A stretch of DNA of 64,000 bases from Pseudomonas phage PaBG. This document shows positions 1-64,000 of this stretch, piece after piece; within the stretch, counting starts at the first letter, position 1; every line of letters begins with the position of its first letter. A program made the position numbers and the translations under genes. Under the pieces are notes generated by a model that worked only from the letters and a program-made list of their open reading frames with translations, was not told the DNA's origin and ran no database searches. Location of the stretch: sequence record KF147891.1. One strand, 5' to 3'.

Positions 1-8
1 GTACGCCT

Positions 9-1583
9 GTGAACCTGCAACTGACCGCGAACGTCGATGGGCGCACAGCTATCAAGCAGGTTGTTGCAATTGACACGCCCATCGTGCTGGAGAACATTCT
101 GGTACTCGGCCCGGATAACTTGCGCGAGGGCGACATCGGGAAATACACTGCCTACGCTCGTTACAGCAACGGGCGCGACGTGGAAATCCAACCTACGTGG
201 TCGATTCGTGGTGCTCCGACCTGGGCGCAAGTCGATGCCAACGGTCTGTTGTCCTTCGCTTCGCCCCAAGAAGGTATCGTGGAGCTTGTTGCCACGTACC
301 GTCTCGCGGGCCGTACATACGAACAGAGCAAGCCCATCGTGCTCATTCCGAAGTCGCGGTTGATTCAAGGCCTCATGGTGTCTGGTCCGAACACCGTGGA
401 AGAAGGCAAGCGCATCGTGCTCACGGCCACTGCCGTGTACAACGACGGCTCGGTCGAAACGGTATCTCCTCTGTGGACTGTGCAGTCTGCTGACCCGTTG
501 AACGATCCTGAGGCGATGGCCGACATCGTGTCGCCCGGTGTCTTGCAGGGCCGCACCGTGGAGAAAGACACCCGCGTGGTTGCTATTGCTCGCTACTTCA
601 AGGAGATTGCTGAGTTTGAAATCACCGTGACTCCGATGATTCGCAACTCGCCGGACAAACCTGTGTCGAGTCGCATCATTGGTCCTGCGGCGTTCTACGC
701 AGATCAGCGAGGCAGTTTCGCGCATGCCATTGTTTTCGAGGAATGTGCCGCCGAGCTGCTTGTCAGTAGCGACTGGACAATCGACGTGGACCCGAGTGTT
801 GCAACGATTGATTCGGCTGGTTACGTCTGGTCAGTCAACGGCAAGAGCGTTACTGCGACGATCACTTCTACATACACGTGCGGCACGTACACCGTCGTGG
901 ATAGTATCCTGGTGAACATCATCGGCCAGAGCGACGCACTGCGCGAGCTTGTGATCGAAGGCCCAGACACCGTGATCGGTGGACAGCTCACCTTGTATAC
1001 GGCTAGGTTGTTCCGTACTGGAGAAGTCGAGGGTGAAATCGTACAGCCGCAATTCTGGGAGATTGTTTCCCCAGACGGGCGTGCAACGATCAACGGCAGC
1101 GGTCAGGTGTACATCGTGGACTCCTCGCAGCCGTTCAGCTTCATCATCAAGGCGAAGTATCAGGAAGGTTTCGAGTCCGTTGAAGCGGTCAAAGAAATCA
1201 ACGTCATCAAAGATGCTCGCCCGATTCTCGGCATTGGTCCAATCGGTGTTCGGAACGATCCTGAAATCGCGCAGTATCTGACCACAGAGCTTCCTGGGTT
1301 GTCCAGCGGACAGCGCTTCACGCTGACTGCACCTGCTGGACAGTACATGTACTTCTGCTATCCGCAATCGCTTGGCTTGGCTACTTTCCGAGACATCGCT
1401 TCAAGTTTCGAGGGCGGTTGGGACGGAGCAAGCTGGCCTGATGATGGGACAGTAGGTGATCAGTACGGACCGATCGTCGTCCAGCGTGTCAATGAGTTAG
1501 GCGTTACTTCTACCTGGTATCTGTATCGTACCGACTTTGAAGGTATCGGCACGTTCACCTATGAAGTGACTTTCGGCAATTAA
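9..1583 (+). CDS. Ig-like (Big_2-type) repeat virion surface protein, 5' partial (frame is open to window edge)
   Basis: Recurrent ~90-aa modules with 'TWSI..A.VDANGLLSF' and 'LWTVQSAD' patterns typical of bacterial Ig-like group 2 domains. First codon in track is GTG at 9, so the ORF continues upstream. Confidence 0.6.
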   Translation: MNLQLTANVDGRTAIKQVVAIDTPIVLENILVLGPDNLREGDIGKYTAYARYSNGRDVEIQPTWSIRGAPTWAQVDANGLLSFASPQEGIVELVATYRLAGRTYEQSKPIVLIPKSRLIQGLMVSGPNTVEEGKRIVLTATAVYNDGSVETVSPLWTVQSADPLNDPEAMADIVSPGVLQGRTVEKDTRVVAIARYFKEIAEFEITVTPMIRNSPDKPVSSRIIGPAAFYADQRGSFAHAIVFEECAAELLVSSDWTIDVDPSVATIDSAGYVWSVNGKSVTATITSTYTCGTYTVVDSILVNIIGQSDALRELVIEGPDTVIGGQLTLYTARLFRTGEVEGEIVQPQFWEIVSPDGRATINGSGQVYIVDSSQPFSFIIKAKYQEGFESVEAVKEINVIKDARPILGIGPIGVRNDPEIAQYLTTELPGLSSGQRFTLTAPAGQYMYFCYPQSLGLATFRDIASSFEGGWDGASWPDDGTVGDQYGPIVVQRVNELGVTSTWYLYRTDFEGIGTFTYEVTFGN

Positions 1584-1593
1584 GGAATCCTGT

Positions 1594-1833
1594 ATGAACG
1601 AAATCAAAATGAGCACCGGCCGTAGCGTGTTGAACCCGCTGGCCCTAGCTCAACCCGCAGCAGAACAGGCAGTTGCTGGCAACGACAAGCAAGTTGCGAT
1701 TGCCGCAGTCGATAACTCCACTGACGGCGTGTGCCCCAAGTGCCGCGCCACGATGGCAACCGCCTTCATCCCGCTGGGTCAGGTGTACTACTGCTCCACT
1801 TGCCGCGTGACCACGCCCATCCCTGAGGAGTAA
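1594..1833 (+). CDS. small zinc-ribbon protein (CPKC...CSTC)
   Basis: 79 aa, two CxxC pairs. RBS AAGGAAT 7 nt upstream. Tightly packed between structural genes. Confidence 0.5.
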   Translation: MNEIKMSTGRSVLNPLALAQPAAEQAVAGNDKQVAIAAVDNSTDGVCPKCRATMATAFIPLGQVYYCSTCRVTTPIPEE

Positions 1834-1838
1834 TTGCC

Positions 1839-4157
1839 ATGGTGGCGGAAGTATTGGTATTGTCCGACGTCGGCCTTCAGGCGATCAACAACGCATCCGC
1901 AGGTGGTCAGCTTGTGGATGCGGAGTCCTTTCGTATCGGCGACAGCGCGGGCAGCCCGAACAAAACGGATGCGACCGACATCCTCGGGAACATGCTGTTT
2001 GAAGGCAACATTCACCATGTCGAGGTGTTGAACAAGAACACTGCCCGTTTCGTGTTTGAAGTTCCTGGGTATCAAGTGACTCAGGACACCGAAATCAAAG
2101 AGATGGCAGTGTTCCTGAGCTCCTTCATCTGCTTGGGTCGTGTCGTTCTGAAAGCGCCAATCACCCTGCTGGCTGGAGAGACTACGCGCTTCAACTGCTT
2201 GCTGGTAACGAATCGCTGCGACCTGACCACGATCAACGTCACCTTTGGCGACTACTCGTCCATCCCGATGACGCCGTTCGTGTATCAGCTCCAGTCGCCC
2301 GGCCTGTCAAACTTCAACGCTGTCACCGTCCTCGATGGTCAGATCAACGATGACGGTTCGACTTCGCCTGTGCTCGCCATGCGTTATGGTGGCGGCAGCT
2401 TCCAGTGGGCGTTCAGTAACCACACGCGCATCTTCTTCGGGAAGCCCACTGCTGCAACCAGCACCAGCGTGACCATCGATGGTCTCGATCTGGATGAGAA
2501 CGAAGTGGTCATCGGCCACATCGTCAACGGCAACGGCCTGGGTCAAACTCGTCGCTGGCGTGTGCAGAACGGTCGTCTTGTCGAGGCAGACAATCGTCCG
2601 ATCAACGGCCTGGATTCCAACTCGACTATCGCTGTTTGGCAGCGTAGCGCTGGTGGCGGACAAGGCGGCGGCGCTTGCAGCTACCCGCCTTCGATGAATG
2701 GCGTGCCTGCTGACTGGGTTCTCGTTCGCGGTCATGGTGCTTGCCCGCAGTGGGCTCCGCCTCGCTCTGGTGCTGGTAACACAGCCACGTTGTACTCGCC
2801 GCCAAGTCGTCTGACGATGAACACGGTGAGCTATACTGGCGACGGCACCACCGCACGCTACCCGCTGGGTGCTCTTGAGCTGGAGAACGTCAACTACGTC
2901 CATCCAGTGCTCGGCGGTGTGAGTCAGCACCGTAGCTCGTTCGACATGGCGGCCAACGAAATCGAGTTCGTGGAAAAGATCCCGATGGGTCTGCCTATCG
3001 AACTGCGCACGTACAACCGCATCCCGTCGAATGGTTCGCGCCTGATCATCAAGACGGACTTCTTCGTCGGCGATGGTGTGACGCAGCGGTTCAAGATCAG
3101 CCAGCCGATTGAGAACGCCAACTACGTCAAGCCGTATCTGCGTGGTATTTTCCAGTTCATCACCACGTACACCTACGATGCTGCAACGCAAGAAGTGGTG
3201 TTCATCGGTCCTGTGCCTGCTGGCGTGGACGTGGAGCTGCGTTCATTCCGCTCCGAAGACTTCGAGGGGTCGAGTACCCAGATCAGCACCTACACGTACA
3301 CCACGCGTGAGGACACACTGTTCCTGGAGTTGCCTATCTCTCCGCAGTCGGTTGAGTACGTCGAAATCAGCCAGAGTGGTGCGCACATTCACGCGAACCA
3401 GTACAGCCTGGTGGACAACAAGATCATCTTTGCAGGCACCATTCGCAAAGACCTGGCGCTTGAAGTCACGGTGTACGACAACAAGATCAGCCAGGGCAGC
3501 GCCAACACCAACCTCAAAGGCGTGGTCGTCGATGCTGTGCTCTCCGGCCGTAGCTTGAAGTTGCTGCGCCACGGTGACAAGCCCATCAGCTTGCCGATTC
3601 CAGCAATCTCGCTGGAAGCTGGTCCAGGTATGCGTATCAGCGGACAACATCCGTTCTATCGGATCGAGTCCACAATCGCAAACCAGATGACAGACGCCAA
3701 CGCCAACTTCAAGCACTCCGACATCCGGACGCAGAAGGACTCTTCGGAGATTCAGTTCACTCATCGGGTGAATCTGAGCACCGACGTCATGGTATCTGTC
3801 CACGCCGACTTCTCTGCGCAGCTCGGCCCTGGCTTCGTGTCCGTCGAGGGCTTGGAGATTATGGAGTACGTGGTTGGTTTCCGTACTTCCAAGTCGCGTG
3901 AACCTGAGTACGGCCGGCAGATTGCAGGCACGGGTACTGCTGGTTTCAGCTCCTTGGCGGGAGACAAGAACGAGCGCGCCTACTCCAACGCTTCGTTGAC
4001 CCAGGTGTATGACGTGATCGTTGCCAACCACGCTGCCGGTTACATCGACATCGTGGTGAAGATGCGAGTGAAGAACGCAAACGTGAGCCAGTATGGCTCG
4101 CTGCTGTCGTTGACCGTAAACATTGTCGGTACTCCGAAAATCGCAGCCAGCGAGTAA
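1839..4157 (+). CDS. large beta-rich virion structural protein (tail/baseplate-associated?), 772 aa
   Basis: GGAG RBS. Long ORF in a structural operon, beta-strand-rich composition. No catalytic motifs recognised. Confidence 0.5.
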   Translation: MVAEVLVLSDVGLQAINNASAGGQLVDAESFRIGDSAGSPNKTDATDILGNMLFEGNIHHVEVLNKNTARFVFEVPGYQVTQDTEIKEMAVFLSSFICLGRVVLKAPITLLAGETTRFNCLLVTNRCDLTTINVTFGDYSSIPMTPFVYQLQSPGLSNFNAVTVLDGQINDDGSTSPVLAMRYGGGSFQWAFSNHTRIFFGKPTAATSTSVTIDGLDLDENEVVIGHIVNGNGLGQTRRWRVQNGRLVEADNRPINGLDSNSTIAVWQRSAGGGQGGGACSYPPSMNGVPADWVLVRGHGACPQWAPPRSGAGNTATLYSPPSRLTMNTVSYTGDGTTARYPLGALELENVNYVHPVLGGVSQHRSSFDMAANEIEFVEKIPMGLPIELRTYNRIPSNGSRLIIKTDFFVGDGVTQRFKISQPIENANYVKPYLRGIFQFITTYTYDAATQEVVFIGPVPAGVDVELRSFRSEDFEGSSTQISTYTYTTREDTLFLELPISPQSVEYVEISQSGAHIHANQYSLVDNKIIFAGTIRKDLALEVTVYDNKISQGSANTNLKGVVVDAVLSGRSLKLLRHGDKPISLPIPAISLEAGPGMRISGQHPFYRIESTIANQMTDANANFKHSDIRTQKDSSEIQFTHRVNLSTDVMVSVHADFSAQLGPGFVSVEGLEIMEYVVGFRTSKSREPEYGRQIAGTGTAGFSSLAGDKNERAYSNASLTQVYDVIVANHAAGYIDIVVKMRVKNANVSQYGSLLSLTVNIVGTPKIAASE

Positions 4158-4160
4158 GTC

Positions 4161-4652
4161 ATGAACACTACGAACATGGAAAAACTCATCTGCTATGTCA
4201 ATCTTGACGGCAGTTACGGACGTGCAACTCGGTTACCCGAAGGAGCTCAGGAAGTAGGAGAAGAAGTCCTGCAGCTCCTTGAGGAGAACCCTGACCTGAT
4301 CGAAGTTCGCGTTGAGGGTGGTCTTATCCACGTCATCCCTTCGCTTATTTCCTACAAAGCGGAAGCCTGCGCTACTGTGCGTCGGGCGATCAACAAGCAA
4401 GTCCCTGGGGACGAACGCTTGAATCGCCTGATGCGTTCTACCGTGCTCGGCATTGGCTGTTTCGATGTCGAGTCCGGTTTGCTCCTTGATGAAAAGGAGA
4501 CGCGAGGCAATTTCCAAACCCTTGTGCAGTTGGACAACGACTTGCGCTACTTGGAGGCGAAATACGTCTCCAAGATCAACCAAGCGCCTGACGTGACCAC
4601 TGTGGATCATCACCTGGACGTATTCCAGAGAACTCTGCAAGGTACTGTATGA
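4161..4652 (+). CDS. hypothetical protein
   Basis: 163-aa ORF, start 4 nt after upstream stop, ATGA-type overlap with next gene. Confidence 0.5.
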   Translation: MNTTNMEKLICYVNLDGSYGRATRLPEGAQEVGEEVLQLLEENPDLIEVRVEGGLIHVIPSLISYKAEACATVRRAINKQVPGDERLNRLMRSTVLGIGCFDVESGLLLDEKETRGNFQTLVQLDNDLRYLEAKYVSKINQAPDVTTVDHHLDVFQRTLQGTV

Positions 4653-6028
4653 GCGTAAACGGTGTGTCCGACTCTCCTCTTTTGGAGAAAGCAGTCAACG
4701 GAGATCAGACAAGAGTGCCGATAGGCGCACCGGTGATTACAAACAACAAGAGCCAGATGTCGAAAAGCATCCAGCTCCTGACACCCGGTGCTGATCTCGT
4801 TACGCCTGAACTCACCCAGTTCGAGGCGTTCGGCGTGGAAGGCAAGGAGGCCTTCCGCAATGATAAAACCAAGGGCGTCGAGTTTCGTGACCGTACGTCC
4901 CCGAATGACAAGCTGATCGCGGAGTGGGCCTACGATCCTGTAGAGGGTTGTCTGGTACTGGTTCGCGTCAACAAGAAAGAAGAACGCATCTACGGGTTCC
5001 TGCGCCAAGAGTCGCTCGGTGTTGGTCCCACTGGTCCTCGCGGTAACCCTGGCAAAGACGGCCAAGACGGACGCGATGGGCGTGACGGTGCTGACGGTGA
5101 TCCTGGCTGCCCTGGCGATCCAGGTCCTCCCGGCGATGAGGGTTATCCTGGTGCTGAAGGTAATCCAGGCCTCATCGGTATTCAAGGTCCAGAGGGCTGT
5201 GAAGGTGCATCCGGCGATCGGGGTCTTGTAGGACCACAAGGTCGCCCAGGCTTCGAGGGTTCTCGTGGTCTGACGGGCCCCTCTTGCGCAGATGATCGGT
5301 TCGGCAACAAGGGCCCGCAAGGTATTGCGTTTGGCAAGGGTGTCTTGTTCGGCGCTGCGCAGCTTTCAAACCCGGAAGCTGCCATTGTTGGCTTGGACGA
5401 TGACGGCATCGACGCTGTTGCTCCTCCTGGCGGTTGGGACGGTTCTTCGACTCCACCTCCAACTTCGCAGCCGACAAACCCACCGCCACCGCCGACTGCC
5501 TCTGCTGGCATTTCTCTGTGTACGAATCACGGTAACGTCAAGAATAGTTGTGGCAATACCGTTAACGCGTGGTACTCGACATGGGCAAACTACGCGGCGC
5601 CCGGCGGTGCCAAGGGCCTGTCCACTCTGCCTATCGCTCGGCAGAACACGGCGTTCTGGCCGAACAGCATCGTCATGTGCGGCACGCTGCGTAAGAATGC
5701 GAGCTACACCTTTGAGCTGTCCACGCCAAACGGTGTCGCATCTTCTCTGTTCCTGAACTGCGCTATCGTCCTGCAGACAGATTACGTCGGCGGTACTTCC
5801 CGCAAGACCATGACCCTGACAGCAGATTCGTCGATTCGTCTGCGCTTCCTGAACAACGCCCCACGAATCCCGACGTGGTGCTCGTTGAAGATTTATGACG
5901 GTGCTACTGGTGCGTTGCTCTACAAGACAGGACAGAATGCACAGAATGCGGGCCTTTCTGGCGCAAACGCTTCCTACGTTATCGATCCTAACTGGAGAGG
6001 TAACGCTGCTGTTCAACAATACAACTAA
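4649..6028 (+). CDS. collagen-like (Gly-X-Y) fibre protein with Pro-rich linker and C-terminal globular domain
   Basis: About 60 uninterrupted G-X-Y triplets (GPTGPRGNPGKDGQDG...), then a 'STPPPTSQPTNPPPPPT' linker and a Cys-containing C-terminal domain. Confidence 0.7.
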   Translation: MSVNGVSDSPLLEKAVNGDQTRVPIGAPVITNNKSQMSKSIQLLTPGADLVTPELTQFEAFGVEGKEAFRNDKTKGVEFRDRTSPNDKLIAEWAYDPVEGCLVLVRVNKKEERIYGFLRQESLGVGPTGPRGNPGKDGQDGRDGRDGADGDPGCPGDPGPPGDEGYPGAEGNPGLIGIQGPEGCEGASGDRGLVGPQGRPGFEGSRGLTGPSCADDRFGNKGPQGIAFGKGVLFGAAQLSNPEAAIVGLDDDGIDAVAPPGGWDGSSTPPPTSQPTNPPPPPTASAGISLCTNHGNVKNSCGNTVNAWYSTWANYAAPGGAKGLSTLPIARQNTAFWPNSIVMCGTLRKNASYTFELSTPNGVASSLFLNCAIVLQTDYVGGTSRKTMTLTADSSIRLRFLNNAPRIPTWCSLKIYDGATGALLYKTGQNAQNAGLSGANASYVIDPNWRGNAAVQQYN

Positions 6029-6037
6029 GGTCGTCCC

Positions 6038-6727
6038 ATGATTGGTTTGACTCGTATTCCCACGGGCATGATCTTCGCCCCAGGCGAGGCCTCACAGACT
6101 GAGGTAGTAGTCGAAGACGATCACCTAAAAGCGGCGGAGCCTGTTGAGTCTGACATCAGTGAAATCGAGAGCGGGTTCTACGACTGGCAACTCGGCATCC
6201 TGACACTCGCCATGTACAACGGAACCGTCATCAAGATCAGCGGTTTCGCCACTGCCGGTAACATCCCTGCGGGCCCTACAGGTCCGCAAGGTCTGCCTGG
6301 TAAAGATGGTAAAGATGGACGTGATGGCAAAGACGGTGCCAAGGGTCCAGAGGGTTGCCAAGGCCCACAGGGTCCACAGGGTGCTCAAGGTGCTACAGGT
6401 CCTGATGGTCGTGATGGGCAGATGGGCCAACAAGGTCCCCGCGGCTGTCCTGGCCCAAAAGGCCCTCCTGGCGAACGTGGACCAACTGGTCCTATGGGTC
6501 CATTGGGTCCGACCGGTCCTAGAGGAGAACAAGGTGCGCAAGGTGCTCCCGGCGCTCCTGGTCCTGCGGGCACAGTGAACATCATCGTCTCTACTACTGA
6601 TCCTGGTGCAGTTGGCGCCGGTTGGCTGTGGGTTAATCCAGGTGCGACAGGTGCCCCGAGCGGTGGTTCTGGTGGCGGCGGTTCTACTACGCCTACTGAC
6701 CCTCCGATTGGGACGCCATGGCCTTAA
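6038..6727 (+). CDS. collagen-like fibre protein, 'M.GLTRIP' family
   Basis: N-terminus MIGLTRIPTGMI, about 50 G-X-Y triplets, Gly/Ser-rich tail. Confidence 0.7.
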   Translation: MIGLTRIPTGMIFAPGEASQTEVVVEDDHLKAAEPVESDISEIESGFYDWQLGILTLAMYNGTVIKISGFATAGNIPAGPTGPQGLPGKDGKDGRDGKDGAKGPEGCQGPQGPQGAQGATGPDGRDGQMGQQGPRGCPGPKGPPGERGPTGPMGPLGPTGPRGEQGAQGAPGAPGPAGTVNIIVSTTDPGAVGAGWLWVNPGATGAPSGGSGGGGSTTPTDPPIGTPWP

Positions 6728-6741
6728 GGTAAGGTGAACAC

Positions 6742-7263
6742 ATGACAGGCTTGACAAGAGTTCCTCTGAAAATGATCGGTGCCTCAGGGCAGCCCGGCGA
6801 TGACGTTCGTTTCGACGGACGCGATGTCGCTGTGGTGCCCAGCACCGAGGACACGAACGACTACGGGCTCACCAGCGGTACGTATGACTCCATCGCTGGA
6901 CGCCTGACCCTGGTGCTGCGCAACGGCGCCCGCCTCGAACTCGACGGGTTCATCACCACTGGCGATATCGGCGTAGGCCCCGCTGGTCCGACAGGCCCCG
7001 CAGGCCGCGATGGTCGCGATGGCTTGAACGGCGTAGACGGCGAGAAGGGCGCCACTGGTTGCCAAGGCCCGGCCGGTCCTCCTGGTCGTCAAGGTCCTCG
7101 CGGTGAGCAAGGCATCCCAGGCCCCACGGGCCCCACAGGCGCTACCGGCCCAACAGGCCCGGCCGGGGAAGACGGCGTTCCGCAAATCTGGATTCAAACA
7201 GAAGACCCGGTCATCAAATCCGCAGATCACATAGTCCCCGGTGCATTGTGGGTGAAGCCGTAA
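6742..7263 (+). CDS. collagen-like fibre protein, 'M.GLTRVP' family
   Basis: N-terminus [12 protein letters not shown], about 35 G-X-Y triplets. Confidence 0.7.
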
Positions 7264-7275
7264 TGGAGTGACAAC

Positions 7276-10200
7276 ATGAGTCGTCTACGCATTCGAGACG
7301 CTAAGAATGTCAAATGGATTGACATTTGCCAGAGCGAATGGCGTGTGCGGAACCCAGCCAACACGGGCTGGATTCGTATTACTCCGGCGCAGGGCATTAA
7401 AGCTCGACACGGTAGCGAGTATTACTGGCTCGACATTGACTGTCTTGCAGAAGAAGGGACCGAAGATTGCGGCCAAGACGAATACGGCGGCACACCTGAC
7501 GGTAAGGGTGAGAACGGCACCGGTCCGGGCAAACCCAGCACTGGAGGCGGAGACGGCTCCGGTGGAGGTGGCGATGGCGGCGGTGGAGACGGAGGCGGTA
7601 ACGGCGGAGACAATGGCTCTAACAACGGCGGCTCTGGCGATGGCGGCGGTATCGATAACGGTCCGGATAGTCCGAGCTTCAACGATGGCGACTCCGGCTC
7701 CGGTAACGGCGGTAGCGGCTGGCAAGAAGATGCTCCGTACCCACCTGGCTTCGACCTGCCTGACTCTGATGGGGACGGTGCCGGCGACAAGGGCGATTGC
7801 ATCTACCGCCCGGGTTTGAACACCTGTGAGACCAAGCAACCTATCGTTGTGCGTCCTGACATGGACTGCGGTACGAAGCGTCCCGGATCGTGGGACTGCC
7901 CGTTCGAGTGCCCGGATTCTGTTTCTGGCTCTGGCGCTGGTATTTCCGAGTTCTACATCAACATGGGCACCGCCTCGGGTAACATCAAGTTCCCGTGGAT
8001 TGCCTCCGCTGGCGCTAGCTTCGATATTTACTATCGCGGCAAGCGGGTCGCAACAACCAGCGGCCAGCGTAAAGGCACTGGCGCCTTGACCTTCGTGTTC
8101 AACCCGGTGAACAACGACCCGATGCTGTTTGTCCGCGTGCGCTCCACGTACAAGACCAACACTTGGACGTTGCAGATCAAGTGCGTTGGCGATGACGACG
8201 ATGACGGCACCATCAACAACCCGCGTCCGTGCCACGGCACCTTCGAAGTCAAGAAAGAAGGCGGGCAAGGCACCTACGAGTTCTACCATAACCTTGGGCC
8301 GACTGCTGGTCTGACGGACATCCACTATCAAATGTGGAATCAGCCAGACAAGATGGAAGTGTTCAACCATGCGGGCGTGTTGATTGCATCGACTGGTGGT
8401 TACGTTGCAGGCGAAGCTCACCTGAAATTTCAGCACACGCCTGGCGGGTCGAACATGGTGCGCGTGCGCATTACTGCGCGTGACCCAGGTACGTCTTGGA
8501 TTTACCTGATCACCTGCCCAGGTGAAGACGGTAGCGAAGATAACCCGCGTGAGTGTTCCGACACCTCAGCAGTTAAGTCTGGCGGTGCAGGCGTCACAGA
8601 TACCTTCATCGACATGGGTTCGACTGCTGGTAAAGTTGGCATCCGCTACCAGATGTGGCAGATTCCGGACAAACTGGACGTCTATCAAGAGGGTACGCTC
8701 GTTGCGACAACCGGAGGTCCTGTTACGGGAGACCACTGGCTGTACTTCGACTACGATCCGAGTCGCGGTCAGAAGATTCAGGTGCGCGTCACTGGCTCGG
8801 GCGCCACGTCGTGGTCGTTCCTGCATACGTGCCCCGGGGATGAAGACCCGAATATCAGTGTCAACTCGCCAAGCGTGCGTGAGGGTGCTGCAGGTGAGTC
8901 TCCGCAACTGTGCTGGACCATCACAATGGACAAGCCTCAGTCGCAACCAGTGACAGTGGACTACGCAACTGGCGGCGGCAACGCAAACCCGGTCGCTGCA
9001 CAAGGTCGCATCTTGGCTTCCGACCAGTTCAACAATCCGTTCATCGCCGTTGTTGATCAAGCAAACTTCGGCAAAGTTGCGTTCGATGGGGGCTTCCCCA
9101 AGTTCTACAACTCGACCTACGTTGCACCGCAGCCGCCTCCGACGGGCGCACAGGTGTTCAACACATGGTGGCGTACTGCCGGTGCTGAGTTCTACACCAG
9201 CCCGAGCGGAATTCCTAGTGGTAGTGAAGCAAACGCATGGGCGTACAGTGCTGGGTCGGGCAACATCTCGTCCACAGTGAACTCCGCGAACATCATTTCC
9301 TTCATTTCGCCCACGGCATACGATAGCTATACCTTCGAGGCTACGCTGTCTTCTTCTGCTGCGGACGACGACATGATCGGCTTGGTTGCCGCATACGCTC
9401 GCGTCGGTAGTGACAACTACCAGATCATCGCTTCTCGCCAACGCGGCGGGTTGAACGCCTTCGGTAGCAACTGGTCGCTGGCTCTGGTGAAAAACAACTC
9501 TGTCGTGAAAGTGCTGGCGTCGAACGCTGTTGGCGGGACGGGAAACTGGAACGGAACACGCACCCGCGTTCGTGTGCAGCGCGATTGTAACCAGATCAAC
9601 GTCTGGTGCTCGGCTTACGGTAGCGAGACAATCTCGGAAAGCACCTTGCTGCAGGCTGACCTGACCAGTGAAGATTTGGCAGTGTTCGGCGGTGCTGCTA
9701 CTCGCTGGGGCTTCACTGCCCAGTCGCAAGAGAACGCCACGTTCAGCAGCATCTTCGTGTCTGGTATTGGCTTGCCGCCTGCGTTTACCTACCTGAAGAA
9801 CATCGCCCTGTGGTCGCGTAAACCCGGCAACAGCAAAGCGTTGATTTTGTGCGACTCGGCTACGGTTAACCAGTACAACCTGGGCACTGCCGGAATGGCC
9901 TTCGGTGTTGGTATGCCGGAGACCCTGCGTTCTGTAGGCTTCGATGTCACTATGAGGTACCTGCCGGATATGGGGAACAAGATCACTGCCGCGGACTTGG
10001 CAGACTACGGCTTCTTGGTCGTGCTGTCTACAGATCACACCGGGGTCAACCACGCGACCGGCACCAGTGCAGCCGTCGTGGCGAACTGGGTGAAGAATGG
10101 CGGCGGTTTGTTTATCGTCACTGACCACGACGTGTTTCAAGCTACTGCGAATGCTTTGGCTGCTCCGTACAACATCGAGTTCTACGCTTCCGTCGATCGG

Positions 10201-10929
10201 AGCCCGGTGAGTGTTGGTCAGATCATCGCGTCGCATGGTGATCACCCGGCTTGGGAAGGGTTGAGTTGTAAGTCGATCCCAGCTGGCGGTAGTGAAGGTG
10301 CCATTCGCATCAAGCAAGTGCGCAGTGATTACAGCCCGATTTCAGGTACTGTTACCTTCGCGCCTGGTGAAACGTCCAAGGAAGTGTGTGCGCCGATCAT
10401 CGGCAACGACACGCAGGATGGTGACCGTACCATCAACATGAACATCAGCAATGCGTCCAAGGGAAACATCACAGTGCCCACAGGTACTGGGACGATCATC
10501 GACGACGATAGTGCGCTGTGCCGGCAAAATCCGCAGGGCGTAGTGTATGAAAGAGCTGGTGGTGGAGATGGTGCTTACCTGATGCACGTTCAGCCTGATT
10601 ACAACTGTGCGGCAGGCAACACGAAGTACCTGATGATGGCGAACTTGACGTTCCCGTACACGGGCCCGTACGTTATCACCATGACGTCCGACGATGACTT
10701 CGAGCTGTACATCGACTGTAAGAAGGTTGCGTCTGGTCCGATCGGTACTCGGCAGTACACCGTGAACATCAACGCAGGTACACGCAACGTCATCCTTCGA
10801 TACTTGAACGTGCCAAACTGTACGCCTGGTTACGCTGGCTTTACCGCCCGCTACAACAACCTGATGGTGTACTCGACGCGCGCTGCTGATTGGAAGGGTC
10901 AAGCCAATAGCATTGGAGAAATCGAGTAA
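7276..10929 (+). CDS. giant multidomain adhesin-like virion protein (Gly/Asp linker, 3 tandem beta-domains, 2 Calx-beta-like, GATase1/ThuA-like, PA14-like)
   Basis: 1217 aa. Three ~100-aa repeats (GAGISEFYINMG.. / GQGTYEFYHNLG.. / GAGVTDTFIDMG..). 'PVTVDYATGGGNA' and 'GTVTFAPGETSKEV...GTIIDDD' Calx-beta signatures. 'ALILCDSAT...NGGGLFIVTDHD' class-I amidotransferase-like core. C-terminal 'TSDDDFELYIDCKKV' PA14-like. Confidence 0.75.
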   Translation: MSRLRIRDAKNVKWIDICQSEWRVRNPANTGWIRITPAQGIKARHGSEYYWLDIDCLAEEGTEDCGQDEYGGTPDGKGENGTGPGKPSTGGGDGSGGGGDGGGGDGGGNGGDNGSNNGGSGDGGGIDNGPDSPSFNDGDSGSGNGGSGWQEDAPYPPGFDLPDSDGDGAGDKGDCIYRPGLNTCETKQPIVVRPDMDCGTKRPGSWDCPFECPDSVSGSGAGISEFYINMGTASGNIKFPWIASAGASFDIYYRGKRVATTSGQRKGTGALTFVFNPVNNDPMLFVRVRSTYKTNTWTLQIKCVGDDDDDGTINNPRPCHGTFEVKKEGGQGTYEFYHNLGPTAGLTDIHYQMWNQPDKMEVFNHAGVLIASTGGYVAGEAHLKFQHTPGGSNMVRVRITARDPGTSWIYLITCPGEDGSEDNPRECSDTSAVKSGGAGVTDTFIDMGSTAGKVGIRYQMWQIPDKLDVYQEGTLVATTGGPVTGDHWLYFDYDPSRGQKIQVRVTGSGATSWSFLHTCPGDEDPNISVNSPSVREGAAGESPQLCWTITMDKPQSQPVTVDYATGGGNANPVAAQGRILASDQFNNPFIAVVDQANFGKVAFDGGFPKFYNSTYVAPQPPPTGAQVFNTWWRTAGAEFYTSPSGIPSGSEANAWAYSAGSGNISSTVNSANIISFISPTAYDSYTFEATLSSSAADDDMIGLVAAYARVGSDNYQIIASRQRGGLNAFGSNWSLALVKNNSVVKVLASNAVGGTGNWNGTRTRVRVQRDCNQINVWCSAYGSETISESTLLQADLTSEDLAVFGGAATRWGFTAQSQENATFSSIFVSGIGLPPAFTYLKNIALWSRKPGNSKALILCDSATVNQYNLGTAGMAFGVGMPETLRSVGFDVTMRYLPDMGNKITAADLADYGFLVVLSTDHTGVNHATGTSAAVVANWVKNGGGLFIVTDHDVFQATANALAAPYNIEFYASVDRSPVSVGQIIASHGDHPAWEGLSCKSIPAGGSEGAIRIKQVRSDYSPISGTVTFAPGETSKEVCAPIIGNDTQDGDRTINMNISNASKGNITVPTGTGTIIDDDSALCRQNPQGVVYERAGGGDGAYLMHVQPDYNCAAGNTKYLMMANLTFPYTGPYVITMTSDDDFELYIDCKKVASGPIGTRQYTVNINAGTRNVILRYLNVPNCTPGYAGFTARYNNLMVYSTRAADWKGQANSIGEIE
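7468..7730 (+). repeat. Gly/Asp/Ser/Asn low-complexity linker (GGGDGSGGGGDGGGGDGGGNGG...)
   Basis: About 85 codons of G/D/S/N within the 7276 ORF. Generates spurious antisense Pro-rich ORFs. Confidence 0.8.
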
Positions 10930-11099
10930 TGGCTGTCAGACTGCGAGTTCGTCAATCGACTAGCAGTCCGTGGATCGAGAACTTCGATAAGCTCGGGTGG
11001 AAGCTAAGGAATAGCTCCAATTCTGGATGGATTCAGATGCACCCGGGCAACACGAAAGTCCGCTCTTCGGACAACACACGCTGGCTCAATGTGAAGTGA
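10929..11099 (+). CDS. small ORF (56 aa) paralogous to N-terminus of the 7276..10929 protein; not in the supplied ORF track
   Basis: [37 protein letters not shown]... aligns with MSRLRIRDAKNVKWIDICQSEWRVRNPANTGWIRI... (shared RLR.R, W, W..RN..N.GWI, K.R, W.). ATG overlaps upstream TAA. Confidence 0.4.
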
Positions 11100-11106
11100 G
11101 GAAACT

Positions 11107-11913
11107 ATGAGTGGATTGACAAGAATCCCGCTCCCGATGATCGATCCTGGCGCTGGCGTCGCTAACGACGAGGTGAAATTCAACGGAGAGCGCCTCGAAT
11201 TGCAAAACCCGGACGACGATACCGATGTCCAGGTCACGGAAGGTGTGTACGACCCAGAGACAGGCACGTTGACTCTGCGCAAAGCAGACAACTCTGTGCT
11301 CAACATTCGCGGCTTCTTGACCAAGGCGAGTGTCGGTGTAGGCCCCACTGGCCCAACAGGTCCTCAGGGTAAGCCTGGTATCAACGGGCGCAACGGCAAA
11401 GATGGTCGCGTAGGTGATCAAGGCTGCGTGGGGCCCAAAGGTGATCCAGGCCCAGCAGGCCCGACGGGCCCAGCAGGTCCGGGTGGCGGTATCGGTGCTC
11501 AGGGCGCTACTGGCCCAACTGGTCCAACTGGTCCGACAGGCCCTGCTGGACTTGACGGTAAGGCACCAACGTTCGGCGTAGGCGAAGTGGATGCTTACGA
11601 GTTCTACGAGAATCACAGCCTTAAATGTTGGGGCCGATTCACGTCGGAAGATGCGGCAGTTTTCCAGCGCGTCGTATTCCCGGAAGCCTTCGAGCGAGAC
11701 AAGCCACGGGTCATGCTTCTGCAATTCATCGACCCGAAGAGCAACGTCAAGAACGCCGTGCGCATCGACCGTATCAACAAAGGCAACGCCGAGTTGAGTG
11801 TGGATGCTTCCATGTTGGAGCAAGAATCCGATGGTGAAGGCGGCACGCGACCTGTAGCTGCTACCGGTTGGGACTTCTACTGGTTCGTCATCGGCAGCGA
11901 CGCCGACGCATAA
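11107..11913 (+). CDS. collagen-like fibre protein, 'MSGLTRIP' family, with C-terminal globular domain
   Basis: RBS GAGGAAA. N-terminus [12 protein letters not shown]. About 65 G-X-Y triplets. About 110-aa non-collagen C-terminus. Confidence 0.7.
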
Positions 11914-11923
11914 GGAGAAAGCT

Positions 11924-12376
11924 ATGGCTTTACCAGCGGCATACTACCAACTTGTCTATGATGAGAAGACAGGTGACGTGCTGTCGTTCTGGAACCCAAT
12001 GAGGGGCGAGTGTCCTGACTCGCCTTACATTGAAGTTTCCCTGGAGGACCACGCTCGCGTACAGCCTGCACCGTTCAAGTTCCGCGTCATCGATAAGCGC
12101 CTGGTTGAAGTGAGCGATATACCAAAAGATGAACGTCCGAAGCGTCCAGCTGTCTCCGAAGCGATCATCGCGGGTCTTGTAATCGACGGCGTGTGCTACG
12201 CGCTCGACCCGAAAGCTCTGGCTGTGTTGACGCTCGATCTGTCCAGAGGCTCCAAGACCTGCAGGGCAATCGCCCACACTCCGACAGGAAACCAACTGGT
12301 AACCCTGCCAAAGGAAGATGCCAAGAACGTAGCCTCGATGATAGCCGACCACTTGGTGGCTCTACATTGTGGATAA
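11924..12376 (+). CDS. hypothetical protein
   Basis: RBS AAGGAGAAAG, 150 aa. Confidence 0.5.
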   Translation: MALPAAYYQLVYDEKTGDVLSFWNPMRGECPDSPYIEVSLEDHARVQPAPFKFRVIDKRLVEVSDIPKDERPKRPAVSEAIIAGLVIDGVCYALDPKALAVLTLDLSRGSKTCRAIAHTPTGNQLVTLPKEDAKNVASMIADHLVALHCG

Positions 12377-12407
12377 TTTACTCGCAGTGTACATCGAGGT
12401 GTGAACC

Positions 12408-13229
12408 ATGTCTCTTCCTACTAGCAGGCTTATCCAGGCCGCCGTGGATCGCGGCCTGACTGTGGCCACGCCCGTTCTTCTCACCATGGACGGGCCGGAA
12501 CACATTCGCGTAAACGTCATCATCAGCCACGCGGAGCCCGTCTCTGTCGTGGCTCCTTTGGACTTGCTGTGGATTAACCCTGACACAGGCACTCCGCTGC
12601 GCCGTGTCAGTCGTGCCCAGTCGCAAGACTTCGTGCATACCTGGGAAGTCGCGGACGAGACATCGTTCTGGTTGGCTCAATCCTGGGATGAACCACGACC
12701 GAACGACCAAGACTTTCAGGAGCTCAACCGAAACATCGGCAACACGCACGGGCTGATCCTGGCCGATATCGGCGCGCTCGGTGTTGAAGGTGGAGACCTG
12801 ACAGGACCATTGCGTCCACGAGTCTTGGAAGTCGGAGACGACTACGCACCTACGGAAGCGGTACCTCGCTCGTTCGTCGAAAAGCTGACCATGGCGGCGC
12901 AAAGCCTAGCAGCTTCGGTTAGCCAACAGCTCACCAGCCTGCGTAACCAAGTTACGTCTGTGCGAAACCGCGTGACGGTAGTCGAAGACGAGTTGGAAAA
13001 CATCCAGCTCGGTGACGGCACGCCACGATACAAACATGACCAAGTGGAACCCTCACTTGAGTGGATCATCGTTCACAACCTACACGTACCGGACGTCACA
13101 GTTCGTGCCGTGCGGGAAGATGGGACGCTGATGATTCCAGCCACGGAAACAATGATCGATGAAGATACGCTGCGCCTGACGTTTGCCGAAGCTCGCCAGG
13201 GACGCGCCGTGATTCTCGGCATAAGGTGA
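12408..13229 (+). CDS. hypothetical protein with short heptad/coiled-coil segment
   Basis: RBS GAGGTG. 'LTSLRNQVTSVRNRVTVVEDELENIQ' coiled-coil-like. Confidence 0.5.
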   Translation: MSLPTSRLIQAAVDRGLTVATPVLLTMDGPEHIRVNVIISHAEPVSVVAPLDLLWINPDTGTPLRRVSRAQSQDFVHTWEVADETSFWLAQSWDEPRPNDQDFQELNRNIGNTHGLILADIGALGVEGGDLTGPLRPRVLEVGDDYAPTEAVPRSFVEKLTMAAQSLAASVSQQLTSLRNQVTSVRNRVTVVEDELENIQLGDGTPRYKHDQVEPSLEWIIVHNLHVPDVTVRAVREDGTLMIPATETMIDEDTLRLTFAEARQGRAVILGIR

Positions 13230-13234
13230 CGAAC

Positions 13235-14095
13235 ATGAGAAGGCTTTTGGCGATAGGCTCGCTAATTTACTGCGTAATGGCAAATGCCCAAAGCCTTTTG
13301 GTTGTGCAGTCGGCAACGGTCAATGACCTGTACGGCAACACGATCATCGCAAAGATTCTTGAAGACCAAAACGGCAGTGTCGACCACATTGCCGTCTTCA
13401 ACGCTCGGCAGTTCACGCATGATCGCTCGGCACACTCGCGGGAAATCCTGTCAAAGGTTTTGCGCACGTATGTCGAGCACTCAAAGCCGAGCGCCCTTCT
13501 GTTTCTCGGAGAGCCAATCGTGGACGTCGGGATTCCAACTCAGTACAGCTCTGTGCTGATAGGTTCCACGTCATTTAACACAACGGCCCTCAAGGCAGCT
13601 TCCATCTACAACAAGCACTGGTCACCTGTTTACGTCATAAGCGACAACTCCGTGTTGGCGAACCTTCGCTTGCAGGAGCTGCGCCGACAACTCGATGGCA
13701 TCGAGCTGGACGTGACTACGGTGTCAACGGTTATCGAGTATCGGCAAGCGTTGCTTGACCTGCAAGATCAACCAAAAGGCACCCTGGTGCTGAACGCCTT
13801 TAGCTTGTTGGATGAGTGGCAAGACTCTGTGGGATTCGCCGAAATCGAAAACCTTCTGGTTAAGACAAATCGGCGTCACGTGGATGTAGGTATTTGTCGA
13901 AACGGGTTTAAGACGACTCTGGCTATCGGGCCGACGCCTGCAGAGGCGGCAGCTCTGGCTACTGCGCCATACTCCCAAGCATCAAACTCCCACATCAGCT
14001 CGTGTGCAAACCTGTCCCGTGTCGTACCAAAGTGGCTGGGGTTATACCGCGCAACGATGGGCAAATACGACATAGTGGAAGGCGGCAACCAATGA
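13235..14095 (+). CDS. secreted protein with cleavable signal peptide (periplasmic-binding-protein-like?)
   Basis: ATG at 13235 with AAGGTGA RBS (the track's 13226 start is GTG). N-terminus MRRLLAIGSLIYCVMANAQS fits a Sec signal. Confidence 0.5.
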   Translation: MRRLLAIGSLIYCVMANAQSLLVVQSATVNDLYGNTIIAKILEDQNGSVDHIAVFNARQFTHDRSAHSREILSKVLRTYVEHSKPSALLFLGEPIVDVGIPTQYSSVLIGSTSFNTTALKAASIYNKHWSPVYVISDNSVLANLRLQELRRQLDGIELDVTTVSTVIEYRQALLDLQDQPKGTLVLNAFSLLDEWQDSVGFAEIENLLVKTNRRHVDVGICRNGFKTTLAIGPTPAEAAALATAPYSQASNSHISSCANLSRVVPKWLGLYRATMGKYDIVEGGNQ

Positions 14096-14376
14096 TCCGA
14101 CCCTCACATTCGACCATATCGCGTATCGTCATTCTTGCCCTTTTGGCTGCGGTAGCTTTCATCTTCGTGAAGTACAGCTCCCGTAGTGACAACCGCGAAG
14201 CAATCGTATACTCCTCCTTGCAGTGCGTTCAAAGCGTCTGCGTGGAGAACAAGGCTACCGGAGAGATTTGCTCCTACAGGGAGCCGAGAATTTCCGAGAT
14301 TCTTATTGAGACGGACAAAGACAACGCCAACGTCAGAAACATAAGAGTTATACCGAGCGATGACCGATGCCAATGA
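14092..14376 (+). CDS. small membrane-anchored Cys-containing protein
   Basis: ATGA overlap with upstream stop. N-terminal TM helix (IVILALLAAVAFIFV), 4 Cys in exported part. Confidence 0.45.
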   Translation: MIRPSHSTISRIVILALLAAVAFIFVKYSSRSDNREAIVYSSLQCVQSVCVENKATGEICSYREPRISEILIETDKDNANVRNIRVIPSDDRCQ

Positions 14377-14385
14377 GGCTGCTCA

Positions 14386-14937
14386 ATGGACTCCATAAAC
14401 ACCATTTTCAGTAGCCCGCTGCCTGTCGCAATTTCTGCTGTGATTGCGGTTGCGTGCCTAGCCGGCTACTGGTTCTTCGTTATCCCGCTGCTGGACGAGG
14501 TCAAAACTCTGCGTGAGACCAACTCCTCGATGCAGCAAAAGATGGGCGACGAATTTGAACTGCAAAAGGCGAACGTCCAACGCTTCATGCAAGAGTTGGC
14601 AGCCAGCCTGCAAAGTCAGCAAAACATCACCGAACTTGTCTCGACCGTAAGTTCCTTGAAGCTGGCGGTTGAACATCAAACAACCGCACTGAGTGGAAGC
14701 CTTGAACGCATGTTCGAGGACGTTCAGGAAGCATTAGAACGTCTCACCAGTGCCCTAAATCAAACGTCTGAGACCTCGACCCGTAAACACGATGAAATCC
14801 GGCGTGAAGTCGAACGCCTGGGTCGATTGCTTGAACAACTGACCCGCCAAGTTGCGGACATCAGTGACAAGCAGAGTCAAGTCGCTGGCGTGTTGACAGG
14901 TATGTCTATCGCTAAAAACATGAATCGAGGTCTGTAG
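14386..14937 (+). CDS. membrane-anchored long coiled-coil protein
   Basis: N-terminal TM (VAISAVIAVACLAGYWFFVIPLL) followed by about 150 aa of heptad-rich sequence. Confidence 0.5.
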   Translation: MDSINTIFSSPLPVAISAVIAVACLAGYWFFVIPLLDEVKTLRETNSSMQQKMGDEFELQKANVQRFMQELAASLQSQQNITELVSTVSSLKLAVEHQTTALSGSLERMFEDVQEALERLTSALNQTSETSTRKHDEIRREVERLGRLLEQLTRQVADISDKQSQVAGVLTGMSIAKNMNRGL

Positions 14938-14947
14938 GAATACCAAC

Positions 14948-15739
14948 ATGGCCTATGTGCTCAACAACATACGGTTTCGATCTGTCAGTTCAAAGGCGCT
15001 GGAGAGGTACTACAACTCCAAGTCGTTCATCCTGAATGTCCTGATCGACGAACAAAGACAGTTCAGCCAAGTAGCCCGCGAAATCCTGCTGCTGTTTTTC
15101 AACAGCTATTCGGACTGGGCTATCAAGGTGGAGAGCCTGTTGTTGAACCGAAGCGTTTTGGAGGAGACGGACCTCAAGATCATCTTCCAGCGCTTCGGTG
15201 AAGTAGTCGAATCCAACAAGAGCATTTTCACCATTCACGGTGACGTGTTTTTGCCGCAGTTCGTAGACGTTTGGGGTGCTGTGCATAAGCACGTGCCTCT
15301 GAACTTCAAGCGCAAGGTTCGGCAAACGGTGGGCCTCTCTCAGCTTGAGGCCTATCCGCTTATCATCGATGCGTTGGTCGATGCCCTTCAATCCACGCTG
15401 TACGAGCTGTACGAAGTGGACTGCCTTCTAGGGTCTAACCTGGTGGGCAACAAGATCAGCACCAACGCGTCCATGCAGGACAACCTGATCACGTACATTG
15501 ACGATGGTGACCTGGAATATTACCGAGCCACTGGGGTCTTCATCGCCAAAGAGAGAATCACTCACTACTTGGACACGGTAATCCTGCCGGACATCGTTGT
15601 CCCTGTGGTCGTGAAAAACTACACGGAAGAAAAAATTGCGTTGAAAAACGGCTTGGTAGTTGGGGATCAGCCATTCGCACGGCTGCTAACCGACATGTTA
15701 GAAAACCCCCGCATTAAAATCGTTGAGATCGCATCCTGA
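14948..15739 (+). CDS. hypothetical protein
   Basis: RBS AGGAAT. 263 aa. Precedes tail fibre, so a fibre assembly or chaperone role is possible. Confidence 0.5.
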   Translation: MAYVLNNIRFRSVSSKALERYYNSKSFILNVLIDEQRQFSQVAREILLLFFNSYSDWAIKVESLLLNRSVLEETDLKIIFQRFGEVVESNKSIFTIHGDVFLPQFVDVWGAVHKHVPLNFKRKVRQTVGLSQLEAYPLIIDALVDALQSTLYELYEVDCLLGSNLVGNKISTNASMQDNLITYIDDGDLEYYRATGVFIAKERITHYLDTVILPDIVVPVVVKNYTEEKIALKNGLVVGDQPFARLLTDMLENPRIKIVEIAS

Positions 15740-15755
15740 TCCTGGAGTAATCAAC

Positions 15756-17438
15756 ATGCTCAAGAATGGCAACATCACGCTGGTTGGCGAGATTCGTGGC
15801 CTCAAGCCGCAGCGCCTGGCAGCAGACCCCACTGGTGGTGACCTCAAGGAAGGTCTGGTCTGGGTCAACACTACCGACAAAGCCCTGAAGTGGTACGACG
15901 GCACCCAGACCCTCACCATCGCCACTGGCGGCGCACTGGACGAATACCTGTCGCTGGCCGGCGGCACCATGACCGGCCCGCTGGTTCTCGCCGCAGACGC
16001 AGCCAACCCGCTCGAAGCTACTCCGCTGCAACAAGTCGAGTCGCTGGTGGGTGCGAAGCAGGACACCATCACCGGTGCTGCTACTACCATCACCAGCGCC
16101 GATCTGACCGTCAGTCGTGCCATCGTCTCCGACGAAAACGGCAAGGTCGCAGTATCCGCAGTCACTGCCGTCGAACTCGCCCACCTGAGCGGCGTGACCG
16201 ACAACGTGCAGACGCAGATCGACCTCAAGCAGGATGATCTGGGCTACGTTCCGGTGAACAAGGCTGGCGATGCGCTGACCGGTGACCTGAACTTCGGCGG
16301 CACCAGCACGCTGAAAAACCTGGCTGCACCTGTCGATCCGACCGATGCCGTGCGTCTCATCGACATCGACAACCTGAAAGCTGACCTCGACTTCCAGGCT
16401 GACGTGCTGGCTGTCCAGCTGGATGACACGCTGGTTCCGACCGAAGACCCGCTGCCGGATGCCCAGGTACGCTACATCGTCACTGACGCAGCCAACCTGA
16501 ACGTCGCGTTCGGTACTATCGCTGGCCTGGAAGATGGCGACATCATCCAGAAGTCCGGTGCGGACTTCGTGGTTGCCTATGATGTGTCCGTCAAAGGTCC
16601 GGGCGCTCTTGTCTGGGATCGTGGCGTCGGCAAGTTCATGAAGTACGACGGCACCAACTGGACCGAACACGGCGGCCTGAGCGGCGTTACCGTATCGGCC
16701 GGTCTGCTCAAAGAAGGCAACACCATCAGCGTCAAGTTCGGTGCCGGTGTCGCCAACCTGCCGACTGGCGAAGTGGGTATCGATGTTCGTCCAGACAAAG
16801 GTCTGGAACTCGTCGATCCGACCACTGGTGACGCTTCGACTGCCAGTGACGCCGTACTGGGCGTTAAAGTCGGTGCTTCCCTCGATGTCGGTGCCGGTGG
16901 CATCATCGTCAAGGCTGCCGGCGTGAACGAAACCCATCTGGCGACCAGCGTTGCCGGTCAGGGCCTCGAAGGCGGTGAAGGTACTGCGCTGACCGTCAAG
17001 CTCGACGGCACCACTCTCGTCAAGTCTGCAAACGGCCTGGCTCTGGGTGACATCAGCGCTACCTACCTGAAGCTCGACACTGCGTCGACCATCACCGCTC
17101 AAGTGGCGGTCCCGGCTCCGACTGCTGACGCCAGCATCGCCAACAAGCTGTACGCTGACCAAGGCGACCAGGCGAACGCGGATGCAATCGGCGACCTGTC
17201 GACCCGCGTCGATGCCAACCAGTTCGTGTTCGATGGCACTGCCGGTGTTGCTCAAGACACCTACAGCATCAACCACAACCTGGGCAACAAGTACGCCGTA
17301 GTCGCTGTGTACGACGAAAGCGATGCTCAAATCCTGCCGGACACCGTCACGCTGACCGACGCCAACAACCTGACTGTCACTCTGGCGACTGCGCAGAAAG
17401 TGCGCGTCGTGATCAACGGGAAGAAGGCAGCCGCGTAA
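15756..17438 (+). CDS. tail fibre protein
   Basis: Conserved phage tail-fibre N-terminal signature '...LSLAGGTMTGPLVLAADAANPLEATPLQQVE'. GGAG RBS before ATG at 15756 (the track's 15723 start is likely too far upstream). Confidence 0.8.
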   Translation: MLKNGNITLVGEIRGLKPQRLAADPTGGDLKEGLVWVNTTDKALKWYDGTQTLTIATGGALDEYLSLAGGTMTGPLVLAADAANPLEATPLQQVESLVGAKQDTITGAATTITSADLTVSRAIVSDENGKVAVSAVTAVELAHLSGVTDNVQTQIDLKQDDLGYVPVNKAGDALTGDLNFGGTSTLKNLAAPVDPTDAVRLIDIDNLKADLDFQADVLAVQLDDTLVPTEDPLPDAQVRYIVTDAANLNVAFGTIAGLEDGDIIQKSGADFVVAYDVSVKGPGALVWDRGVGKFMKYDGTNWTEHGGLSGVTVSAGLLKEGNTISVKFGAGVANLPTGEVGIDVRPDKGLELVDPTTGDASTASDAVLGVKVGASLDVGAGGIIVKAAGVNETHLATSVAGQGLEGGEGTALTVKLDGTTLVKSANGLALGDISATYLKLDTASTITAQVAVPAPTADASIANKLYADQGDQANADAIGDLSTRVDANQFVFDGTAGVAQDTYSINHNLGNKYAVVAVYDESDAQILPDTVTLTDANNLTVTLATAQKVRVVINGKKAAA

Positions 17439-17454
17439 ACCCAAGGGGGCCTAA

Positions 17455-18054
17455 ATGCAAATCAACGGCAGCCTCGATCTGATGGGCAATGTCCTGAAGA
17501 ACGTAGCCCTGGAGCCCGTTGAATCTTGGCCGCTTGAACCAAAGCCGGGTACCTTCATCTTCAAAGGCAAGCGTATCTACATTTGCCTAGAAATCAATGA
17601 TGGTGTCCCGGTCTGGTTGCCGATGAGCACTGAACTGCACACCCACGTACACGACCAATTCATTGCGTCGTCTACGTGGGAAATCGACCATAGCCTGCAA
17701 ACCGCTGGCTGTATCGTGCAGGTGCTCAGTGGCGATAACAAAGCGATTGAGTTCGACGAGGTTGACTTCACCTTCAACCACGCCACAATTCACTTTGCCG
17801 AGCCGCAAGCTGGTCGTGCAATTCTCATCATGGGCTCCACTGAAGGTCTTCCACGACCAACAGTCGCCTTCGAGCAGACGTTCACTGATCAACAGGTGTG
17901 GGTAATCAACCACATGCTGGGCTACCCGCCAATCGTGCGCTGCTTCGTCGGTAATCTGGAGATTCAACCCTCCAGCTTGGTACATGACGAGAACTTCACC
18001 CAGAGTATCGCCTCTTTCAGTAGTCCGATTTCGGGCAGGGTGCGGTGCGTATGA
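17455..18054 (+). CDS. tail-fibre-associated protein containing two copies of a ~60-aa repeat
   Basis: RBS AAGGGGG. Internal repeat 'W.I.H.L....IV.......I...'. Confidence 0.5.
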   Translation: MQINGSLDLMGNVLKNVALEPVESWPLEPKPGTFIFKGKRIYICLEINDGVPVWLPMSTELHTHVHDQFIASSTWEIDHSLQTAGCIVQVLSGDNKAIEFDEVDFTFNHATIHFAEPQAGRAILIMGSTEGLPRPTVAFEQTFTDQQVWVINHMLGYPPIVRCFVGNLEIQPSSLVHDENFTQSIASFSSPISGRVRCV

Positions 18055-18263
18055 CGAATCGGCATGAGCACGATCAACCCATTCCTTCTCAGGTTTGGGA
18101 AGTTCACCACAACCTCTTCACTCGGGCACCTGTCGTTGACGCTTGGGTTGAGATTGAAGGCCAGATGCAAAAGATTCAGCCAATGGCTGTAAAGGTCATC
18201 GATCAAAACCAGTGCAACATCGAGTGGTCCGTGCCAAGAGCCGGTAAAGCAGGAGTCGCCTGA
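18045..18263 (+). CDS. small protein carrying a third copy of the same ~60-aa repeat
   Basis: 'PSQVWEVHHNLFTRAPVVDAWVEIEGQ...IDQN...PRAGKAG' parallels 'STWEIDHSLQTAGCIVQVL...FNHATIHFAEPQAGRA' in the upstream gene. Confidence 0.4.
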   Translation: MRMTNRHEHDQPIPSQVWEVHHNLFTRAPVVDAWVEIEGQMQKIQPMAVKVIDQNQCNIEWSVPRAGKAGVA

Positions 18264-18823
18264 TGCTTACTGATGGACTTACTCTGGCCGCTGGCTCTGG
18301 GTTGGGCATCAAGATGCTCGACGACGCCCGCCGCGGCCCAGCTTTTCCCGCAGGTGCAAACGGTGACCTGTGGGAACTCACGCAACAATCTGGAAACGAC
18401 GGCCCTGGGATTTACGAGTTCTTCAACGGCTCGTGGATTCTTCGCAATCCTGCGTTCAGTGCGCTGTCGTATGATCTGTCGGGTACCGTCCTCGGACGTC
18501 CCGATCCCGGCGCGAAAGTGCTGTACTCCGTAGCAGCTCGGACGTTCTATATCCAAGCTGCGATGGCAGGCGCAGTGGCTCACGCATTGCAACCGAGCAG
18601 CACAGAGCAGGTGTACACCGTGCTCGTTACTCGGGGGCTGGAAACCATCGCCATAGGTTCGTTTACGTTCTCTCAAGGCGCCGAAGCAGGAGTGTTCACC
18701 CCGGCAAGTTCGGAACCCATCCGAATCCAACGTGGTGACGTTATTCTGGTCACGGCACCTGATGTAATCGATCAAAACCTGGCGGACATTTCGTTCACCT
18801 TGTGTGGATACCTCTCAGTCTAA
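18263..18823 (+). CDS. hypothetical protein
   Basis: 186 aa, ATGA-coupled to upstream gene. Confidence 0.5.
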   Translation: MLTDGLTLAAGSGLGIKMLDDARRGPAFPAGANGDLWELTQQSGNDGPGIYEFFNGSWILRNPAFSALSYDLSGTVLGRPDPGAKVLYSVAARTFYIQAAMAGAVAHALQPSSTEQVYTVLVTRGLETIAIGSFTFSQGAEAGVFTPASSEPIRIQRGDVILVTAPDVIDQNLADISFTLCGYLSV

Positions 18824-18835
18824 CGGAGACTTCTT

Positions 18836-19828
18836 ATGGCTGGTAAAATGATCAAGCGTACCAAACTCGCAGGTCTGGGCGCTGTCGCAACTCAACTGTT
18901 CCTCGACCTGAAAGAAGCTGGCCTGACTCAAGTCCTGCCTGCGACTGGTCAAAACTTCACGCTGGCTTCCGGTGCCGGCAAGTTCGTCATGGACTCCTCG
19001 CTGACCGTCAACCCGAAGCACGCTACCCAACCGTGGCGTATGCTGGTCGACGTGAGCGGCGCCACTGGCGGTGCTGGTCAAATCAAGATCGCCTTCGCCA
19101 ACCCGGAGCAGATCAGCAATGCCGGTGCTACCTCGTCCTTCCCTGGCAGCGTCGATACCAACGGTGCTCGCATCATGGGGCAACTGGGTGCTGCCTGGAA
19201 CAAAGCATCCAGCTCGGCACTGGGCGATGTGTTCGTCAACCGCAGCATCGCCAACCAGACCTTCGACGCCGGTACCACGATCAGCTACGTGCTGACTGCC
19301 ACCGAACGCGGTATCGCCTTCTTCATCTGGGACGAAGCCAGCGATGCCTCTCCGAAGTTCTCGTGGTTCCTGGTGCAGAGCGCTGTCAACAAGGACACCG
19401 GCGCTCCGCGCGTCGATGAACTGAGCCCGATCTTCTGCGTCTACTCCTGCGACGCGCAACAGCCGCAGAAGTTCGTGATCAGCGAATCCGACATCTTCCG
19501 TCCGACCGTATCCAAGCCGGCCGACGAAGACAGCATCGACAGCGCTGCGATCCTGAACTCCAAGCAGCAGGTCGCCATCGCCATCGGCAACAAGTACCTG
19601 GTGACCTTCCCGAATCGTCTGAACACGGATCGTTACGCCTACACCGACGAGCTGGACATGATCGCCTACACCAGCGCCGACGTTATCTCGGAAGACTCCG
19701 AAATCCCGGTGCGTCCGTACGGTGAGTCCGTGGATCGCGTGTACCGCGCGTTCAAGGCCAACGGCGCCAACAACACCGGTATGCGTCTGCTGATGCTCGT
19801 AGAAGGCGGCGGCATCGACGCGGTCTAA
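18836..19828 (+). CDS. abundant virion structural protein candidate (330 aa)
   Basis: GGAG RBS. Immediately followed by the strongest intrinsic terminator in the window, suggesting high expression. Confidence 0.5.
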   Translation: MAGKMIKRTKLAGLGAVATQLFLDLKEAGLTQVLPATGQNFTLASGAGKFVMDSSLTVNPKHATQPWRMLVDVSGATGGAGQIKIAFANPEQISNAGATSSFPGSVDTNGARIMGQLGAAWNKASSSALGDVFVNRSIANQTFDAGTTISYVLTATERGIAFFIWDEASDASPKFSWFLVQSAVNKDTGAPRVDELSPIFCVYSCDAQQPQKFVISESDIFRPTVSKPADEDSIDSAAILNSKQQVAIAIGNKYLVTFPNRLNTDRYAYTDELDMIAYTSADVISEDSEIPVRPYGESVDRVYRAFKANGANNTGMRLLMLVEGGGIDAV

Positions 19829-19840
19829 GACCGGGTAACT

Positions 19841-19884
19841 CCAAAAGGGGCTAAGGTCTAGGACTTTAGTCCCTTTTTCGTTTC
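19841..19884 (+). terminator. rho-independent terminator
   Basis: A-tract, 12-bp stem GGGGCUAAGGUC/GGACUUUAGUCCC with a 3-nt loop, then TTTTTCGTTTC. Confidence 0.75.
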
Positions 19885-19896
19885 TGGAGCCACGAT

Positions 19897-22869
19897 ATGT
19901 ACATTCCTGTAAGTCTTGCGAATGGTGCAACCTTCGTAGATTGCGTGGTCGATGTGAGCGGTACCCTTGTGGCTGCGTGTGCTGTTCGGTACGAAGGCCA
20001 AGATTACGCTCCTGGTGTGGAAATTCAGGTAGAGCGTACAAAGACTGTACGCTTGAGTACGACCGTATCGGCGTATGCTGAAATCTCCGTGATGCTCGCA
20101 GGCAAGCAGCATTACTGGTATGTCGATCTGCCGAAGAGCCTTCGCTACGTTGCCGCAAACGAGTATAAGTCGGTAACGGGCACAACCTACGGTAGCCTGC
20201 TGAACACTCAGACCCAAACGTCCCGCGCTTTTACACCCACTGGAACATTCACTGGCGGTGATGCAGTTGCCGCCATCGACTTCGTTAAGAAGGACATCTG
20301 GTTCTTCAACACCAGCAATGAAGTCAAGAAACTCACCATTGCAACGCAGCCCATTGCTGTGCTGTTCGTTCCGCGCTGGAGCGCCGTCGATGGCGTTACC
20401 ACAACCTGCTATATCGCCACAGCATCGCAACTGCTTCGTTTGGACGCCAGCTTCAACGTGGCGGAGACCTTCGAAGTTGAAGCTGGCGTGGTTGCTGCGT
20501 CCGGCGACGTTGACGGCAACATCGTTCTCGCGTATGCCGACAAGCTGGTTCGCTGGAAGGACAACGCGGTACTTGCCACGATCGTCGCACCCAACCTGAG
20601 CGCCGTGCATTCGCTGTTCGTAACGCCTGCCAACGACTACGTGGTCGGGTGTGCTGCCGGGCTGACTATCAGCAAGTTCGAGGGCGGTAGCTGGGTTACG
20701 ACCACGATCAACACTTATACGGGCCGCTACTGGGCCTTTGACATCAACGATACCTTCCTGTATGCGGTTGATGCAGGTAACCGACTGGTCGCCAAGATTT
20801 CTCTTGCCGACTATGCGTACACGCCCGTGTATTTCGACAAGGTACCACGAGACGTTGTTGTCAACGGTGACGATGTTTACGTGTCTTTCTTGAACGATGC
20901 AACGGCCAAGCGCTTCGACAAGGAACTGACCACAAGCCAAGACGTAACCGCCCTCAAGAGTTTTGGTGCAGCGTTCCTCGGTGCCTATCTGGTGACCGAC
21001 CTGTACTCGAACGCGGCGGACGTCACGCTTGCAGAGCCTGCTGTAACAGCAGCCGTGAACCTCGTGGACAATATGCCACGATCGGAAGAAGTCGAACATC
21101 AGTGGACCGTTGACTGGGTACGCCCGGAGTTCGTTCGTCTGGGTACTACCGATGTCGTGATGCGCGTCAACGGCACGCCGTTCACGTCAGGTTATCTGCG
21201 GTCCGGTGACCTGGTCACGTTCACGATTCCCGCGACCAGTGAATGGTACTTCGATCGGAACGTGTCGCTCATCGGGCGCCGTGCTGTTACGTTCCGCTTC
21301 CGCACTGTACCTAAGTTGTACCCGGATACGGTGACCTTGCCACAGGTCCTCGAGGCCTTCCTGAAGGTAGAGTATTTGGAGAGCTTTGTCGTCGCTGGTA
21401 TGACGTACGGGTTCACTACTACTGTGAGCACAGGCTCTCCAGAGCTCCTGTTCTCTGTCAATGGCGGTGCTTTCGGGACCACAGGTACCATCAAGAACGA
21501 CGACGTTGTGGACGTGTCCGTGCGTATCACCTCGTTGATTTCGCAACGTACCGCACACGACATCCTCGTGGATGATGCCGAGCAGCACGTGGCGTCTACC
21601 TGGACGGTACTCCCGATGACGCTCAACGGCGTCACGAAGCGCAACACTTCGGAAGTATTGAAGCCTCGCTTCGGTGAGCTGCACGTTCAGTCTGCAATCG
21701 AGACGCTCGACCCGTTCACACCCACGCTGTCTCCGTATGTCACCGTCGGGTACGATTCTGCCCAGTGGGAATTGGCAACTGACCGTGAAGCGTTCACGAC
21801 TCAGTACGGCTGCACCAAACACAGCCAAGCGACAGTCGGAATCAGCGACGTGGCTCAATGGCTCATCAACTCCAAAGAGGTCAGCTTCGCCAAAGCCTCG
21901 CAGGGCCTGCACGTCCGCTACTCCCACGTCGTCAGTACAGACGCCGCCTACAGTGTAAATGCAAGTGCAGTGACCTTCCCCGGTGACACCGAAGTTGCAT
22001 TGGTCGAGGCAGGCACTGTGGTGCATGCAAATGGGGTATACGCCATCGCTGCACAGTTCGCAGGCGCTGAGTTGTCTGCGGTGTACGCCATTGCTGCCCA
22101 GCATGCCTTTGCCGAACTCTCGGCAGAGTATTCTCTGGTGCCTGATGTGGTACGTCTGGAGATTGAGGCTGACTATGCGCGCGTCCCTGGCTATACTCGC
22201 ATTGGTGTTGATGCTGATTGGGTTAGACCTTTGGGTGCTGAGCGCTACCTGACGTCAGCCGTCTACCAAGTGTTTGAATCTGGCGAGCGCGCTCCAGTGC
22301 AAGCCGCTTACGAGCTTGGTGTCAAAGGCAAGCGTGCAGTGTTCGAGGCCCAGCCTTCGCTGTCGTGGCGTTATCCGATGTCGGAAATCGAAACCCAGAT
22401 GCTGCGTCGTGTGTCCAACGGCACCTACGTCATCGCTGGGCAGTACGATGTGCGCGAAGCAACAAACGTGCTGGAGTTTTCCGCGTCTGTGGTGTTGCGT
22501 CCGTCGGTTGAACTCTACGGCATGCACACTGTCTTCGAGCGACGTTCCAGCAACACTCGCTTTGAAGTGCAGCAGAATGTCGAGCGCCGCACCAGCAACA
22601 CCATGTTGGTCGATCGCCCGGTTGTGGAGTTTATCCACTCTCAGCGCATCGGATACGCGCTTTCGGAAGACGCCAGTGCATTCTTCACGTCGCAAGAAGA
22701 CGCGGAAGCCTATGCAGCGAGCATCAACCTGAGCGCCGGTGTTGTGTACAAGCAGATCAACGGAAAGTGGGTGTTCACGCTGACGCCGACCTCTTCCTCC
22801 GCTTCGTGTCCGCTTGGTGAACTGCCACCTGCGGCTTCGCGGCGCTTCGGTTACGTTGGAGGTGGTTAA
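19897..22869 (+). CDS. large virion structural protein (990 aa) with internal 15-aa tandem duplication
   Basis: GGAG RBS. Beta-rich. 'VYAIAAQFAGAELSA / VYAIAAQHAFAELSA' duplication at 22036-22125. Confidence 0.6.
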   Translation: MYIPVSLANGATFVDCVVDVSGTLVAACAVRYEGQDYAPGVEIQVERTKTVRLSTTVSAYAEISVMLAGKQHYWYVDLPKSLRYVAANEYKSVTGTTYGSLLNTQTQTSRAFTPTGTFTGGDAVAAIDFVKKDIWFFNTSNEVKKLTIATQPIAVLFVPRWSAVDGVTTTCYIATASQLLRLDASFNVAETFEVEAGVVAASGDVDGNIVLAYADKLVRWKDNAVLATIVAPNLSAVHSLFVTPANDYVVGCAAGLTISKFEGGSWVTTTINTYTGRYWAFDINDTFLYAVDAGNRLVAKISLADYAYTPVYFDKVPRDVVVNGDDVYVSFLNDATAKRFDKELTTSQDVTALKSFGAAFLGAYLVTDLYSNAADVTLAEPAVTAAVNLVDNMPRSEEVEHQWTVDWVRPEFVRLGTTDVVMRVNGTPFTSGYLRSGDLVTFTIPATSEWYFDRNVSLIGRRAVTFRFRTVPKLYPDTVTLPQVLEAFLKVEYLESFVVAGMTYGFTTTVSTGSPELLFSVNGGAFGTTGTIKNDDVVDVSVRITSLISQRTAHDILVDDAEQHVASTWTVLPMTLNGVTKRNTSEVLKPRFGELHVQSAIETLDPFTPTLSPYVTVGYDSAQWELATDREAFTTQYGCTKHSQATVGISDVAQWLINSKEVSFAKASQGLHVRYSHVVSTDAAYSVNASAVTFPGDTEVALVEAGTVVHANGVYAIAAQFAGAELSAVYAIAAQHAFAELSAEYSLVPDVVRLEIEADYARVPGYTRIGVDADWVRPLGAERYLTSAVYQVFESGERAPVQAAYELGVKGKRAVFEAQPSLSWRYPMSEIETQMLRRVSNGTYVIAGQYDVREATNVLEFSASVVLRPSVELYGMHTVFERRSSNTRFEVQQNVERRTSNTMLVDRPVVEFIHSQRIGYALSEDASAFFTSQEDAEAYAASINLSAGVVYKQINGKWVFTLTPTSSSASCPLGELPPAASRRFGYVGGG

Positions 22870-23396
22870 TGCTTAGTTCCGAGGTGTTTCGTTTTGCCAA
22901 GCCCGGAATCGCCGTGCTGACAGGTGTGGTCAAGGCCGCATCTGTCGGTGTGACGAATACCCCGTTCGTTGACTCGATTGCTATGGTGCCTAAAAACCGT
23001 GCCTTGTTCGATGTCATCGCTGCTGATGGCCGCGTGCTCAACCGTGCAGAAGGGTTCGAGCCTGACTACTGGTTCGATAATGGCAACCTTGTTGTGCGTC
23101 AAGCAGGTAGCTATACACTGCGCGAGTACGACAAGATCGGTCCTTTCGAGGATGCCGTTGTCAAGCCAGGTAGAAACTTCGTGCTGTCCGATGGCGGCGC
23201 CTTTCGTGTAGGCGTACCGTTCTGGCCGCAGGTGCTGTCTCAGCCTGAGAATGGCGTAGCGCGAGTTTCCAATGACGGAAAGAGCCTGGCGTATGTCTCG
23301 CAGGGTTTCCGAGGTCAAGCCTCGTTTGCGTATCGCATGGTCAACGCTTACGGTCAAGTGAGTGAGCCTGCGTGCGCGTACATCACAGCAATATAA
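22869..23396 (+). CDS. hypothetical protein
   Basis: GGAGGTGG RBS, ATGA-type coupling, 175 aa. Confidence 0.5.
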   Translation: MLSSEVFRFAKPGIAVLTGVVKAASVGVTNTPFVDSIAMVPKNRALFDVIAADGRVLNRAEGFEPDYWFDNGNLVVRQAGSYTLREYDKIGPFEDAVVKPGRNFVLSDGGAFRVGVPFWPQVLSQPENGVARVSNDGKSLAYVSQGFRGQASFAYRMVNAYGQVSEPACAYITAI

Positions 23397-23404
23397 ACGC
23401 AACA

Positions 23405-23436
23405 GGCTGTGGAGCTGAGGCTCTACGGCCTTTTTG
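23405..23436 (+). terminator. rho-independent terminator
   Basis: 11-bp stem GGCUGUGGAGC/GCUCUACGGCC (two G-U pairs), loop UGAG, then TTTTT. Confidence 0.65.
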
Positions 23437-23469
23437 CGTATCTATGCCAACATTTTTACGGGGAATCAT

Positions 23470-25233
23470 ATGAAACTCGTTCCGTTGCGGCGCAAAGGAA
23501 TTCCGGCGCGCAGCGCAGTCGCAGGCTTTCGCGACGGCAAAGCGTACTACGGAGATTACGAGGTAACCCGCGTGGCTGAAAACAACTACGCAGCCCAACA
23601 AGATTTTCGCTGGCGAGTCCGCGACAATCTGCTGTTGGAGTCTGAGAGTTCCTCCTGCTTTCAGCGTATCGCTGGTCGTCCTGACATCATTGATTACGCA
23701 CCTATCGGCACCCTCCGTGGAGTGCGCAACATGCTGTTCACTTCGCAGCTTGGGGTTACCGCTGGAAAGAAGTTCTATTTCAGTAAGGGCTTTCTGGTAA
23801 GCGAGGACAACAAGATTCGACTGAACGCTGTCCATGTGTCTGGAAGCACTACCACGCAGTTCTCGGACCTGACGTATAACCATGGGGAGTTCCTGTTCGA
23901 GACAGTCGATTACTTCTGCATGCGGTTAATCAGAGGTCCACGCGAGTTCTCCAACAACGCAAACTCTACCTATCTTGTCATGGTGTCTAAGCGCCCGTTC
24001 GATTTGGCGAACGTGTACGTTGCAAGTGGCGTTGTGGATTTTGTCTACTTGGGTAAAAATCGCGCCACGTCTGCGGATGGTCGGCACACTCTGTTGATGT
24101 TGGCTTCAGGTCTTGCTACGGAATCCGGCAACGCTGTCCTACATTCAACAACGCTGACCAAAATCGCCGAAGCTACCGTGATCAGCTTGGAGAACGAGAA
24201 TGCCCCATCCGTCGCTGCCTCATGGAAGTACCTGATCACTGGACGTACTATCGGCGGTGGGCGCGTAGGTTCGACACTAGACTTGACCAAGTTTACACCG
24301 ACCTTCGTGCGAGACATGGTTGAGTACGACAACGATGGCTTCATCAAGCGGATTGCCTACGTTGGACACGTACCAGAGCTCGGTGCCGAGCAGTGGAACT
24401 ATACGGGATCGTCGCAGCCCGTGACTTTTCAAGAGACACTTGGCGTCAACCACTTAGAGTTCTCCACTCGAGGCGATGACTCCGCACCGTACATCACTGT
24501 GGCGTATCAGCCAATACCTCTGTCTGCTGCGATGTTGGCAGCGACACCGTCAATCATAGCTACCGACAGTACGCATCAGTTCGTGACGTTGGCGACATTA
24601 GCGGCTTGGAAGCACGGCTCTAAGTTTTACGTGGCTGCATACGGTTCTATGGGTATGGCAAAATACCTACGCCGCTACGCAGCACAGGCTCCAGTATATC
24701 CGCTGACTGTGTTCTCTTACGATGTGGATGCCGCGAACGTGCTGTCCAACAGACAAGTCCACGAGTTCCCGGTCGATGGTGGCGTACAAGCGCAATTGGG
24801 TACGTACCTGGTTTCGGCAGATGGTGGTTACGTTTGGTTCCCTAGCCACAGTAACGGTAGCGTTGTGTGTCTTGACGTAACTGGCGCAACCCCGCAACTG
24901 CACGCTGCCTCGATCGGAGGAACGTACTTCCAATTCATGGGAGTTCACGGCGATCAATTTATGGGCCTACAGGACAACGTGCCGTACATGATGCGCCCAA
25001 CCCCAGACGCGACGTTCACGATGACATTCGACAAGACGGAGTACCTAAGAGGAGAATCTGGTGTTCTGTCAGTTTCGGCATCCAGTGATTGCATCGTGAA
25101 GGTGCGTCTTTTCGGCTGCGTGACCCAGCAACGTGAAACGGAATTGGATGTTGTCTTGACCGCGGACACACCAGAACTCATAAGCGTGCTGGTGAACTCT
25201 GACCCGATCGCACAAATCATTGAAGTGGAGTGA
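23470..25233 (+). CDS. receptor-binding/structural protein, paralogue A of a three-gene tandem family
   Basis: GGGGA RBS before ATG 23470. Shares a 'G[VIA]TAG[KN]' segment and a ~70-aa C-terminal module with the next two genes. Confidence 0.6.
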   Translation: MKLVPLRRKGIPARSAVAGFRDGKAYYGDYEVTRVAENNYAAQQDFRWRVRDNLLLESESSSCFQRIAGRPDIIDYAPIGTLRGVRNMLFTSQLGVTAGKKFYFSKGFLVSEDNKIRLNAVHVSGSTTTQFSDLTYNHGEFLFETVDYFCMRLIRGPREFSNNANSTYLVMVSKRPFDLANVYVASGVVDFVYLGKNRATSADGRHTLLMLASGLATESGNAVLHSTTLTKIAEATVISLENENAPSVAASWKYLITGRTIGGGRVGSTLDLTKFTPTFVRDMVEYDNDGFIKRIAYVGHVPELGAEQWNYTGSSQPVTFQETLGVNHLEFSTRGDDSAPYITVAYQPIPLSAAMLAATPSIIATDSTHQFVTLATLAAWKHGSKFYVAAYGSMGMAKYLRRYAAQAPVYPLTVFSYDVDAANVLSNRQVHEFPVDGGVQAQLGTYLVSADGGYVWFPSHSNGSVVCLDVTGATPQLHAASIGGTYFQFMGVHGDQFMGLQDNVPYMMRPTPDATFTMTFDKTEYLRGESGVLSVSASSDCIVKVRLFGCVTQQRETELDVVLTADTPELISVLVNSDPIAQIIEVE

Positions 25234-25237
25234 TCAA

Positions 25238-27121
25238 ATGCGCGTGGCTAAAATAGCAAGACGCCAAAAGAGCCCGGTGAGCCCACAGTTCGGCGAGCAC
25301 TTCGGGAAAATTTTCAGTGATGATCTGTACGAAGACGGACTACCCAGGCCGCGCTTCCCGTACATGCGCAATGCTCCAGCGCAAACCTGGGTGGGCATGG
25401 TCCCAAATCAAGTGGTGTCTACCCAGCAGTGCTCGTTCACGCCAGGCACTGGCCTTGGGACTATTGGTGTGTCTGTGGCAAGTCTTCCCCACATTAACGG
25501 ACACAACAGCGAGTGGTTCTGGTCAACCAAGGGCATCACTGCAGGGAACCGCTACCGTTCGTACAACGGACGTATGTACGATCAGAACGGGGAGATTTAC
25601 TTCTCCCCATACAACATCGGTCAGACGTTCTATGACGGTGATACCGTTGTTGCCGGTTGGGGACTGGAGATCGTATACGAGACTGCTCAGGTCTTCTTGA
25701 TCAAGTTGATTGCCCGTCCAAGCACGACCTCCTATCAGGGCGTTTTCGATGGTGGTGGTTACGGCACGTGCGCTCTTGCCATGCTGTTCAAGTCCAACAA
25801 GAGCGTGCAAAACGAACTGCTCGGAAACTTCGACATCCACTATCTTGGACGCACGCCAGATAGTGCCCTGGGCGCGAACGACGGAAAGACAACCTTTTTG
25901 GTGCAGTCGCATCTGTTGCGCTCACACTCGTATCAAACTGGCATAGTGGATGACTTGGGTACAAGCACAGGACACGGTGCAAAATTCCACTTGTTGCAGT
26001 TGGACGAGTCCGTGAATATCCAGTCGCACCCTGCTTGGAAGTTCTCGCTTCTGGCAAGAGTCGGCTCTGGCATTCAAGGTTTCATTGCACCAAAGCAGAA
26101 ATTGCTCATTGCCTTCGACAAGTCGACCTGCCGGTACGACGAAGACGACCGCATCGTCGGCTTTTCTTTCGCTGGTGCTGATACTGCTAAAGTTGCCGAA
26201 TCGTGGCCGTTGTTGTCAGCGGCTATGCAATTCGGATTGGACGACAATCTGTCCGTGTTCAACGTGGACTTTACCGGACCTTCGACCTTTGGTGTGGTAG
26301 CGTCTCCGAAGTTGCCTCTGCCTGCCCAGTGGCTTTCCGCCCAATGGTTGCTGAACAGTGGCACATCCAACAACTTCGTACTGTCGCTCGCTAATGGTAA
26401 GTCGTGGTCGTATGTCCATGACGGCCTGAAGTATCTGGCTGTATTCCTGAATGCTACTGGCTTCGATGAATATCGGTACAGCGACACGACCAGCTTTGCC
26501 AACGTGCGTACTCCGCCAGCACTGCCTCCTTTGCTCTTTCGTGCGCCGATCAACGACCAGGGAGTCGTGTCTGGACCGTGGAGTGTGACGGAGTATCCTG
26601 TGCATTTTGGCATTGGTTTGCGCGAACGTGCGATGCTGCTGACTGAATCCAGGAAGCGTCTGGTCATGGCTCACGAACAAGTGCGCTACGCCTTTCGCCA
26701 ACTGAACACGCCGACAGTCGATCCGCAAAACGTCATCGTTACGATTGACGCTGCGACAGGCGAGCATGAAATACACAGGCTGCCAGAGGGCGATCAGTTC
26801 GAGATCGGTATCGTGTCCTTCGGCGTCAGTGGCGAGGATGTTTACGTTCTCACCCGAGATTTCTGCCAATACGTGCTGCGTCCAAATGGCATCCTCCCGA
26901 CGCTGTCGCTGGACAAAGAGACATACCAGCGTGGAGATACCGCGACGCTGACCATCACCGTCCCGGAGTCGTGTCGTGTTAAGCTGGAGCTGTTCGGATG
27001 CAGGTACGAGGGTAACCGCAATATCGATGTCTTGGTCGCCGCAAGCGAGCAACTACAATTAGACGTGGTAGGCTGCGTTGAAGTGCATGTTACCTACTGC
27101 GAACCGGAGGTGCAAGAATGA
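25238..27121 (+). CDS. paralogue B of the three-gene tandem family
   Basis: C-terminal 'LSLDKETYQRGDTATLTITVPESCRVKLELFGC..' parallels 'FDKTEYLRGESGVLSVSASSDCIVKVRLFGC..' in paralogue A. Confidence 0.6.
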   Translation: MRVAKIARRQKSPVSPQFGEHFGKIFSDDLYEDGLPRPRFPYMRNAPAQTWVGMVPNQVVSTQQCSFTPGTGLGTIGVSVASLPHINGHNSEWFWSTKGITAGNRYRSYNGRMYDQNGEIYFSPYNIGQTFYDGDTVVAGWGLEIVYETAQVFLIKLIARPSTTSYQGVFDGGGYGTCALAMLFKSNKSVQNELLGNFDIHYLGRTPDSALGANDGKTTFLVQSHLLRSHSYQTGIVDDLGTSTGHGAKFHLLQLDESVNIQSHPAWKFSLLARVGSGIQGFIAPKQKLLIAFDKSTCRYDEDDRIVGFSFAGADTAKVAESWPLLSAAMQFGLDDNLSVFNVDFTGPSTFGVVASPKLPLPAQWLSAQWLLNSGTSNNFVLSLANGKSWSYVHDGLKYLAVFLNATGFDEYRYSDTTSFANVRTPPALPPLLFRAPINDQGVVSGPWSVTEYPVHFGIGLRERAMLLTESRKRLVMAHEQVRYAFRQLNTPTVDPQNVIVTIDAATGEHEIHRLPEGDQFEIGIVSFGVSGEDVYVLTRDFCQYVLRPNGILPTLSLDKETYQRGDTATLTITVPESCRVKLELFGCRYEGNRNIDVLVAASEQLQLDVVGCVEVHVTYCEPEVQE

Positions 27122-28905
27122 AGATAGTCCAGATGCCCGAGGACTTGAATCGCAGGAGCGAATACTTCGGGCTATATCGTGGAGAGCTGTATTCTGGCGA
27201 CGTGGCCGTATCAGGTAATCCGGTTCCGAAAGCGTCTCGATATTACCCGTCGAAGTCAAAACAGTTTGATGCCATCAAGATGGTGTCTTCCGGCTCCGGG
27301 TACCCGCAAGGAATGTTTATCGACGTTCCGGGTTCTTTGATGGCGGTACAGGGGACGGCCAACTTTGTTGCTGTCGCAAACCCATCGCAGCTACGCGGCG
27401 CACAAAATCAACCGTTTGAGTCCAAGCTCGGCGCCACGGCTGGAAAGACTCTGTTCCAGCACGGCCACAACATCATCGTCAATCAGGACTACGAACAGGA
27501 ATTCAGTATTTCAGGCACTGCACTGAACACGGCAAACGCCAACTCCGAGGGAGTGTCCGCCTTCTTCACCAACGGTCGTATCGTAGGTGAGACGAATACG
27601 CACCTGTTCGTGCACCAATTCCGCTTCGAGGATGGCGGCAACGATGAGTCCGCATTCTACGCACTGCACAAGGTGACTGGTGTTTTGATCCGGGTGCTGC
27701 GCGGGCGCTTTGACCTAGAGTATCTCGGAGAGGATTCCAACTCCAATCCGCTGTTCTGGGTCAACGCACAGCAGCTAACTGATGCTCCTGCGAGCTTCTC
27801 TTTCGTAGGCACAGGAACGGGCGCCGGGTGCGCACAATACCTGATGCGCGGAGTTCCTACTCCAACAGGGGTGGGGAACTTCGTGCAGGTGTACGTCGAG
27901 CGCATGGGCAATGGCGTCGCAAGCGGTGCTTCTGGACGGACCAACTGCGTTACCTTGTGCTCGACTGACGCACCGATCGTCGAGTATGACGGCAACGGTA
28001 AAGTCGCGGCGTTCACCTTGCTCAATACAGACGACACTCGCCTTACGTGCGGCTCCAGCACCTTCCCGGGTTTGCGTGGCGGGTACTACGTCAACTGGTG
28101 TCGATATACGCTCAGTGCGGGCGTGCTGACTCGACAGATTCTCCAACGTATCGACATCACCGAATACGAAGGAGCCGTGTTCAACAACCAAGACCCGTCG
28201 TACGGCAAGTCCTCCTCGCTGATTCAGTGCGTCTACTTCGTTGAGGACAATCAGCTATGCGCAGTCTTTGGTAACGGAGGTGCCCTGACATATCTTCCTT
28301 CGGACAACAGATTTCAGGCCGCCATTCTACCTACGCTGTTACTGCGTGCGTCCGTAGGAGAGCAGAACCAGCTCGGTGAGTTAGAGTGGCAGCGACTCGA
28401 TCTAGCGGTGACGCCCAACTACGTCTTCAACTTCGGAATGCTGGACAAGAAAGCCAAGAAGCTGTGGCAGGTTAGTTCTATGTCCTTCCGCAGGGACTTT
28501 CTTGAAGTGCGTTGCCTGAGTTTGTCGGATGTCCTGTGCGCCGACTACGGATATGTCTCGGGCAAGTCTTTCGCCATGGGTGCTGTGGATGGACGCCTCC
28601 TAGCAGCCGTGCAAGTCGAAGGCAACATGGTCAGGAAGTATCAGTTCGTCTCCGAAGCGGTTGGAGCTAACGTCACTCTGGCTTTCAACCAAGCTGAGTA
28701 CCAAGTCGGAGATACTGCGACGCTTACCGTGAACTCAGACGTTGAGTTGCTGGTCACAGTGGAGCTCGACGGCGGTACGTTCTCGGATACCACAGACTCC
28801 AAAGAGTTTCAGGTGTTCGGCGAACTTCAACTGCCCGTGACGGTCAAAGCTGCGCTCTCCGCCTCCGTGTCCAACATTCGTTTGCCTGAAGAGGTGCCAG
28901 AATGA
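27118..28905 (+). CDS. paralogue C of the three-gene tandem family
   Basis: GGAGGTG RBS. C-terminal 'NQAEYQVGDTATLTVNSDVELLVTVEL..' is the same module. Confidence 0.6.
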   Translation: MKIVQMPEDLNRRSEYFGLYRGELYSGDVAVSGNPVPKASRYYPSKSKQFDAIKMVSSGSGYPQGMFIDVPGSLMAVQGTANFVAVANPSQLRGAQNQPFESKLGATAGKTLFQHGHNIIVNQDYEQEFSISGTALNTANANSEGVSAFFTNGRIVGETNTHLFVHQFRFEDGGNDESAFYALHKVTGVLIRVLRGRFDLEYLGEDSNSNPLFWVNAQQLTDAPASFSFVGTGTGAGCAQYLMRGVPTPTGVGNFVQVYVERMGNGVASGASGRTNCVTLCSTDAPIVEYDGNGKVAAFTLLNTDDTRLTCGSSTFPGLRGGYYVNWCRYTLSAGVLTRQILQRIDITEYEGAVFNNQDPSYGKSSSLIQCVYFVEDNQLCAVFGNGGALTYLPSDNRFQAAILPTLLLRASVGEQNQLGELEWQRLDLAVTPNYVFNFGMLDKKAKKLWQVSSMSFRRDFLEVRCLSLSDVLCADYGYVSGKSFAMGAVDGRLLAAVQVEGNMVRKYQFVSEAVGANVTLAFNQAEYQVGDTATLTVNSDVELLVTVELDGGTFSDTTDSKEFQVFGELQLPVTVKAALSASVSNIRLPEEVPE

Positions 28906-29297
28906 GCTTGACATCAATCTTTCGGCTCGCGCCTGTACGTGCAGCCGTCATAGGACCTAGCTTGTTGGGTGCCAAAACGGAGTACCGCAATCCTGGCATC
29001 AGCCTGCGCGTACTCGACGCCGACGCCGAAAAGGGTTCGTATGTCGGCGGTTTTCCTGCGGTAAAGTTGAGCTCCGTGCGTGATCGCTTTGCTATCTCCA
29101 TGGGGAGCGTCACGGCGCCCGTCGGGGAGAAGCAACATTCTGCGTTGGCTCCAATATACGCATCGGCATCCGCCCGCGTCACCGATCAGCCGAGTGTTCA
29201 AGAAGGGCTGATCACGCATGTTCGCGTAACTACGGCAAGCGCTCGCATTGCCGCACCTGCTCACTCCACAGTTTCTATCGAGGTCGAATATGCGTAA
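28902..29297 (+). CDS. hypothetical protein
   Basis: GAAGAGGTG RBS, 131 aa, Ala/Ser-rich. Confidence 0.4.
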   Translation: MSLTSIFRLAPVRAAVIGPSLLGAKTEYRNPGISLRVLDADAEKGSYVGGFPAVKLSSVRDRFAISMGSVTAPVGEKQHSALAPIYASASARVTDQPSVQEGLITHVRVTTASARIAAPAHSTVSIEVEYA

Positions 29298-31197
29298 GCT
29301 CCTTCCAAAGCCGATTAAAACCCTGCGCGACGGGTATGTCGTATTGTTCAACGGCAAAATGATCGCGGACAGCGAACTGTACACTGAGTCCGGACAAAAA
29401 CTCAGCGATGCCAACTATCCGATGCCGAAGCTGACTACCACAGGAACTGTCGTCATTAGCGAGCTGTCCTACAAGGAACCTTCCGGAGATTCTCGCAATT
29501 CGTATGTGCAGACCACGTTCGTTGCAGACAACGGGCGTGTGGCCGAAGCCTGTAAACAACTTAACGACACGGGTACGAACTGGCGCGAGTTTCTGAGCGG
29601 CGAGGATCGCCACTGTTTCTATGTCTTCGGCATGGACAGTCCATTTCCTGCTGTATACACTGATACCAAAGGCAGCCAAGCTGGACGTATTAACGCACGC
29701 CACCAATCTTGTGCCCTCGATGTAACGGCCGAGACAACTTCGCGCGTGCTTGAGCCAAATCAGGTCATCAACTACGGAACCTCGACCAGTGCGCAATCTC
29801 CAAGTACCCCAGGTGCGTCCTACCTTGGTATGAGTCGCATCTTAGATGAATCCGACACTCGGTACCTGAGTCTAGTGGTGCAATTGAACGGTACTATGTC
29901 GGCATACGGTTCCTCGACATATTGCCCGACGTTGCAGACAGTACGCAAGGATTACTCCGTGCGCGACGCTGGGTATAACGCGACTACGGCTCCGTGTATT
30001 CCACTGTGGCACGATACTACGGACAAAGTGTTCTTTGCTTGGGAATTGTCGAATAGCCCGACAGCGTACGGGTTGGCAGGTGCAATTATTCGACCAATCG
30101 CTCTCCACTATAGTTCCGACATGGTGGCGACTCGCGTACAAGCTGGCTACACCGTGACATTGGACAGCTTCGTTAGCTCAACCATATCTGGATTCACCTC
30201 CAACAAGCCGTGGCGCACGCTACCAATCATTCGCGCTCTCAAGAAGGCCGATGGTCTCCTGACCGCGTTCATTCCGAATGTTCAGGGTATTGCTGGAACT
30301 GTTCAGACAAACCTCGTGGGCAGTGTTTCTCTGGACCGTGTCGAGTATAACTACGTCACGAAGACCTTTGGTTCCCGTATCCAGATGAACGTCGTTGATC
30401 CAGATACTGGCTTGACGCCCACCTGGGGCGAGAACATGGTTGTCGTCCGCGACTCCAACTGGGCGAACGCGAAGATGAACACTGGGGATAACTACCCTGC
30501 GCACTTCCAGTTCTCCTTCATGCACGAGGTAGATAACGAGACCTACGTCGTCATCCTTGTGACGGGCAACGGCATTCCCAGCCGCAACCGCAACAACAAC
30601 AATTTCCAGTATCCGACGAATACCGTGCAGTACACGTTGCGCTTGGATAAGGCAGACAAGACGAAAGCCTATCTGGTTGCCCGTGAAAATCTGGATGGCT
30701 TCTTTGGCACGCAGCGTTCGCTCTACTCGTTCGCGGGTACTCAAGATCACAGCAGCCTGTATTGCATTTGCGACAATGACGTGGTGCGCCTCGTGTTCGA
30801 TCAGACGCAATTGAAGTACGTCCTGTCCGACACTGTGATCGACGTGGATGCTGTTAGCCTGCTGGTCAAGGACAACGGCGACGTGTGGTTGATGGATCAG
30901 ATGCAGCGCGTGTACCAGATGCGCCAAAGCAACGCTGATCTGGTGCGCCTGCGCTTCGGCCAGGTGAATGACCGCTTCGTCGAGGCTCCGTATGACGTCC
31001 AGCTATTCGTCAGTGCGGCTAATTTCATGGGAGAGCTTGGTGCTAAACCCATTGAGCTGGTAATCGACGGACCTGCCGTGTTCAAAGCGAACAACGGCAA
31101 GAAACTCAACATCACCACGTCCGCAGCAGATGAGCTGGCTTTGCTCATCACTGTCACCGGATACGGTGAGATTTACGTGACACCCAGAGGATTGTGA
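29290..31197 (+). CDS. large virion protein (635 aa)
   Basis: ATG 29290 with GAGGTCG RBS (the track's 29248 start overlaps the upstream gene). No recognised domain. Confidence 0.55.
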   Translation: MRKLLPKPIKTLRDGYVVLFNGKMIADSELYTESGQKLSDANYPMPKLTTTGTVVISELSYKEPSGDSRNSYVQTTFVADNGRVAEACKQLNDTGTNWREFLSGEDRHCFYVFGMDSPFPAVYTDTKGSQAGRINARHQSCALDVTAETTSRVLEPNQVINYGTSTSAQSPSTPGASYLGMSRILDESDTRYLSLVVQLNGTMSAYGSSTYCPTLQTVRKDYSVRDAGYNATTAPCIPLWHDTTDKVFFAWELSNSPTAYGLAGAIIRPIALHYSSDMVATRVQAGYTVTLDSFVSSTISGFTSNKPWRTLPIIRALKKADGLLTAFIPNVQGIAGTVQTNLVGSVSLDRVEYNYVTKTFGSRIQMNVVDPDTGLTPTWGENMVVVRDSNWANAKMNTGDNYPAHFQFSFMHEVDNETYVVILVTGNGIPSRNRNNNNFQYPTNTVQYTLRLDKADKTKAYLVARENLDGFFGTQRSLYSFAGTQDHSSLYCICDNDVVRLVFDQTQLKYVLSDTVIDVDAVSLLVKDNGDVWLMDQMQRVYQMRQSNADLVRLRFGQVNDRFVEAPYDVQLFVSAANFMGELGAKPIELVIDGPAVFKANNGKKLNITTSAADELALLITVTGYGEIYVTPRGL

Positions 31198-31204
31198 TTC
31201 AAAG

Positions 31205-31220
31205 GGCACAAGGACGTGCC
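31205..31220 (+). promoter_or_regulatory. conserved palindromic intergenic element GGCAC-AAGGAC-GTGCC (copy 1)
   Basis: One of three copies of GCACA(A/G)GGACGTGC, each in an intergenic gap 20-45 nt upstream of a gene start. Confidence 0.5.
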
Positions 31221-31238
31221 TACAACTGAGACCCAACC

Positions 31239-31910
31239 ATGTTCAAAATACCAAGCATTTCGCCTTGGCCAGGTGACCGACCGGTAGAAAGCGAGTACAC
31301 GATTCTCAACGCGCAGGAGGGCGTCAACGGCATCTACCGAGTCTCAGGACCTGACGGTGAGGAGTTTGATGCCTACTGCGACATGACAACCGACGGCGGC
31401 CATTGGATTCTCATTGCCAGATGGGCCGCGTCTCCGAACAAGACGATTACATGGGGACAGGTTATCGTCAAAGACGCCTCACTGAACACTACGACCAATA
31501 GCGCTACTCTGTACCCTGTGATCCCCACAGGTGTCCGCAACGTGGCCAAGGAAGTGTTGTTCAAAAGTGCGGCTTCTGGCTGGGTTAGCCGATACGGCCA
31601 GTGGTTGAAATTCACCACTACGGATGATCCTGCCCTTGTCATCACTTCGACTGGCATTGATGCAATGCGTGGTAGTGATCGTGCGATTGTGAAGATGCAC
31701 GGTGAGAGTGCAGGCTGGGGAGGGAACACGTCGATGACCAACAACTTCTCGCTCTGGACACAATGGGGTAACGGCGGCCCATGTGGTGGTGCCGGCGTCT
31801 GCGGTTCTCAGAAGATTTGCCCAGTAATTAGAGCCAACTACAACTACAGTTGCCATTTCGATTTCTCCTCCGTGAAGCAACTGTTTATCAGAAGTCGTAT
31901 TCCTGAATAA
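31239..31910 (+). CDS. fibrinogen-related-domain (FReD)-like protein
   Basis: 'GIYRVSGPDGEEFDAYCDMTTDGGHWILIARW' matches the hallmark 'SG.Y.I.P.....F.VYCDM.TDGGGWTV.QRR' of fibrinogen C-terminal globular domains. Confidence 0.65.
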   Translation: MFKIPSISPWPGDRPVESEYTILNAQEGVNGIYRVSGPDGEEFDAYCDMTTDGGHWILIARWAASPNKTITWGQVIVKDASLNTTTNSATLYPVIPTGVRNVAKEVLFKSAASGWVSRYGQWLKFTTTDDPALVITSTGIDAMRGSDRAIVKMHGESAGWGGNTSMTNNFSLWTQWGNGGPCGGAGVCGSQKICPVIRANYNYSCHFDFSSVKQLFIRSRIPE

Positions 31911-31920
31911 AGAGGCAATC

Positions 31921-34900
31921 ATGCTTAGCCTGATTCCAAGACTAGCTCCATGGCCGCTAGTACGCGGAGACCTACGGAGTTATCCGACCCTACTAAGCAA
32001 GACTGCGTTTTCCGCAGTGCCGACAACTGGCCTGTCTGGCAGCATAGTCCAGCTAAGTCACTTGACGTACAAGCCCGAGACTGGCAAGCTATTCGTTCCA
32101 CTGCTGCACAGTGATCGGACTGGACGGCTGGCTGTTTATGACGTAGCCGGGAACTCGCTCACGCAAGCAGTGTCTTTTGCCGCAATGGGAGGCACAGGAG
32201 TGCTTCGTCCAGGCGCCCACCACACACTGAGCAGAACTGCCAGCGGGGCAGCATCCGGTAAAGTACCTGCAGTGGTCACATGGGGCACAACATCGACACC
32301 CTCTGGTATCGGTGTAGGTCTTTTCAACGAGACAGCCTCCGCCATCGAAGGGTTTACGACGTCCGCCGCGAGCATCGTCAGCAACCAGTCAAACTTGAAC
32401 TTGCAAGCGTCAATCATCATGAATGCCGCTGGTGACGTAGGGCTTGTGCAGTACATCGACGGACCAGACAGCACTCGCTATCTGAAATACAGGAAGGTCG
32501 TATACGATCAAGCCCAGGGCAAGCTAGTCGTCGGCACTGGCGCCCAAGAATTTGTAGGTCAGCAGCAGCCTGCAGTCGCCCGATACTACAAGGATTCCTT
32601 GTTTGTTGTGTGCGGGCTTGCCAGCTCAGGCAAAGCATTTGCGCAACTGCTCGATGTGTCTGGTGATGCTCCAGTACTGGTAGACTCCGCACCTGCGCTT
32701 AAGGCGAGTTCTCTAGCCTGGGGAAAAGCATCTATCGATGTCGTTGGGGACAATTTGGTCATCACGTATCTGGATGCAACTGGTGACCTTAACGCGGAGC
32801 TGTTCGCACTCTCCTCAACTTCCATTACGCGCAAGTCCACACAACCGCTGGGAGGCTTCACGACCTCCTCAGGTGTGCGCGATAGTATCGTTCTAGGTGA
32901 CACTGTATTCGCTCTGATCGTAACTGGCAACTCAGTAGACGTGGCGAAAACAACGATCGGTGCGCAAGGCGTAACGCGCTTCACCGTTGACCGTAACGTC
33001 ATGACGTTGGATGCCACGTATACGCAGGCGTACATGGCAAAGATCAGCGACACTCGATTGCTGTTCGTCAAAGCTGGCACCACCGGGGCGATGCAATACC
33101 AGTTTGTCGATTACGTGTGGCGTGTCGATCTGACTCCGTCCAAGGTGCTGGCCCAGTATCGGTTCTACGACGGTGAAGCCATCAACGAAGTCGGCGAACG
33201 CTTCGCTCTGCTGGGCTCTGGCGCTACAGTCGGCAATGGCCGCCTAAACACCACAACCAACACGACTTCGCGCATCGAGCAAGACCAGGTCTATTTCGGG
33301 CCTGACGATGATCTGACGATAGAGGCGATTGTAAAAGCAACGTCTTCCGGCAGTAACGGGTACTCTCCGATCTGCCAGTGGAACGTAGGCGGCTCCAACA
33401 ATAACTCCTGGGCCATGTCTGTCGTTAGCGGGCTCCTTCGCTTCTCGTGGTCTTCCAGTGGGTCTGCATCATCAACATACCTAACGTCAAACACGCCCGT
33501 CCCAACTGGCATCGAAACACACGTCGCGGTTGTTCGGAAAAACGGCGTGTTCCGACTGTACGTGGCTGGGCAGCAGCAAAACGAAACTTCGGTCGACGCT
33601 ACCGCTAACGCATTGAACACCAGACCAGTGTCCACGAGCTGGTCAGACACGACCGGTTGGTTGAACGGGTCACGAGGCAACATTCGGATCAGCCGCGAAG
33701 CGCTGTATGACGGAGATTTCCAACCTCCGACAGAACTGCCGACGATCACTCGTCCGACATACAGCGAACAAGATCAGGCTGCGTGTGTTTTCCAATTGGA
33801 TTTGCGCCGCGACAATCTGTTGGACGAGGTTACGGACAACCAAGTCACGTTCGTCAACGGTACCGCCCTGACGAATGGACGCATCGTCACGGTAAACAAT
33901 ACGACTTCGCAGTACACCTGCCAGAGCAAGAAGTTCGGTGAGGGTGATTTCACGGCTGAGCTGATGATCAACCTGCAAGCTGTCAGCGCAACGTACGGTG
34001 CTGTGATCATGGGCAACTGGCGTGCAGGCGGTGTAGCCAGTGACGAGAACCGTTGGTGCATCATCCTGGACAGTAATCGCAACATTGGCTTCAACATGGC
34101 CAGATCGGCCGACGCCAACGACTTCGCTTGGATGATGTCCTCGACGCCTGTTCCATTGAACGTGGACTGCCACATTGTAGCGGAGCGCGTAAATGGAGTC
34201 GTGACTCTCTACCTGAACGGCAGCCAGGTGGCGCAATCCAACGAGACTGATTTCAACTTCCCAATCCGCGGAGGTGAAGCCGGTTGGAAGGTGCACAGTA
34301 TCAGTTCTCAGGTTGCGTACACCGTGGGAATGCGCTGCTGGAATCTGCGCATCATGGACAAAGCCTACTACAATGGCGATGTCAAGCGCGAGAATGAATT
34401 CCCAGCGCTGTCTGTGAAAGAGTACGTCATAGTCAACGGCGCCTATCTGCACCCGGACTTCTCCCTGCAGGGTGGCGCTACTCAAACGGAAGTTGGCGTT
34501 GATATGACCGCTGGCAAATACATCTTGGGTACAGGATCGCCCAAGTATGTGTTCTACCGAGGCGATTTCACAGTCGAAGCAACGGTCACACCACGTAGCT
34601 TGGTCTACGGTACTGGTGCAGGTTCCGGTTCTGCTATAGTCCCTCTGTGGGCGTGCCATACCTGGGCTGCTCCTGGGCAGCCAGTGAACTGGGAACTATT
34701 CTTGAACTTAGGAACGAACCAGATTGCGTTCGGCACTTCCCATTCTGACTCTACGCTCAGTCGAACAATGCCTTACACATTCACTCTTGGCCAGCGCATA
34801 AACTTCAAGGTGGTGCGCCGCCGCAGTCAGATGTATGCCTTTGTGGACGACACGCTCGTAGGTGTGACCGACATGCCCTACAACATCGGATATGACATAA

Positions 34901-35010
34901 CACAGCCTCCGTTCATCGGACGCCGACGTGGTGGCGGTAGTGGTGAAGTGAATTGGTGGAACGACGTTCTTCTGGAGAAATTCATTATCACCAAGCGCGC
35001 CAAGATGTGA
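31921..35010 (+). CDS. giant LamG/ConA-like repeat protein (1029 aa), N-terminus MLSLIPRLAPWPL
   Basis: Repeated ~200-aa jelly-roll-like units ending 'CWNLRIMDKAYYNGDV' or 'LYDGDFQPP'. Units match those in the next gene. Confidence 0.7.
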   Translation: MLSLIPRLAPWPLVRGDLRSYPTLLSKTAFSAVPTTGLSGSIVQLSHLTYKPETGKLFVPLLHSDRTGRLAVYDVAGNSLTQAVSFAAMGGTGVLRPGAHHTLSRTASGAASGKVPAVVTWGTTSTPSGIGVGLFNETASAIEGFTTSAASIVSNQSNLNLQASIIMNAAGDVGLVQYIDGPDSTRYLKYRKVVYDQAQGKLVVGTGAQEFVGQQQPAVARYYKDSLFVVCGLASSGKAFAQLLDVSGDAPVLVDSAPALKASSLAWGKASIDVVGDNLVITYLDATGDLNAELFALSSTSITRKSTQPLGGFTTSSGVRDSIVLGDTVFALIVTGNSVDVAKTTIGAQGVTRFTVDRNVMTLDATYTQAYMAKISDTRLLFVKAGTTGAMQYQFVDYVWRVDLTPSKVLAQYRFYDGEAINEVGERFALLGSGATVGNGRLNTTTNTTSRIEQDQVYFGPDDDLTIEAIVKATSSGSNGYSPICQWNVGGSNNNSWAMSVVSGLLRFSWSSSGSASSTYLTSNTPVPTGIETHVAVVRKNGVFRLYVAGQQQNETSVDATANALNTRPVSTSWSDTTGWLNGSRGNIRISREALYDGDFQPPTELPTITRPTYSEQDQAACVFQLDLRRDNLLDEVTDNQVTFVNGTALTNGRIVTVNNTTSQYTCQSKKFGEGDFTAELMINLQAVSATYGAVIMGNWRAGGVASDENRWCIILDSNRNIGFNMARSADANDFAWMMSSTPVPLNVDCHIVAERVNGVVTLYLNGSQVAQSNETDFNFPIRGGEAGWKVHSISSQVAYTVGMRCWNLRIMDKAYYNGDVKRENEFPALSVKEYVIVNGAYLHPDFSLQGGATQTEVGVDMTAGKYILGTGSPKYVFYRGDFTVEATVTPRSLVYGTGAGSGSAIVPLWACHTWAAPGQPVNWELFLNLGTNQIAFGTSHSDSTLSRTMPYTFTLGQRINFKVVRRRSQMYAFVDDTLVGVTDMPYNIGYDITQPPFIGRRRGGGSGEVNWWNDVLLEKFIITKRAKM

Positions 35011-35017
35011 TCTATAC

Positions 35018-35033
35018 GGCACAGGGACGTGCC
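35018..35033 (+). promoter_or_regulatory. conserved palindromic intergenic element GGCAC-AGGGAC-GTGCC (copy 2)
   Basis: Same motif as copy 1. Overlaps the spurious GTG start of track ORF 35029. Confidence 0.5.
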
Positions 35034-35064
35034 ATTTCTATGTATTCAATTACGGGAGCATCCT

Positions 35065-38000
35065 ATGCTGAGTCTGATTCCGAGACTAGCACCTTGGCCT
35101 TTGCCGAGGGCATCCTCAGAGGTAAGTGACCTTTGGGTGCAATATCGATTTCTTGGCACTGAAGCCATTGATGAAGTTACGGATGCTGTAGCCACGCTCT
35201 ACGGAACCGCCACTTTGGCTGACGGTAAACTCGTGACTAACCCAGCGAGTCCTGCCAACTACGCGGCCATGAACAACATCATCTTCGACGCCAACGAAGA
35301 TTTCAACATAAGCCTGAACGTGAATATGCCGTTCAGCAACAGCCGTCCATACAACACTATTCTTGGTGTGTACACTTCGACCGCAGGTCCACGTGCTTGG
35401 GCTCTGGGTCGCATCGGTAACGACACTAACCCGTCGAAGCTCCACTTCGCCATGGTCTCAGGAGGTGTCAAATACGACTTCTACGGTCCCGTGCTGAACG
35501 CCGACACTGATTACCACATCGAAGTGTCGCGCACTCAGAACGTGCTGTACATCTTCGTAAACGGCAACTTGGAGCTGGCTACGCCTTTTGCCTTGGGCAA
35601 CGATCAGGCTTCTTTGCCCAGGATGCGTACCGACGTTATCCTCGCCGAGGGCCAGACGGCGACGCTCACGCACCACGGCGGCGGCTATAAGTGGGGCCTT
35701 CAGATTTTCAAAGGTAAGGGCGGTCATACGTCCAACTTTACGCCCGAAGCACCTGTCGAATACTCGCGCCCGTACTACACGGCAGACGTAGCACAAGACA
35801 TCAAGCTGCAACTTGGCATGCGCCGCGGTACTAAGGCGTGCGAAGCCTCTGGTGCCCAGTTAGCCTTGAACGGCACAGCGACCGTAGGTAAGAACGCTCG
35901 CTTATCTTTGACGAACGTAACGACCTCTTACGCGAGTATCCCGGTTGCCGCATTTGGAGAAGCCGACTTTACCATTGAGTTCATGTGTAACCTGAGCGCT
36001 GTGCATTCGACATATGGTAACCATTTCGGGCACATGTTTAGCTCGGTGAGCGCCAGCGAGGATAACCGCTGGATCGTTTGGGTGTCGCCTTCGGGTCGTC
36101 TGGGCTTTTCGATGAGCTTATCCGCGAACGCGAATGACACTGTAGGCACAGGTTCCGTAGAGGGTGCCTTCAAGTTCAACCGTGACAATCACATTGTTGT
36201 CCAGCGTAAGGATGGCGTCATCAAGCTCTACTTGAACAAACAAGAAGTGGCACAAATGGCACAAGCTGCACCCATCAGGGGCGGCGCTGGTGTGTTCCGC
36301 ACACAGTCGCTCAACGGTGCAACCTCGTGTGCCGGCCAGCTGTGGAACATTCGGATTGCTGACCGGGCACTCTACTCGGAACAGGTCAAGACCAAGCCAA
36401 CATTCCCGCAGTTCACCAAAGAATACGACCCCACGCTGTTCATGCAGTACACGTTCAGCTACGACGAAGCGATCAACGAAGTTACGGAGACGTTCGCGGC
36501 TCTCTCCGGCAACGCGGCCGTATCAAATGGCAGGTTGTCCACTGGGTCTTCGGCGAGCGACAACATGTCTACGCCTGCCACGTTGATCGAACCGAACGAA
36601 GACTTCACGTTGGAGGTGATGTTCAACTGCACCACGCATAACGTGAACATGCCGATTCTCGGTATCGTGGGTGGGAGTAACACAGGCGTATCCAAGAACG
36701 CATGGTACTTGCACTACGACGTTCCTGCTGCGGCATTTCGCTTCATGGTGTATGACGGTACTGGCGCCAGTGACATGGTGCAGTTCGCACGCCCCAACAT
36801 CTTCAATACTGACACGCACATCGCAATAGCCCGTAAAGGCGGTGTGATGACGCTGTTCATCGCGGGTCAGCCAGTTGCCAGCACACCAAGCATCAAAGGT
36901 AACGTGCCGACTTCTGTGCAGATGGGCACCACGTTCTCCTCAACGTACATGAACGGGACGCGAACAAACTTCCGTCTGGTGCGCGGACGCGCGCTGTACG
37001 ATTCCGCGTTCGAGCCTCCGGTAACGCTGCCTGTTGTAGGTCGTCCGACGTACACCCAGCAAGAAGCCGCTGCGACCAAAGCGCAGATCGATCTGCGCCG
37101 AGACAGTGCGCGAAACGATGCCAACGGACGCTCCGTTCAAGTTTATAGCTCGGCACGTCACGTTAGGGGCCGCATTCTTCATGCTGCCGCAACGTCGTCG
37201 TTCTACTACGCACCATGCGAGCCATTCGGAGCTGGTGATTTCACCATAGAGCTGGACTTTAACCTGACATCGATCAACGGCACGTACGGAGGTGCACTGG
37301 CCGGACAGTGGGTGCGAGGCAACGTAGCCTCAGAAGATAACTGCTGGCTGATCTATGTAGGACCAACCAGACTCATCCAGTTCGCCTGGGCCCGCAGTGC
37401 CGCAGCGAACGATTTCGACTTCATCGCGTCTGCGGCAGGCGTGTTTGATTTCAGCGCTGACTACCGTTTGGTTGTGGAGCGTATCGGGACCACGCTGACG
37501 ATCTACCTGAACAATGTCCAGGTTGCACAGGGTACGTGCGCGATCCCGTTGAGAACAAACGCTCCCCATTACGTGCGCAGTAACAGCTCGGCAAACCTAT
37601 ATGCGTTCGGCGGTTCTGTGTGGAATCTGCGCATTTCGGATCGTGCAGTGTACAACGGCAATGTAACGCGAGTCCCACTGTTCCCGAAAATGCCGAAAGC
37701 CGCCGAGTACACGGACCAGAGTCTGTTGAACGACATTGTTGTGCAGTGCGATATGAACGAAGGGAACGCACGCAACGCCAAGACAGGTGAAGTCATTACG
37801 TTCTCAGGTACGGGTGCGGCTATTCGTGAGCGCTTGGTGACGACACTTGCCAACACTTCGCGCTGGTATATCCCGTGCGGTCCGTTCAGTGCTGGCGATT
37901 TCACAATCGAGTTCGATTTGAACCTGCTGAGTTCCACTGGGGCTTCGTCTCGTCCGATCTTCGGTCAGTTCAGAGGTGACGTAGGACCAAACTCGTGGGT

Positions 38001-38760
38001 TTTCTACACCACGTCATCTGGTAACTTGGCGTTCCAGTGTTTGGGTGTAGATGCGTCATCGCTGAGTATCGACTCTCTCAATGGGCCTATCGAGAAGCGC
38101 ACGCTGACAGCAGGTAAAGAACATCACGTGGTTGTCGAGCGCAAGGCTGGCGTTGTGACCATGTACATCGATGGTGTTGTCATCGGCAGCGGAGCTTTCA
38201 CTGCACAGCTTGTGGACATGTCGGCGTATCCGTACATCACGAACCTGTACGATCTGTCCACGGCGAAGTATTGTGCCAGTGAGATTGGCAACGTGCGTAT
38301 TGCCAAGCGTGCCCTGTACAATGGTGTGATCACCAAAGCAAGGCTGCCGCTCGTCCCGAACCAGAAGCCTTCGTTGACTGCGAACATCGGTTCGGCGATT
38401 GGTACTCTGTCTGGTGCGTGCCAGAACTTGTATTACGGTGGCGTGCAAAGCTCGTTGGGTGCATTCAGCCATACGCTGTTCCGTGACATCCGCGATCCGC
38501 AGAACGTCAAGACTGTTCGCCTTGTTGCGCTCGCTCTCGACAGGACGTACACCGTGCTGGCGTGGCGAGAAGTGGATATGCCGCCGACCGCGGATATGCC
38601 GCAGTTCACCAACTCGTTGAAGATCGGGAACGCCGCACCTCTGCTGATCTCCAATTCGTCCGGCGCTAGTGTTGCAAATGGCGTCACGGGGCGGTATTGG
38701 TCTGGCAACCCGTTTGGTCCGTTGACACACGGAACTGCCATTCCATTCGAGTTTGTGTAG
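35065..38760 (+). CDS. giant LamG/ConA-like repeat protein (1231 aa), paralogue with identical N-terminus MLSLIPRLAPWPL
   Basis: GGGAG RBS before ATG 35065. At least 5 repeat units with 'SEDNRW', 'VW or LWNLRI.DRA.Y' and 'G....L(Y/F)...Q.VA'. Confidence 0.7.
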   Translation: MLSLIPRLAPWPLPRASSEVSDLWVQYRFLGTEAIDEVTDAVATLYGTATLADGKLVTNPASPANYAAMNNIIFDANEDFNISLNVNMPFSNSRPYNTILGVYTSTAGPRAWALGRIGNDTNPSKLHFAMVSGGVKYDFYGPVLNADTDYHIEVSRTQNVLYIFVNGNLELATPFALGNDQASLPRMRTDVILAEGQTATLTHHGGGYKWGLQIFKGKGGHTSNFTPEAPVEYSRPYYTADVAQDIKLQLGMRRGTKACEASGAQLALNGTATVGKNARLSLTNVTTSYASIPVAAFGEADFTIEFMCNLSAVHSTYGNHFGHMFSSVSASEDNRWIVWVSPSGRLGFSMSLSANANDTVGTGSVEGAFKFNRDNHIVVQRKDGVIKLYLNKQEVAQMAQAAPIRGGAGVFRTQSLNGATSCAGQLWNIRIADRALYSEQVKTKPTFPQFTKEYDPTLFMQYTFSYDEAINEVTETFAALSGNAAVSNGRLSTGSSASDNMSTPATLIEPNEDFTLEVMFNCTTHNVNMPILGIVGGSNTGVSKNAWYLHYDVPAAAFRFMVYDGTGASDMVQFARPNIFNTDTHIAIARKGGVMTLFIAGQPVASTPSIKGNVPTSVQMGTTFSSTYMNGTRTNFRLVRGRALYDSAFEPPVTLPVVGRPTYTQQEAAATKAQIDLRRDSARNDANGRSVQVYSSARHVRGRILHAAATSSFYYAPCEPFGAGDFTIELDFNLTSINGTYGGALAGQWVRGNVASEDNCWLIYVGPTRLIQFAWARSAAANDFDFIASAAGVFDFSADYRLVVERIGTTLTIYLNNVQVAQGTCAIPLRTNAPHYVRSNSSANLYAFGGSVWNLRISDRAVYNGNVTRVPLFPKMPKAAEYTDQSLLNDIVVQCDMNEGNARNAKTGEVITFSGTGAAIRERLVTTLANTSRWYIPCGPFSAGDFTIEFDLNLLSSTGASSRPIFGQFRGDVGPNSWVFYTTSSGNLAFQCLGVDASSLSIDSLNGPIEKRTLTAGKEHHVVVERKAGVVTMYIDGVVIGSGAFTAQLVDMSAYPYITNLYDLSTAKYCASEIGNVRIAKRALYNGVITKARLPLVPNQKPSLTANIGSAIGTLSGACQNLYYGGVQSSLGAFSHTLFRDIRDPQNVKTVRLVALALDRTYTVLAWREVDMPPTADMPQFTNSLKIGNAAPLLISNSSGASVANGVTGRYWSGNPFGPLTHGTAIPFEFV

Positions 38761-38765
38761 GACAA

Positions 38766-38783
38766 CAGCACAAGGACGTGCTG
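38766..38783 (+). promoter_or_regulatory. conserved palindromic intergenic element CAGCAC-AAGGAC-GTGCTG (copy 3)
   Basis: Third copy. 43 nt upstream of ATG 38826. Confidence 0.5.
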
Positions 38784-38825
38784 TACGGCAGCGTAATTTA
38801 CACGCATCAAAGAGGAGAATCCACA

Positions 38826-39518
38826 ATGCGTCAACTCCAAGTGTTTATGACTGCCGAGGCGCGTACCAAGGCAGAACAATTCTCCTACCAGAATATGGTA
38901 GGCGGGGAAATGCAATCGTTCGTGCATATGTTGCAGAAGCTGCACGAAACCGAAGTGCTCGACGGACATGGCACAGAGGCTACAAAGACTCTGCCGCGCC
39001 TCATGGAGATTTTCGAGCGCGCCCAAATTCAACCAGAAGATACTGCCGCTACCGCAGCAGGCAAACTCTGGGAACTCTACAGCAATCGACAAGCGATGAT
39101 CGAGGAGCGCGTTGCGTGCACCTTGCGCGACATCTTCCACAAGGCTGATCTGTCTCAGGTCACCTGCGTCGATCTGCCGAACACACAGAAGTTTCCGATC
39201 CAGGCGACGTTGCAAATGCGTCCGGGCTGGCAATTCTGTGTGGCTTATGATGCCCTGGGCGAGCTGAACTGTGGCGTCGGACAGTGGGTCGCGTTTAACT
39301 TGATGACCTCTCCGCATACCTGCAGCCGTGAAGTGCTGTTTGCTGTAAGTACACCCTACGGTCAGCTGGACTACAGCAAGGTCCACCAGCTCGCCCGTAA
39401 CTTCATCGAGGTGCTGCACAATGAAAATCGAGTTCAAGGTGATTCCGCCGGGACCACTGCACCAGCAGAAGTCCAACCTACCCAAGGGCAAACGCAACCG
39501 CTCCGGTGGAAAGACTAA
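38826..39518 (+). CDS. hypothetical protein
   Basis: AGAGGAGAA RBS before ATG 38826 (track start 38697 is upstream of the RBS). 230 aa. Confidence 0.5.
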   Translation: MRQLQVFMTAEARTKAEQFSYQNMVGGEMQSFVHMLQKLHETEVLDGHGTEATKTLPRLMEIFERAQIQPEDTAATAAGKLWELYSNRQAMIEERVACTLRDIFHKADLSQVTCVDLPNTQKFPIQATLQMRPGWQFCVAYDALGELNCGVGQWVAFNLMTSPHTCSREVLFAVSTPYGQLDYSKVHQLARNFIEVLHNENRVQGDSAGTTAPAEVQPTQGQTQPLRWKD

Positions 39519-39627
39519 AGTCTCTGCTAAGCTGGATGCGGTCAAGGCGCAGAAGCACTTGGCTGAAATGTTGAAGCGGGCCGCCAAACGTGCAGCTCAC
39601 GACAACTACAAAGAACTGGATCACTAA
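39421..39627 (+). CDS. small Lys/Arg-rich basic protein overlapping the 3' end of the upstream gene
   Basis: 68 aa, net charge strongly positive (KGKRNRSGGKTKVSAKLDAVKAQKHLAEMLKRAAKRAAH). 98-nt out-of-frame overlap, so either ORF could be mis-called. Confidence 0.35.
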   Translation: MKIEFKVIPPGPLHQQKSNLPKGKRNRSGGKTKVSAKLDAVKAQKHLAEMLKRAAKRAAHDNYKELDH

Positions 39628-39637
39628 GGAGACTACC

Positions 39638-39934
39638 ATGGGTGTCAGGGAAGTGTTGAAGAAGCTCGGCCAAATCCTGCTTGGTGCGATCCCTCTGTTG
39701 CTCGGCGTAGCGGCTGCTGTCGTTCTGCGGCGAACTCCAGATGATCCTGCAAAGCAACCAGCGCCGAAAGCTCCTGATATGGACAAGGCGGACGAAAACG
39801 TCGAGAAGCTGGAAGAAGCGCAGAAAGAACTTGATCAGCAACATCAGAAGATCGAGGACGTACTGACGCCAAAGCCAGAACCAAAGCCTTCCAAATCGCT
39901 GCAGGATGCGGTCGACAAGTGGAACAACGGCTAG
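39638..39934 (+). CDS. single-pass membrane protein with charged coiled-coil tail (antiholin/holin class II or i-spanin-like)
   Basis: AGGAGA RBS. TM 'ILLGAIPLLLGVAAAVVL' then 'LEEAQKELDQQHQKIEDVL'. Sits at the head of the lysis cassette. Confidence 0.45.
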   Translation: MGVREVLKKLGQILLGAIPLLLGVAAAVVLRRTPDDPAKQPAPKAPDMDKADENVEKLEEAQKELDQQHQKIEDVLTPKPEPKPSKSLQDAVDKWNNG

Positions 39935-39991
39935 TTTAGGGAGGCACTAGCACAATTGCCATGGAGGCACGACGAATATGGGAGTACCAAC

Positions 39992-40372
39992 ATGTTTATG
40001 GATGCAGTGAAAGAACTGCTCGGGGTGGAACCGCACCTGGCGCTGACGTACTTCATGTGCGTTGTCATTGGTGTAGCCCTGAACTGGGCAAAACGCTGCC
40101 GAGAGTTGAACATTAGCCTGATGCAGTATTGGACCGCGAACCCGATTCGCTCTCAGACTGCCATTATCGGCACTGTGTCCGCTTTCCTGTTCACGATTAT
40201 CACGGACCCGGAAAGTGGCAAACTCGCGTACATGGCAATCGGATTTGCCTGCGATAACCTGCTCAACAAAGCACCTGTAGGCGGTACCGCTGCCGACATC
40301 ATCGCTCGCCAAGACGCGGCGATCTTGGTACAAGAGCAAAAACTGAAGGAACTTCAACAAGGTAACGCATGA
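39992..40372 (+). CDS. holin-like protein (2-3 predicted TM segments)
   Basis: GGGAG RBS. Hydrophobic segments LALTYFMCVVIGVALNWA, TAIIGTVSAFLFTIIT and LAYMAIGFACDNLL. Charged C-terminus. Confidence 0.5.
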   Translation: MFMDAVKELLGVEPHLALTYFMCVVIGVALNWAKRCRELNISLMQYWTANPIRSQTAIIGTVSAFLFTIITDPESGKLAYMAIGFACDNLLNKAPVGGTAADIIARQDAAILVQEQKLKELQQGNA

Positions 40373-40839
40373 TGAAATTGATCGCGCTGTTTCTCTCGCT
40401 GGCTGTGTTGACCGGCTGCCAATCGAATCGCATCACAGTCGAACCCAGTGACCGCTATGCTGATCTGCGGCCAACTGAGGCTGTTCAGGCAACTGCGGCA
40501 CCGCTGCCTGAATCTCCGAAGTTTCGTATTGTCGAGGCTAACGGTGAGCAAGTTGCTGCCCTGAACAAGGAGGGTGTCGATAAGCTGACCGCTCTCCGTG
40601 ACGCTTCGCGGCAGAACGCGGAAGCGCTGGAACTGCTCCTGACAGCACACAACGGCCTGGTGCAGCAGCGCAACTTGATGCTGGAGAACTTGCGGCTTGA
40701 GGAACAGCGCGGCAATTTCTACGCTGAGCAGTACGCCATTTCGGAGAACGCTCGGCGTGAACAGTACGATGAGTTCCAAACGGAGCTTCTTATCCACAAG
40801 GCCATGATGGTTATCATGGGGATTGCGTTGGTGCTCTGA
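40369..40839 (+). CDS. unimolecular-spanin-like lipoprotein (lipobox + C-terminal TM)
   Basis: N-terminus MMKLIALFLSLAVLTGC (signal peptide + L-T-G-C lipobox), central coiled coil, C-terminal hydrophobic anchor AMMVIMGIALVL. Confidence 0.5.
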   Translation: MMKLIALFLSLAVLTGCQSNRITVEPSDRYADLRPTEAVQATAAPLPESPKFRIVEANGEQVAALNKEGVDKLTALRDASRQNAEALELLLTAHNGLVQQRNLMLENLRLEEQRGNFYAEQYAISENARREQYDEFQTELLIHKAMMVIMGIALVL

Positions 40840-41306
40840 TGGACGAGACTATCTGGATTAGCGAAAACTTCACCCTGTACGATGTGCAGTTCAATGAGAT
40901 TGCGCACCGTCAGGGTATTGCCAATACGATCACCGATGACGCGCTGATCGAGAATGCCAGAAAACTGGCCGACCTCGTCCTGGAGCCAATACTGGCAGAC
41001 TTCGGTCCTGTGTTTGTTACATCGTGGTATCGGTGTGAGAATCTGGAGCGCGAGTATCAGCGCAACACGTTTGCCCGTTGGTGCATCAAGAATCGCAAGC
41101 CCATTCGGGAAGATGTATGGCAGGAGTTTCTGGCGGACAAACAAGACCACACCAAAGCGCAGTGCGTAACCCTGCGCGCCAGAGACAACGACGCCCTGTT
41201 CGATTTCATCGGGAAGCTGCCTACGTTCGACGTGCTGGTGCACAAGACCCACTGGGTGAGCGTGTCGATAGGCGACTCCAATCAACGACGAATCATCCAC
41301 GAGTGA
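40839..41306 (+). CDS. endolysin candidate, peptidase M15 (VanY/YcbK)-like
   Basis: 'FTLYDVQF', 'VFVTSWYRCENLE' (cf. ItSGYRsp.lN) and C-terminal 'DVLVHKTHWVSVSI' (cf. fvHvDv) resemble Peptidase_M15_3/4. Position right after holin and spanin. Confidence 0.5.
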   Translation: MDETIWISENFTLYDVQFNEIAHRQGIANTITDDALIENARKLADLVLEPILADFGPVFVTSWYRCENLEREYQRNTFARWCIKNRKPIREDVWQEFLADKQDHTKAQCVTLRARDNDALFDFIGKLPTFDVLVHKTHWVSVSIGDSNQRRIIHE

Positions 41307-41310
41307 CGCC

Positions 41311-41631
41311 ATGCAGCCTGCAAACTACGCGCCGGTATACGCTTGCGTTTACGCCCAGTTGGCAGAAGTAACCCGCCAGCATGGGTATGCCTTGTCAATT
41401 CACGGCAGCTTGGCTGCTGATTTCGACCTGGTGTGTATCCCTTGGGTGCCAAAGGTGAGTGAACCCCAAGTCGTTGTTGACCACATCACCAGCACGTTCG
41501 CAATCGAACAGGTGACAGGCTTCGAGCGGAAGGAGCACGGCCGTATCGCAACGACCATCAGCTTCTCATTCGGTGAATGTCGGCTGGACCTGTCATTCAT
41601 GCCAATTGTCAAAGGAGAGCAGCCAGCATGA
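41311..41631 (+). CDS. hypothetical protein
   Basis: 106 aa, 4-nt gap after the endolysin-like gene. Confidence 0.45.
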   Translation: MQPANYAPVYACVYAQLAEVTRQHGYALSIHGSLAADFDLVCIPWVPKVSEPQVVVDHITSTFAIEQVTGFERKEHGRIATTISFSFGECRLDLSFMPIVKGEQPA

Positions 41632-42194
41632 TGCTCGCAATCGCCATGGGCTTGCCAAGTCGCTACGCGATTGGTCAGGAAGTTTACTTCCACCCAAACA
41701 TGTTCAAGATCACGCCGATGAATCTGCGCCTTGCGTTCATAGGCCGCATCGAAAAAGTCCAGTTCAGCGACTCCAAGGTGACGTATGATCTGGCGCTCCT
41801 GGTAGAAGAAGCCGATGCAGATGGTCACATTGAGCAGCGCTTCTACGACGCGATCACCGTCAAGGATGTGGACAGCACGTTCGTGTCCACGTATCAGGAC
41901 ATCTGCACGGAGCACGCCCGTACTCTGCGCCTGCAGACCGAAGAGGAAATTCGCCAGAATCCAGAATTGGGCAGCAAAGGCTACACCATGAAGGAGAAAC
42001 TGGCTAGACTGAAAGATCGGCGGCAGGGTGCTTGCTCTGTCGAAGAAGCTCAGCAGGTAGCCTCCGACATCAAAGAGGGCAGCGGTACGTTGCTCACAGA
42101 ACAAGAGGTAAGGGAGCGCGCTGCGGTTCGCTTCTACGACGGCCTCGAAACCCTTCGCATTCGATATAAGGAAGAGACTGATGGCTGTGCGTAA
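41628..42194 (+). CDS. hypothetical protein
   Basis: ATGA overlap with upstream stop. 188 aa. Confidence 0.45.
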   Translation: MMLAIAMGLPSRYAIGQEVYFHPNMFKITPMNLRLAFIGRIEKVQFSDSKVTYDLALLVEEADADGHIEQRFYDAITVKDVDSTFVSTYQDICTEHARTLRLQTEEEIRQNPELGSKGYTMKEKLARLKDRRQGACSVEEAQQVASDIKEGSGTLLTEQEVRERAAVRFYDGLETLRIRYKEETDGCA

Positions 42195-42906
42195 GCAAAG
42201 CGGCTGCGTGGTGTTTCGCTACGACCGCAACTTCGACTACGAAATCCTACTGGTGAAGTCCAGTGACGGTAAGGATTGGGTGTTCCCCAAGGGCGGCGTC
42301 GAGAAGCACTTGACGCCCAAGCAATCGGCAGCCAAAGAGGTGTATGAGGAAGCTGGTGTTGCTGGCCGCATCCTATCGACTCTCGGCAAGTACGAGTACC
42401 AGAAGCAAGGTAAAGATCAAAAAGTCACGATGTATGCGATGATGTATGAGCGCGACACCGATGACTGGCCGGAGAAGCATCTGCGCAAGCGGAAGTGGTT
42501 CAAGATCAAAGACGCCAAGAAGAAGCTTCCGAAACTGCTCAAGCCTTTCTTGGATGAGTTGAAGCAAGCCAACATGTTGGCGCTCAGCTCCAGCAATGTC
42601 ATGGATCAAGTTGGCCAGCACCTGCGAGAGTTGCCGGTGTTGGTCGACCACGCTGGTGAAGTCGAAGTGTCGCCTGATGAGTCTGTCCAAGTGGTTCTCG
42701 CTAACGGTGAGGATCGACTGACCATGCGCATTGAGGACTGGGGCCAGCACCCTCTTTCGCAGAAGATGACCATTCACTACGACTATGAGCACGAAGGACG
42801 TGAAGGCAAGCACTTCAAGCACACGTCGCTGCAAGGCGTAGCTGGTGATGTGGCAAGGATTGCAGGTCGTTTCCTCAGTGGACACCTAGCGATGCCCAAA
42901 GGGTGA
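42181..42906 (+). CDS. NUDIX hydrolase
   Basis: Nudix box 'GGVEKHLTPKQSAAKEVYEEAGV' (G-x5-E-x7-[RK]E-x2-EE-xG). AAGGAAGAG RBS. Confidence 0.8.
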   Translation: MAVRKQSGCVVFRYDRNFDYEILLVKSSDGKDWVFPKGGVEKHLTPKQSAAKEVYEEAGVAGRILSTLGKYEYQKQGKDQKVTMYAMMYERDTDDWPEKHLRKRKWFKIKDAKKKLPKLLKPFLDELKQANMLALSSSNVMDQVGQHLRELPVLVDHAGEVEVSPDESVQVVLANGEDRLTMRIEDWGQHPLSQKMTIHYDYEHEGREGKHFKHTSLQGVAGDVARIAGRFLSGHLAMPKG

Positions 42907-42909
42907 CCT

Positions 42910-43101
42910 ATGTCTGTCATGGGAAGACGCGATTCGCCAACTGCTAGTCCGTGTGTTGGCCGTTGCAGCCATTGTGTCGGCGATGCGATATGCAGAGGAT
43001 GTGGTAGGACACTCGAAGAAGTGCGCGATTGGAACTCCTACTCCGATGATGAGAAGATCGAAGTCAAGAAAGCATGTATGCAACGGAAACGGGAGCCCTA
43101 G
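42910..43101 (+). CDS. DUF1289-family small Cys-rich protein
   Basis: 'SPCVGRCSHCVGDAICRGCGRTLEEVRDW' matches the SPC.G.C...C.GC.R...E...W signature of DUF1289. Confidence 0.75.
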   Translation: MSVMGRRDSPTASPCVGRCSHCVGDAICRGCGRTLEEVRDWNSYSDDEKIEVKKACMQRKREP

Positions 43102-43120
43102 GGCTCCCGTTGTTGTTTCC
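43088..43120 (+). terminator. terminator of the rightward late operon (perfect 24-bp palindrome spanning the stop codon)
   Basis: AACGGGAGCCCT|AGGGCTCCCGTT centred on TAG 43099-43101, then GTTGTTTCC. Confidence 0.6.
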
Positions 43121-43124
43121 GCAC

Positions 43125-43150
43125 GCAAAAGAAAGGGAGCCGAAGCTCCC
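43125..43150 (-). terminator. rho-independent terminator of the leftward early unit
   Basis: On - strand: GGGAGC-UUCG-GCUCCC followed by UUUCUUUUGCG. Confidence 0.65.
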
Positions 43151-43276
43151 TGTCACCGCTATGGTGCCGACCATCTGGTCTTCCACTCTTTGACCCGAGT
43201 CGTGGTATCTCGGAGATAGCGGATCACCTCCTGCTGCAAGAGCAGAGAGACAACCTCTCTAGCCCGCAACGATAAA

Positions 43277-43549
43277 TTACAGAGTGATCGCCATAGCAAC
43301 TGACGTGGTGATTCCACGAGAACTCAGGCGAGTCTCGAATGCGCGCTTGGACAGCCGTGCTGCCATGAGCATCGTCTTGAACCTGCCATAGTAACTCACG
43401 GCGTTCCTTTTCTTGGCTTCTTCCATGGCCTTCTGGACGAAGTAGATGTACTTGGCGTGATCACGGATCGAATGGATGGCTTCGATCTTCTCCATGAGGT
43501 TGGACAACACCCGTCGATCTTCGCCTGTCATGACATGCGCTTTGTTCAC
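43277..43549 (-). CDS. hypothetical protein
   Basis: 90 aa, last gene of the leftward unit. Confidence 0.45.
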   Translation of the reverse strand: MNKAHVMTGEDRRVLSNLMEKIEAIHSIRDHAKYIYFVQKAMEEAKKRNAVSYYGRFKTMLMAARLSKRAFETRLSSRGITTSVAMAITL

Positions 43550-43637
43550 AGCAACTCTCCTAAGCAGTGGTTGCAGGTAAATTAGCGCCCAAATAGAAAG
43601 ACCCCGACAGCATTACCTGGTACGGGGCCTGTGTTAC

Positions 43638-43988
43638 TTACGCTGCGTAGTGGTCAAACACGGCTTGTTGGAATCCGGCTGTCAGCTCGCGCTTCACAGC
43701 ACGGCTCAGTTCAGACTCTCCGTGTGCCTGGAGGAGATACCAGAACCCTTTGCCCGGCAGGCCTTTATCTTGGCCGCTCTTGCGCACCACGATCGAGGTC
43801 AGTCTCGGCACTCGCTCGGCTTCGCACGCATGGAAGATTTCTCCCAAGATTGGCGAGAGCGTAGCGCCGAGAGCATTGCCGGAACTGGGCAGACCCAGCG
43901 CCAATGCAATCTCCTCATAAGTTGTGGTCTTCCCTAGGGTAGCCTTCGCTTCGAGGAAAAGTTTGACTGCTTTGGTTACGTTTGCCAT
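43638..43988 (-). CDS. hypothetical protein
   Basis: AGGAGAAAG RBS. 116 aa. Confidence 0.5.
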   Translation of the reverse strand: MANVTKAVKLFLEAKATLGKTTTYEEIALALGLPSSGNALGATLSPILGEIFHACEAERVPRLTSIVVRKSGQDKGLPGKGFWYLLQAHGESELSRAVKRELTAGFQQAVFDHYAA

Positions 43989-44001
43989 GTGGCTTTCTCC
44001 T

Positions 44002-44019
44002 GACCATCGTGTGATGGTC
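44002..44019 (-). promoter_or_regulatory. perfect 7-bp stem hairpin / palindromic site just upstream of RBS of 43638..43988
   Basis: GACCATC-GTGT-GATGGTC. Abuts the SD of the downstream gene. Confidence 0.4.
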
Positions 44020-44060
44020 TATAACACTGCCAGCGAAATTGCCAGCAGATTCGTTTGCGC

Positions 44061-44687
44061 TTAGCTGGCTGCGTCAGCCAACGTGCGCGGATTCAACGGC
44101 TTGCGGTTGTCTTCTACGGACACCAGATGTGCCGCATGTTGCAGCGAATTGCGGTGCTCGTAGCTGCTCAGGCTGCGGCGGATGTCTTCGAGCATCTGCA
44201 CCTGGCGCTCCAGTTGATCGAGCATGACTACGGCACACTGCGGCGTTGGAAGAGTGCTCTCCAACAGGAACATCGGATTCGCCTCCAGTTTGATGCCCTT
44301 GGTTTCGATCAGTGCTTTCAGATCGGCGATGCGCTTGTTCAACGCAGCCGCGCACTGCAACGCAATCTTCTGCGTGGTGCCGATCATGTACTGGAACGGC
44401 ATGCGCTCGGCTTCGAGCAGCGCTGCCAGTTCTTCCCAGGTGCGGGTGCCCAGTTCACTGTCCCGATCTTTCAGCACGTCCATCGTCCACAGAGCAACCA
44501 CGACCTCACTTTGCTCGGATAGCGTGCGGAAGAACATGCCGCTTGTGATGATCAGGTAGTTGGTGCCTTGGTGTGACTGGTACGGCCAACCCTGAATGTC
44601 CTTCCAGTCTTTGCTGGTCAGTGCTTCGCCCATTTCTCGGGTCAGCATGTACAGGTAGCCGAACTTCGCTTTATCACGCATTGCCAT
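44061..44687 (-). CDS. hypothetical protein
   Basis: 208 aa. Confidence 0.5.
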   Translation of the reverse strand: MAMRDKAKFGYLYMLTREMGEALTSKDWKDIQGWPYQSHQGTNYLIITSGMFFRTLSEQSEVVVALWTMDVLKDRDSELGTRTWEELAALLEAERMPFQYMIGTTQKIALQCAAALNKRIADLKALIETKGIKLEANPMFLLESTLPTPQCAVVMLDQLERQVQMLEDIRRSLSSYEHRNSLQHAAHLVSVEDNRKPLNPRTLADAAS

Positions 44688-45341
44688 TTACACTACTCCA
44701 TTCTTGTTGATGGCGAACCCTTCTCGTTCTGCCCATTTGTCTACAACTTCTTTTGCAGCGTGGTCCCAATTGGTCTTGCGGTCCTGCTTGAAGTCGTTCC
44801 AGACTTGCGAGCAGTCGGCCATCTTGGGGATGTTGCCATGCAGCGAATTACCATCCTCACGCAACTCATACAACACGTCTTCGGTGACGATACTGCGAGC
44901 GCAGTGCCGCTTCGTGCCCGGGTAGCCGTCAATGTACACCAAGTCCCAGAAGGCTGAGTTGGGAAACTGCACCCAGATCATATCCCCATCGCAGCGGACT
45001 CGCTCCGCCCACGCTAGGGCCGTCACCGAAGACTCGAGGCGAGTGAACTTCAAGCACTCATCCCACAGATCGGCACGGTGAGTGCGTGTGTAGTCATCGG
45101 CCTCAACAGTTGGCACGGGGTGTTCCGTACGGATGCTCAGATCGCTTCCCCGCCACGCATGTGCCAAATGATTGCGCACGCGCTCGATTTCCTGCAGTGA
45201 CTTACGGCGACCCGCGGGTTTTGGCGGCGGGATCGGATGCCACGTTCCGCTGGGTGTTTGACGCAGCGCGTGTTCGTACTCCAGCAGAAGCATCTGGTAG
45301 GCTAAGTGCTCCAGATGTTGAATCTCATGCGGTCGGTGCAT
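44688..45341 (-). CDS. hypothetical protein
   Basis: 217 aa, abuts neighbours. Confidence 0.5.
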   Translation of the reverse strand: MHRPHEIQHLEHLAYQMLLLEYEHALRQTPSGTWHPIPPPKPAGRRKSLQEIERVRNHLAHAWRGSDLSIRTEHPVPTVEADDYTRTHRADLWDECLKFTRLESSVTALAWAERVRCDGDMIWVQFPNSAFWDLVYIDGYPGTKRHCARSIVTEDVLYELREDGNSLHGNIPKMADCSQVWNDFKQDRKTNWDHAAKEVVDKWAEREGFAINKNGVV

Positions 45342-45840
45342 CTTCTGCCTCCAGATTGGCGAGCGCAGTGGTGATGTTGCCGTAGATGATCAGAGAACGC
45401 GCCAGCCGATACGCATACCGTGCGCGCTCATTCGGATGCACGGTGATCTTGCGCGTCTCCTGGAACTGATGCCATTGTGCGCTCAGCTTCCGTGACAGCG
45501 TTTCTTCGTCGTTCTGGCCGTCGAAGTTGAACGAGTGCAGCGCCCGCATTATGGCGAAGTGGGCCTCGCCGTTGTGTTTGTCCCGCAACATGCGCAGCTC
45601 GCCGCTTTTCTCATGCGGCATGGTACGGTACAAGCCGATTACGGCGTAGCACTGTCGATTGCCTTCAAACCACTGTGCGATAAACACGCCGCGAGTCCTG
45701 CTCTTGGACAGGTCAGGTTCGACTAGCCCGCTAAACCCAGGCCGTGCCGCGATGTCACGCAGCGCCTGAATTTGGTGCTCGGTAAAATTGAGCACGTCGT
45801 TGTCGATGAATGTGTTTCCGCTGAGTTGGACGTCGGTCAT
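45325..45840 (-). CDS. hypothetical protein
   Basis: 171 aa. Confidence 0.45.
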   Translation of the reverse strand: MTDVQLSGNTFIDNDVLNFTEHQIQALRDIAARPGFSGLVEPDLSKSRTRGVFIAQWFEGNRQCYAVIGLYRTMPHEKSGELRMLRDKHNGEAHFAIMRALHSFNFDGQNDEETLSRKLSAQWHQFQETRKITVHPNERARYAYRLARSLIIYGNITTALANLEAEDAPTA

Positions 45841-46133
45841 GTTCGTGTGTTCCGTGCGTGAGTTTCCAGATGCGGCAGGCCTAGTTCATCAGCGAGTTCG
45901 CGCTCTCTCGGCCACAGCCAGTTCGTATCCAGCATACCCCAATGCTCAAGTCGGTATTGCACATCTTCTCCGGCGCCGAACGTCGCAATCTTCACCGACA
46001 ACTTCTTTGCATGGTCTCGAATAACCCGAGTGATCGCTGGCTTGGGTAACGTAGTGGCCGCCATAAGTTCATTCAGTGTGTGATGCCCTTTTGCCAGTGC
46101 CATCAGCACATAGGCAGTGCGTTTCACGTTCAT
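45837..46133 (-). CDS. winged-helix DNA-binding protein
   Basis: 'HTLNELMAATTLPKPAITRVIRDHAKK' HTH-like segment. 98 aa. Confidence 0.45.
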   Translation of the reverse strand: MNVKRTAYVLMALAKGHHTLNELMAATTLPKPAITRVIRDHAKKLSVKIATFGAGEDVQYRLEHWGMLDTNWLWPRERELADELGLPHLETHARNTRT

Positions 46134-46136
46134 GGA

Positions 46137-46661
46137 TCACCAGTCAAAATGTTGTGGTCTCTTGTACGTACGGTATCCGCGTCTGCCGTTCTTGGTGTTG
46201 CGGTGCGTGTCCAGCTGCGGACCTATGTCGGTAAGCTCACCGAGTTTCCACTTGCCGGTGTACAAGCACAAGCACATGCCGATAAACTGCCACTTCGGAC
46301 CTACGCGGAAATCCTTTTGGTCTTCTTCTGCCTTATCGCAGGACAGTTTGTCACAGCCTGCGATCTTGTAATACTCGATGCCTTCCGTCTCGTGCAAGTC
46401 ACCCAAGTGAATTGCAACAAGATCGGTGCACATAAACATCGTGCGTCGAAATTCGTTGGCCACGCGGTTTGCGTAGCGTATCGCTCTGACTTCGTTCCCA
46501 TACCTACTGGACGACTCTATTGCTTTCGAGTACAGCGGAGGGAACGCACCGCCTGGGCGGCGAGCGTTGTGGAGAGTGCAAATACGCTCAACCAGTTCCC
46601 GCGAGCAGCCTGAGAACACAAAGGCACGCTTCGAGGAGTGGGACACTGCGTACACGGACAT
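46137..46661 (-). CDS. hypothetical Cys-rich protein
   Basis: GGGGAAGAG RBS. 174 aa. Confidence 0.45.
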   Translation of the reverse strand: MSVYAVSHSSKRAFVFSGCSRELVERICTLHNARRPGGAFPPLYSKAIESSSRYGNEVRAIRYANRVANEFRRTMFMCTDLVAIHLGDLHETEGIEYYKIAGCDKLSCDKAEEDQKDFRVGPKWQFIGMCLCLYTGKWKLGELTDIGPQLDTHRNTKNGRRGYRTYKRPQHFDW

Positions 46662-46678
46662 AACTCTTCCCCTATGGA

Positions 46679-46698
46679 AAGCGGCCCGAAGGCCGCTT
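46679..46698 (-). other. intergenic GC-rich 8-bp stem-loop with UUCG tetraloop (- strand RNA)
   Basis: AAGCGGCC-UUCG-GGCCGCUU between the SPFH gene stop and the next RBS. No U-tract follows. Confidence 0.5.
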
Positions 46699-46707
46699 GT
46701 GGATCGC

Positions 46708-47547
46708 TTACTTGACGCTGATATTCGGCATCGCGCCGGGTGCCATGATCACGCACGTGGACTTCGCACACGCATCGCTGTACGCCTTGATGGCGTTGAC
46801 TTGCAGCGACTGTTCGGCGGTGTAGCCCATCTTGTCGGCGTATTCCTTGTCCGCTTCGGCGCGTGCCTTCTCAGACTTCTTACGCTGGATTTCGGCAGCT
46901 TCTTTCGCAACCAGTGTCACAGAACGCTGCTGCTCCGCTGCCGTTTCGTCCAGCTGATCAACCACCTTGTCGTTCGGTCGCCCGCGGCCCATGTTGAAGT
47001 CGGTGATGATGACATTCAGCCCATCGGCCTTGGCACGATCATTCAGGGTCTGCAGGAGTGCCTTCTCGATGTCCGCCGCCACAGTTGCATCAGATAGGAG
47101 CTGGCTCATGGTGTACGACTTTGCCAGATCGCGGAACGTGGACTGCCACGGTGCCATCAGGTTGTTGTCGAACCACTTTTCACCCTTGGTCTGAATGAGC
47201 TGGCGCGCATCCGTCACTCGCACTTGAATGGACGTCGTGTAGTCCAGCAAGTAGTTATCCTTCGTGGGCAAGTCCTCGAAGGGCAGTTCGATACGTTCTG
47301 GCAAGACGTTCACCGGAATGCCCACTGTGGTGAGCCATTCGACGCTTCGACTGCCGGACTTGAGCGTGTAGGGACGTACACCCTCAGCACCCCAGAAGTA
47401 CGGACGATCCACGAGGACAACCTCCTGACCGTTCTCCGCGATGATCGAGTGCTTGAAGAACACCCAGATGACGACTTGGGCTACCACGAACAGGGCAGCC
47501 AGAGCTGCGATCAGCCACACGATAACGTGGCCACGATTGTTGCGCAT
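46708..47547 (-). CDS. SPFH/band-7 (prohibitin/HflKC-like) domain membrane protein
   Basis: N-terminal TM (VIVWLIAALAALFVVAQVVIWVFF), then SPFH-like core and Ala/Lys/Glu-rich coiled-coil tail typical of HflK/HflC/YqiK. Confidence 0.55.
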   Translation of the reverse strand: MRNNRGHVIVWLIAALAALFVVAQVVIWVFFKHSIIAENGQEVVLVDRPYFWGAEGVRPYTLKSGSRSVEWLTTVGIPVNVLPERIELPFEDLPTKDNYLLDYTTSIQVRVTDARQLIQTKGEKWFDNNLMAPWQSTFRDLAKSYTMSQLLSDATVAADIEKALLQTLNDRAKADGLNVIITDFNMGRGRPNDKVVDQLDETAAEQQRSVTLVAKEAAEIQRKKSEKARAEADKEYADKMGYTAEQSLQVNAIKAYSDACAKSTCVIMAPGAMPNISVK

Positions 47548-47564
47548 GTTTGTATTTCCTTGTG

Positions 47565-48224
47565 TTATGGGAAGTATTGCTCGACGATTTTCGCCAGGTG
47601 GATCAGCTTGTTGTTGCGGTGGGTTTTCTCGGTTTGCTCAACCTGCAAGCGCAGGTGCTTGATGTTCTTGTCCAGACGCATGGCATACGACCAGGCATCG
47701 TTGATCTGCGAACGCTCGCTGGACAGCATGCCTTCTTCGATGCGGGCCGTTTCTGGCCCAGGGTGGACGCCGAGGTTGATCAGCGCCTGCCGCAGTTTCG
47801 CTTCCATGACTTCGAGTTTGTGCAAGCTGCCCCAGAAGTAGTCCAGCGGCATCGGCAGAACGGCCTTCAGTTCAGGGTCTTCTTGCAGGCACTCGACGAC
47901 GAGAGTGTAACTTGGGTCAGTCAGCACCGACAGGGGAGGGCAGTTTGCCATTGCTTCGGTCTTGTACCGCACCACTCGGAACCCCAGGGTGTCGAGCATG
48001 ATGTCGGCGTTATCCGCCAGCCAGTTGACATACTTCTCATCGCAACCAACGCGAATGAAAACGCAGCTCAGGTCATGCAACCGATAGATGTCCAGATCGG
48101 CTGGCGGCTGGGACGACAGGAACTGCTGAAACGCAGGGCCATTGCGGTTGAAGATTGCGAGCGCCATGGACTCGATGCGCGGAATCTCACGCTCGATATG
48201 GACGATCGGGTCGTTTGGGTTCAT
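47565..48224 (-). CDS. hypothetical protein
   Basis: 219 aa. Confidence 0.45.
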   Translation of the reverse strand: MNPNDPIVHIEREIPRIESMALAIFNRNGPAFQQFLSSQPPADLDIYRLHDLSCVFIRVGCDEKYVNWLADNADIMLDTLGFRVVRYKTEAMANCPPLSVLTDPSYTLVVECLQEDPELKAVLPMPLDYFWGSLHKLEVMEAKLRQALINLGVHPGPETARIEEGMLSSERSQINDAWSYAMRLDKNIKHLRLQVEQTEKTHRNNKLIHLAKIVEQYFP

Positions 48225-48769
48225 AGCAGTTCCTCGATTGCAGTTTTGATGTCACCACGAATGATCGGTGCCCAGCGTAGATCAGAGAAGCGGCGATTGA
48301 TGAAGGCCAAGTCGTGATCGGATGCGCCGTGCCAGTACGCAAAGCCCATGACGTAGACGCGGAACGCCATATCCATACGCATTTCTTGTTGCATACTCTG
48401 GCTGCCCAAGCGATGATAGCCGAGCGCGTTGATCCGCACATGGGCGTCATCCGGCATGAATCGCTTGAACGTGCGCGAGTGATACATGATTTGGCGCGGC
48501 AGCTCACTCTCGACCAGAAACGGATCGACACCGTCCAGATGCGCCCAGTCCTCGCCGGCTGCTGCGCAAGCAGCCAACCAGTGGATGTTGAGGTACGCCT
48601 CGAGGTCAGACGCGGTCAGGTCAAGTGGCATGCTGCCTGCGAGAATGAGCACATTCGGCACGGCGTTCGCGCACACTTCAAGCTGTTCGTCAAAACCTGT
48701 CCGATGAAATTCGCGGAAGCGGAGCCTGAAGTCGTTCTTGGTCGCGTCTACCCCATCCACTACCTGCAT
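48221..48769 (-). CDS. hypothetical protein (start moved to internal Met)
   Basis: Track ORF extends to 49006, but its first 79 codons are S/T/R low-complexity and overlap the next gene. Met at 48767-48769 gives 182 aa. Confidence 0.4.
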   Translation of the reverse strand: MQVVDGVDATKNDFRLRFREFHRTGFDEQLEVCANAVPNVLILAGSMPLDLTASDLEAYLNIHWLAACAAAGEDWAHLDGVDPFLVESELPRQIMYHSRTFKRFMPDDAHVRINALGYHRLGSQSMQQEMRMDMAFRVYVMGFAYWHGASDHDLAFINRRFSDLRWAPIIRGDIKTAIEELL

Positions 48770-49373
48770 TCGCAAAGCCTGTGCGGCTTCCAGACAGGAC
48801 GCCTTCGTAGTAGTAGAGGAGTTCTCGGCAGAGGGATTGCAAGACACGTTCGACATAGTTGAGCCTGCTTGGGTCCATGTTCGTGAGAGTGCGGAGTTTT
48901 TCTGCGGTGTCCGGGTCCACACGGTACAGTGGACGTATGAGAGCCAACACCGTTTCGATGATCCCTGTGATCGGGTGAAACTTGAGCGTGTGATTCCCCT
49001 GGACATCGCCGTACACTGTCATATCTACCGTGTGATCGACAGTGAATCCGCAGACTTCCGTCAACGAATACACAGCGTCCATGTATTCACGGAACAAGGC
49101 CATGTCCCGAGTAAGCAGCTCAAATTCGAGCTTCGGGAGATTGGATTTTTGAGTGTACGCAGGTGTTGCAGAGTGCCCTGAGTAAAATAGGTCCGGACTT
49201 GGAAACTGAATGTTCACGCTGAACGAACCGCCCAAGCGGCTACAACGCAGAAACAACGTGAACCACTCCACCATGAGCAACGCAGCCGGCTTGTTGTCCT
49301 CGTCGGCCTTGGTTTCAGCCAACTCCTTCAGGACATCTGCTAGCGCCCTTTCGCCTTGCCCGATTGCTTGCAT
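48690..49373 (-). CDS. hypothetical protein
   Basis: 227 aa. Confidence 0.45.
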   Translation of the reverse strand: MQAIGQGERALADVLKELAETKADEDNKPAALLMVEWFTLFLRCSRLGGSFSVNIQFPSPDLFYSGHSATPAYTQKSNLPKLEFELLTRDMALFREYMDAVYSLTEVCGFTVDHTVDMTVYGDVQGNHTLKFHPITGIIETVLALIRPLYRVDPDTAEKLRTLTNMDPSRLNYVERVLQSLCRELLYYYEGVLSGSRTGFANAGSGWGRRDQERLQAPLPRISSDRF

Positions 49374-49732
49374 TTCATCAGCCTCTTGACCTGTTTGATT
49401 ACGGAGTCCCCATGGCAGCGCTCATTCGCGTCGCAGAAGCATACAAGCCGAACGTCATGTCCAGCTTGCAACCACTCCACGATTTTGTTGAGCCTCTCCA
49501 TGATCGCCTTGTCTTTGTGCTTTACACTAAGCTCCAAGGCGGTGTCATACAGGTCGCACACTTCGTCGCGGTTGCCGTCTCGACCGAGCACGTAATCGTT
49601 ACCCAAAGGCGACGGCCTGCCGATGAACTCATCAATCGTCGGAGCTTTTCGTGGGTCCAAAATAACGACAGGACGGCGGCTGTGATTGATCCGACTCAAG
49701 ACGCCAAGGGTGTTGGTTTTGCCGAAAAGCAT
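49340..49732 (-). CDS. DUF4326-family protein
   Basis: 'VRLVCFCDANERCHGDSVI' resembles the CWC...CHG core of DUF4326. Start uncertain (100-nt overlap with upstream ORF). Confidence 0.45.
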   Translation of the reverse strand: MLFGKTNTLGVLSRINHSRRPVVILDPRKAPTIDEFIGRPSPLGNDYVLGRDGNRDEVCDLYDTALELSVKHKDKAIMERLNKIVEWLQAGHDVRLVCFCDANERCHGDSVIKQVKRLMKCKQSGKAKGR

Positions 49733-50306
49733 TTGCTAACTCCGGATCGTGGACCACAAGCTCCACATTCAATTGGTGGTTGGCGATTGAGGCTTCCGTG
49801 TTATTGCGCTCATCGCAGATCACGTCAAAGCCTTTGTTTTCCGAGAGTACGGAGCGAGGCTTGTCGAAGACGTACACCCACGGCATGGTGCGAGTAGGCG
49901 TGTCGTTACTCGTTGCAGTCACGGTGACCACAAGATAACCTTGCGCCAACAAGCCTGCATCCCAGTCCACTTCCGCGACGACAGTGAACGGAGAATGCCC
50001 TTCGTAGCACACGTCGAGAAAACGCTCTATCAAACGATGCAGCGTTTCCTTGGCCGCGTCGGCAGCAACCTCTATCGGTGCGTTCTTGAAACTGGAACGC
50101 AACAACGCCAGAGTTGCGGAGTTTGCCGTGAACAAGGCGTTCATGAAGTACGTCGGTGCTTTCGGACTCTTGGCGTCGTGCAGAATCGCACACAGCGAGC
50201 GCCACGTCTCAGGCATTTCGTCAATCACCCTCTCCGCGTATTGCAGATCGATGAAACGAGCGAGTACGCCACCTGCCTGCGGATCATTACTGAGCACGCC
50301 TAGCAT
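49632..50306 (-). CDS. hypothetical protein
   Basis: 224 aa. Confidence 0.4.
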   Translation of the reverse strand: MLGVLSNDPQAGGVLARFIDLQYAERVIDEMPETWRSLCAILHDAKSPKAPTYFMNALFTANSATLALLRSSFKNAPIEVAADAAKETLHRLIERFLDVCYEGHSPFTVVAEVDWDAGLLAQGYLVVTVTATSNDTPTRTMPWVYVFDKPRSVLSENKGFDVICDERNNTEASIANHQLNVELVVHDPELANAFRQNQHPWRLESDQSQPPSCRYFGPTKSSDD

Positions 50307-50623
50307 TGTGCCTTCTCCAGCGGAGTGATGATAACGGTTCTCTCAGGCTTACCTGCAACGATCTTGGCCCCAGTAAAATCCGGATACTCCGTACGGTGCA
50401 GGTCGTCACGCCACTTGCCGCCTTTGGCTATGACGTTGCGACTGCGCTTGTAGTAGACGCCGCACTTACACGTATGGTCAATCTCGCCGCCGTCACCCGT
50501 GTCGTACTCGTCCGACAGGTAGGTGCGATCCTCGATCAACGCACCGCACTTGCACTGCAGGACATGGATGTGAAGTTGTGGGTACTTAGCTTCCGCCATT
50601 GGCTTCATCCTCTGCCGTTGCAT
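50300..50623 (-). CDS. small zinc-binding protein (CKCG...CKCG), start uncertain
   Basis: 'LQCKCGALIED...HTCKCGVYYKR'. Alternative Met starts at 50608 and 50599. Confidence 0.4.
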   Translation of the reverse strand: MQRQRMKPMAEAKYPQLHIHVLQCKCGALIEDRTYLSDEYDTGDGGEIDHTCKCGVYYKRSRNVIAKGGKWRDDLHRTEYPDFTGAKIVAGKPERTVIITPLEKAQC

Positions 50624-50843
50624 CGAGCAGTGCAGTCAAGCCATCGCGCAGCGCTACTAGGCTTTCTCGATCAGTAACCACACCGGCGCGATGGCCTCCT
50701 TCGAGTTCTATACCGAAGCCGGTGCCCCAGCTATCGTCCCATTTGACGACATCGATGTGACCTCCGCCATTGCCTTCTGGATACGCGCCTTTAAGGGCAA
50801 GATGGAAACCGGGTCGTTTGCTTTTGCGCTCTCGTGTGCTCAT
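50586..50843 (-). CDS. hypothetical protein
   Basis: Start set at internal Met (MSTRERKSK...) to avoid overlap. Confidence 0.35.
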   Translation of the reverse strand: MSTRERKSKRPGFHLALKGAYPEGNGGGHIDVVKWDDSWGTGFGIELEGGHRAGVVTDRESLVALRDGLTALLDATAEDEANGGS

Positions 50844-50847
50844 CGGC

Positions 50848-51651
50848 TCACTTCCTGTTCCGCTTGCGACTCTTGGCTTGCTGTTTCCGCTTCGCCTTGT
50901 TCTTGGCGCGCTGCTTCTCACCAGGCCCTTTCAACGGAGGGTGGCCGGCGTAGTCCCAACCGTTAGACGTATCGACCACTACACGGCCGTCATCCATCTT
51001 AGGCAGAAAACCCAGGCTATCGACGTGTATGACGTACGGCGTCATGCCACGAGCTTTTCCATGGTCGATGTGGCCCACGGTGCCGACATTTGGATGATTT
51101 GCCTGTCGAGCAGTGCGCTCTTCCTCGCCCAGTATGTGAGTCAGGGCGTTTAGGTAGGGCATGGCATTGCGAACTTTTGCCTCGGCATCCGCTACGCTGC
51201 GGTCTTTCGAGGAGTCCCACTCGGTCCATCCGTCACGCGGCTCTCGGGCAAACATCATAAACTCGTGCCAGTCAAGCTCCACATGCCAGTCTTCGGCAAT
51301 GTGTGGAAGCAATGCGATGAACGCATACTGGGTGTTGATGTCCTTGAAACAAGCGTAGAAATCCAACCCACGCCCTTCGAGTACGGTGCGCGGTGCGGCC
51401 TCATCCTCTTCACCGTACGGTGAATTGCGAAAGCCTGGAATAGCCGATGACATTGCACTGGGCACCCAGTCGCCGTAGCTGCTCAGGCAGAGAAAGCGAA
51501 AGGCTTCCGTTTCGGTAATTGCCTCGGGCAAGTCCAAGCTTTCCCACGGCGCGAAGTCGTTGTCCTCGTTTGGTGTGAAGCGTGGCGCCAGCGCAGTCAG
51601 CAGCTCCTCTTTCAAGGTAACGTGACCGCGAATGTGTGCGTAATCACCCAT
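50848..51651 (-). CDS. hypothetical protein with EF-Tu-like G1 motif and Lys/Arg-rich C-terminal tail
   Basis: 'NHPNVGTVGHIDHGKA' versus EF-Tu 'KPHVNVGTIGHVDHGKT'. C-terminus KQRAKNKAKRKQQAKSRKRNRK. Confidence 0.5.
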   Translation of the reverse strand: MGDYAHIRGHVTLKEELLTALAPRFTPNEDNDFAPWESLDLPEAITETEAFRFLCLSSYGDWVPSAMSSAIPGFRNSPYGEEDEAAPRTVLEGRGLDFYACFKDINTQYAFIALLPHIAEDWHVELDWHEFMMFAREPRDGWTEWDSSKDRSVADAEAKVRNAMPYLNALTHILGEEERTARQANHPNVGTVGHIDHGKARGMTPYVIHVDSLGFLPKMDDGRVVVDTSNGWDYAGHPPLKGPGEKQRAKNKAKRKQQAKSRKRNRK

Positions 51652-51964
51652 GATCTTTCCTTGTTCGTATGTTGGTTAGCTCTCGGATTAGGTCGTCCTG
51701 CATCACAGAGAGCGGGCCGCGCAAAGGCGCCAAATGCTTTTCTGGTATGGCGCCAATTTCACTTTCGTAGTTCAGCCCAAATCGATCACTTAGAACGAGC
51801 CTGCCGCGGACGATCCAGACTCGCTCTCGCTTTTCGTTGTCCGTGGTGTGTTCACCGTATCGAACTACAGCGTCAGTGGTACAACGCACCAGCGTGACGC
51901 CACGCATCAGGTTTTCATCGTGCGCTGCCTTAACGATCAACGCTGGATCGCCCACGTTGAACAT
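51644..51964 (-). CDS. hypothetical protein
   Basis: 106 aa. Confidence 0.45.
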   Translation of the reverse strand: MFNVGDPALIVKAAHDENLMRGVTLVRCTTDAVVRYGEHTTDNEKRERVWIVRGRLVLSDRFGLNYESEIGAIPEKHLAPLRGPLSVMQDDLIRELTNIRTRKDHG

Positions 51965-51967
51965 GGC

Positions 51968-52510
51968 TTAGCCCTCGACAGAATCACGCAGGTGCTGCGC
52001 CTGTTCACGGTCGCGCATGGCGTCGATTGTTTCCTGCAGTTCTGCTTCTTTCGCCTTGAGCGTTTCGATTTCTGCAAACTGCGCACGTACCAACCGAGCA
52101 GATTCCTGATACAGGTTGGGTAAGATGTCATCGCCGATGCCAGTGACGTTGCCGACGTTGATCCCGCCCTGCTTGTCGCCTTCTTCGTCGAGTGCATCCA
52201 GAATTTCCTGAATCTGGCTCTGACTGAACCCGTTGAGTTGCAGGTATTGCACTGCGTTGTAGTCGCGCAGGTGATCGATGTCGATGCCGTCGCCTTGGCT
52301 CATGCCGTGAAGCATGTCACCAACAACGCCCACGCTCAGCCACTTGCTGTGATGGAACTCGCTGATCAGGTCATGATACGCTTCACGCAGGCGCGCATTC
52401 ACAACGGCTTCGGAGTTCTCACGCTTACGCGGCCACATGCGAGTGACCACCATGACCAGAATTGCGATAACGACAAACTGCCACAGCGGCAGCGAAAGGG
52501 TATGCTCCAC
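51968..52510 (-). CDS. membrane-anchored protein with coiled-coil C-terminus
   Basis: N-terminal TM WQFVVIAILVMVVT. 'EIETLKAKEAELQETIDAMRDREQ'. Confidence 0.45.
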   Translation of the reverse strand: MEHTLSLPLWQFVVIAILVMVVTRMWPRKRENSEAVVNARLREAYHDLISEFHHSKWLSVGVVGDMLHGMSQGDGIDIDHLRDYNAVQYLQLNGFSQSQIQEILDALDEEGDKQGGINVGNVTGIGDDILPNLYQESARLVRAQFAEIETLKAKEAELQETIDAMRDREQAQHLRDSVEG

Positions 52511-52519
52511 GGCATTCTC

Positions 52520-52723
52520 CTAGTATTGGACGTAGCGTTCTTTGATGAGTTGCTCGGCTTCGCAGTTGCTGTCCATGTAGACCAGCTCGCTGCACTTCGT
52601 TGCACCTGGTGCGTGATCCTGAATGAAGGCTTTACCCAAAGGCATCTGGACGCTACGGTCACTGTTGTAGAACCGCTCACGCCATTTTTCCCAGTCAATC
52701 GCTTTCAAGGTGATCGCACACAT
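52520..52723 (-). CDS. hypothetical small protein
   Basis: 67 aa. Confidence 0.4.
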   Translation of the reverse strand: MCAITLKAIDWEKWRERFYNSDRSVQMPLGKAFIQDHAPGATKCSELVYMDSNCEAEQLIKERYVQY

Positions 52724-52726
52724 TGG

Positions 52727-53224
52727 TTAGTCTCCGTAGACAATGGCCGCCAGATCAAACGAGTCCCGCAGTAAGTTGACAAGCACGCCAGTAGACCCGT
52801 TGAAAGCGTGGGTGAGCCCGTGCTTCTCCACGTAAATCCAACCGTTCGCCTCATTGACGCGCAAGTACGCATCGCCAATACGCGCTACACCGCGATTGCT
52901 CCACTTGATCGGGAAGCGGTCACAGAACAGCGCGTACAGCCACGCTCCGCGATCGGTGTGGATGTGCGGAGCAGCGGTGAAGTGGTTGATGAGTTCACCG
53001 ACCGACGTGATGACGAGCGTGGCAAACATCGCCTTCGGGAACTGATAACGAATGTACGGCCCATCGCCGTTGTGCTCTTGGTGCAACGTACCCAAGAAGC
53101 GCCCATCAGCGTCGTGGATTTCTTCGTCTCGCCGACCGTAGGATTTAACCTGCCAGCCGGCTTCGATCAGAGCGTTCACGATGTCGATGAACGCTTGGGT
53201 CTTGCCTTCGGTCGCTTGTCTCAC
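52727..53224 (-). CDS. hypothetical protein
   Basis: 165 aa. Confidence 0.45.
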   Translation of the reverse strand: MRQATEGKTQAFIDIVNALIEAGWQVKSYGRRDEEIHDADGRFLGTLHQEHNGDGPYIRYQFPKAMFATLVITSVGELINHFTAAPHIHTDRGAWLYALFCDRFPIKWSNRGVARIGDAYLRVNEANGWIYVEKHGLTHAFNGSTGVLVNLLRDSFDLAAIVYGD

Positions 53225-54123
53225 AGGCTACCATCCCATGCCAGTTCAGTGTGTGCGAAGCAGCTATAAAACTGCACCTCGCTCTCATGGTAGAACAGAA
53301 GGTTTGCCTTGCTCTTGAGCTCCTCGTCACCTTCCATGCCGATGGAGTTGCGCATGATCCCAGTGTGCAACTGGAAGTTTCTGGGCTCCATGACCAGCAG
53401 ATACGGAGCTAGAACCTCCAGATCACTCGCACGGATCAGTGCGCGCCCTTGGCGCTGCTCGTTCGTGTTGTCATCGACCATCTTGAGCAACTGCACGTTG
53501 TCGGCCGCACCCGCGTCATCCAGATCACGCAACACACGCGCATCGTCGAACAAGGCAAACACCTCACTAAACTTCTCGCACGCATACCAACGACCTCCGA
53601 ATTGCACAGCGTAGGTGCTGTGCCTCATCGCCGTCTTCCGACGGTCGTTGTGGTAGTTGTTGTAGATGATCTGCGCAAATGGCCGATCCGGAACTTCGCT
53701 GAATGCGATGTTGATGGCTGGGCATGCACGGCGGTTGCCGCTGAACCCAACCATGTCGAAGCGCACGATCTTGGTATGATTCTCGAACAGGAGTTCGGCG
53801 GTCTCCAGCTTCTGGATATGCTGACGCATTGCCTGACGTGCGTGCCGTTGCCGGTGGCGCAGTTCCTGCTCTTTCTTGAAGAACCAAGCCAGTCTCGGAC
53901 CTGCCTGACTCACAGTCACCGTGACGGACTCTGCGCCCATCTGCATGGACACAGCGTAGTTTTGGATGCTGAGCGACACTTGGACGTAGGAGTCCTTGAT
54001 GTCGATGCCTACTTGAAACTCGCCTTGCTCCTTCACGCTGAATTGGCGATTCGGGTAGCGTTGCTTGAACTTCGCGGCGAGTGATTCGGCCGAACTCAGC
54101 AGGCTAGCGTGTGTGCGTTTCAT
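53221..54123 (-). CDS. hypothetical protein
   Basis: 300 aa. Confidence 0.5.
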   Translation of the reverse strand: MKRTHASLLSSAESLAAKFKQRYPNRQFSVKEQGEFQVGIDIKDSYVQVSLSIQNYAVSMQMGAESVTVTVSQAGPRLAWFFKKEQELRHRQRHARQAMRQHIQKLETAELLFENHTKIVRFDMVGFSGNRRACPAINIAFSEVPDRPFAQIIYNNYHNDRRKTAMRHSTYAVQFGGRWYACEKFSEVFALFDDARVLRDLDDAGAADNVQLLKMVDDNTNEQRQGRALIRASDLEVLAPYLLVMEPRNFQLHTGIMRNSIGMEGDEELKSKANLLFYHESEVQFYSCFAHTELAWDGSL

Positions 54124-54134
54124 GATCTGGTACC

Positions 54135-54494
54135 TCAGGTTCCCAACGGCGCATGGTCGCGCAGGTGGTGCATGTTGACGTTGGTGCTCGACCAGTTGTT
54201 CTGCAGGTGACTGATGAGCAGCGCATCCCGAGCGGGTCGAGACTTGACGCCGCCGAGCGATTCACTTTCGCCCCAGCAAGTCACCTTGCCTTTATCGTCG
54301 ATGCTGACGAAGCCTGCCGACAGCACGTTGCCTACGAAGCAATTGTGGTCGTAGCGACGATAAGCAAGCGACACGGAGTCGTACATGCCTTTGTGGGCGA
54401 TGATGTTGGCAAACAGGATGGGCACCTCGTGCTTACCGTTGGCGTCACGGCTTTCAAACTCGACGACGATGTACTTCATTTCCATAGGATGCAC
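54135..54494 (-). CDS. hypothetical protein
   Basis: 119 aa. 'MKYIVVEFESRD...GKVTCWGESESLGG'. Confidence 0.45.
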   Translation of the reverse strand: MHPMEMKYIVVEFESRDANGKHEVPILFANIIAHKGMYDSVSLAYRRYDHNCFVGNVLSAGFVSIDDKGKVTCWGESESLGGVKSRPARDALLISHLQNNWSSTNVNMHHLRDHAPLGT

Positions 54495-54733
54495 CCTCCA
54501 GTGCGCTTTGCAAGTTCGTATGCTACTTCCATGGCGCGGTCACGGTCCTGATACGGCATGCCATCGTAGCAAGTCCAGAAGAGAAGACCTTGACCGCGCA
54601 CTTCCACGTGCCAACCGAAAACGCCGTACGGGTTGTCGTAGTAGCGCACGCGCACTTGCTGTTCGCCGAAGTTCCAAGACCGCAGGGAAAGCTGCAAGTA
54701 GTGCAGCACCATGAACAACCAGTAGACGTTCAT
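54476..54733 (-). CDS. hypothetical small protein
   Basis: 85 aa. Confidence 0.4.
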   Translation of the reverse strand: MNVYWLFMVLHYLQLSLRSWNFGEQQVRVRYYDNPYGVFGWHVEVRGQGLLFWTCYDGMPYQDRDRAMEVAYELAKRTGGCILWK

Positions 54734-54736
54734 AGG

Positions 54737-55153
54737 TTACTCCGGGCGTGTCGGGACAGACACTTCGAGAATGTGGGGTCGAATCGGACCTCCACTTTCC
54801 ATTGGGTAGATGTCCTGCCGAGACTCGAAGCAAATCTCAGCACACAGCTTACCGTTGCGAACAAGCATACGCCGAAGAATGCCGATACCAAGCTCTTCGT
54901 GGAAGACTGCTTCGCCTTCTTCCGGACACCAAGACACCGTACGCTTCTTGACCTCCTGAGTGTCTACGCCTACGACTCGGCCTTCATCTTCCTCGATGGA
55001 ACGTGCCAGACGTGCGATGATTTCGGAGTTCATGCTGCGATGGTGCGTACGGGCAACGTCCGCGATGCGTTCGCGCATGCCATCCGGCAAACGCACGACA
55101 AACTTGTCGGCGCTGCGGCTGTTATACGGCATACGGGATTTCTCGTTATTCAT
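54737..55153 (-). CDS. Arc/MetJ-type ribbon-helix-helix DNA-binding protein with ~85-aa C-terminal extension
   Basis: '[33 protein letters not shown]' is the classic RHH (Arc/Mnt-like) beta-alpha-alpha signature. Confidence 0.7.
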
Positions 55154-55195
55154 AATCTCATCCTAATGGGTGAACGACTTCTGTTTACACAACCA

Positions 55196-55804
55196 TCAGC
55201 GCTTGTTCGCTTCGCAGCACGGGCAGCCTTCGTGCGTGTTCACATTCGGACTTGCAGCGCCCGGGACCGCAGTTGCACGGAACATACGGTTCTCAAACTG
55301 CTTGAAGTGAATGTGCTCTTCCTGCTTGGCGAACACCAACTCACCCGCGCGCAGACCTTCTCCTGCAACGCGGTCAATCCTTCTGTTCCCGGTAGCAATA
55401 ACTACCTTGGTTTTGTGCACCTTCTTGTAGCGCGGAATGATCGTGCAGCCGCGACGCCCAGCTTCCCAGAAATCCATCGGCTGATCGCGCCCAGCTTTGC
55501 CTGCTGCCGTATGCAACTTGGCGTACTTGTCGAGACGCATCTGCCCGACGCTACGGCAGTCGCCTTGCTGCATGAGCACGTTGGTGTAGTAGGAACCGAG
55601 ATACGCCAGACCCCACTTCGTTTCGATGTGATGCTCGCCATTGGCGCTGCGCGTATGGATGATCAGCTTGCCGTTGAGCTTGCCGTAGTAGGTGCTCAGG
55701 ACGTAATGCTTCTCCACGTCACGTCCGTTGTTGAAGTAGATGGTCTGGCCGTAACGCAGCTTGAGCTTGCGATGCCAGCTTTCGGTACGCAGAAGGTTTC
55801 CCAC
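55196..55804 (-). CDS. hypothetical protein
   Basis: 202 aa, C-terminal 'HEGCPCCEANKR'. Confidence 0.45.
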   Translation of the reverse strand: MGNLLRTESWHRKLKLRYGQTIYFNNGRDVEKHYVLSTYYGKLNGKLIIHTRSANGEHHIETKWGLAYLGSYYTNVLMQQGDCRSVGQMRLDKYAKLHTAAGKAGRDQPMDFWEAGRRGCTIIPRYKKVHKTKVVIATGNRRIDRVAGEGLRAGELVFAKQEEHIHFKQFENRMFRATAVPGAASPNVNTHEGCPCCEANKR

Positions 55805-55805
55805 G

Positions 55806-56639
55806 TTACACCTCCTCGACGTTTGCTTTGGCGCGCAGCATGTAGGTGCTCTCCATTTCCTGCGCGAACGCGAACGCGGTCTGGTTCACTTGTTCCCATC
55901 CGCTAGGCACTTCAAACAAGCGCTCCTGCGGCAAGCGCATGAACAGGCCTAGGGCCAGGTGATCGAAGCGTGCAGGCAGCAACTGGGTACGCTTGCCGTC
56001 GATCTTGGCGCTGCCCATCGCACGAAACACACCGAACGCGGTGGCGAAGAAGTCGTTGACCTCGCTCGGCCCCTGCACTTCGCCTTTGAGCTGTTCGAGC
56101 AGTTCCTGAGCTTTGCGCCCAAAGGTCGTGCGCTTGTCGGGTTGCGCCATGACGACACCGCCGAACTCATCGTAGTTGTCGATGACTGTCCAGTTGCAGA
56201 ACGTGTGCAACTGCCTGTCTGTCCACGCAGCTTCAACTTCGTCACGCGCAGGAGCCATGCCGGGTTTGGTGCGGAAGAGCACACCGGCGACAGACAAACC
56301 TTCCAGCGGATGCCACGACGTTGCGATGTCCAAGCACTGGAAGTGCGTGTCAGCAAACGTCTTGAGCTTGTCAGCCAGAAACTCCTTGTGGGTCTTCTGA
56401 TCCAGATAGAGCTGGTCGAAGTCGAAGTCCTCGGCCTCGCGAAAGATGAAGTAGTGGTACGCGCTGTTCAGCGGTTCCATGTGGTTGATGATGGTCTCCA
56501 GCAGTTGCTTGTCCTGCTTGGATACCATAGATGCGTACTTGTGCATGTACTTGAGTCCATTGAACGGGCTGTTGGCCATATCGTAGGCCAGTGTTGTCGG
56601 ATCGTCGATGCTGCCATCGCGTACAGTCTGTTTACGCAT
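55806..56639 (-). CDS. hypothetical protein (start at internal Met)
   Basis: Track start 56747 overlaps upstream gene by 115 nt. Met at 56637-56639 leaves a 2-nt gap. Confidence 0.45.
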   Translation of the reverse strand: MRKQTVRDGSIDDPTTLAYDMANSPFNGLKYMHKYASMVSKQDKQLLETIINHMEPLNSAYHYFIFREAEDFDFDQLYLDQKTHKEFLADKLKTFADTHFQCLDIATSWHPLEGLSVAGVLFRTKPGMAPARDEVEAAWTDRQLHTFCNWTVIDNYDEFGGVVMAQPDKRTTFGRKAQELLEQLKGEVQGPSEVNDFFATAFGVFRAMGSAKIDGKRTQLLPARFDHLALGLFMRLPQERLFEVPSGWEQVNQTAFAFAQEMESTYMLRAKANVEEV

Positions 56640-56937
56640 TTGCGAGAACCCCCATTGCAACGATTGCTTTGCGGAAGAAATCACGCTCGCCTTCGGGGAA
56701 CGCTTCCCACGTGTCTTGCTCCAACGCAGTGTGACGCGCCTCGCCATTCAAGCGGTAGAGCGTATAGTGGTAGTCGGCGTGATGTGGGCTATCCACTGTG
56801 AACAGCCAGTTGCCTGCCTTGACCGCGTAACCCGCGCCCTCCCGTACAACTTTGACATCCAGGAGCAGCTCGGTTTGTTTGAGCTCCTTTTCTAGGCGCT
56901 TGCGAAAGCGTTCTACCTTAGCATACGGTGTCAGCAT
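56632..56937 (-). CDS. hypothetical protein
   Basis: 101 aa. Confidence 0.4.
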   Translation of the reverse strand: MLTPYAKVERFRKRLEKELKQTELLLDVKVVREGAGYAVKAGNWLFTVDSPHHADYHYTLYRLNGEARHTALEQDTWEAFPEGERDFFRKAIVAMGVLANA

Positions 56938-57341
56938 TATTCAGCTTCCTCGTCGGAGCCCTTGACGGGTTTACGATCCCGCGGCAGCACGAAGGAGCGT
57001 TCGCCTTTGCCCAGGCGAGCATCCATTTCGCGCTGATACTGGATGTCCCACTTGCCTTCTTCGATATGTTCGCGCAGGTTCGCCCACGTATCGGCACTCG
57101 ACAGGCCTTGCTCGATTGCAGACTTGTGCATCTGCAGGACGTTGAGTTCGTCCTGATTCATGTACTGGTCACTCTCGGTACTGCTTAGGCGATCCATACG
57201 TTCCTGAATTTGCGCAGGCAGATCAGTTCGCATGTTGAGCGCCTTGAGCGCCTTCTTGCTTTGATTGAGTCCGTAGCGTTCGCCCACGCGCAACGCCTGA
57301 CGAATCACGTTCAAGGTTTCGTTGTCCAGAATGATGGCCAT
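56937..57341 (-). CDS. hypothetical acidic protein
   Basis: 134 aa. Confidence 0.45.
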   Translation of the reverse strand: MAIILDNETLNVIRQALRVGERYGLNQSKKALKALNMRTDLPAQIQERMDRLSSTESDQYMNQDELNVLQMHKSAIEQGLSSADTWANLREHIEEGKWDIQYQREMDARLGKGERSFVLPRDRKPVKGSDEEAE

Positions 57342-57346
57342 ACGAT

Positions 57347-57784
57347 CTAACCTCTGCCGATAAATGAAATTGTTGGGAACTTGTACCCGAACAACGCGAG
57401 ACGGAATTGCACAACAGGGCGGTTGTCTTCAAAGCAGCGCACTTCTCGGAATCGGAACCAGAACCAGTCCACCCACGCTTTGTACTCAAGCTCGGATACT
57501 ATGGTGGGTTCCTTCTTGGTGATCTGCGTATCACCTGAGCGATTTGCTGCTGCGCGCATTATATCGTCCAGAAGGCTGTGATGGCTCTCCATAACGAAAC
57601 GACCGCGCATCGCTTGGAGCACACCGTTGATGTACAAGCACGACCAGCAAAATGCTAGCGCCAACAGAATCAAGATCACTACTGGCGTTGCAGGTATGCC
57701 TACTTTGGCAGCCAACGTAGAGGCCACATCCAACGTGGCCCATACGGAGATTGCGTACAGAAGCACGAATGCTAAGCGGCGCAT
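57347..57784 (-). CDS. integral membrane protein (2 TM)
   Basis: LAFVLLYAISVWATL and VVILILLALAFCWSCLYI hydrophobic segments. Confidence 0.45.
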   Translation of the reverse strand: MRRLAFVLLYAISVWATLDVASTLAAKVGIPATPVVILILLALAFCWSCLYINGVLQAMRGRFVMESHHSLLDDIMRAAANRSGDTQITKKEPTIVSELEYKAWVDWFWFRFREVRCFEDNRPVVQFRLALFGYKFPTISFIGRG

Positions 57785-57787
57785 AGG

Positions 57788-58354
57788 TTAGTTCTCGCTA
57801 GCTCGATACAGGTCATAGCGGCCGAGTGGAAACTCCACCTCGGAGTGTGCAGTGCCCGCAATCTCCATTTGCATACAGTGCGGACAATGATGCTGCCCAA
57901 TAGGTTCACCCAGCAGAAGCTCAGGATGGCCCTTGCACTGAAAATCGGAGTCGCGGAAAACTCGCACCAGCACCAGACGCGGCACAGTACGATGCACGTA
58001 CTTGGGATTGTCCGAGTACAGAATGCGGATAGCTGCACTGTAGCCAGCCTCCCGTACGCGGTCCCAGATGTTCTGTTTTGCCCACAGCAGAATCTCGGCA
58101 CGCGCATCGTTCGATGGCTTGGCTTCGCCATAGATCGTCCACATGTAATCGAAGACTTCCTTGTCAAGCGTCGGATGATCTACCATGCCGAAGTAGAAAT
58201 CACCCTCACGATATTCGTACGGCACCAGTGAAGCCTTGTTGGTTGCCAGCGTACAGGACACGCCAGGGAGTTTGGGCGGCAAGTCAAACTCAAGACCGCC
58301 CCATTGTTCAGACTTGAGGCTCGGCATGAGGGCAATCTGGATTTTGTTAGTCAT
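57788..58354 (-). CDS. Cys/His zinc-finger-like protein, tandem paralogue 1
   Basis: Start at internal Met (MTNKIQ...). C-terminal 'FQCKGHPELLLGEPIGQHHCPHCMQME'. Confidence 0.45.
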   Translation of the reverse strand: MTNKIQIALMPSLKSEQWGGLEFDLPPKLPGVSCTLATNKASLVPYEYREGDFYFGMVDHPTLDKEVFDYMWTIYGEAKPSNDARAEILLWAKQNIWDRVREAGYSAAIRILYSDNPKYVHRTVPRLVLVRVFRDSDFQCKGHPELLLGEPIGQHHCPHCMQMEIAGTAHSEVEFPLGRYDLYRASEN

Positions 58355-58853
58355 GGTCGGCCTCGATATGTGGCATTCCGCTGATGAGCATGGCGTTGCA
58401 GAATGGGCAGCGATACGGACGAGTCGGTTCGCCCAGCTGGAACTCTGGATGCTCCTTGCACTCGAAGTCTCGGTTGAAGTAGAAGCGCAGCACGACAAAC
58501 AGATACGGCACGCCTTCCGCTTGCTTCATGTGGCGGATCGAAGTGTGGTGCCCAGTCGAATCCGCTATGGCTCGAATCGCCATCGCAAACTTGGCAATCT
58601 TACCTTCACCTTCGCAGCGTTCGTGTGGACTACCTTGCACGCGAAACACCAGATCAGTGACGGGCATGGTCTGCGGTGCAGAGAACACGGCGTAGTGGAG
58701 GTTACCGTCGCGGGTCACGCGAATGGGCACCATGTTGTGGCGACCGCCGCTGACGGAAATCAGGATGTTGTCCGCCTTGGGGAGTTCGATACCTGCGAAC
58801 AGGCCTTTGGGGTGCGGTTGAGTCAGCATCGGGTAGATAACGTCGGTGCTCAT
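58347..58853 (-). CDS. Cys/His zinc-finger-like protein, tandem paralogue 2
   Basis: C-terminal 'FECKEHPEFQLGEPTRPYRCPFCNAML' parallels paralogue 1. Confidence 0.5.
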   Translation of the reverse strand: MSTDVIYPMLTQPHPKGLFAGIELPKADNILISVSGGRHNMVPIRVTRDGNLHYAVFSAPQTMPVTDLVFRVQGSPHERCEGEGKIAKFAMAIRAIADSTGHHTSIRHMKQAEGVPYLFVVLRFYFNRDFECKEHPEFQLGEPTRPYRCPFCNAMLISGMPHIEADHD

Positions 58854-59242
58854 TTCGGAGACTCCTTGTACCAGACCTTGACGAAGGCGTACATGTGATC
58901 ACTGCATTGGCTAGTCACGTACCATTGTTGGGTTTTGTACCCGTGAGCCGCAAACAGCTCGGACACGTCTGCGGCAGCAGCTTGCAGCAACTCCAGATCA
59001 GAGTCTGCGAAGCGCAGCGCGATGATGCTAGACGTTGGGACCTCAGGGTCTTCATCCGTCACAAAGGCATACAGCTTGTTGCCTTCGACTTTTGCAGGTT
59101 CAAGGGATTCAGTTATCCCGTCTACGACCGCAATCGCCATGTCAGGGCTGAGTACGGGGAGTTGAATTTCGGAGTCTTCGATCATGACTACGTTCGGACG
59201 TACCGACGCGAAGCCTACGATCCATGGGAGTGTACGGCGCAT
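58850..59242 (-). CDS. hypothetical protein
   Basis: 130 aa. Confidence 0.45.
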   Translation of the reverse strand: MRRTLPWIVGFASVRPNVVMIEDSEIQLPVLSPDMAIAVVDGITESLEPAKVEGNKLYAFVTDEDPEVPTSSIIALRFADSDLELLQAAAADVSELFAAHGYKTQQWYVTSQCSDHMYAFVKVWYKESPK

Positions 59243-59475
59243 TACGATATACCTCTAATGAGAACATTTGGAAAGTCCATCATGGTGTAGTGGGGCTTGC
59301 CCTTCACTTCAACATCCACGATAAACGATTTCCGATCTGGAGAGCGGCGAACGTCGACCAGCTTGAGTCGATCACCCTTTTGCAGAATAGCGACACCCGT
59401 AGGCATTCCTTGCAAAACTACAGGACCATCAGTTAGCTCGACGACATTGCCTTTCAGTTTGGCAAATTCGTCCAC
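59242..59475 (-). CDS. hypothetical small protein
   Basis: 77 aa. Confidence 0.4.
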   Translation of the reverse strand: MDEFAKLKGNVVELTDGPVVLQGMPTGVAILQKGDRLKLVDVRRSPDRKSFIVDVEVKGKPHYTMMDFPNVLIRGIS

Positions 59476-59485
59476 TAGAACTCCC

Positions 59486-59839
59486 TCAATGTCGGATTGG
59501 GCCTTCTTGCAAGTAACCCAACCACTCCGCAGTGTGCAGGACTTCCACGAGAACGACGATGCTCTGTTTCATCTGAGCATCCACCACTTCGTCTTCCCGT
59601 GGACCTACGATTCGGCGTACTATTGATTGCTTGAACTGCACGTCCAGCACACGCCCTATGGTATCGCTGCTGCGTGGACTCAGGTGTTCCGAGGCGTCAT
59701 CCACCGAGAGTTGGTACAGTGCGCCCTTCTCAGGAATCACCAGCAGATTCGGATGCACCAGTACACGCTCCAACTGACGCCCGTCTGCCCAGACTTCGTA
59801 GTTGACCTTGTTGTCGATAAATGCGGCTACTTTTCCCAT
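59486..59839 (-). CDS. hypothetical protein
   Basis: 117 aa. Confidence 0.45.
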   Translation of the reverse strand: MGKVAAFIDNKVNYEVWADGRQLERVLVHPNLLVIPEKGALYQLSVDDASEHLSPRSSDTIGRVLDVQFKQSIVRRIVGPREDEVVDAQMKQSIVVLVEVLHTAEWLGYLQEGPIRH

Positions 59840-59874
59840 GATACTTCTCCAAACTCATCTATTGGTGTTGCGAA

Positions 59875-60396
59875 TTACGCGAAGGCTTCGGCGAACGCCA
59901 CCAAGTTCGCGGTGTTGGTAACGTACAGCTTGTTGTTCTCGACCAGACGTAGGCGAATCTCGTAGAGTTCTGGCACTTGACTCAGGCAGCGCAGGGACAC
60001 CAGAGTGAAGGCGCCGAACTTGTTGCCGTAGAGAGTCGGCGGCGCAGGTTCGATAGGAGCATCTTGGTCAACCTCGTCCAGAGCAACTAGACCTTCCAGC
60101 ATGAAGTTGCCACGCAGTTCGCAGTCTGCGATTAGCCCTTCGAGCATTGCGCGCAGGACGATTCGGACGTTCGGGATGTTTGGCAGCACAAACGTCTTCA
60201 AGTGCGGATCACTGGTCATGAAGTAGATGGCGCTCACTGGAACGTCAACGCCATCCATGTGATCTTCTACCATTGCGATCTGCCGTCCGCACGCATCGGC
60301 AATCTCCAGCACAGTACCCACAGGAAGTTGCTCAGGTACGGCACGCCCTGCGAACACTGGCGTGAACGGCAGGGTCTTCGTTAGGATAACGCGCAT
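59875..60396 (-). CDS. hypothetical protein
   Basis: 173 aa. Confidence 0.45.
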   Translation of the reverse strand: MRVILTKTLPFTPVFAGRAVPEQLPVGTVLEIADACGRQIAMVEDHMDGVDVPVSAIYFMTSDPHLKTFVLPNIPNVRIVLRAMLEGLIADCELRGNFMLEGLVALDEVDQDAPIEPAPPTLYGNKFGAFTLVSLRCLSQVPELYEIRLRLVENNKLYVTNTANLVAFAEAFA

Positions 60397-60397
60397 A

Positions 60398-60910
60398 TCA
60401 CTTCTCCTTGATTTTGAGTTTCGTCACCTCTGTTGCAAACTGCTCCAGCTCGGCATCCCAGTACAGGCGTTCAACCTTGCCCTTGTCGTAGTACCCGTAC
60501 AGGTCACCTTTCACGCACGCGGCGAACAGCTTGTACAGTGCCAGATCAAACGTGCTCGCGTCGATGCTGATATGCCGAGTAGTGGTCACCAGTCGAGTGC
60601 GTATCACCTTGCGGTCTTCAAACACGGGAACGCTGATCCGTGTAGCTTCGCCAAAGCGGAAGCCGACTACGCGAAAGCGCGCACTGGTCGAATCCCACAT
60701 GACGCCGAAGGTTGCCTTGGTTTTCAGCTTCTCAGCAATCTCGGCAGCACTCGGAACAACCAACGCGTGGTCACCAAACTCTTTTGCGGATAGGCGAGAC
60801 GCAACTTTGCCTCGCCAGATGTTGAAGCCGCCATCGCACTCGTTGCAGCGGACAAGCATACCCTCTCGAAACTTCTTAGTGTCCGCGATAATCAACGCCA
60901 CATCGTTCAT
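60398..60910 (-). CDS. hypothetical protein
   Basis: 170 aa. Confidence 0.45.
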   Translation of the reverse strand: MNDVALIIADTKKFREGMLVRCNECDGGFNIWRGKVASRLSAKEFGDHALVVPSAAEIAEKLKTKATFGVMWDSTSARFRVVGFRFGEATRISVPVFEDRKVIRTRLVTTTRHISIDASTFDLALYKLFAACVKGDLYGYYDKGKVERLYWDAELEQFATEVTKLKIKEK

Positions 60911-61422
60911 TGCCGCGTTGCTCCGATTCGGCAGTGCATCGCGTGCAGCTCCTCGCTAGAAATAGGAGGTTGCGTGTACGAGCTGCACTTGGTGTAGAAC
61001 GCAAACACCACGTCAACCGATGGACTGCGCAGGTCGCGCTTGTCGATCACGGTGTCCATGTACTTGCCGCTGCCCAGATCACCAAACTCGGCAATGTAGA
61101 TGATGCGCTGCACGTGGTCGCCGTTCGCAACTTCTTGCAGGAGATTCGGGTCGAACCCGGAGTGAATGATCACGACTTCGGACCAAGGCGTCTCCGGAAA
61201 CATACCGAACAGGCTGTGGCTCAGGTGCCCGTCAACCGATTTCAGTCGGCGCAGCACTGCCTCGTACATTTTCTCCTGACGAGGATCGGAGAGCAACAAA
61301 CAGGCGTTACTCTCTTTCAAGGTAGCAGCCAAAAAGGCCACTACCTGATCTTCATACGAGGAGCGGCTCAGGCTCATGCGAATGGAGTCAAACGGTTTCT
61401 TGAGGGCATCCAGCAGATTCAT
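60907..61422 (-). CDS. hypothetical protein
   Basis: 171 aa. Confidence 0.45.
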   Translation of the reverse strand: MNLLDALKKPFDSIRMSLSRSSYEDQVVAFLAATLKESNACLLLSDPRQEKMYEAVLRRLKSVDGHLSHSLFGMFPETPWSEVVIIHSGFDPNLLQEVANGDHVQRIIYIAEFGDLGSGKYMDTVIDKRDLRSPSVDVVFAFYTKCSSYTQPPISSEELHAMHCRIGATRQ

Positions 61423-61993
61423 TGGCTGTGCTCCGTGGCTTGTGGTGATCGGGTGCCCAGATTTCTTGGGCGTCCATGTGGGCTTTCACTTCCTCGAACG
61501 TGAAGAAGCGATGCTCCGGGTGATTGTCCAGACCAACATCGAGTCGCTTGCCGCGAGCTTCGAGGTTACCGTGGCAGTGCCCATGTACATGCCATGTGCC
61601 GTAGTGACTGCGGTTCCAAATCTCCCACGGGAAGTGGCACATGTAGATCAACTGCCCGTTGACCTTAGCTCGGTACGTGTCCCCGATAAACTGCACACGG
61701 CTCAGGCCCGCACGTCGCACTTTGCTCCAGAGGAAGTCCTCGTCGTGATTGCCGAGCACAAACACCTTCTGGCCGTTGAGCGCCTCGATCAGATCAATCA
61801 GGCGCTGCTCTTCGGTGTGCCGCAGGAACGAGAAGTCGCCAGCGTGGTACACCGTGTCGCCCGGACGTACGGTGCTGTTCCACAGGTCCAGCAAGCGCTC
61901 CGTGTTCTCCGAGTTCTCCCAAGGCCTGGCGTTAAAGGTGCAGACCTTGTCGTGGTAGAAGTGCAGATCGCTGGTGAAGTAGTGCTCAACCAT
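61388..61993 (-). CDS. calcineurin-like metallophosphoesterase
   Basis: Motifs 'SDLHFYH', 'HAGDFSF', 'LGNHDE' and 'HVHGHCHG' match the D-x-H / GD / GNH[DE] / GH-x-H metallophosphatase pattern. Confidence 0.75.
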   Translation of the reverse strand: MVEHYFTSDLHFYHDKVCTFNARPWENSENTERLLDLWNSTVRPGDTVYHAGDFSFLRHTEEQRLIDLIEALNGQKVFVLGNHDEDFLWSKVRRAGLSRVQFIGDTYRAKVNGQLIYMCHFPWEIWNRSHYGTWHVHGHCHGNLEARGKRLDVGLDNHPEHRFFTFEEVKAHMDAQEIWAPDHHKPRSTANESAGCPQETV

Positions 61994-62249
61994 GTGTTAC
62001 TCCTTTCTGTTGACGCAGCTCCCACCACACCAAGAGAGCGAGTGACGAAAGCAACAACCCAAATAGCCAAGCATAGTACAATACCATACGATGCCAAAAT
62101 TCCGAGAAGCTCGTCGGCGGTGTGCCCATCATCTGCAAAAGTGGTGCCGGCACCAACATCCACAGCTTGAGAGTGATGTGGGTGCAGTCAACGCATTGTT
62201 TGAGAAACGTGACGTACAGCGACCAGATGAGTTCTAGCTTGGCTTTCAT
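61986..62249 (-). CDS. small membrane protein
   Basis: 87 aa, hydrophobic segments (MVLYYAWLFGLLLSSLALLVWW). Confidence 0.4.
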   Translation of the reverse strand: MKAKLELIWSLYVTFLKQCVDCTHITLKLWMLVPAPLLQMMGTPPTSFSEFWHRMVLYYAWLFGLLLSSLALLVWWELRQQKGVTHG

Positions 62250-63067
62250 CAGTGCAGTACCTCAGGAGTCCAGCCAGGCACATTCAGACGAACCAGAGTG
62301 CGGTGGCAGTCAAAGTTGATCGGCAGCGATTCGTGCAGCATAGTCACGTTGCCTGCGTACACGGTGTTTGCAGCGAGCATGTGCTCACGCATGTGGCTGA
62401 GGTCGATGTGACTGACATCACCGCCATCGCCGATGTCCCCTTCCCATTCGCCTTCGAGTGCGCGACAGGCTTGCACGTTCGACGCCAGAATGATGCCTTC
62501 CAGCGGGAACCCTTGGGCATCAGTGATCCAGTCGGGCTTGGTTTCCCAGCCGGCAGTTGCGTGACGACCGGGCGTCGGCTGATGGCGTGGTGTGCTCGGG
62601 CGTGGAATATGCCCCTGCTGACGGTGACCCGCCACAACAGGTACATGATATGGTTCAGGCTTGTGCCCAAGAGCGGAGATACGATGGCCGTGTCGACCGC
62701 CTGCGCTACGGTGCACACCGTGATGCCCGTTCGCGTATTGCGAATACAGCGCCAGCAGATCAGCCGGCAAACGGTCAGGATCGACAGCGTAGCCCACGCC
62801 AGACTTGCTCAGCTCCGGAATCCAGAAGCCATCCAGGTGCATACGCGGGCGCCGATGGGTCGTGCCTGCTTTGACAACACCTTCGTCGACCATGATGTAC
62901 ACAGGCCCATTTGTCTCTACGCCGTCGAGCATGGCGTCAACCGTGGACTGCCAACGAGCCAGATCGCTCGGCAGGCCGTCGTCTTTGAAGAAGGCGCGCA
63001 TGTGATGGCGTTCGCCCATGAACTCTGGGAAGGTGACGTTGCCGCGTTGCTGCACAATGCTTTGCAT
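62249..63067 (-). CDS. His-rich protein with HxD motif (possible metal-dependent enzyme)
   Basis: Start at Met 5 (GAGGT RBS). 'PVYIMVDEGVVKAGTTHRRPRMHLDGFW' and His-rich insert 'GHHGVHRSAGGRHGHRISALGHKPEPYH'. Confidence 0.45.
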   Translation of the reverse strand: MQSIVQQRGNVTFPEFMGERHHMRAFFKDDGLPSDLARWQSTVDAMLDGVETNGPVYIMVDEGVVKAGTTHRRPRMHLDGFWIPELSKSGVGYAVDPDRLPADLLALYSQYANGHHGVHRSAGGRHGHRISALGHKPEPYHVPVVAGHRQQGHIPRPSTPRHQPTPGRHATAGWETKPDWITDAQGFPLEGIILASNVQACRALEGEWEGDIGDGGDVSHIDLSHMREHMLAANTVYAGNVTMLHESLPINFDCHRTLVRLNVPGWTPEVLH

Positions 63068-63079
63068 ATCTAACCTCAT

Positions 63080-63199
63080 CTATATGTAGAACCAATAGCA
63101 CCAGAATGCTGCGTGCTAGTCGCACTGCCATTATCTCATAACTGCAAACAGTAGTCTATAGTGCTATTGGTTAAATGTTTAGCTCAGGTTGTTTCGTGG
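63080..63199 (-). promoter_or_regulatory. AT-rich early promoter/operator region with 12-bp inverted repeat arms
   Basis: Only sizeable AT-rich non-coding gap in the leftward arm. AACCAATAGCAC (63090-63101) and GTGCTATTGGTT (63161-63172) flank it. Internal GTGC-TAGTC-GCAC and TATA-like elements. Confidence 0.5.
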
Positions 63200-63721
63200 C
63201 TATACGATTTCCGGAATCAAATGCGCCGGAACGTGCTTGTACAGACGGTCGATCGGAACTTCGATTGCCAGACTAGGCAAGTCAGACAACTCAGGACCAA
63301 CAACCTGTCCTTTGAACTTCGGAACTACCCAGGCCGTAGGTGCACGGTTCATATCGCTCGACACGGCGACAACATACACGACAGACATGGGAGGCAGCTT
63401 GCCAGAGACACCGTACTTCTCCTCCTGCGTCAGGTAGGCGAAGCAGCCATCATTGATACCGCTGGTCACGAGGCGATTTAGCTTGCCGTGCTTGCGCTTG
63501 CTCATTACTGCCTTGATGAGGCTGCGCTTGTCCAGCCATTGCTGCGCCGTGAGCAGGATAGCCAGCGACACGAATGACGCAACGATGAATTGCAGGCCGA
63601 GCACTTGGTCGCTGAACAGCTTGTACAACGGCACTAGCGAATTGCTACGAATGCAGATCAGGACGTATGCCGCCAATATGGCGATCACCAGATTGGGCAA
63701 AGCGCGAGATTGAGTAGCCAT
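63200..63721 (-). CDS. membrane protein (2 TM)
   Basis: Start at internal Met 63719-63721 with AAGGAAA RBS. TM ALPNLVIAILAAYVLICI and FIVASFVSLAILL. Confidence 0.5.
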   Translation of the reverse strand: MATQSRALPNLVIAILAAYVLICIRSNSLVPLYKLFSDQVLGLQFIVASFVSLAILLTAQQWLDKRSLIKAVMSKRKHGKLNRLVTSGINDGCFAYLTQEEKYGVSGKLPPMSVVYVVAVSSDMNRAPTAWVVPKFKGQVVGPELSDLPSLAIEVPIDRLYKHVPAHLIPEIV

Positions 63722-63996
63722 CAGAAGTTTCCTTGTTCGACTTTTATTTTGTGTGGGCGGAAGTCGCCCTGCATGGAGTGCAGCTTCTCGGTGAGAAGGT
63801 TGCGCTTGTACCAAGCACGCCCGTACGCCGCGGCGAACAGAGTGCTCATACCCGTACGACGAGGCGCACAACGCACCACGTATACCGGGTTATTGCTGTG
63901 CAGCATGTCCATTATTTTGCGCTGGTGTGGATACAGGTTGTCGATGGGCGGCGGCACGTTCGGCTTCTTAGGTAACTCCGCGATCGCCGCCATCAT
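63721..63996 (-). CDS. hypothetical protein
   Basis: 91 aa. 1-nt stop/start overlap with downstream gene. Start near window edge. Confidence 0.4.
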   Translation of the reverse strand: MMAAIAELPKKPNVPPPIDNLYPHQRKIMDMLHSNNPVYVVRCAPRRTGMSTLFAAAYGRAWYKRNLLTEKLHSMQGDFRPHKIKVEQGNF

Positions 63997-64000
63997 ATCG

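Follow-up and report, generated by a model that had tools for sequence, protein, structure and literature searches.

Within the adhesin region of Pseudomonas phage PaBG (sequence record KF147891.1), one short palindromic element recurs in successive gaps between genes, which raises the question of whether it acts as DNA or as RNA, and by what it might be recognized. The original prediction, made for the 64,000-nucleotide stretch analysed here (the window), offered two answers, i.e., a DNA site for a dimeric protein such as a late activator, or a conserved RNA stem-loop acting as a processing or stabilising signal.

Hairpins and genes in the PaBG adhesin region

The 14-mer GCACARGGACGTGC has three exact matches in the 64 kb, all on the + strand (31206–31219, 35019–35032 and 38768–38781), and no match in 100 dinucleotide-preserving shuffles; allowing up to two mismatches adds just three matches, which is at chance level, and these counts cover the 25% of the PaBG genome that lies in the window. 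Only three intergenic gaps between 29 and 39 kb are longer than 12 nt (31198–31238, 35011–35064 and 38761–38825), and each contains one copy, precisely as the original prediction had it. Its statement that no other intergenic region of the window has the element likewise holds, since a covariance model of the hairpin family finds no further copy in the 64 kb (next best 12.9 bits, E 0.9).

The three copies, spaced 3.7–3.8 kb apart along the mRNA, all form hairpins in both the MFE and the centroid folds of the local RNA, with stems of 5–7 bp and with GGA at loop positions 3–5. H1 (GGGCAC-AAGGAC-GTGCCT; 31204–31221, + strand; loop 31210–31215) has one G-U pair in its stem and a folding energy of −8.7 kcal/mol; it is located 6 nt past the TGA of a 635/649-aa gene and 17 nt ahead of the ATG (31239) of a 223-aa gene. 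H2 (GGCAC-AGGGAC-GTGCC; 35018–35033, + strand; loop 35023–35028; −7.1 kcal/mol) follows the TGA of a 1029-aa LamG gene by 7 nt and precedes the ATG (35065) of a 1231-aa LamG gene by 31 nt. H3 (ACAGCAC-AAGGAC-GTGCTGT; 38765–38784, + strand; loop 38772–38777; −9.7 kcal/mol) is found 4 nt past the TAG of the 1231-aa gene and 41 nt ahead of the ATG (38826) of a 230-aa gene. These distances of 17, 31 and 41 nt to the next start replace the 20–45 nt stated originally.

All the genes concerned are on the + strand. The 223-aa gene (31239–31910) encodes a protein with the N-terminus MFKIPSISPWP and a weak fibrinogen-C-like match (Pfam Fibrinogen_C, E 0.0017, under the curated cut-off), so that of the FReD and LamG domains named originally, LamG is solid and FReD is weak; a look-up by exact sequence found no record of this protein. 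A 10-nt gap separates this gene from that of the 1029-aa LamG 'putative adhesin' (31921–35010; 100% identity with the PaBG protein), which has no hairpin of its own. The 1231-aa LamG adhesin paralogue (35065–38760) is flanked by H2 and H3, and an IMG/VR scan returned no relatives of its product. The conserved 230-aa gene, to which no function is assigned (38826–39518), lies downstream of both H3 and a promoter-like box, and the profile of its protein matched a single 1.2-kb contig in one metagenome scan. This box, GTAATTTA (38793–38800, + strand), is a putative middle/late promoter element: relatives have it, conserved, at the equivalent place, and phage Lu11 has a similar annotated middle/late promoter, CTGTAAATA. 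The adhesin and glycanase paralogues have a common N-terminal anchor motif, MLSLIPxxxPWP. Neither Rfam, at its gathering threshold, nor a search for tRNAs gave a match. A megablast of 29–40 kb against a phage collection was likewise empty, the PaBG identity coming from the 1029-aa protein, and extension past the window added just 2.8 kb, from a PaBG-like strain.

Covariation, orientation and position in PaBG-like phages

Thirteen further copies are present at equivalent junctions of PaBG-like metagenomic phages, which gives a family of 16 (alignment A3) with stems of 3–7 bp and folding energies of −3 to −10 kcal/mol. The loop is strongly constrained: A1, G4 and A5 are invariant, G3 is found in 15 of the 16 copies, position 2 is free, and position 6 is a pyrimidine in 14 copies and G in none; one member, L121_B, has lost the GGA (loop AATGAC). 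The closing pair is C-G in 15/16 copies and the second pair A-U in 13/16. With the proviso that gathering the family partly by hairpin search inflates the pairing statistics, 93.8% of stem cells are paired and compensatory changes are seen at four of the five pairs (GCAC/GTGC, TCAC/GTGA, GGAC/GTCC, GAGAGC/GCTCTC and AGCC/GGCT), values that were reached by none of 500 shuffles, while slid-register controls were 15–45% paired.

Without exception, the 16 copies lie on the coding strand. When the sense strand of ten PaBG-like loci was counted (203 kb, the loci not being mutually independent), 12 of the 13 C-[ANGGAN]-G hairpins with stems of at least 4 bp were located in intergenic sequence, which makes up 2.8% of the total (binomial P 3e-18). 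Copies lie 4–14 nt past a stop codon in 13 of 14 cases, and the distance from hairpin to next start, 17–41 nt in PaBG, is up to 135 nt in the relatives. The original prediction had singled out frequency in coding sequence and conservation in related phages as decisive; the element does not occur at a comparable rate in the coding sequence of the ten loci, and it is kept in PaBG-like relatives. It is absent from the distant relatives L126, L127, L130 and L135, and there is no copy in the 92 kb of phage Lu11 that was examined or in the adhesin region of PA5oct, a jumbo phage of P. aeruginosa. The hairpins of strain L234 are identical to those of PaBG, which at 98.7% identity is scarcely informative.

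Because the loop and closing pair are conserved, the stem changes in a compensatory manner and the sense-strand copies are intergenic, the element is most simply a strand-specific RNA hairpin rather than a symmetric DNA operator. A DNA site for a dimeric protein should have conserved half-sites around a spacer that can vary, and the opposite is seen; the conserved RNA stem-loop, in turn, is supported by arms that covary across the 16 copies, by the conservation of the 6-nt 'spacer' and by the uniform orientation.

Among the IMG/VR matches listed for the bare 14-mer, occurrences are single and apparently random. Unrelated viral contigs also have the 16-base hairpin, directly 5' of Shine-Dalgarno sequences, and given these copies the hairpin phenomenon may extend past the PaBG-like phage group.

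Candidate RsmA/CsrA-type sites and alternative readings

In Pseudomonas, as in numerous other Gram-negative species, CsrA/RsmA is the master regulator that switches cells post-transcriptionally between a motile/acute and a biofilm/chronic lifestyle; target maps exist for host chromosomes and for a small number of plasmids. SELEX gave 5'-CANGGAYG, with the GGA within a hexaloop, as the consensus of P. aeruginosa RsmA/RsmF, and RUACARGGAUGU as that of E. coli CsrA. H1–H3 read CAAGGACG or CAGGGACG within their hexaloop hairpins, and all three agree fully with CANGGAYG (31209–31216 in H1); the PaBG sequence ACAAGGACGU fits the E. coli consensus as well. The window shows no enrichment of CANGGAYG by itself (16 seen vs 24 ± 5 expected), and the matches there with stems of at least 5 bp are solely the three hairpin copies. 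The strict motif is found in 11 of the 16 family members and the remainder read CAAGGAAG, TAAGGAAG or CAATGACG, a comparison made with the P. aeruginosa consensus, whatever the hosts of these metagenomic relatives. The host of PaBG is Pseudomonas aeruginosa (PMC7412058), which has both RsmA and RsmF/RsmN. A phage-encoded CsrA gave no tblastn match below E 0.5 in the window and related loci, and PMC7366521 does not include PaBG in its list of phages with csrA.

On the strength of this motif and its placement, we consider with moderate confidence that the hairpins are candidate host RsmA/CsrA-type sites through which translation of accessory genes for adhesins and glycanases would be controlled. 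In the mechanism that we propose, the hairpins would be carried within the late polycistronic PaBG mRNA, each presenting an A-N-GGA-Y hexaloop closed by C-G as an optimal site for RsmA or RsmF/RsmN. An RsmA dimer would bind with one face to the hairpin just past the upstream stop codon and with the other to a GGA 10–52 nt downstream, within the next gene's Shine-Dalgarno sequence, and such bridging would hinder binding of the 30S subunit. We infer repression as the effect; the amount of free RsmA, mirroring the Gac/Rsm state of the host (the levels of the sponge RNAs RsmY/Z/V/W), would then set how strongly the accessory genes for adhesins and glycanases, and their neighbors, are translated, independently of transcription of the long late operon.

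The two-GGA layout itself is observed. A second GGA is located 10–52 nt downstream of the hairpin and ahead of the next start in 13 of 14 copies, mostly in the Shine-Dalgarno sequence, a criterion that discriminates poorly because Shine-Dalgarno sequences tend to contain GGA anyway. For the 1231-aa gene of PaBG, the candidate second site is the Shine-Dalgarno sequence GGGAG (35054–35058, + strand), the GGA of which is 30 nt 3' of the one in the H2 loop; for the 230-aa gene it is GAGGAG (38812–38817, + strand), with its GGA 40 nt 3' of the one in the H3 loop. H1 is the exception; there is no GGA between this hairpin and the start codon of the 223-aa gene, the Shine-Dalgarno sequence of which is weak. 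Two further observations speak against the proposed reading. H3 and its orthologues are cut off from the next gene by the promoter-like box, and since transcripts from this box would lack the hairpin, H3-type copies look more like 3'-end elements of adhesin genes. Furthermore, copies flank gene cassettes on both sides, for which a pure 5'-leader repressor has no need.

As an unlikely extension, PaBG-like phages may read the Gac/Rsm state through these hairpins and choose which of the paralogous adhesins and glycanases get translated. Paralogues with the common MLSLIPxxxPWP anchor may compete for one virion docking site, and progeny virions would then carry receptor-binding proteins matched to the state of the surface polysaccharides on nearby cells, i.e., a phenotypic, host-informed tropism switch. 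If RsmA does bind, a jumbo phage wires part of its virion programme, the genes for adhesion and degradation, into the host switch, which, if true, would be relevant to the treatment of biofilm infections with phages. The literature searched contained no account of CsrA-type sites on structural mRNAs of lytic phages.

Several of the same observations could be read otherwise. It is conceivable, though unlikely, that these are processing or stability hairpins at the 5' and 3' ends of adhesin and glycanase messages that are processed one by one out of the long late transcript, with a loop that is read by a phage or host protein other than RsmA or by an endoribonuclease. The position of 13/14 copies 4–14 nt past stop codons would suit such a role, as would the copies on either side of accessory genes (H1/H2/H3 in PaBG, A/B in the relatives L121 and L124, B/C in L134 and C/D in L122), the T-run after copy L134_C, and the H3-type copies, which precede the promoter-like box and so end the upstream message. 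Generic stabilisers, however, need no conserved loop, whereas the positions conserved here match the CsrA/RsmA consensus one-for-one, and stems of this length and stability are weak barriers to exonucleases; neither a candidate phage RNA-binding protein nor, in the window and related loci, a CsrA homologue was found. Compared with the 'processing or stabilising signal' suggested originally, the RsmA/RsmF motif C-[ANGGAY]-G points to a more specific function.

The loop core AGGA/GGA is also complementary to the anti-Shine-Dalgarno sequence, and an AAGGA loop that pairs with the 3' end of 16S rRNA might hold terminating ribosomes, or provide a 30S standby site, for efficient translation after gaps. 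The hairpins are indeed placed just past stops and ahead of genes without translational coupling, and the 223-aa gene downstream of H1 has a weak Shine-Dalgarno sequence of its own. We nevertheless regard Shine-Dalgarno mimicry as quite improbable: a G at loop position 6 would lengthen the pairing (GGAG) and is found in 0/16 copies, the closing C-G and second A-U pairs are irrelevant to rRNA pairing, yet belong to the CsrA consensus, and most downstream genes have a good Shine-Dalgarno sequence 10–50 nt further on.

A role at the DNA level, as operator of a dimeric late activator or repressor, or as short homology for exchange of adhesin cassettes, is very unlikely. It could draw on the perfect GCAC/GTGC dyad with its fixed 6-bp spacing in PaBG, on the differing number and type of bracketed genes among relatives, and on the environmental variant L128, which retains H1 and H3 without the intervening 7.4 kb. 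However, the half-sites vary in a compensatory fashion around a conserved asymmetric spacer, all 16 copies have the same orientation to transcription, and there is no sigma-70-like promoter at the hairpin sites; with respect to exchange, the end-points of the L128 deletion are inside genes and the insertion junction in L121/L124 is the TAATTTA box, rather than a hairpin. A parallel is PeSL (promoter-early stem-loop), reportedly described by Arbiol et al. in 2010 as mobile regulatory cassettes of T4-type phages, in which a short conserved stem-loop with a promoter box likewise recurs between variable accessory genes. Here, unlike in PeSL, the junctions of the two rearrangements observed lie off the hairpin, and the covarying stems and the loop that matches a protein-binding consensus argue for an RNA function rather than for recombination.

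There is hardly any likelihood that the hairpins are weak intrinsic terminators or attenuators reducing read-through into the accessory genes: they do follow stop codons directly, a lenient terminator scan flags the T-rich tail ATTTCTATGT of H2, TTTTATTTT comes after L134_C, and the CsrA-bound hairpin of ColE7 is the T1 terminator too (PMC2896534), but no T-run follows H1 or H3, the yield of the scan equals chance (10 vs 9.1 in shuffled sequence), evident phage terminators have GC-rich stems of 10–13 bp with runs of T5 or longer, and the conserved loop would be left unexplained. The original remark that no U-tract follows the elements holds for H1 and H3, H2 being marginal, and the view that they are not ordinary terminators stands, the same phages having obvious long-stem, T-run terminators elsewhere.

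Other identities were considered and rejected. A recoding signal (SECIS or stop-codon read-through) does not fit the differing stop codons (TGA, TGA and TAG before H1, H2 and H3, mostly TAA in relatives), and the frame that continues past the stop before H1 is open for just 29 codons and is not that of the next gene. A lambda-type nut site consists of a boxA (CGCUCUUA-like) a few nucleotides 5' of a hairpin that has a 5-bp stem and a GNRA-like pentaloop; no boxA is present in the sequences preceding the hairpins (GAUUCAAAGG, GAUCUAUACG and UAGGACAACA), and the loop is the hexaloop ANGGAY. For the hairpin of a diversity-generating retroelement there is no template/variable repeat pair, the long repeats in 29–40 kb being only paralogous coding stretches of 60–76% identity. 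Nor is the hairpin part of a TAATTTA promoter, as the spacing is inconsistent and the box is mostly downstream of the hairpin or absent.

Comparison with RsmV, chromosomal RsmA sites and ColE7

The sole Rfam match with E ≤ 10 in 31000–39000 is RsmV (RF04320), from H2, and it is weak; the RsmV scores of 10.7–16.1 bits are far below significance (gathering score 100 bits) and serve as a pointer only. H1, which aligns to model positions 162–177, and H2 can both be aligned base for base with the RsmV hairpin GACAC-AgGGAU-GUGUC, which has a 5-bp stem and an ANGGAY hexaloop, and the hairpins of RsmV are functional RsmA/RsmF sites. RsmV, however, clusters its GGA hairpins in a non-coding RNA of ~190 nt, whereas those of PaBG are single hairpins, kilobases apart in mRNA. 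The resemblance is one of a single module, not of sRNA homology. A sponge sRNA of the RsmV/RsmY/RsmZ type was rejected, there being no Rfam match at gathering score and the hairpins being dispersed inside coding operons; an Rfam match of H3 to 'freshwater-2' (E 1.9, 91-nt search) reflects merely a hairpin plus a Shine-Dalgarno sequence.

H1–H3 and the known RsmA/RsmF sites are alike in sequence, in the hexaloop with GGA at positions 3–5, in the closing C-G and second A-U pairs, and in lying 5' of a start codon within untranslated RNA. They differ in placement. Known RsmA sites belong to chromosomal genes and for the most part overlap or directly adjoin their Shine-Dalgarno sequence, and RsmA CLIP peaks are reported near start codons, not stop codons, whereas the PaBG hairpins come directly after the preceding stop. 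Unlike known RsmA sites, moreover, these candidate sites lie within the late operon of a lytic jumbo phage and bracket genes on both sides.

The nearest precedent for this arrangement is the ColE7 cea-cei-cel operon, in which CsrA represses the lysis gene cel translationally and both of its sites are needed for binding (PMC2896534). As at H2 and H3 of PaBG, the cei-cel junction consists of a stop codon, a GGA-loop hairpin and then a GGA at the downstream Shine-Dalgarno sequence (PMC2896534), and the operon is a polycistronic one of an extrachromosomal element. In contrast to the PaBG hairpins, the CsrA-bound hairpin of ColE7 doubles as a true terminator, T1 (PMC2896534), and the control is exerted on one plasmid lysis gene, whereas in PaBG it would extend to several virion adhesin genes.

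Hairpins at the adhesin junctions of PaBG and its relatives

The jumbo myovirus PaBG (258 kb) infects Pseudomonas aeruginosa; it has a sigma-70-like factor and no RNA polymerase of its own, and promoters, terminators and hairpins go unmentioned in its genome paper (PMC7412058). The three intergenic hairpins studied here lie in a late tail, adhesin and lysis module (tail sheath, tail-fibre-like proteins, LamG proteins, holin, endolysin and NUDIX), and the + strand genes from 1 to ~43 kb are very tightly packed. H1 (31204–31221, GGGCAC-AAGGAC-GTGCCT, 6 bp, −8.7 kcal/mol), H2 (35018–35033, GGCAC-AGGGAC-GTGCC, 5 bp, −7.1 kcal/mol) and H3 (38765–38784, ACAGCAC-AAGGAC-GTGCTGT, 7 bp, −9.7 kcal/mol) all have a six-base loop, stand on the + strand and appear in both the MFE and centroid folds of the local RNA. 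Their stems begin 4–7 nt past the stop codon (TGA, TGA and TAG, respectively) and end 17, 31 and 41 nt before the next ATG; they are 93–100% identical to one another, the surrounding paralogous coding DNA just 60–76%. The pattern GCACARGGACGTGC matches exactly three times in the 64-kb window (31206, 35019 and 38768, all + strand) and never across 100 dinucleotide-preserving shuffles, which confirms the three-copy element of the original prediction. Its further claims, that the element sits in each of the sole gaps of the 29–39 kb region and is absent from every other intergenic region of the window, also hold: the only gaps there longer than 12 nt (31198–31238, 35011–35064 and 38761–38825) carry one copy each, and a covariance model of A3, our alignment of 16 hairpin copies from PaBG and relatives, finds no further copy, the next best match scoring 12.9 bits.

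Megablast of the region against a phage collection gave no match; at the protein level, the 1029-aa LamG product (31921–35010) matches 'putative adhesin [Pseudomonas phage PaBG]' with 100% identity. Every LamG adhesin paralogue shares with the 223-aa protein an N-terminal MLSLIPxxxPWP-type motif (gene starts 31239, 31921 and 35065; variants MLSLIPRLAPWP, MFKIPSISPWP and MLGLIRKFAQWPWP), present also in the comparison loci L121, L122, L124, L126, L127, L133, L134 and L135, and this sequence likeness suggests that interchangeable receptor-binding proteins dock on the virion through a common module.

By following homologues of the 1231-aa LamG protein we reached syntenic loci of uncultured PaBG-like phages (28–49% amino-acid identity) as well as two near-identical strains, L128 and L234; the distant cultured relatives of PaBG are Lu11, HRDY3 and Erwinia/Dickeya jumbo phages. 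Inspection of every intergenic gap of the syntenic loci revealed coding-strand hairpins in L121 (GGCAC-AAGGAT-GTGCT; CGCAC-AATGAC-GTGCG), L124 (GGCAC-ACGGAC-GTGCT; TGCAC-AAGGAT-GTGCG), L122 (TCAC-AAGGAT-GTGA; GCC-AAGGAC-GGC), L132 (GAGGAC-AAGGAT-GTCCTT), L133 (GAGAGC-AAGGAA-GCTCTC) and L134 (TGCAC-AAGGAC-GTGCA; AGCAT-AAGGAA-GTGCT; AGCC-AAGGAT-GGCT). All copies in relatives are intergenic and at junctions equivalent to those of PaBG, next to genes for a LamG adhesin, a GH5 'cellulase' or a conserved 230-aa product, and the stem begins 4–14 nt past the stop codon in 13 of 14 copies. The conservation in related phages that had been named as a check is thus observed, with the same hairpin type at equivalent junctions. 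The covariance model finds no copy in the more distant relatives L126, L127, L130 and L135, in 92 kb of Lu11, or around the adhesin gene of PA5oct, a P. aeruginosa jumbo phage with a related adhesin.

The GH5 cellulase leader of L126 (17227–17276) and L135 (18212–18264) contains a 3-bp CCC-AAGGA-GGG pentaloop hairpin and two further GGA motifs, and may hold a degenerate counterpart of the hexaloop hairpin, missed by the covariance model. L132 has tandem GGA hairpins at 1589–1645 (GAGGAC-AAGGAT-GTCCTT and GAGC-AGGAC-GCTC) followed by a Shine-Dalgarno UAGGAG, giving three GGA motifs within ~45 nt; an arrangement of this kind is a reported requirement for binding of RsmF/RsmN, a CsrA-family regulator of P. 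aeruginosa.

RNA stem-loop versus DNA site

In the A3 loop, A1, G4 and A5 are invariant, G3 is kept in 15 of 16 copies, position 2 is variable, and 14 of 16 have C or U at position 6, where G never occurs. Fifteen of 16 copies keep the closing C-G pair, 93.8% of stem cells are paired, and both sides change in a compensatory manner in four of five pairs. These pairing and covariation values, which overstate independence because the collection was partly guided by hunting for hairpins and some loci are closely related, were reached by none of 500 shuffles; slid-register controls are 15–45% paired, and RNAalifold independently predicts the same helix. A less biased count supports the same conclusion: the sense strand of ten loci, 203 kb in total, holds 13 C-[ANGGAN]-G hairpins with stems of 4 bp or more, and 12 of these are intergenic in a sample whose intergenic share is 2.8%. 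The sole coding-region hairpin (window 4834–4859, GGAAGGC-AAGGAG-GCCTTCC, 9-bp stem counting G-U pairs) is inside a tail-fibre-like gene (4649–6028).

Two readings had been put forward originally, a binding site for a dimeric protein such as a late activator and an RNA stem-loop. The covariation, the RNAalifold helix and the confinement of copies to the coding strand agree with the stem-loop; the conserved 'spacer', the covarying 'half-sites' and the single orientation are the reverse of what a dimeric DNA site predicts, and the interpretation as a whole is partly supported.

The CsrA/RsmA motif and competing explanations

The CsrA-family proteins of the host are known from published work to recognise C-[A-N-G-G-A-Y]-G in a hexaloop, and the SELEX consensus of E. 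coli CsrA, RUACARGGAUGU, places GGA in the loop on a short stem (PMC2896534). Within ACA...GU, H1, H2 and H3 read CAAGGACG, CAGGGACG and CAAGGACG, respectively. The positions conserved in the phage family, whose members may have other hosts, are those fixed in both the P. aeruginosa and the E. coli consensus, and the loop position left free (N) is the variable one; one copy, the AATGAC loop in L121, is without GGA. The bare motif CANGGAYG shows no enrichment in the window (16 observed vs 24 ± 5 expected), and among these sites only the three intergenic copies have stems of at least 5 bp. An independent pointer came from a permissive Rfam search of 31–39 kb, which returned 1 of 4227 families: RsmV, the sRNA with which P. 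aeruginosa sequesters RsmA and RsmF. H1 and H2 align to the RsmV hairpin GACAC-AgGGAU-GUGUC at 10.7–16.1 bits vs a gathering score of 100 bits, a likeness to one module only and not homology. In both sequence and structure the element conforms to a textbook CsrA/RsmA site. No CsrA homologue is encoded in the window or the related loci, and PaBG is not listed among csrA-positive phages in a 2020 survey (PMC7366521), so the candidate binder is host RsmA and/or RsmN. Hairpins binding host proteins of the RsmA/CsrA type are in our judgement the best explanation, and a fairly probable one.

A second GGA, mostly within the Shine-Dalgarno sequence, is located 10–52 nt 3' of the loop GGA and ahead of the next start codon in 13 of 14 copies, e.g., in GGGAG (35054–35058) for H2 and GAGGAG (38812–38817) for H3. 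The absence of any GGA between H1 and its ATG is a weak point of the RsmA explanation and helps to keep alive a rival, namely that the hairpins are processing or stability elements bound by a factor other than RsmA. Further weak points are the presence of copies on either side of a cassette, which is not called for by a leader repressor, the gathering of RsmA CLIP peaks at start codons and not stop codons, the loss of GGA in the L121 copy, the metagenomic origin of relatives whose hosts may differ from P. aeruginosa, and the lack of the hairpin in PA5oct. Another is a conserved promoter-like GTAATTTA box (38793–38800) downstream of H3 and of its orthologues; with transcripts starting at the box, these hairpins would belong to the adhesin message alone, as a 3' element. 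A weaker rival, that the loop mimics a Shine-Dalgarno sequence, has against it the consistent lack of G at loop position 6 and the conservation of the closing pairs.

The 64 kb contain just three copies of the RTAATTTA box, all intergenic (12373–12380 (+), 38793–38800 (+) and 43273–43280 (−)). The box points towards the downstream gene, and relatives carry it at these same junctions, often in the form cTGTAATTTA then CAC. Because it resembles the annotated 'putative middle/late promoter' of Lu11, CTGTAAATA, it is probably the middle/late promoter of the PaBG clade. One box precedes an HNH-endonuclease-like gene (12408–13229; phrog_24148, E 4e-105) within the tail-fibre gene block; this gene may be a homing endonuclease insertion.

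Ordinary terminators were rejected, as originally predicted: H1 and H3 have no T-run, a terminator scan yields no more than shuffles do, and the real terminators of these phages are long GC stems with T-runs, e.g., the canonical one with a T5 run at 19829–19896, directly 3' of the tail sheath gene and kept in all relatives. At 23397–23433, PaBG has only a short gap; relatives have a second terminator and a TAATTTA box after the 175-aa gene. Recoding signals (stop codons differ between copies), DGR hairpins (no template/variable repeat pair) and nut sites (no boxA, wrong loop type) were likewise dismissed. Recombination junctions seem unlikely, given that the L128 deletion ends inside genes and the insertion in L121 vs L124 is at the TAATTTA box. 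In L128, an activated-sludge contig, 894–1120 is 87–92% identical in nucleotides to window 31206–31332 and 38680–38905, H1 and H3 are just 205 nt apart, the 7.4-kb cassette (223-aa, 1029-aa and 1231-aa genes) is absent, and a 53-aa fusion ORF remains, joined at a short GGCGTCA microhomology; this deletion may be an assembly artefact, since contig coverage is low. L121 (13031–15730) has two genes additional to L124 (12995–13069), for a 641-aa LamG protein and a 223-aa protein, inserted exactly within the GCGTAATTTAC box, which the TAA stop of the 223-aa gene restores at the right-hand junction.

Wider occurrence and known CsrA systems

The identical 16-mer, GGCACAGGGACGTGCC, occurs twice, 528 nt apart, in three IMG/VR contigs unrelated to PaBG (47% GC): L148 (7143/7671), L149 (4108/4636) and L150 (2940/3468), the first two on the reverse complement (minus-strand positions 6103/6631 and 6640/7168 on the loci as fetched). 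Each copy is followed, after 6–8 nt, by an AGGAG Shine-Dalgarno sequence and then the start (ATG) of a small gene, and single copies lie 15–25 nt before start codons in the viral contigs L140, L146, L147 and L228; CsrA-type leader hairpins may be widespread in phages. In an E. coli lambdoid prophage family (L154, L159, L164, L170, L205 and L216), GGCAC-AGGGAC-GTGCC stands 7 nt past a TGA and is followed by TTTAAATAATT; L154 partially matches Escherichia phage TL-2011b near the ant/arc region (about half of the query, at 98.8% identity).

Published work describes phages that carry CsrA genes and prophage induction controlled by CsrA, and our literature search found no account of CsrA-type sites on lytic-phage structural mRNAs. 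The site type itself is already known from CsrA/RsmA; new are the setting, with several copies bracketing genes for adhesins and glycanases within a lytic jumbo phage's late operon, and the conservation of the hairpin with covariation across a phage clade.

The phage order of stop codon, GGA-loop hairpin, Shine-Dalgarno GGA and start codon is the same as in ColE7 cea-cei-cel, where CsrA does not bind unless it has the Shine-Dalgarno site as well as the intercistronic T1 stem-loop with its loop (PMC2896534). This match in architecture is observed, as are the motif and its structure, the bias in strand and position, the conservation and the consensus match. RsmA binding, the direction of its effect and its physiological purpose are inferred. 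On the ColE7-like layout with its second GGA we base a proposal: an RsmA dimer anchored on the hairpin would bridge to the Shine-Dalgarno sequence and reduce initiation on the downstream accessory gene, whose output would be set by free RsmA, i.e., by the Gac/Rsm state of the host. A further reading, in which translation under RsmA control would alter the set of adhesins on the virion according to host lifestyle, seems to us unlikely. The closest worked example of the hairpin layout is ColE7 cel, whose translation is repressed by CsrA with mRNA decay unchanged (PMC2896534).
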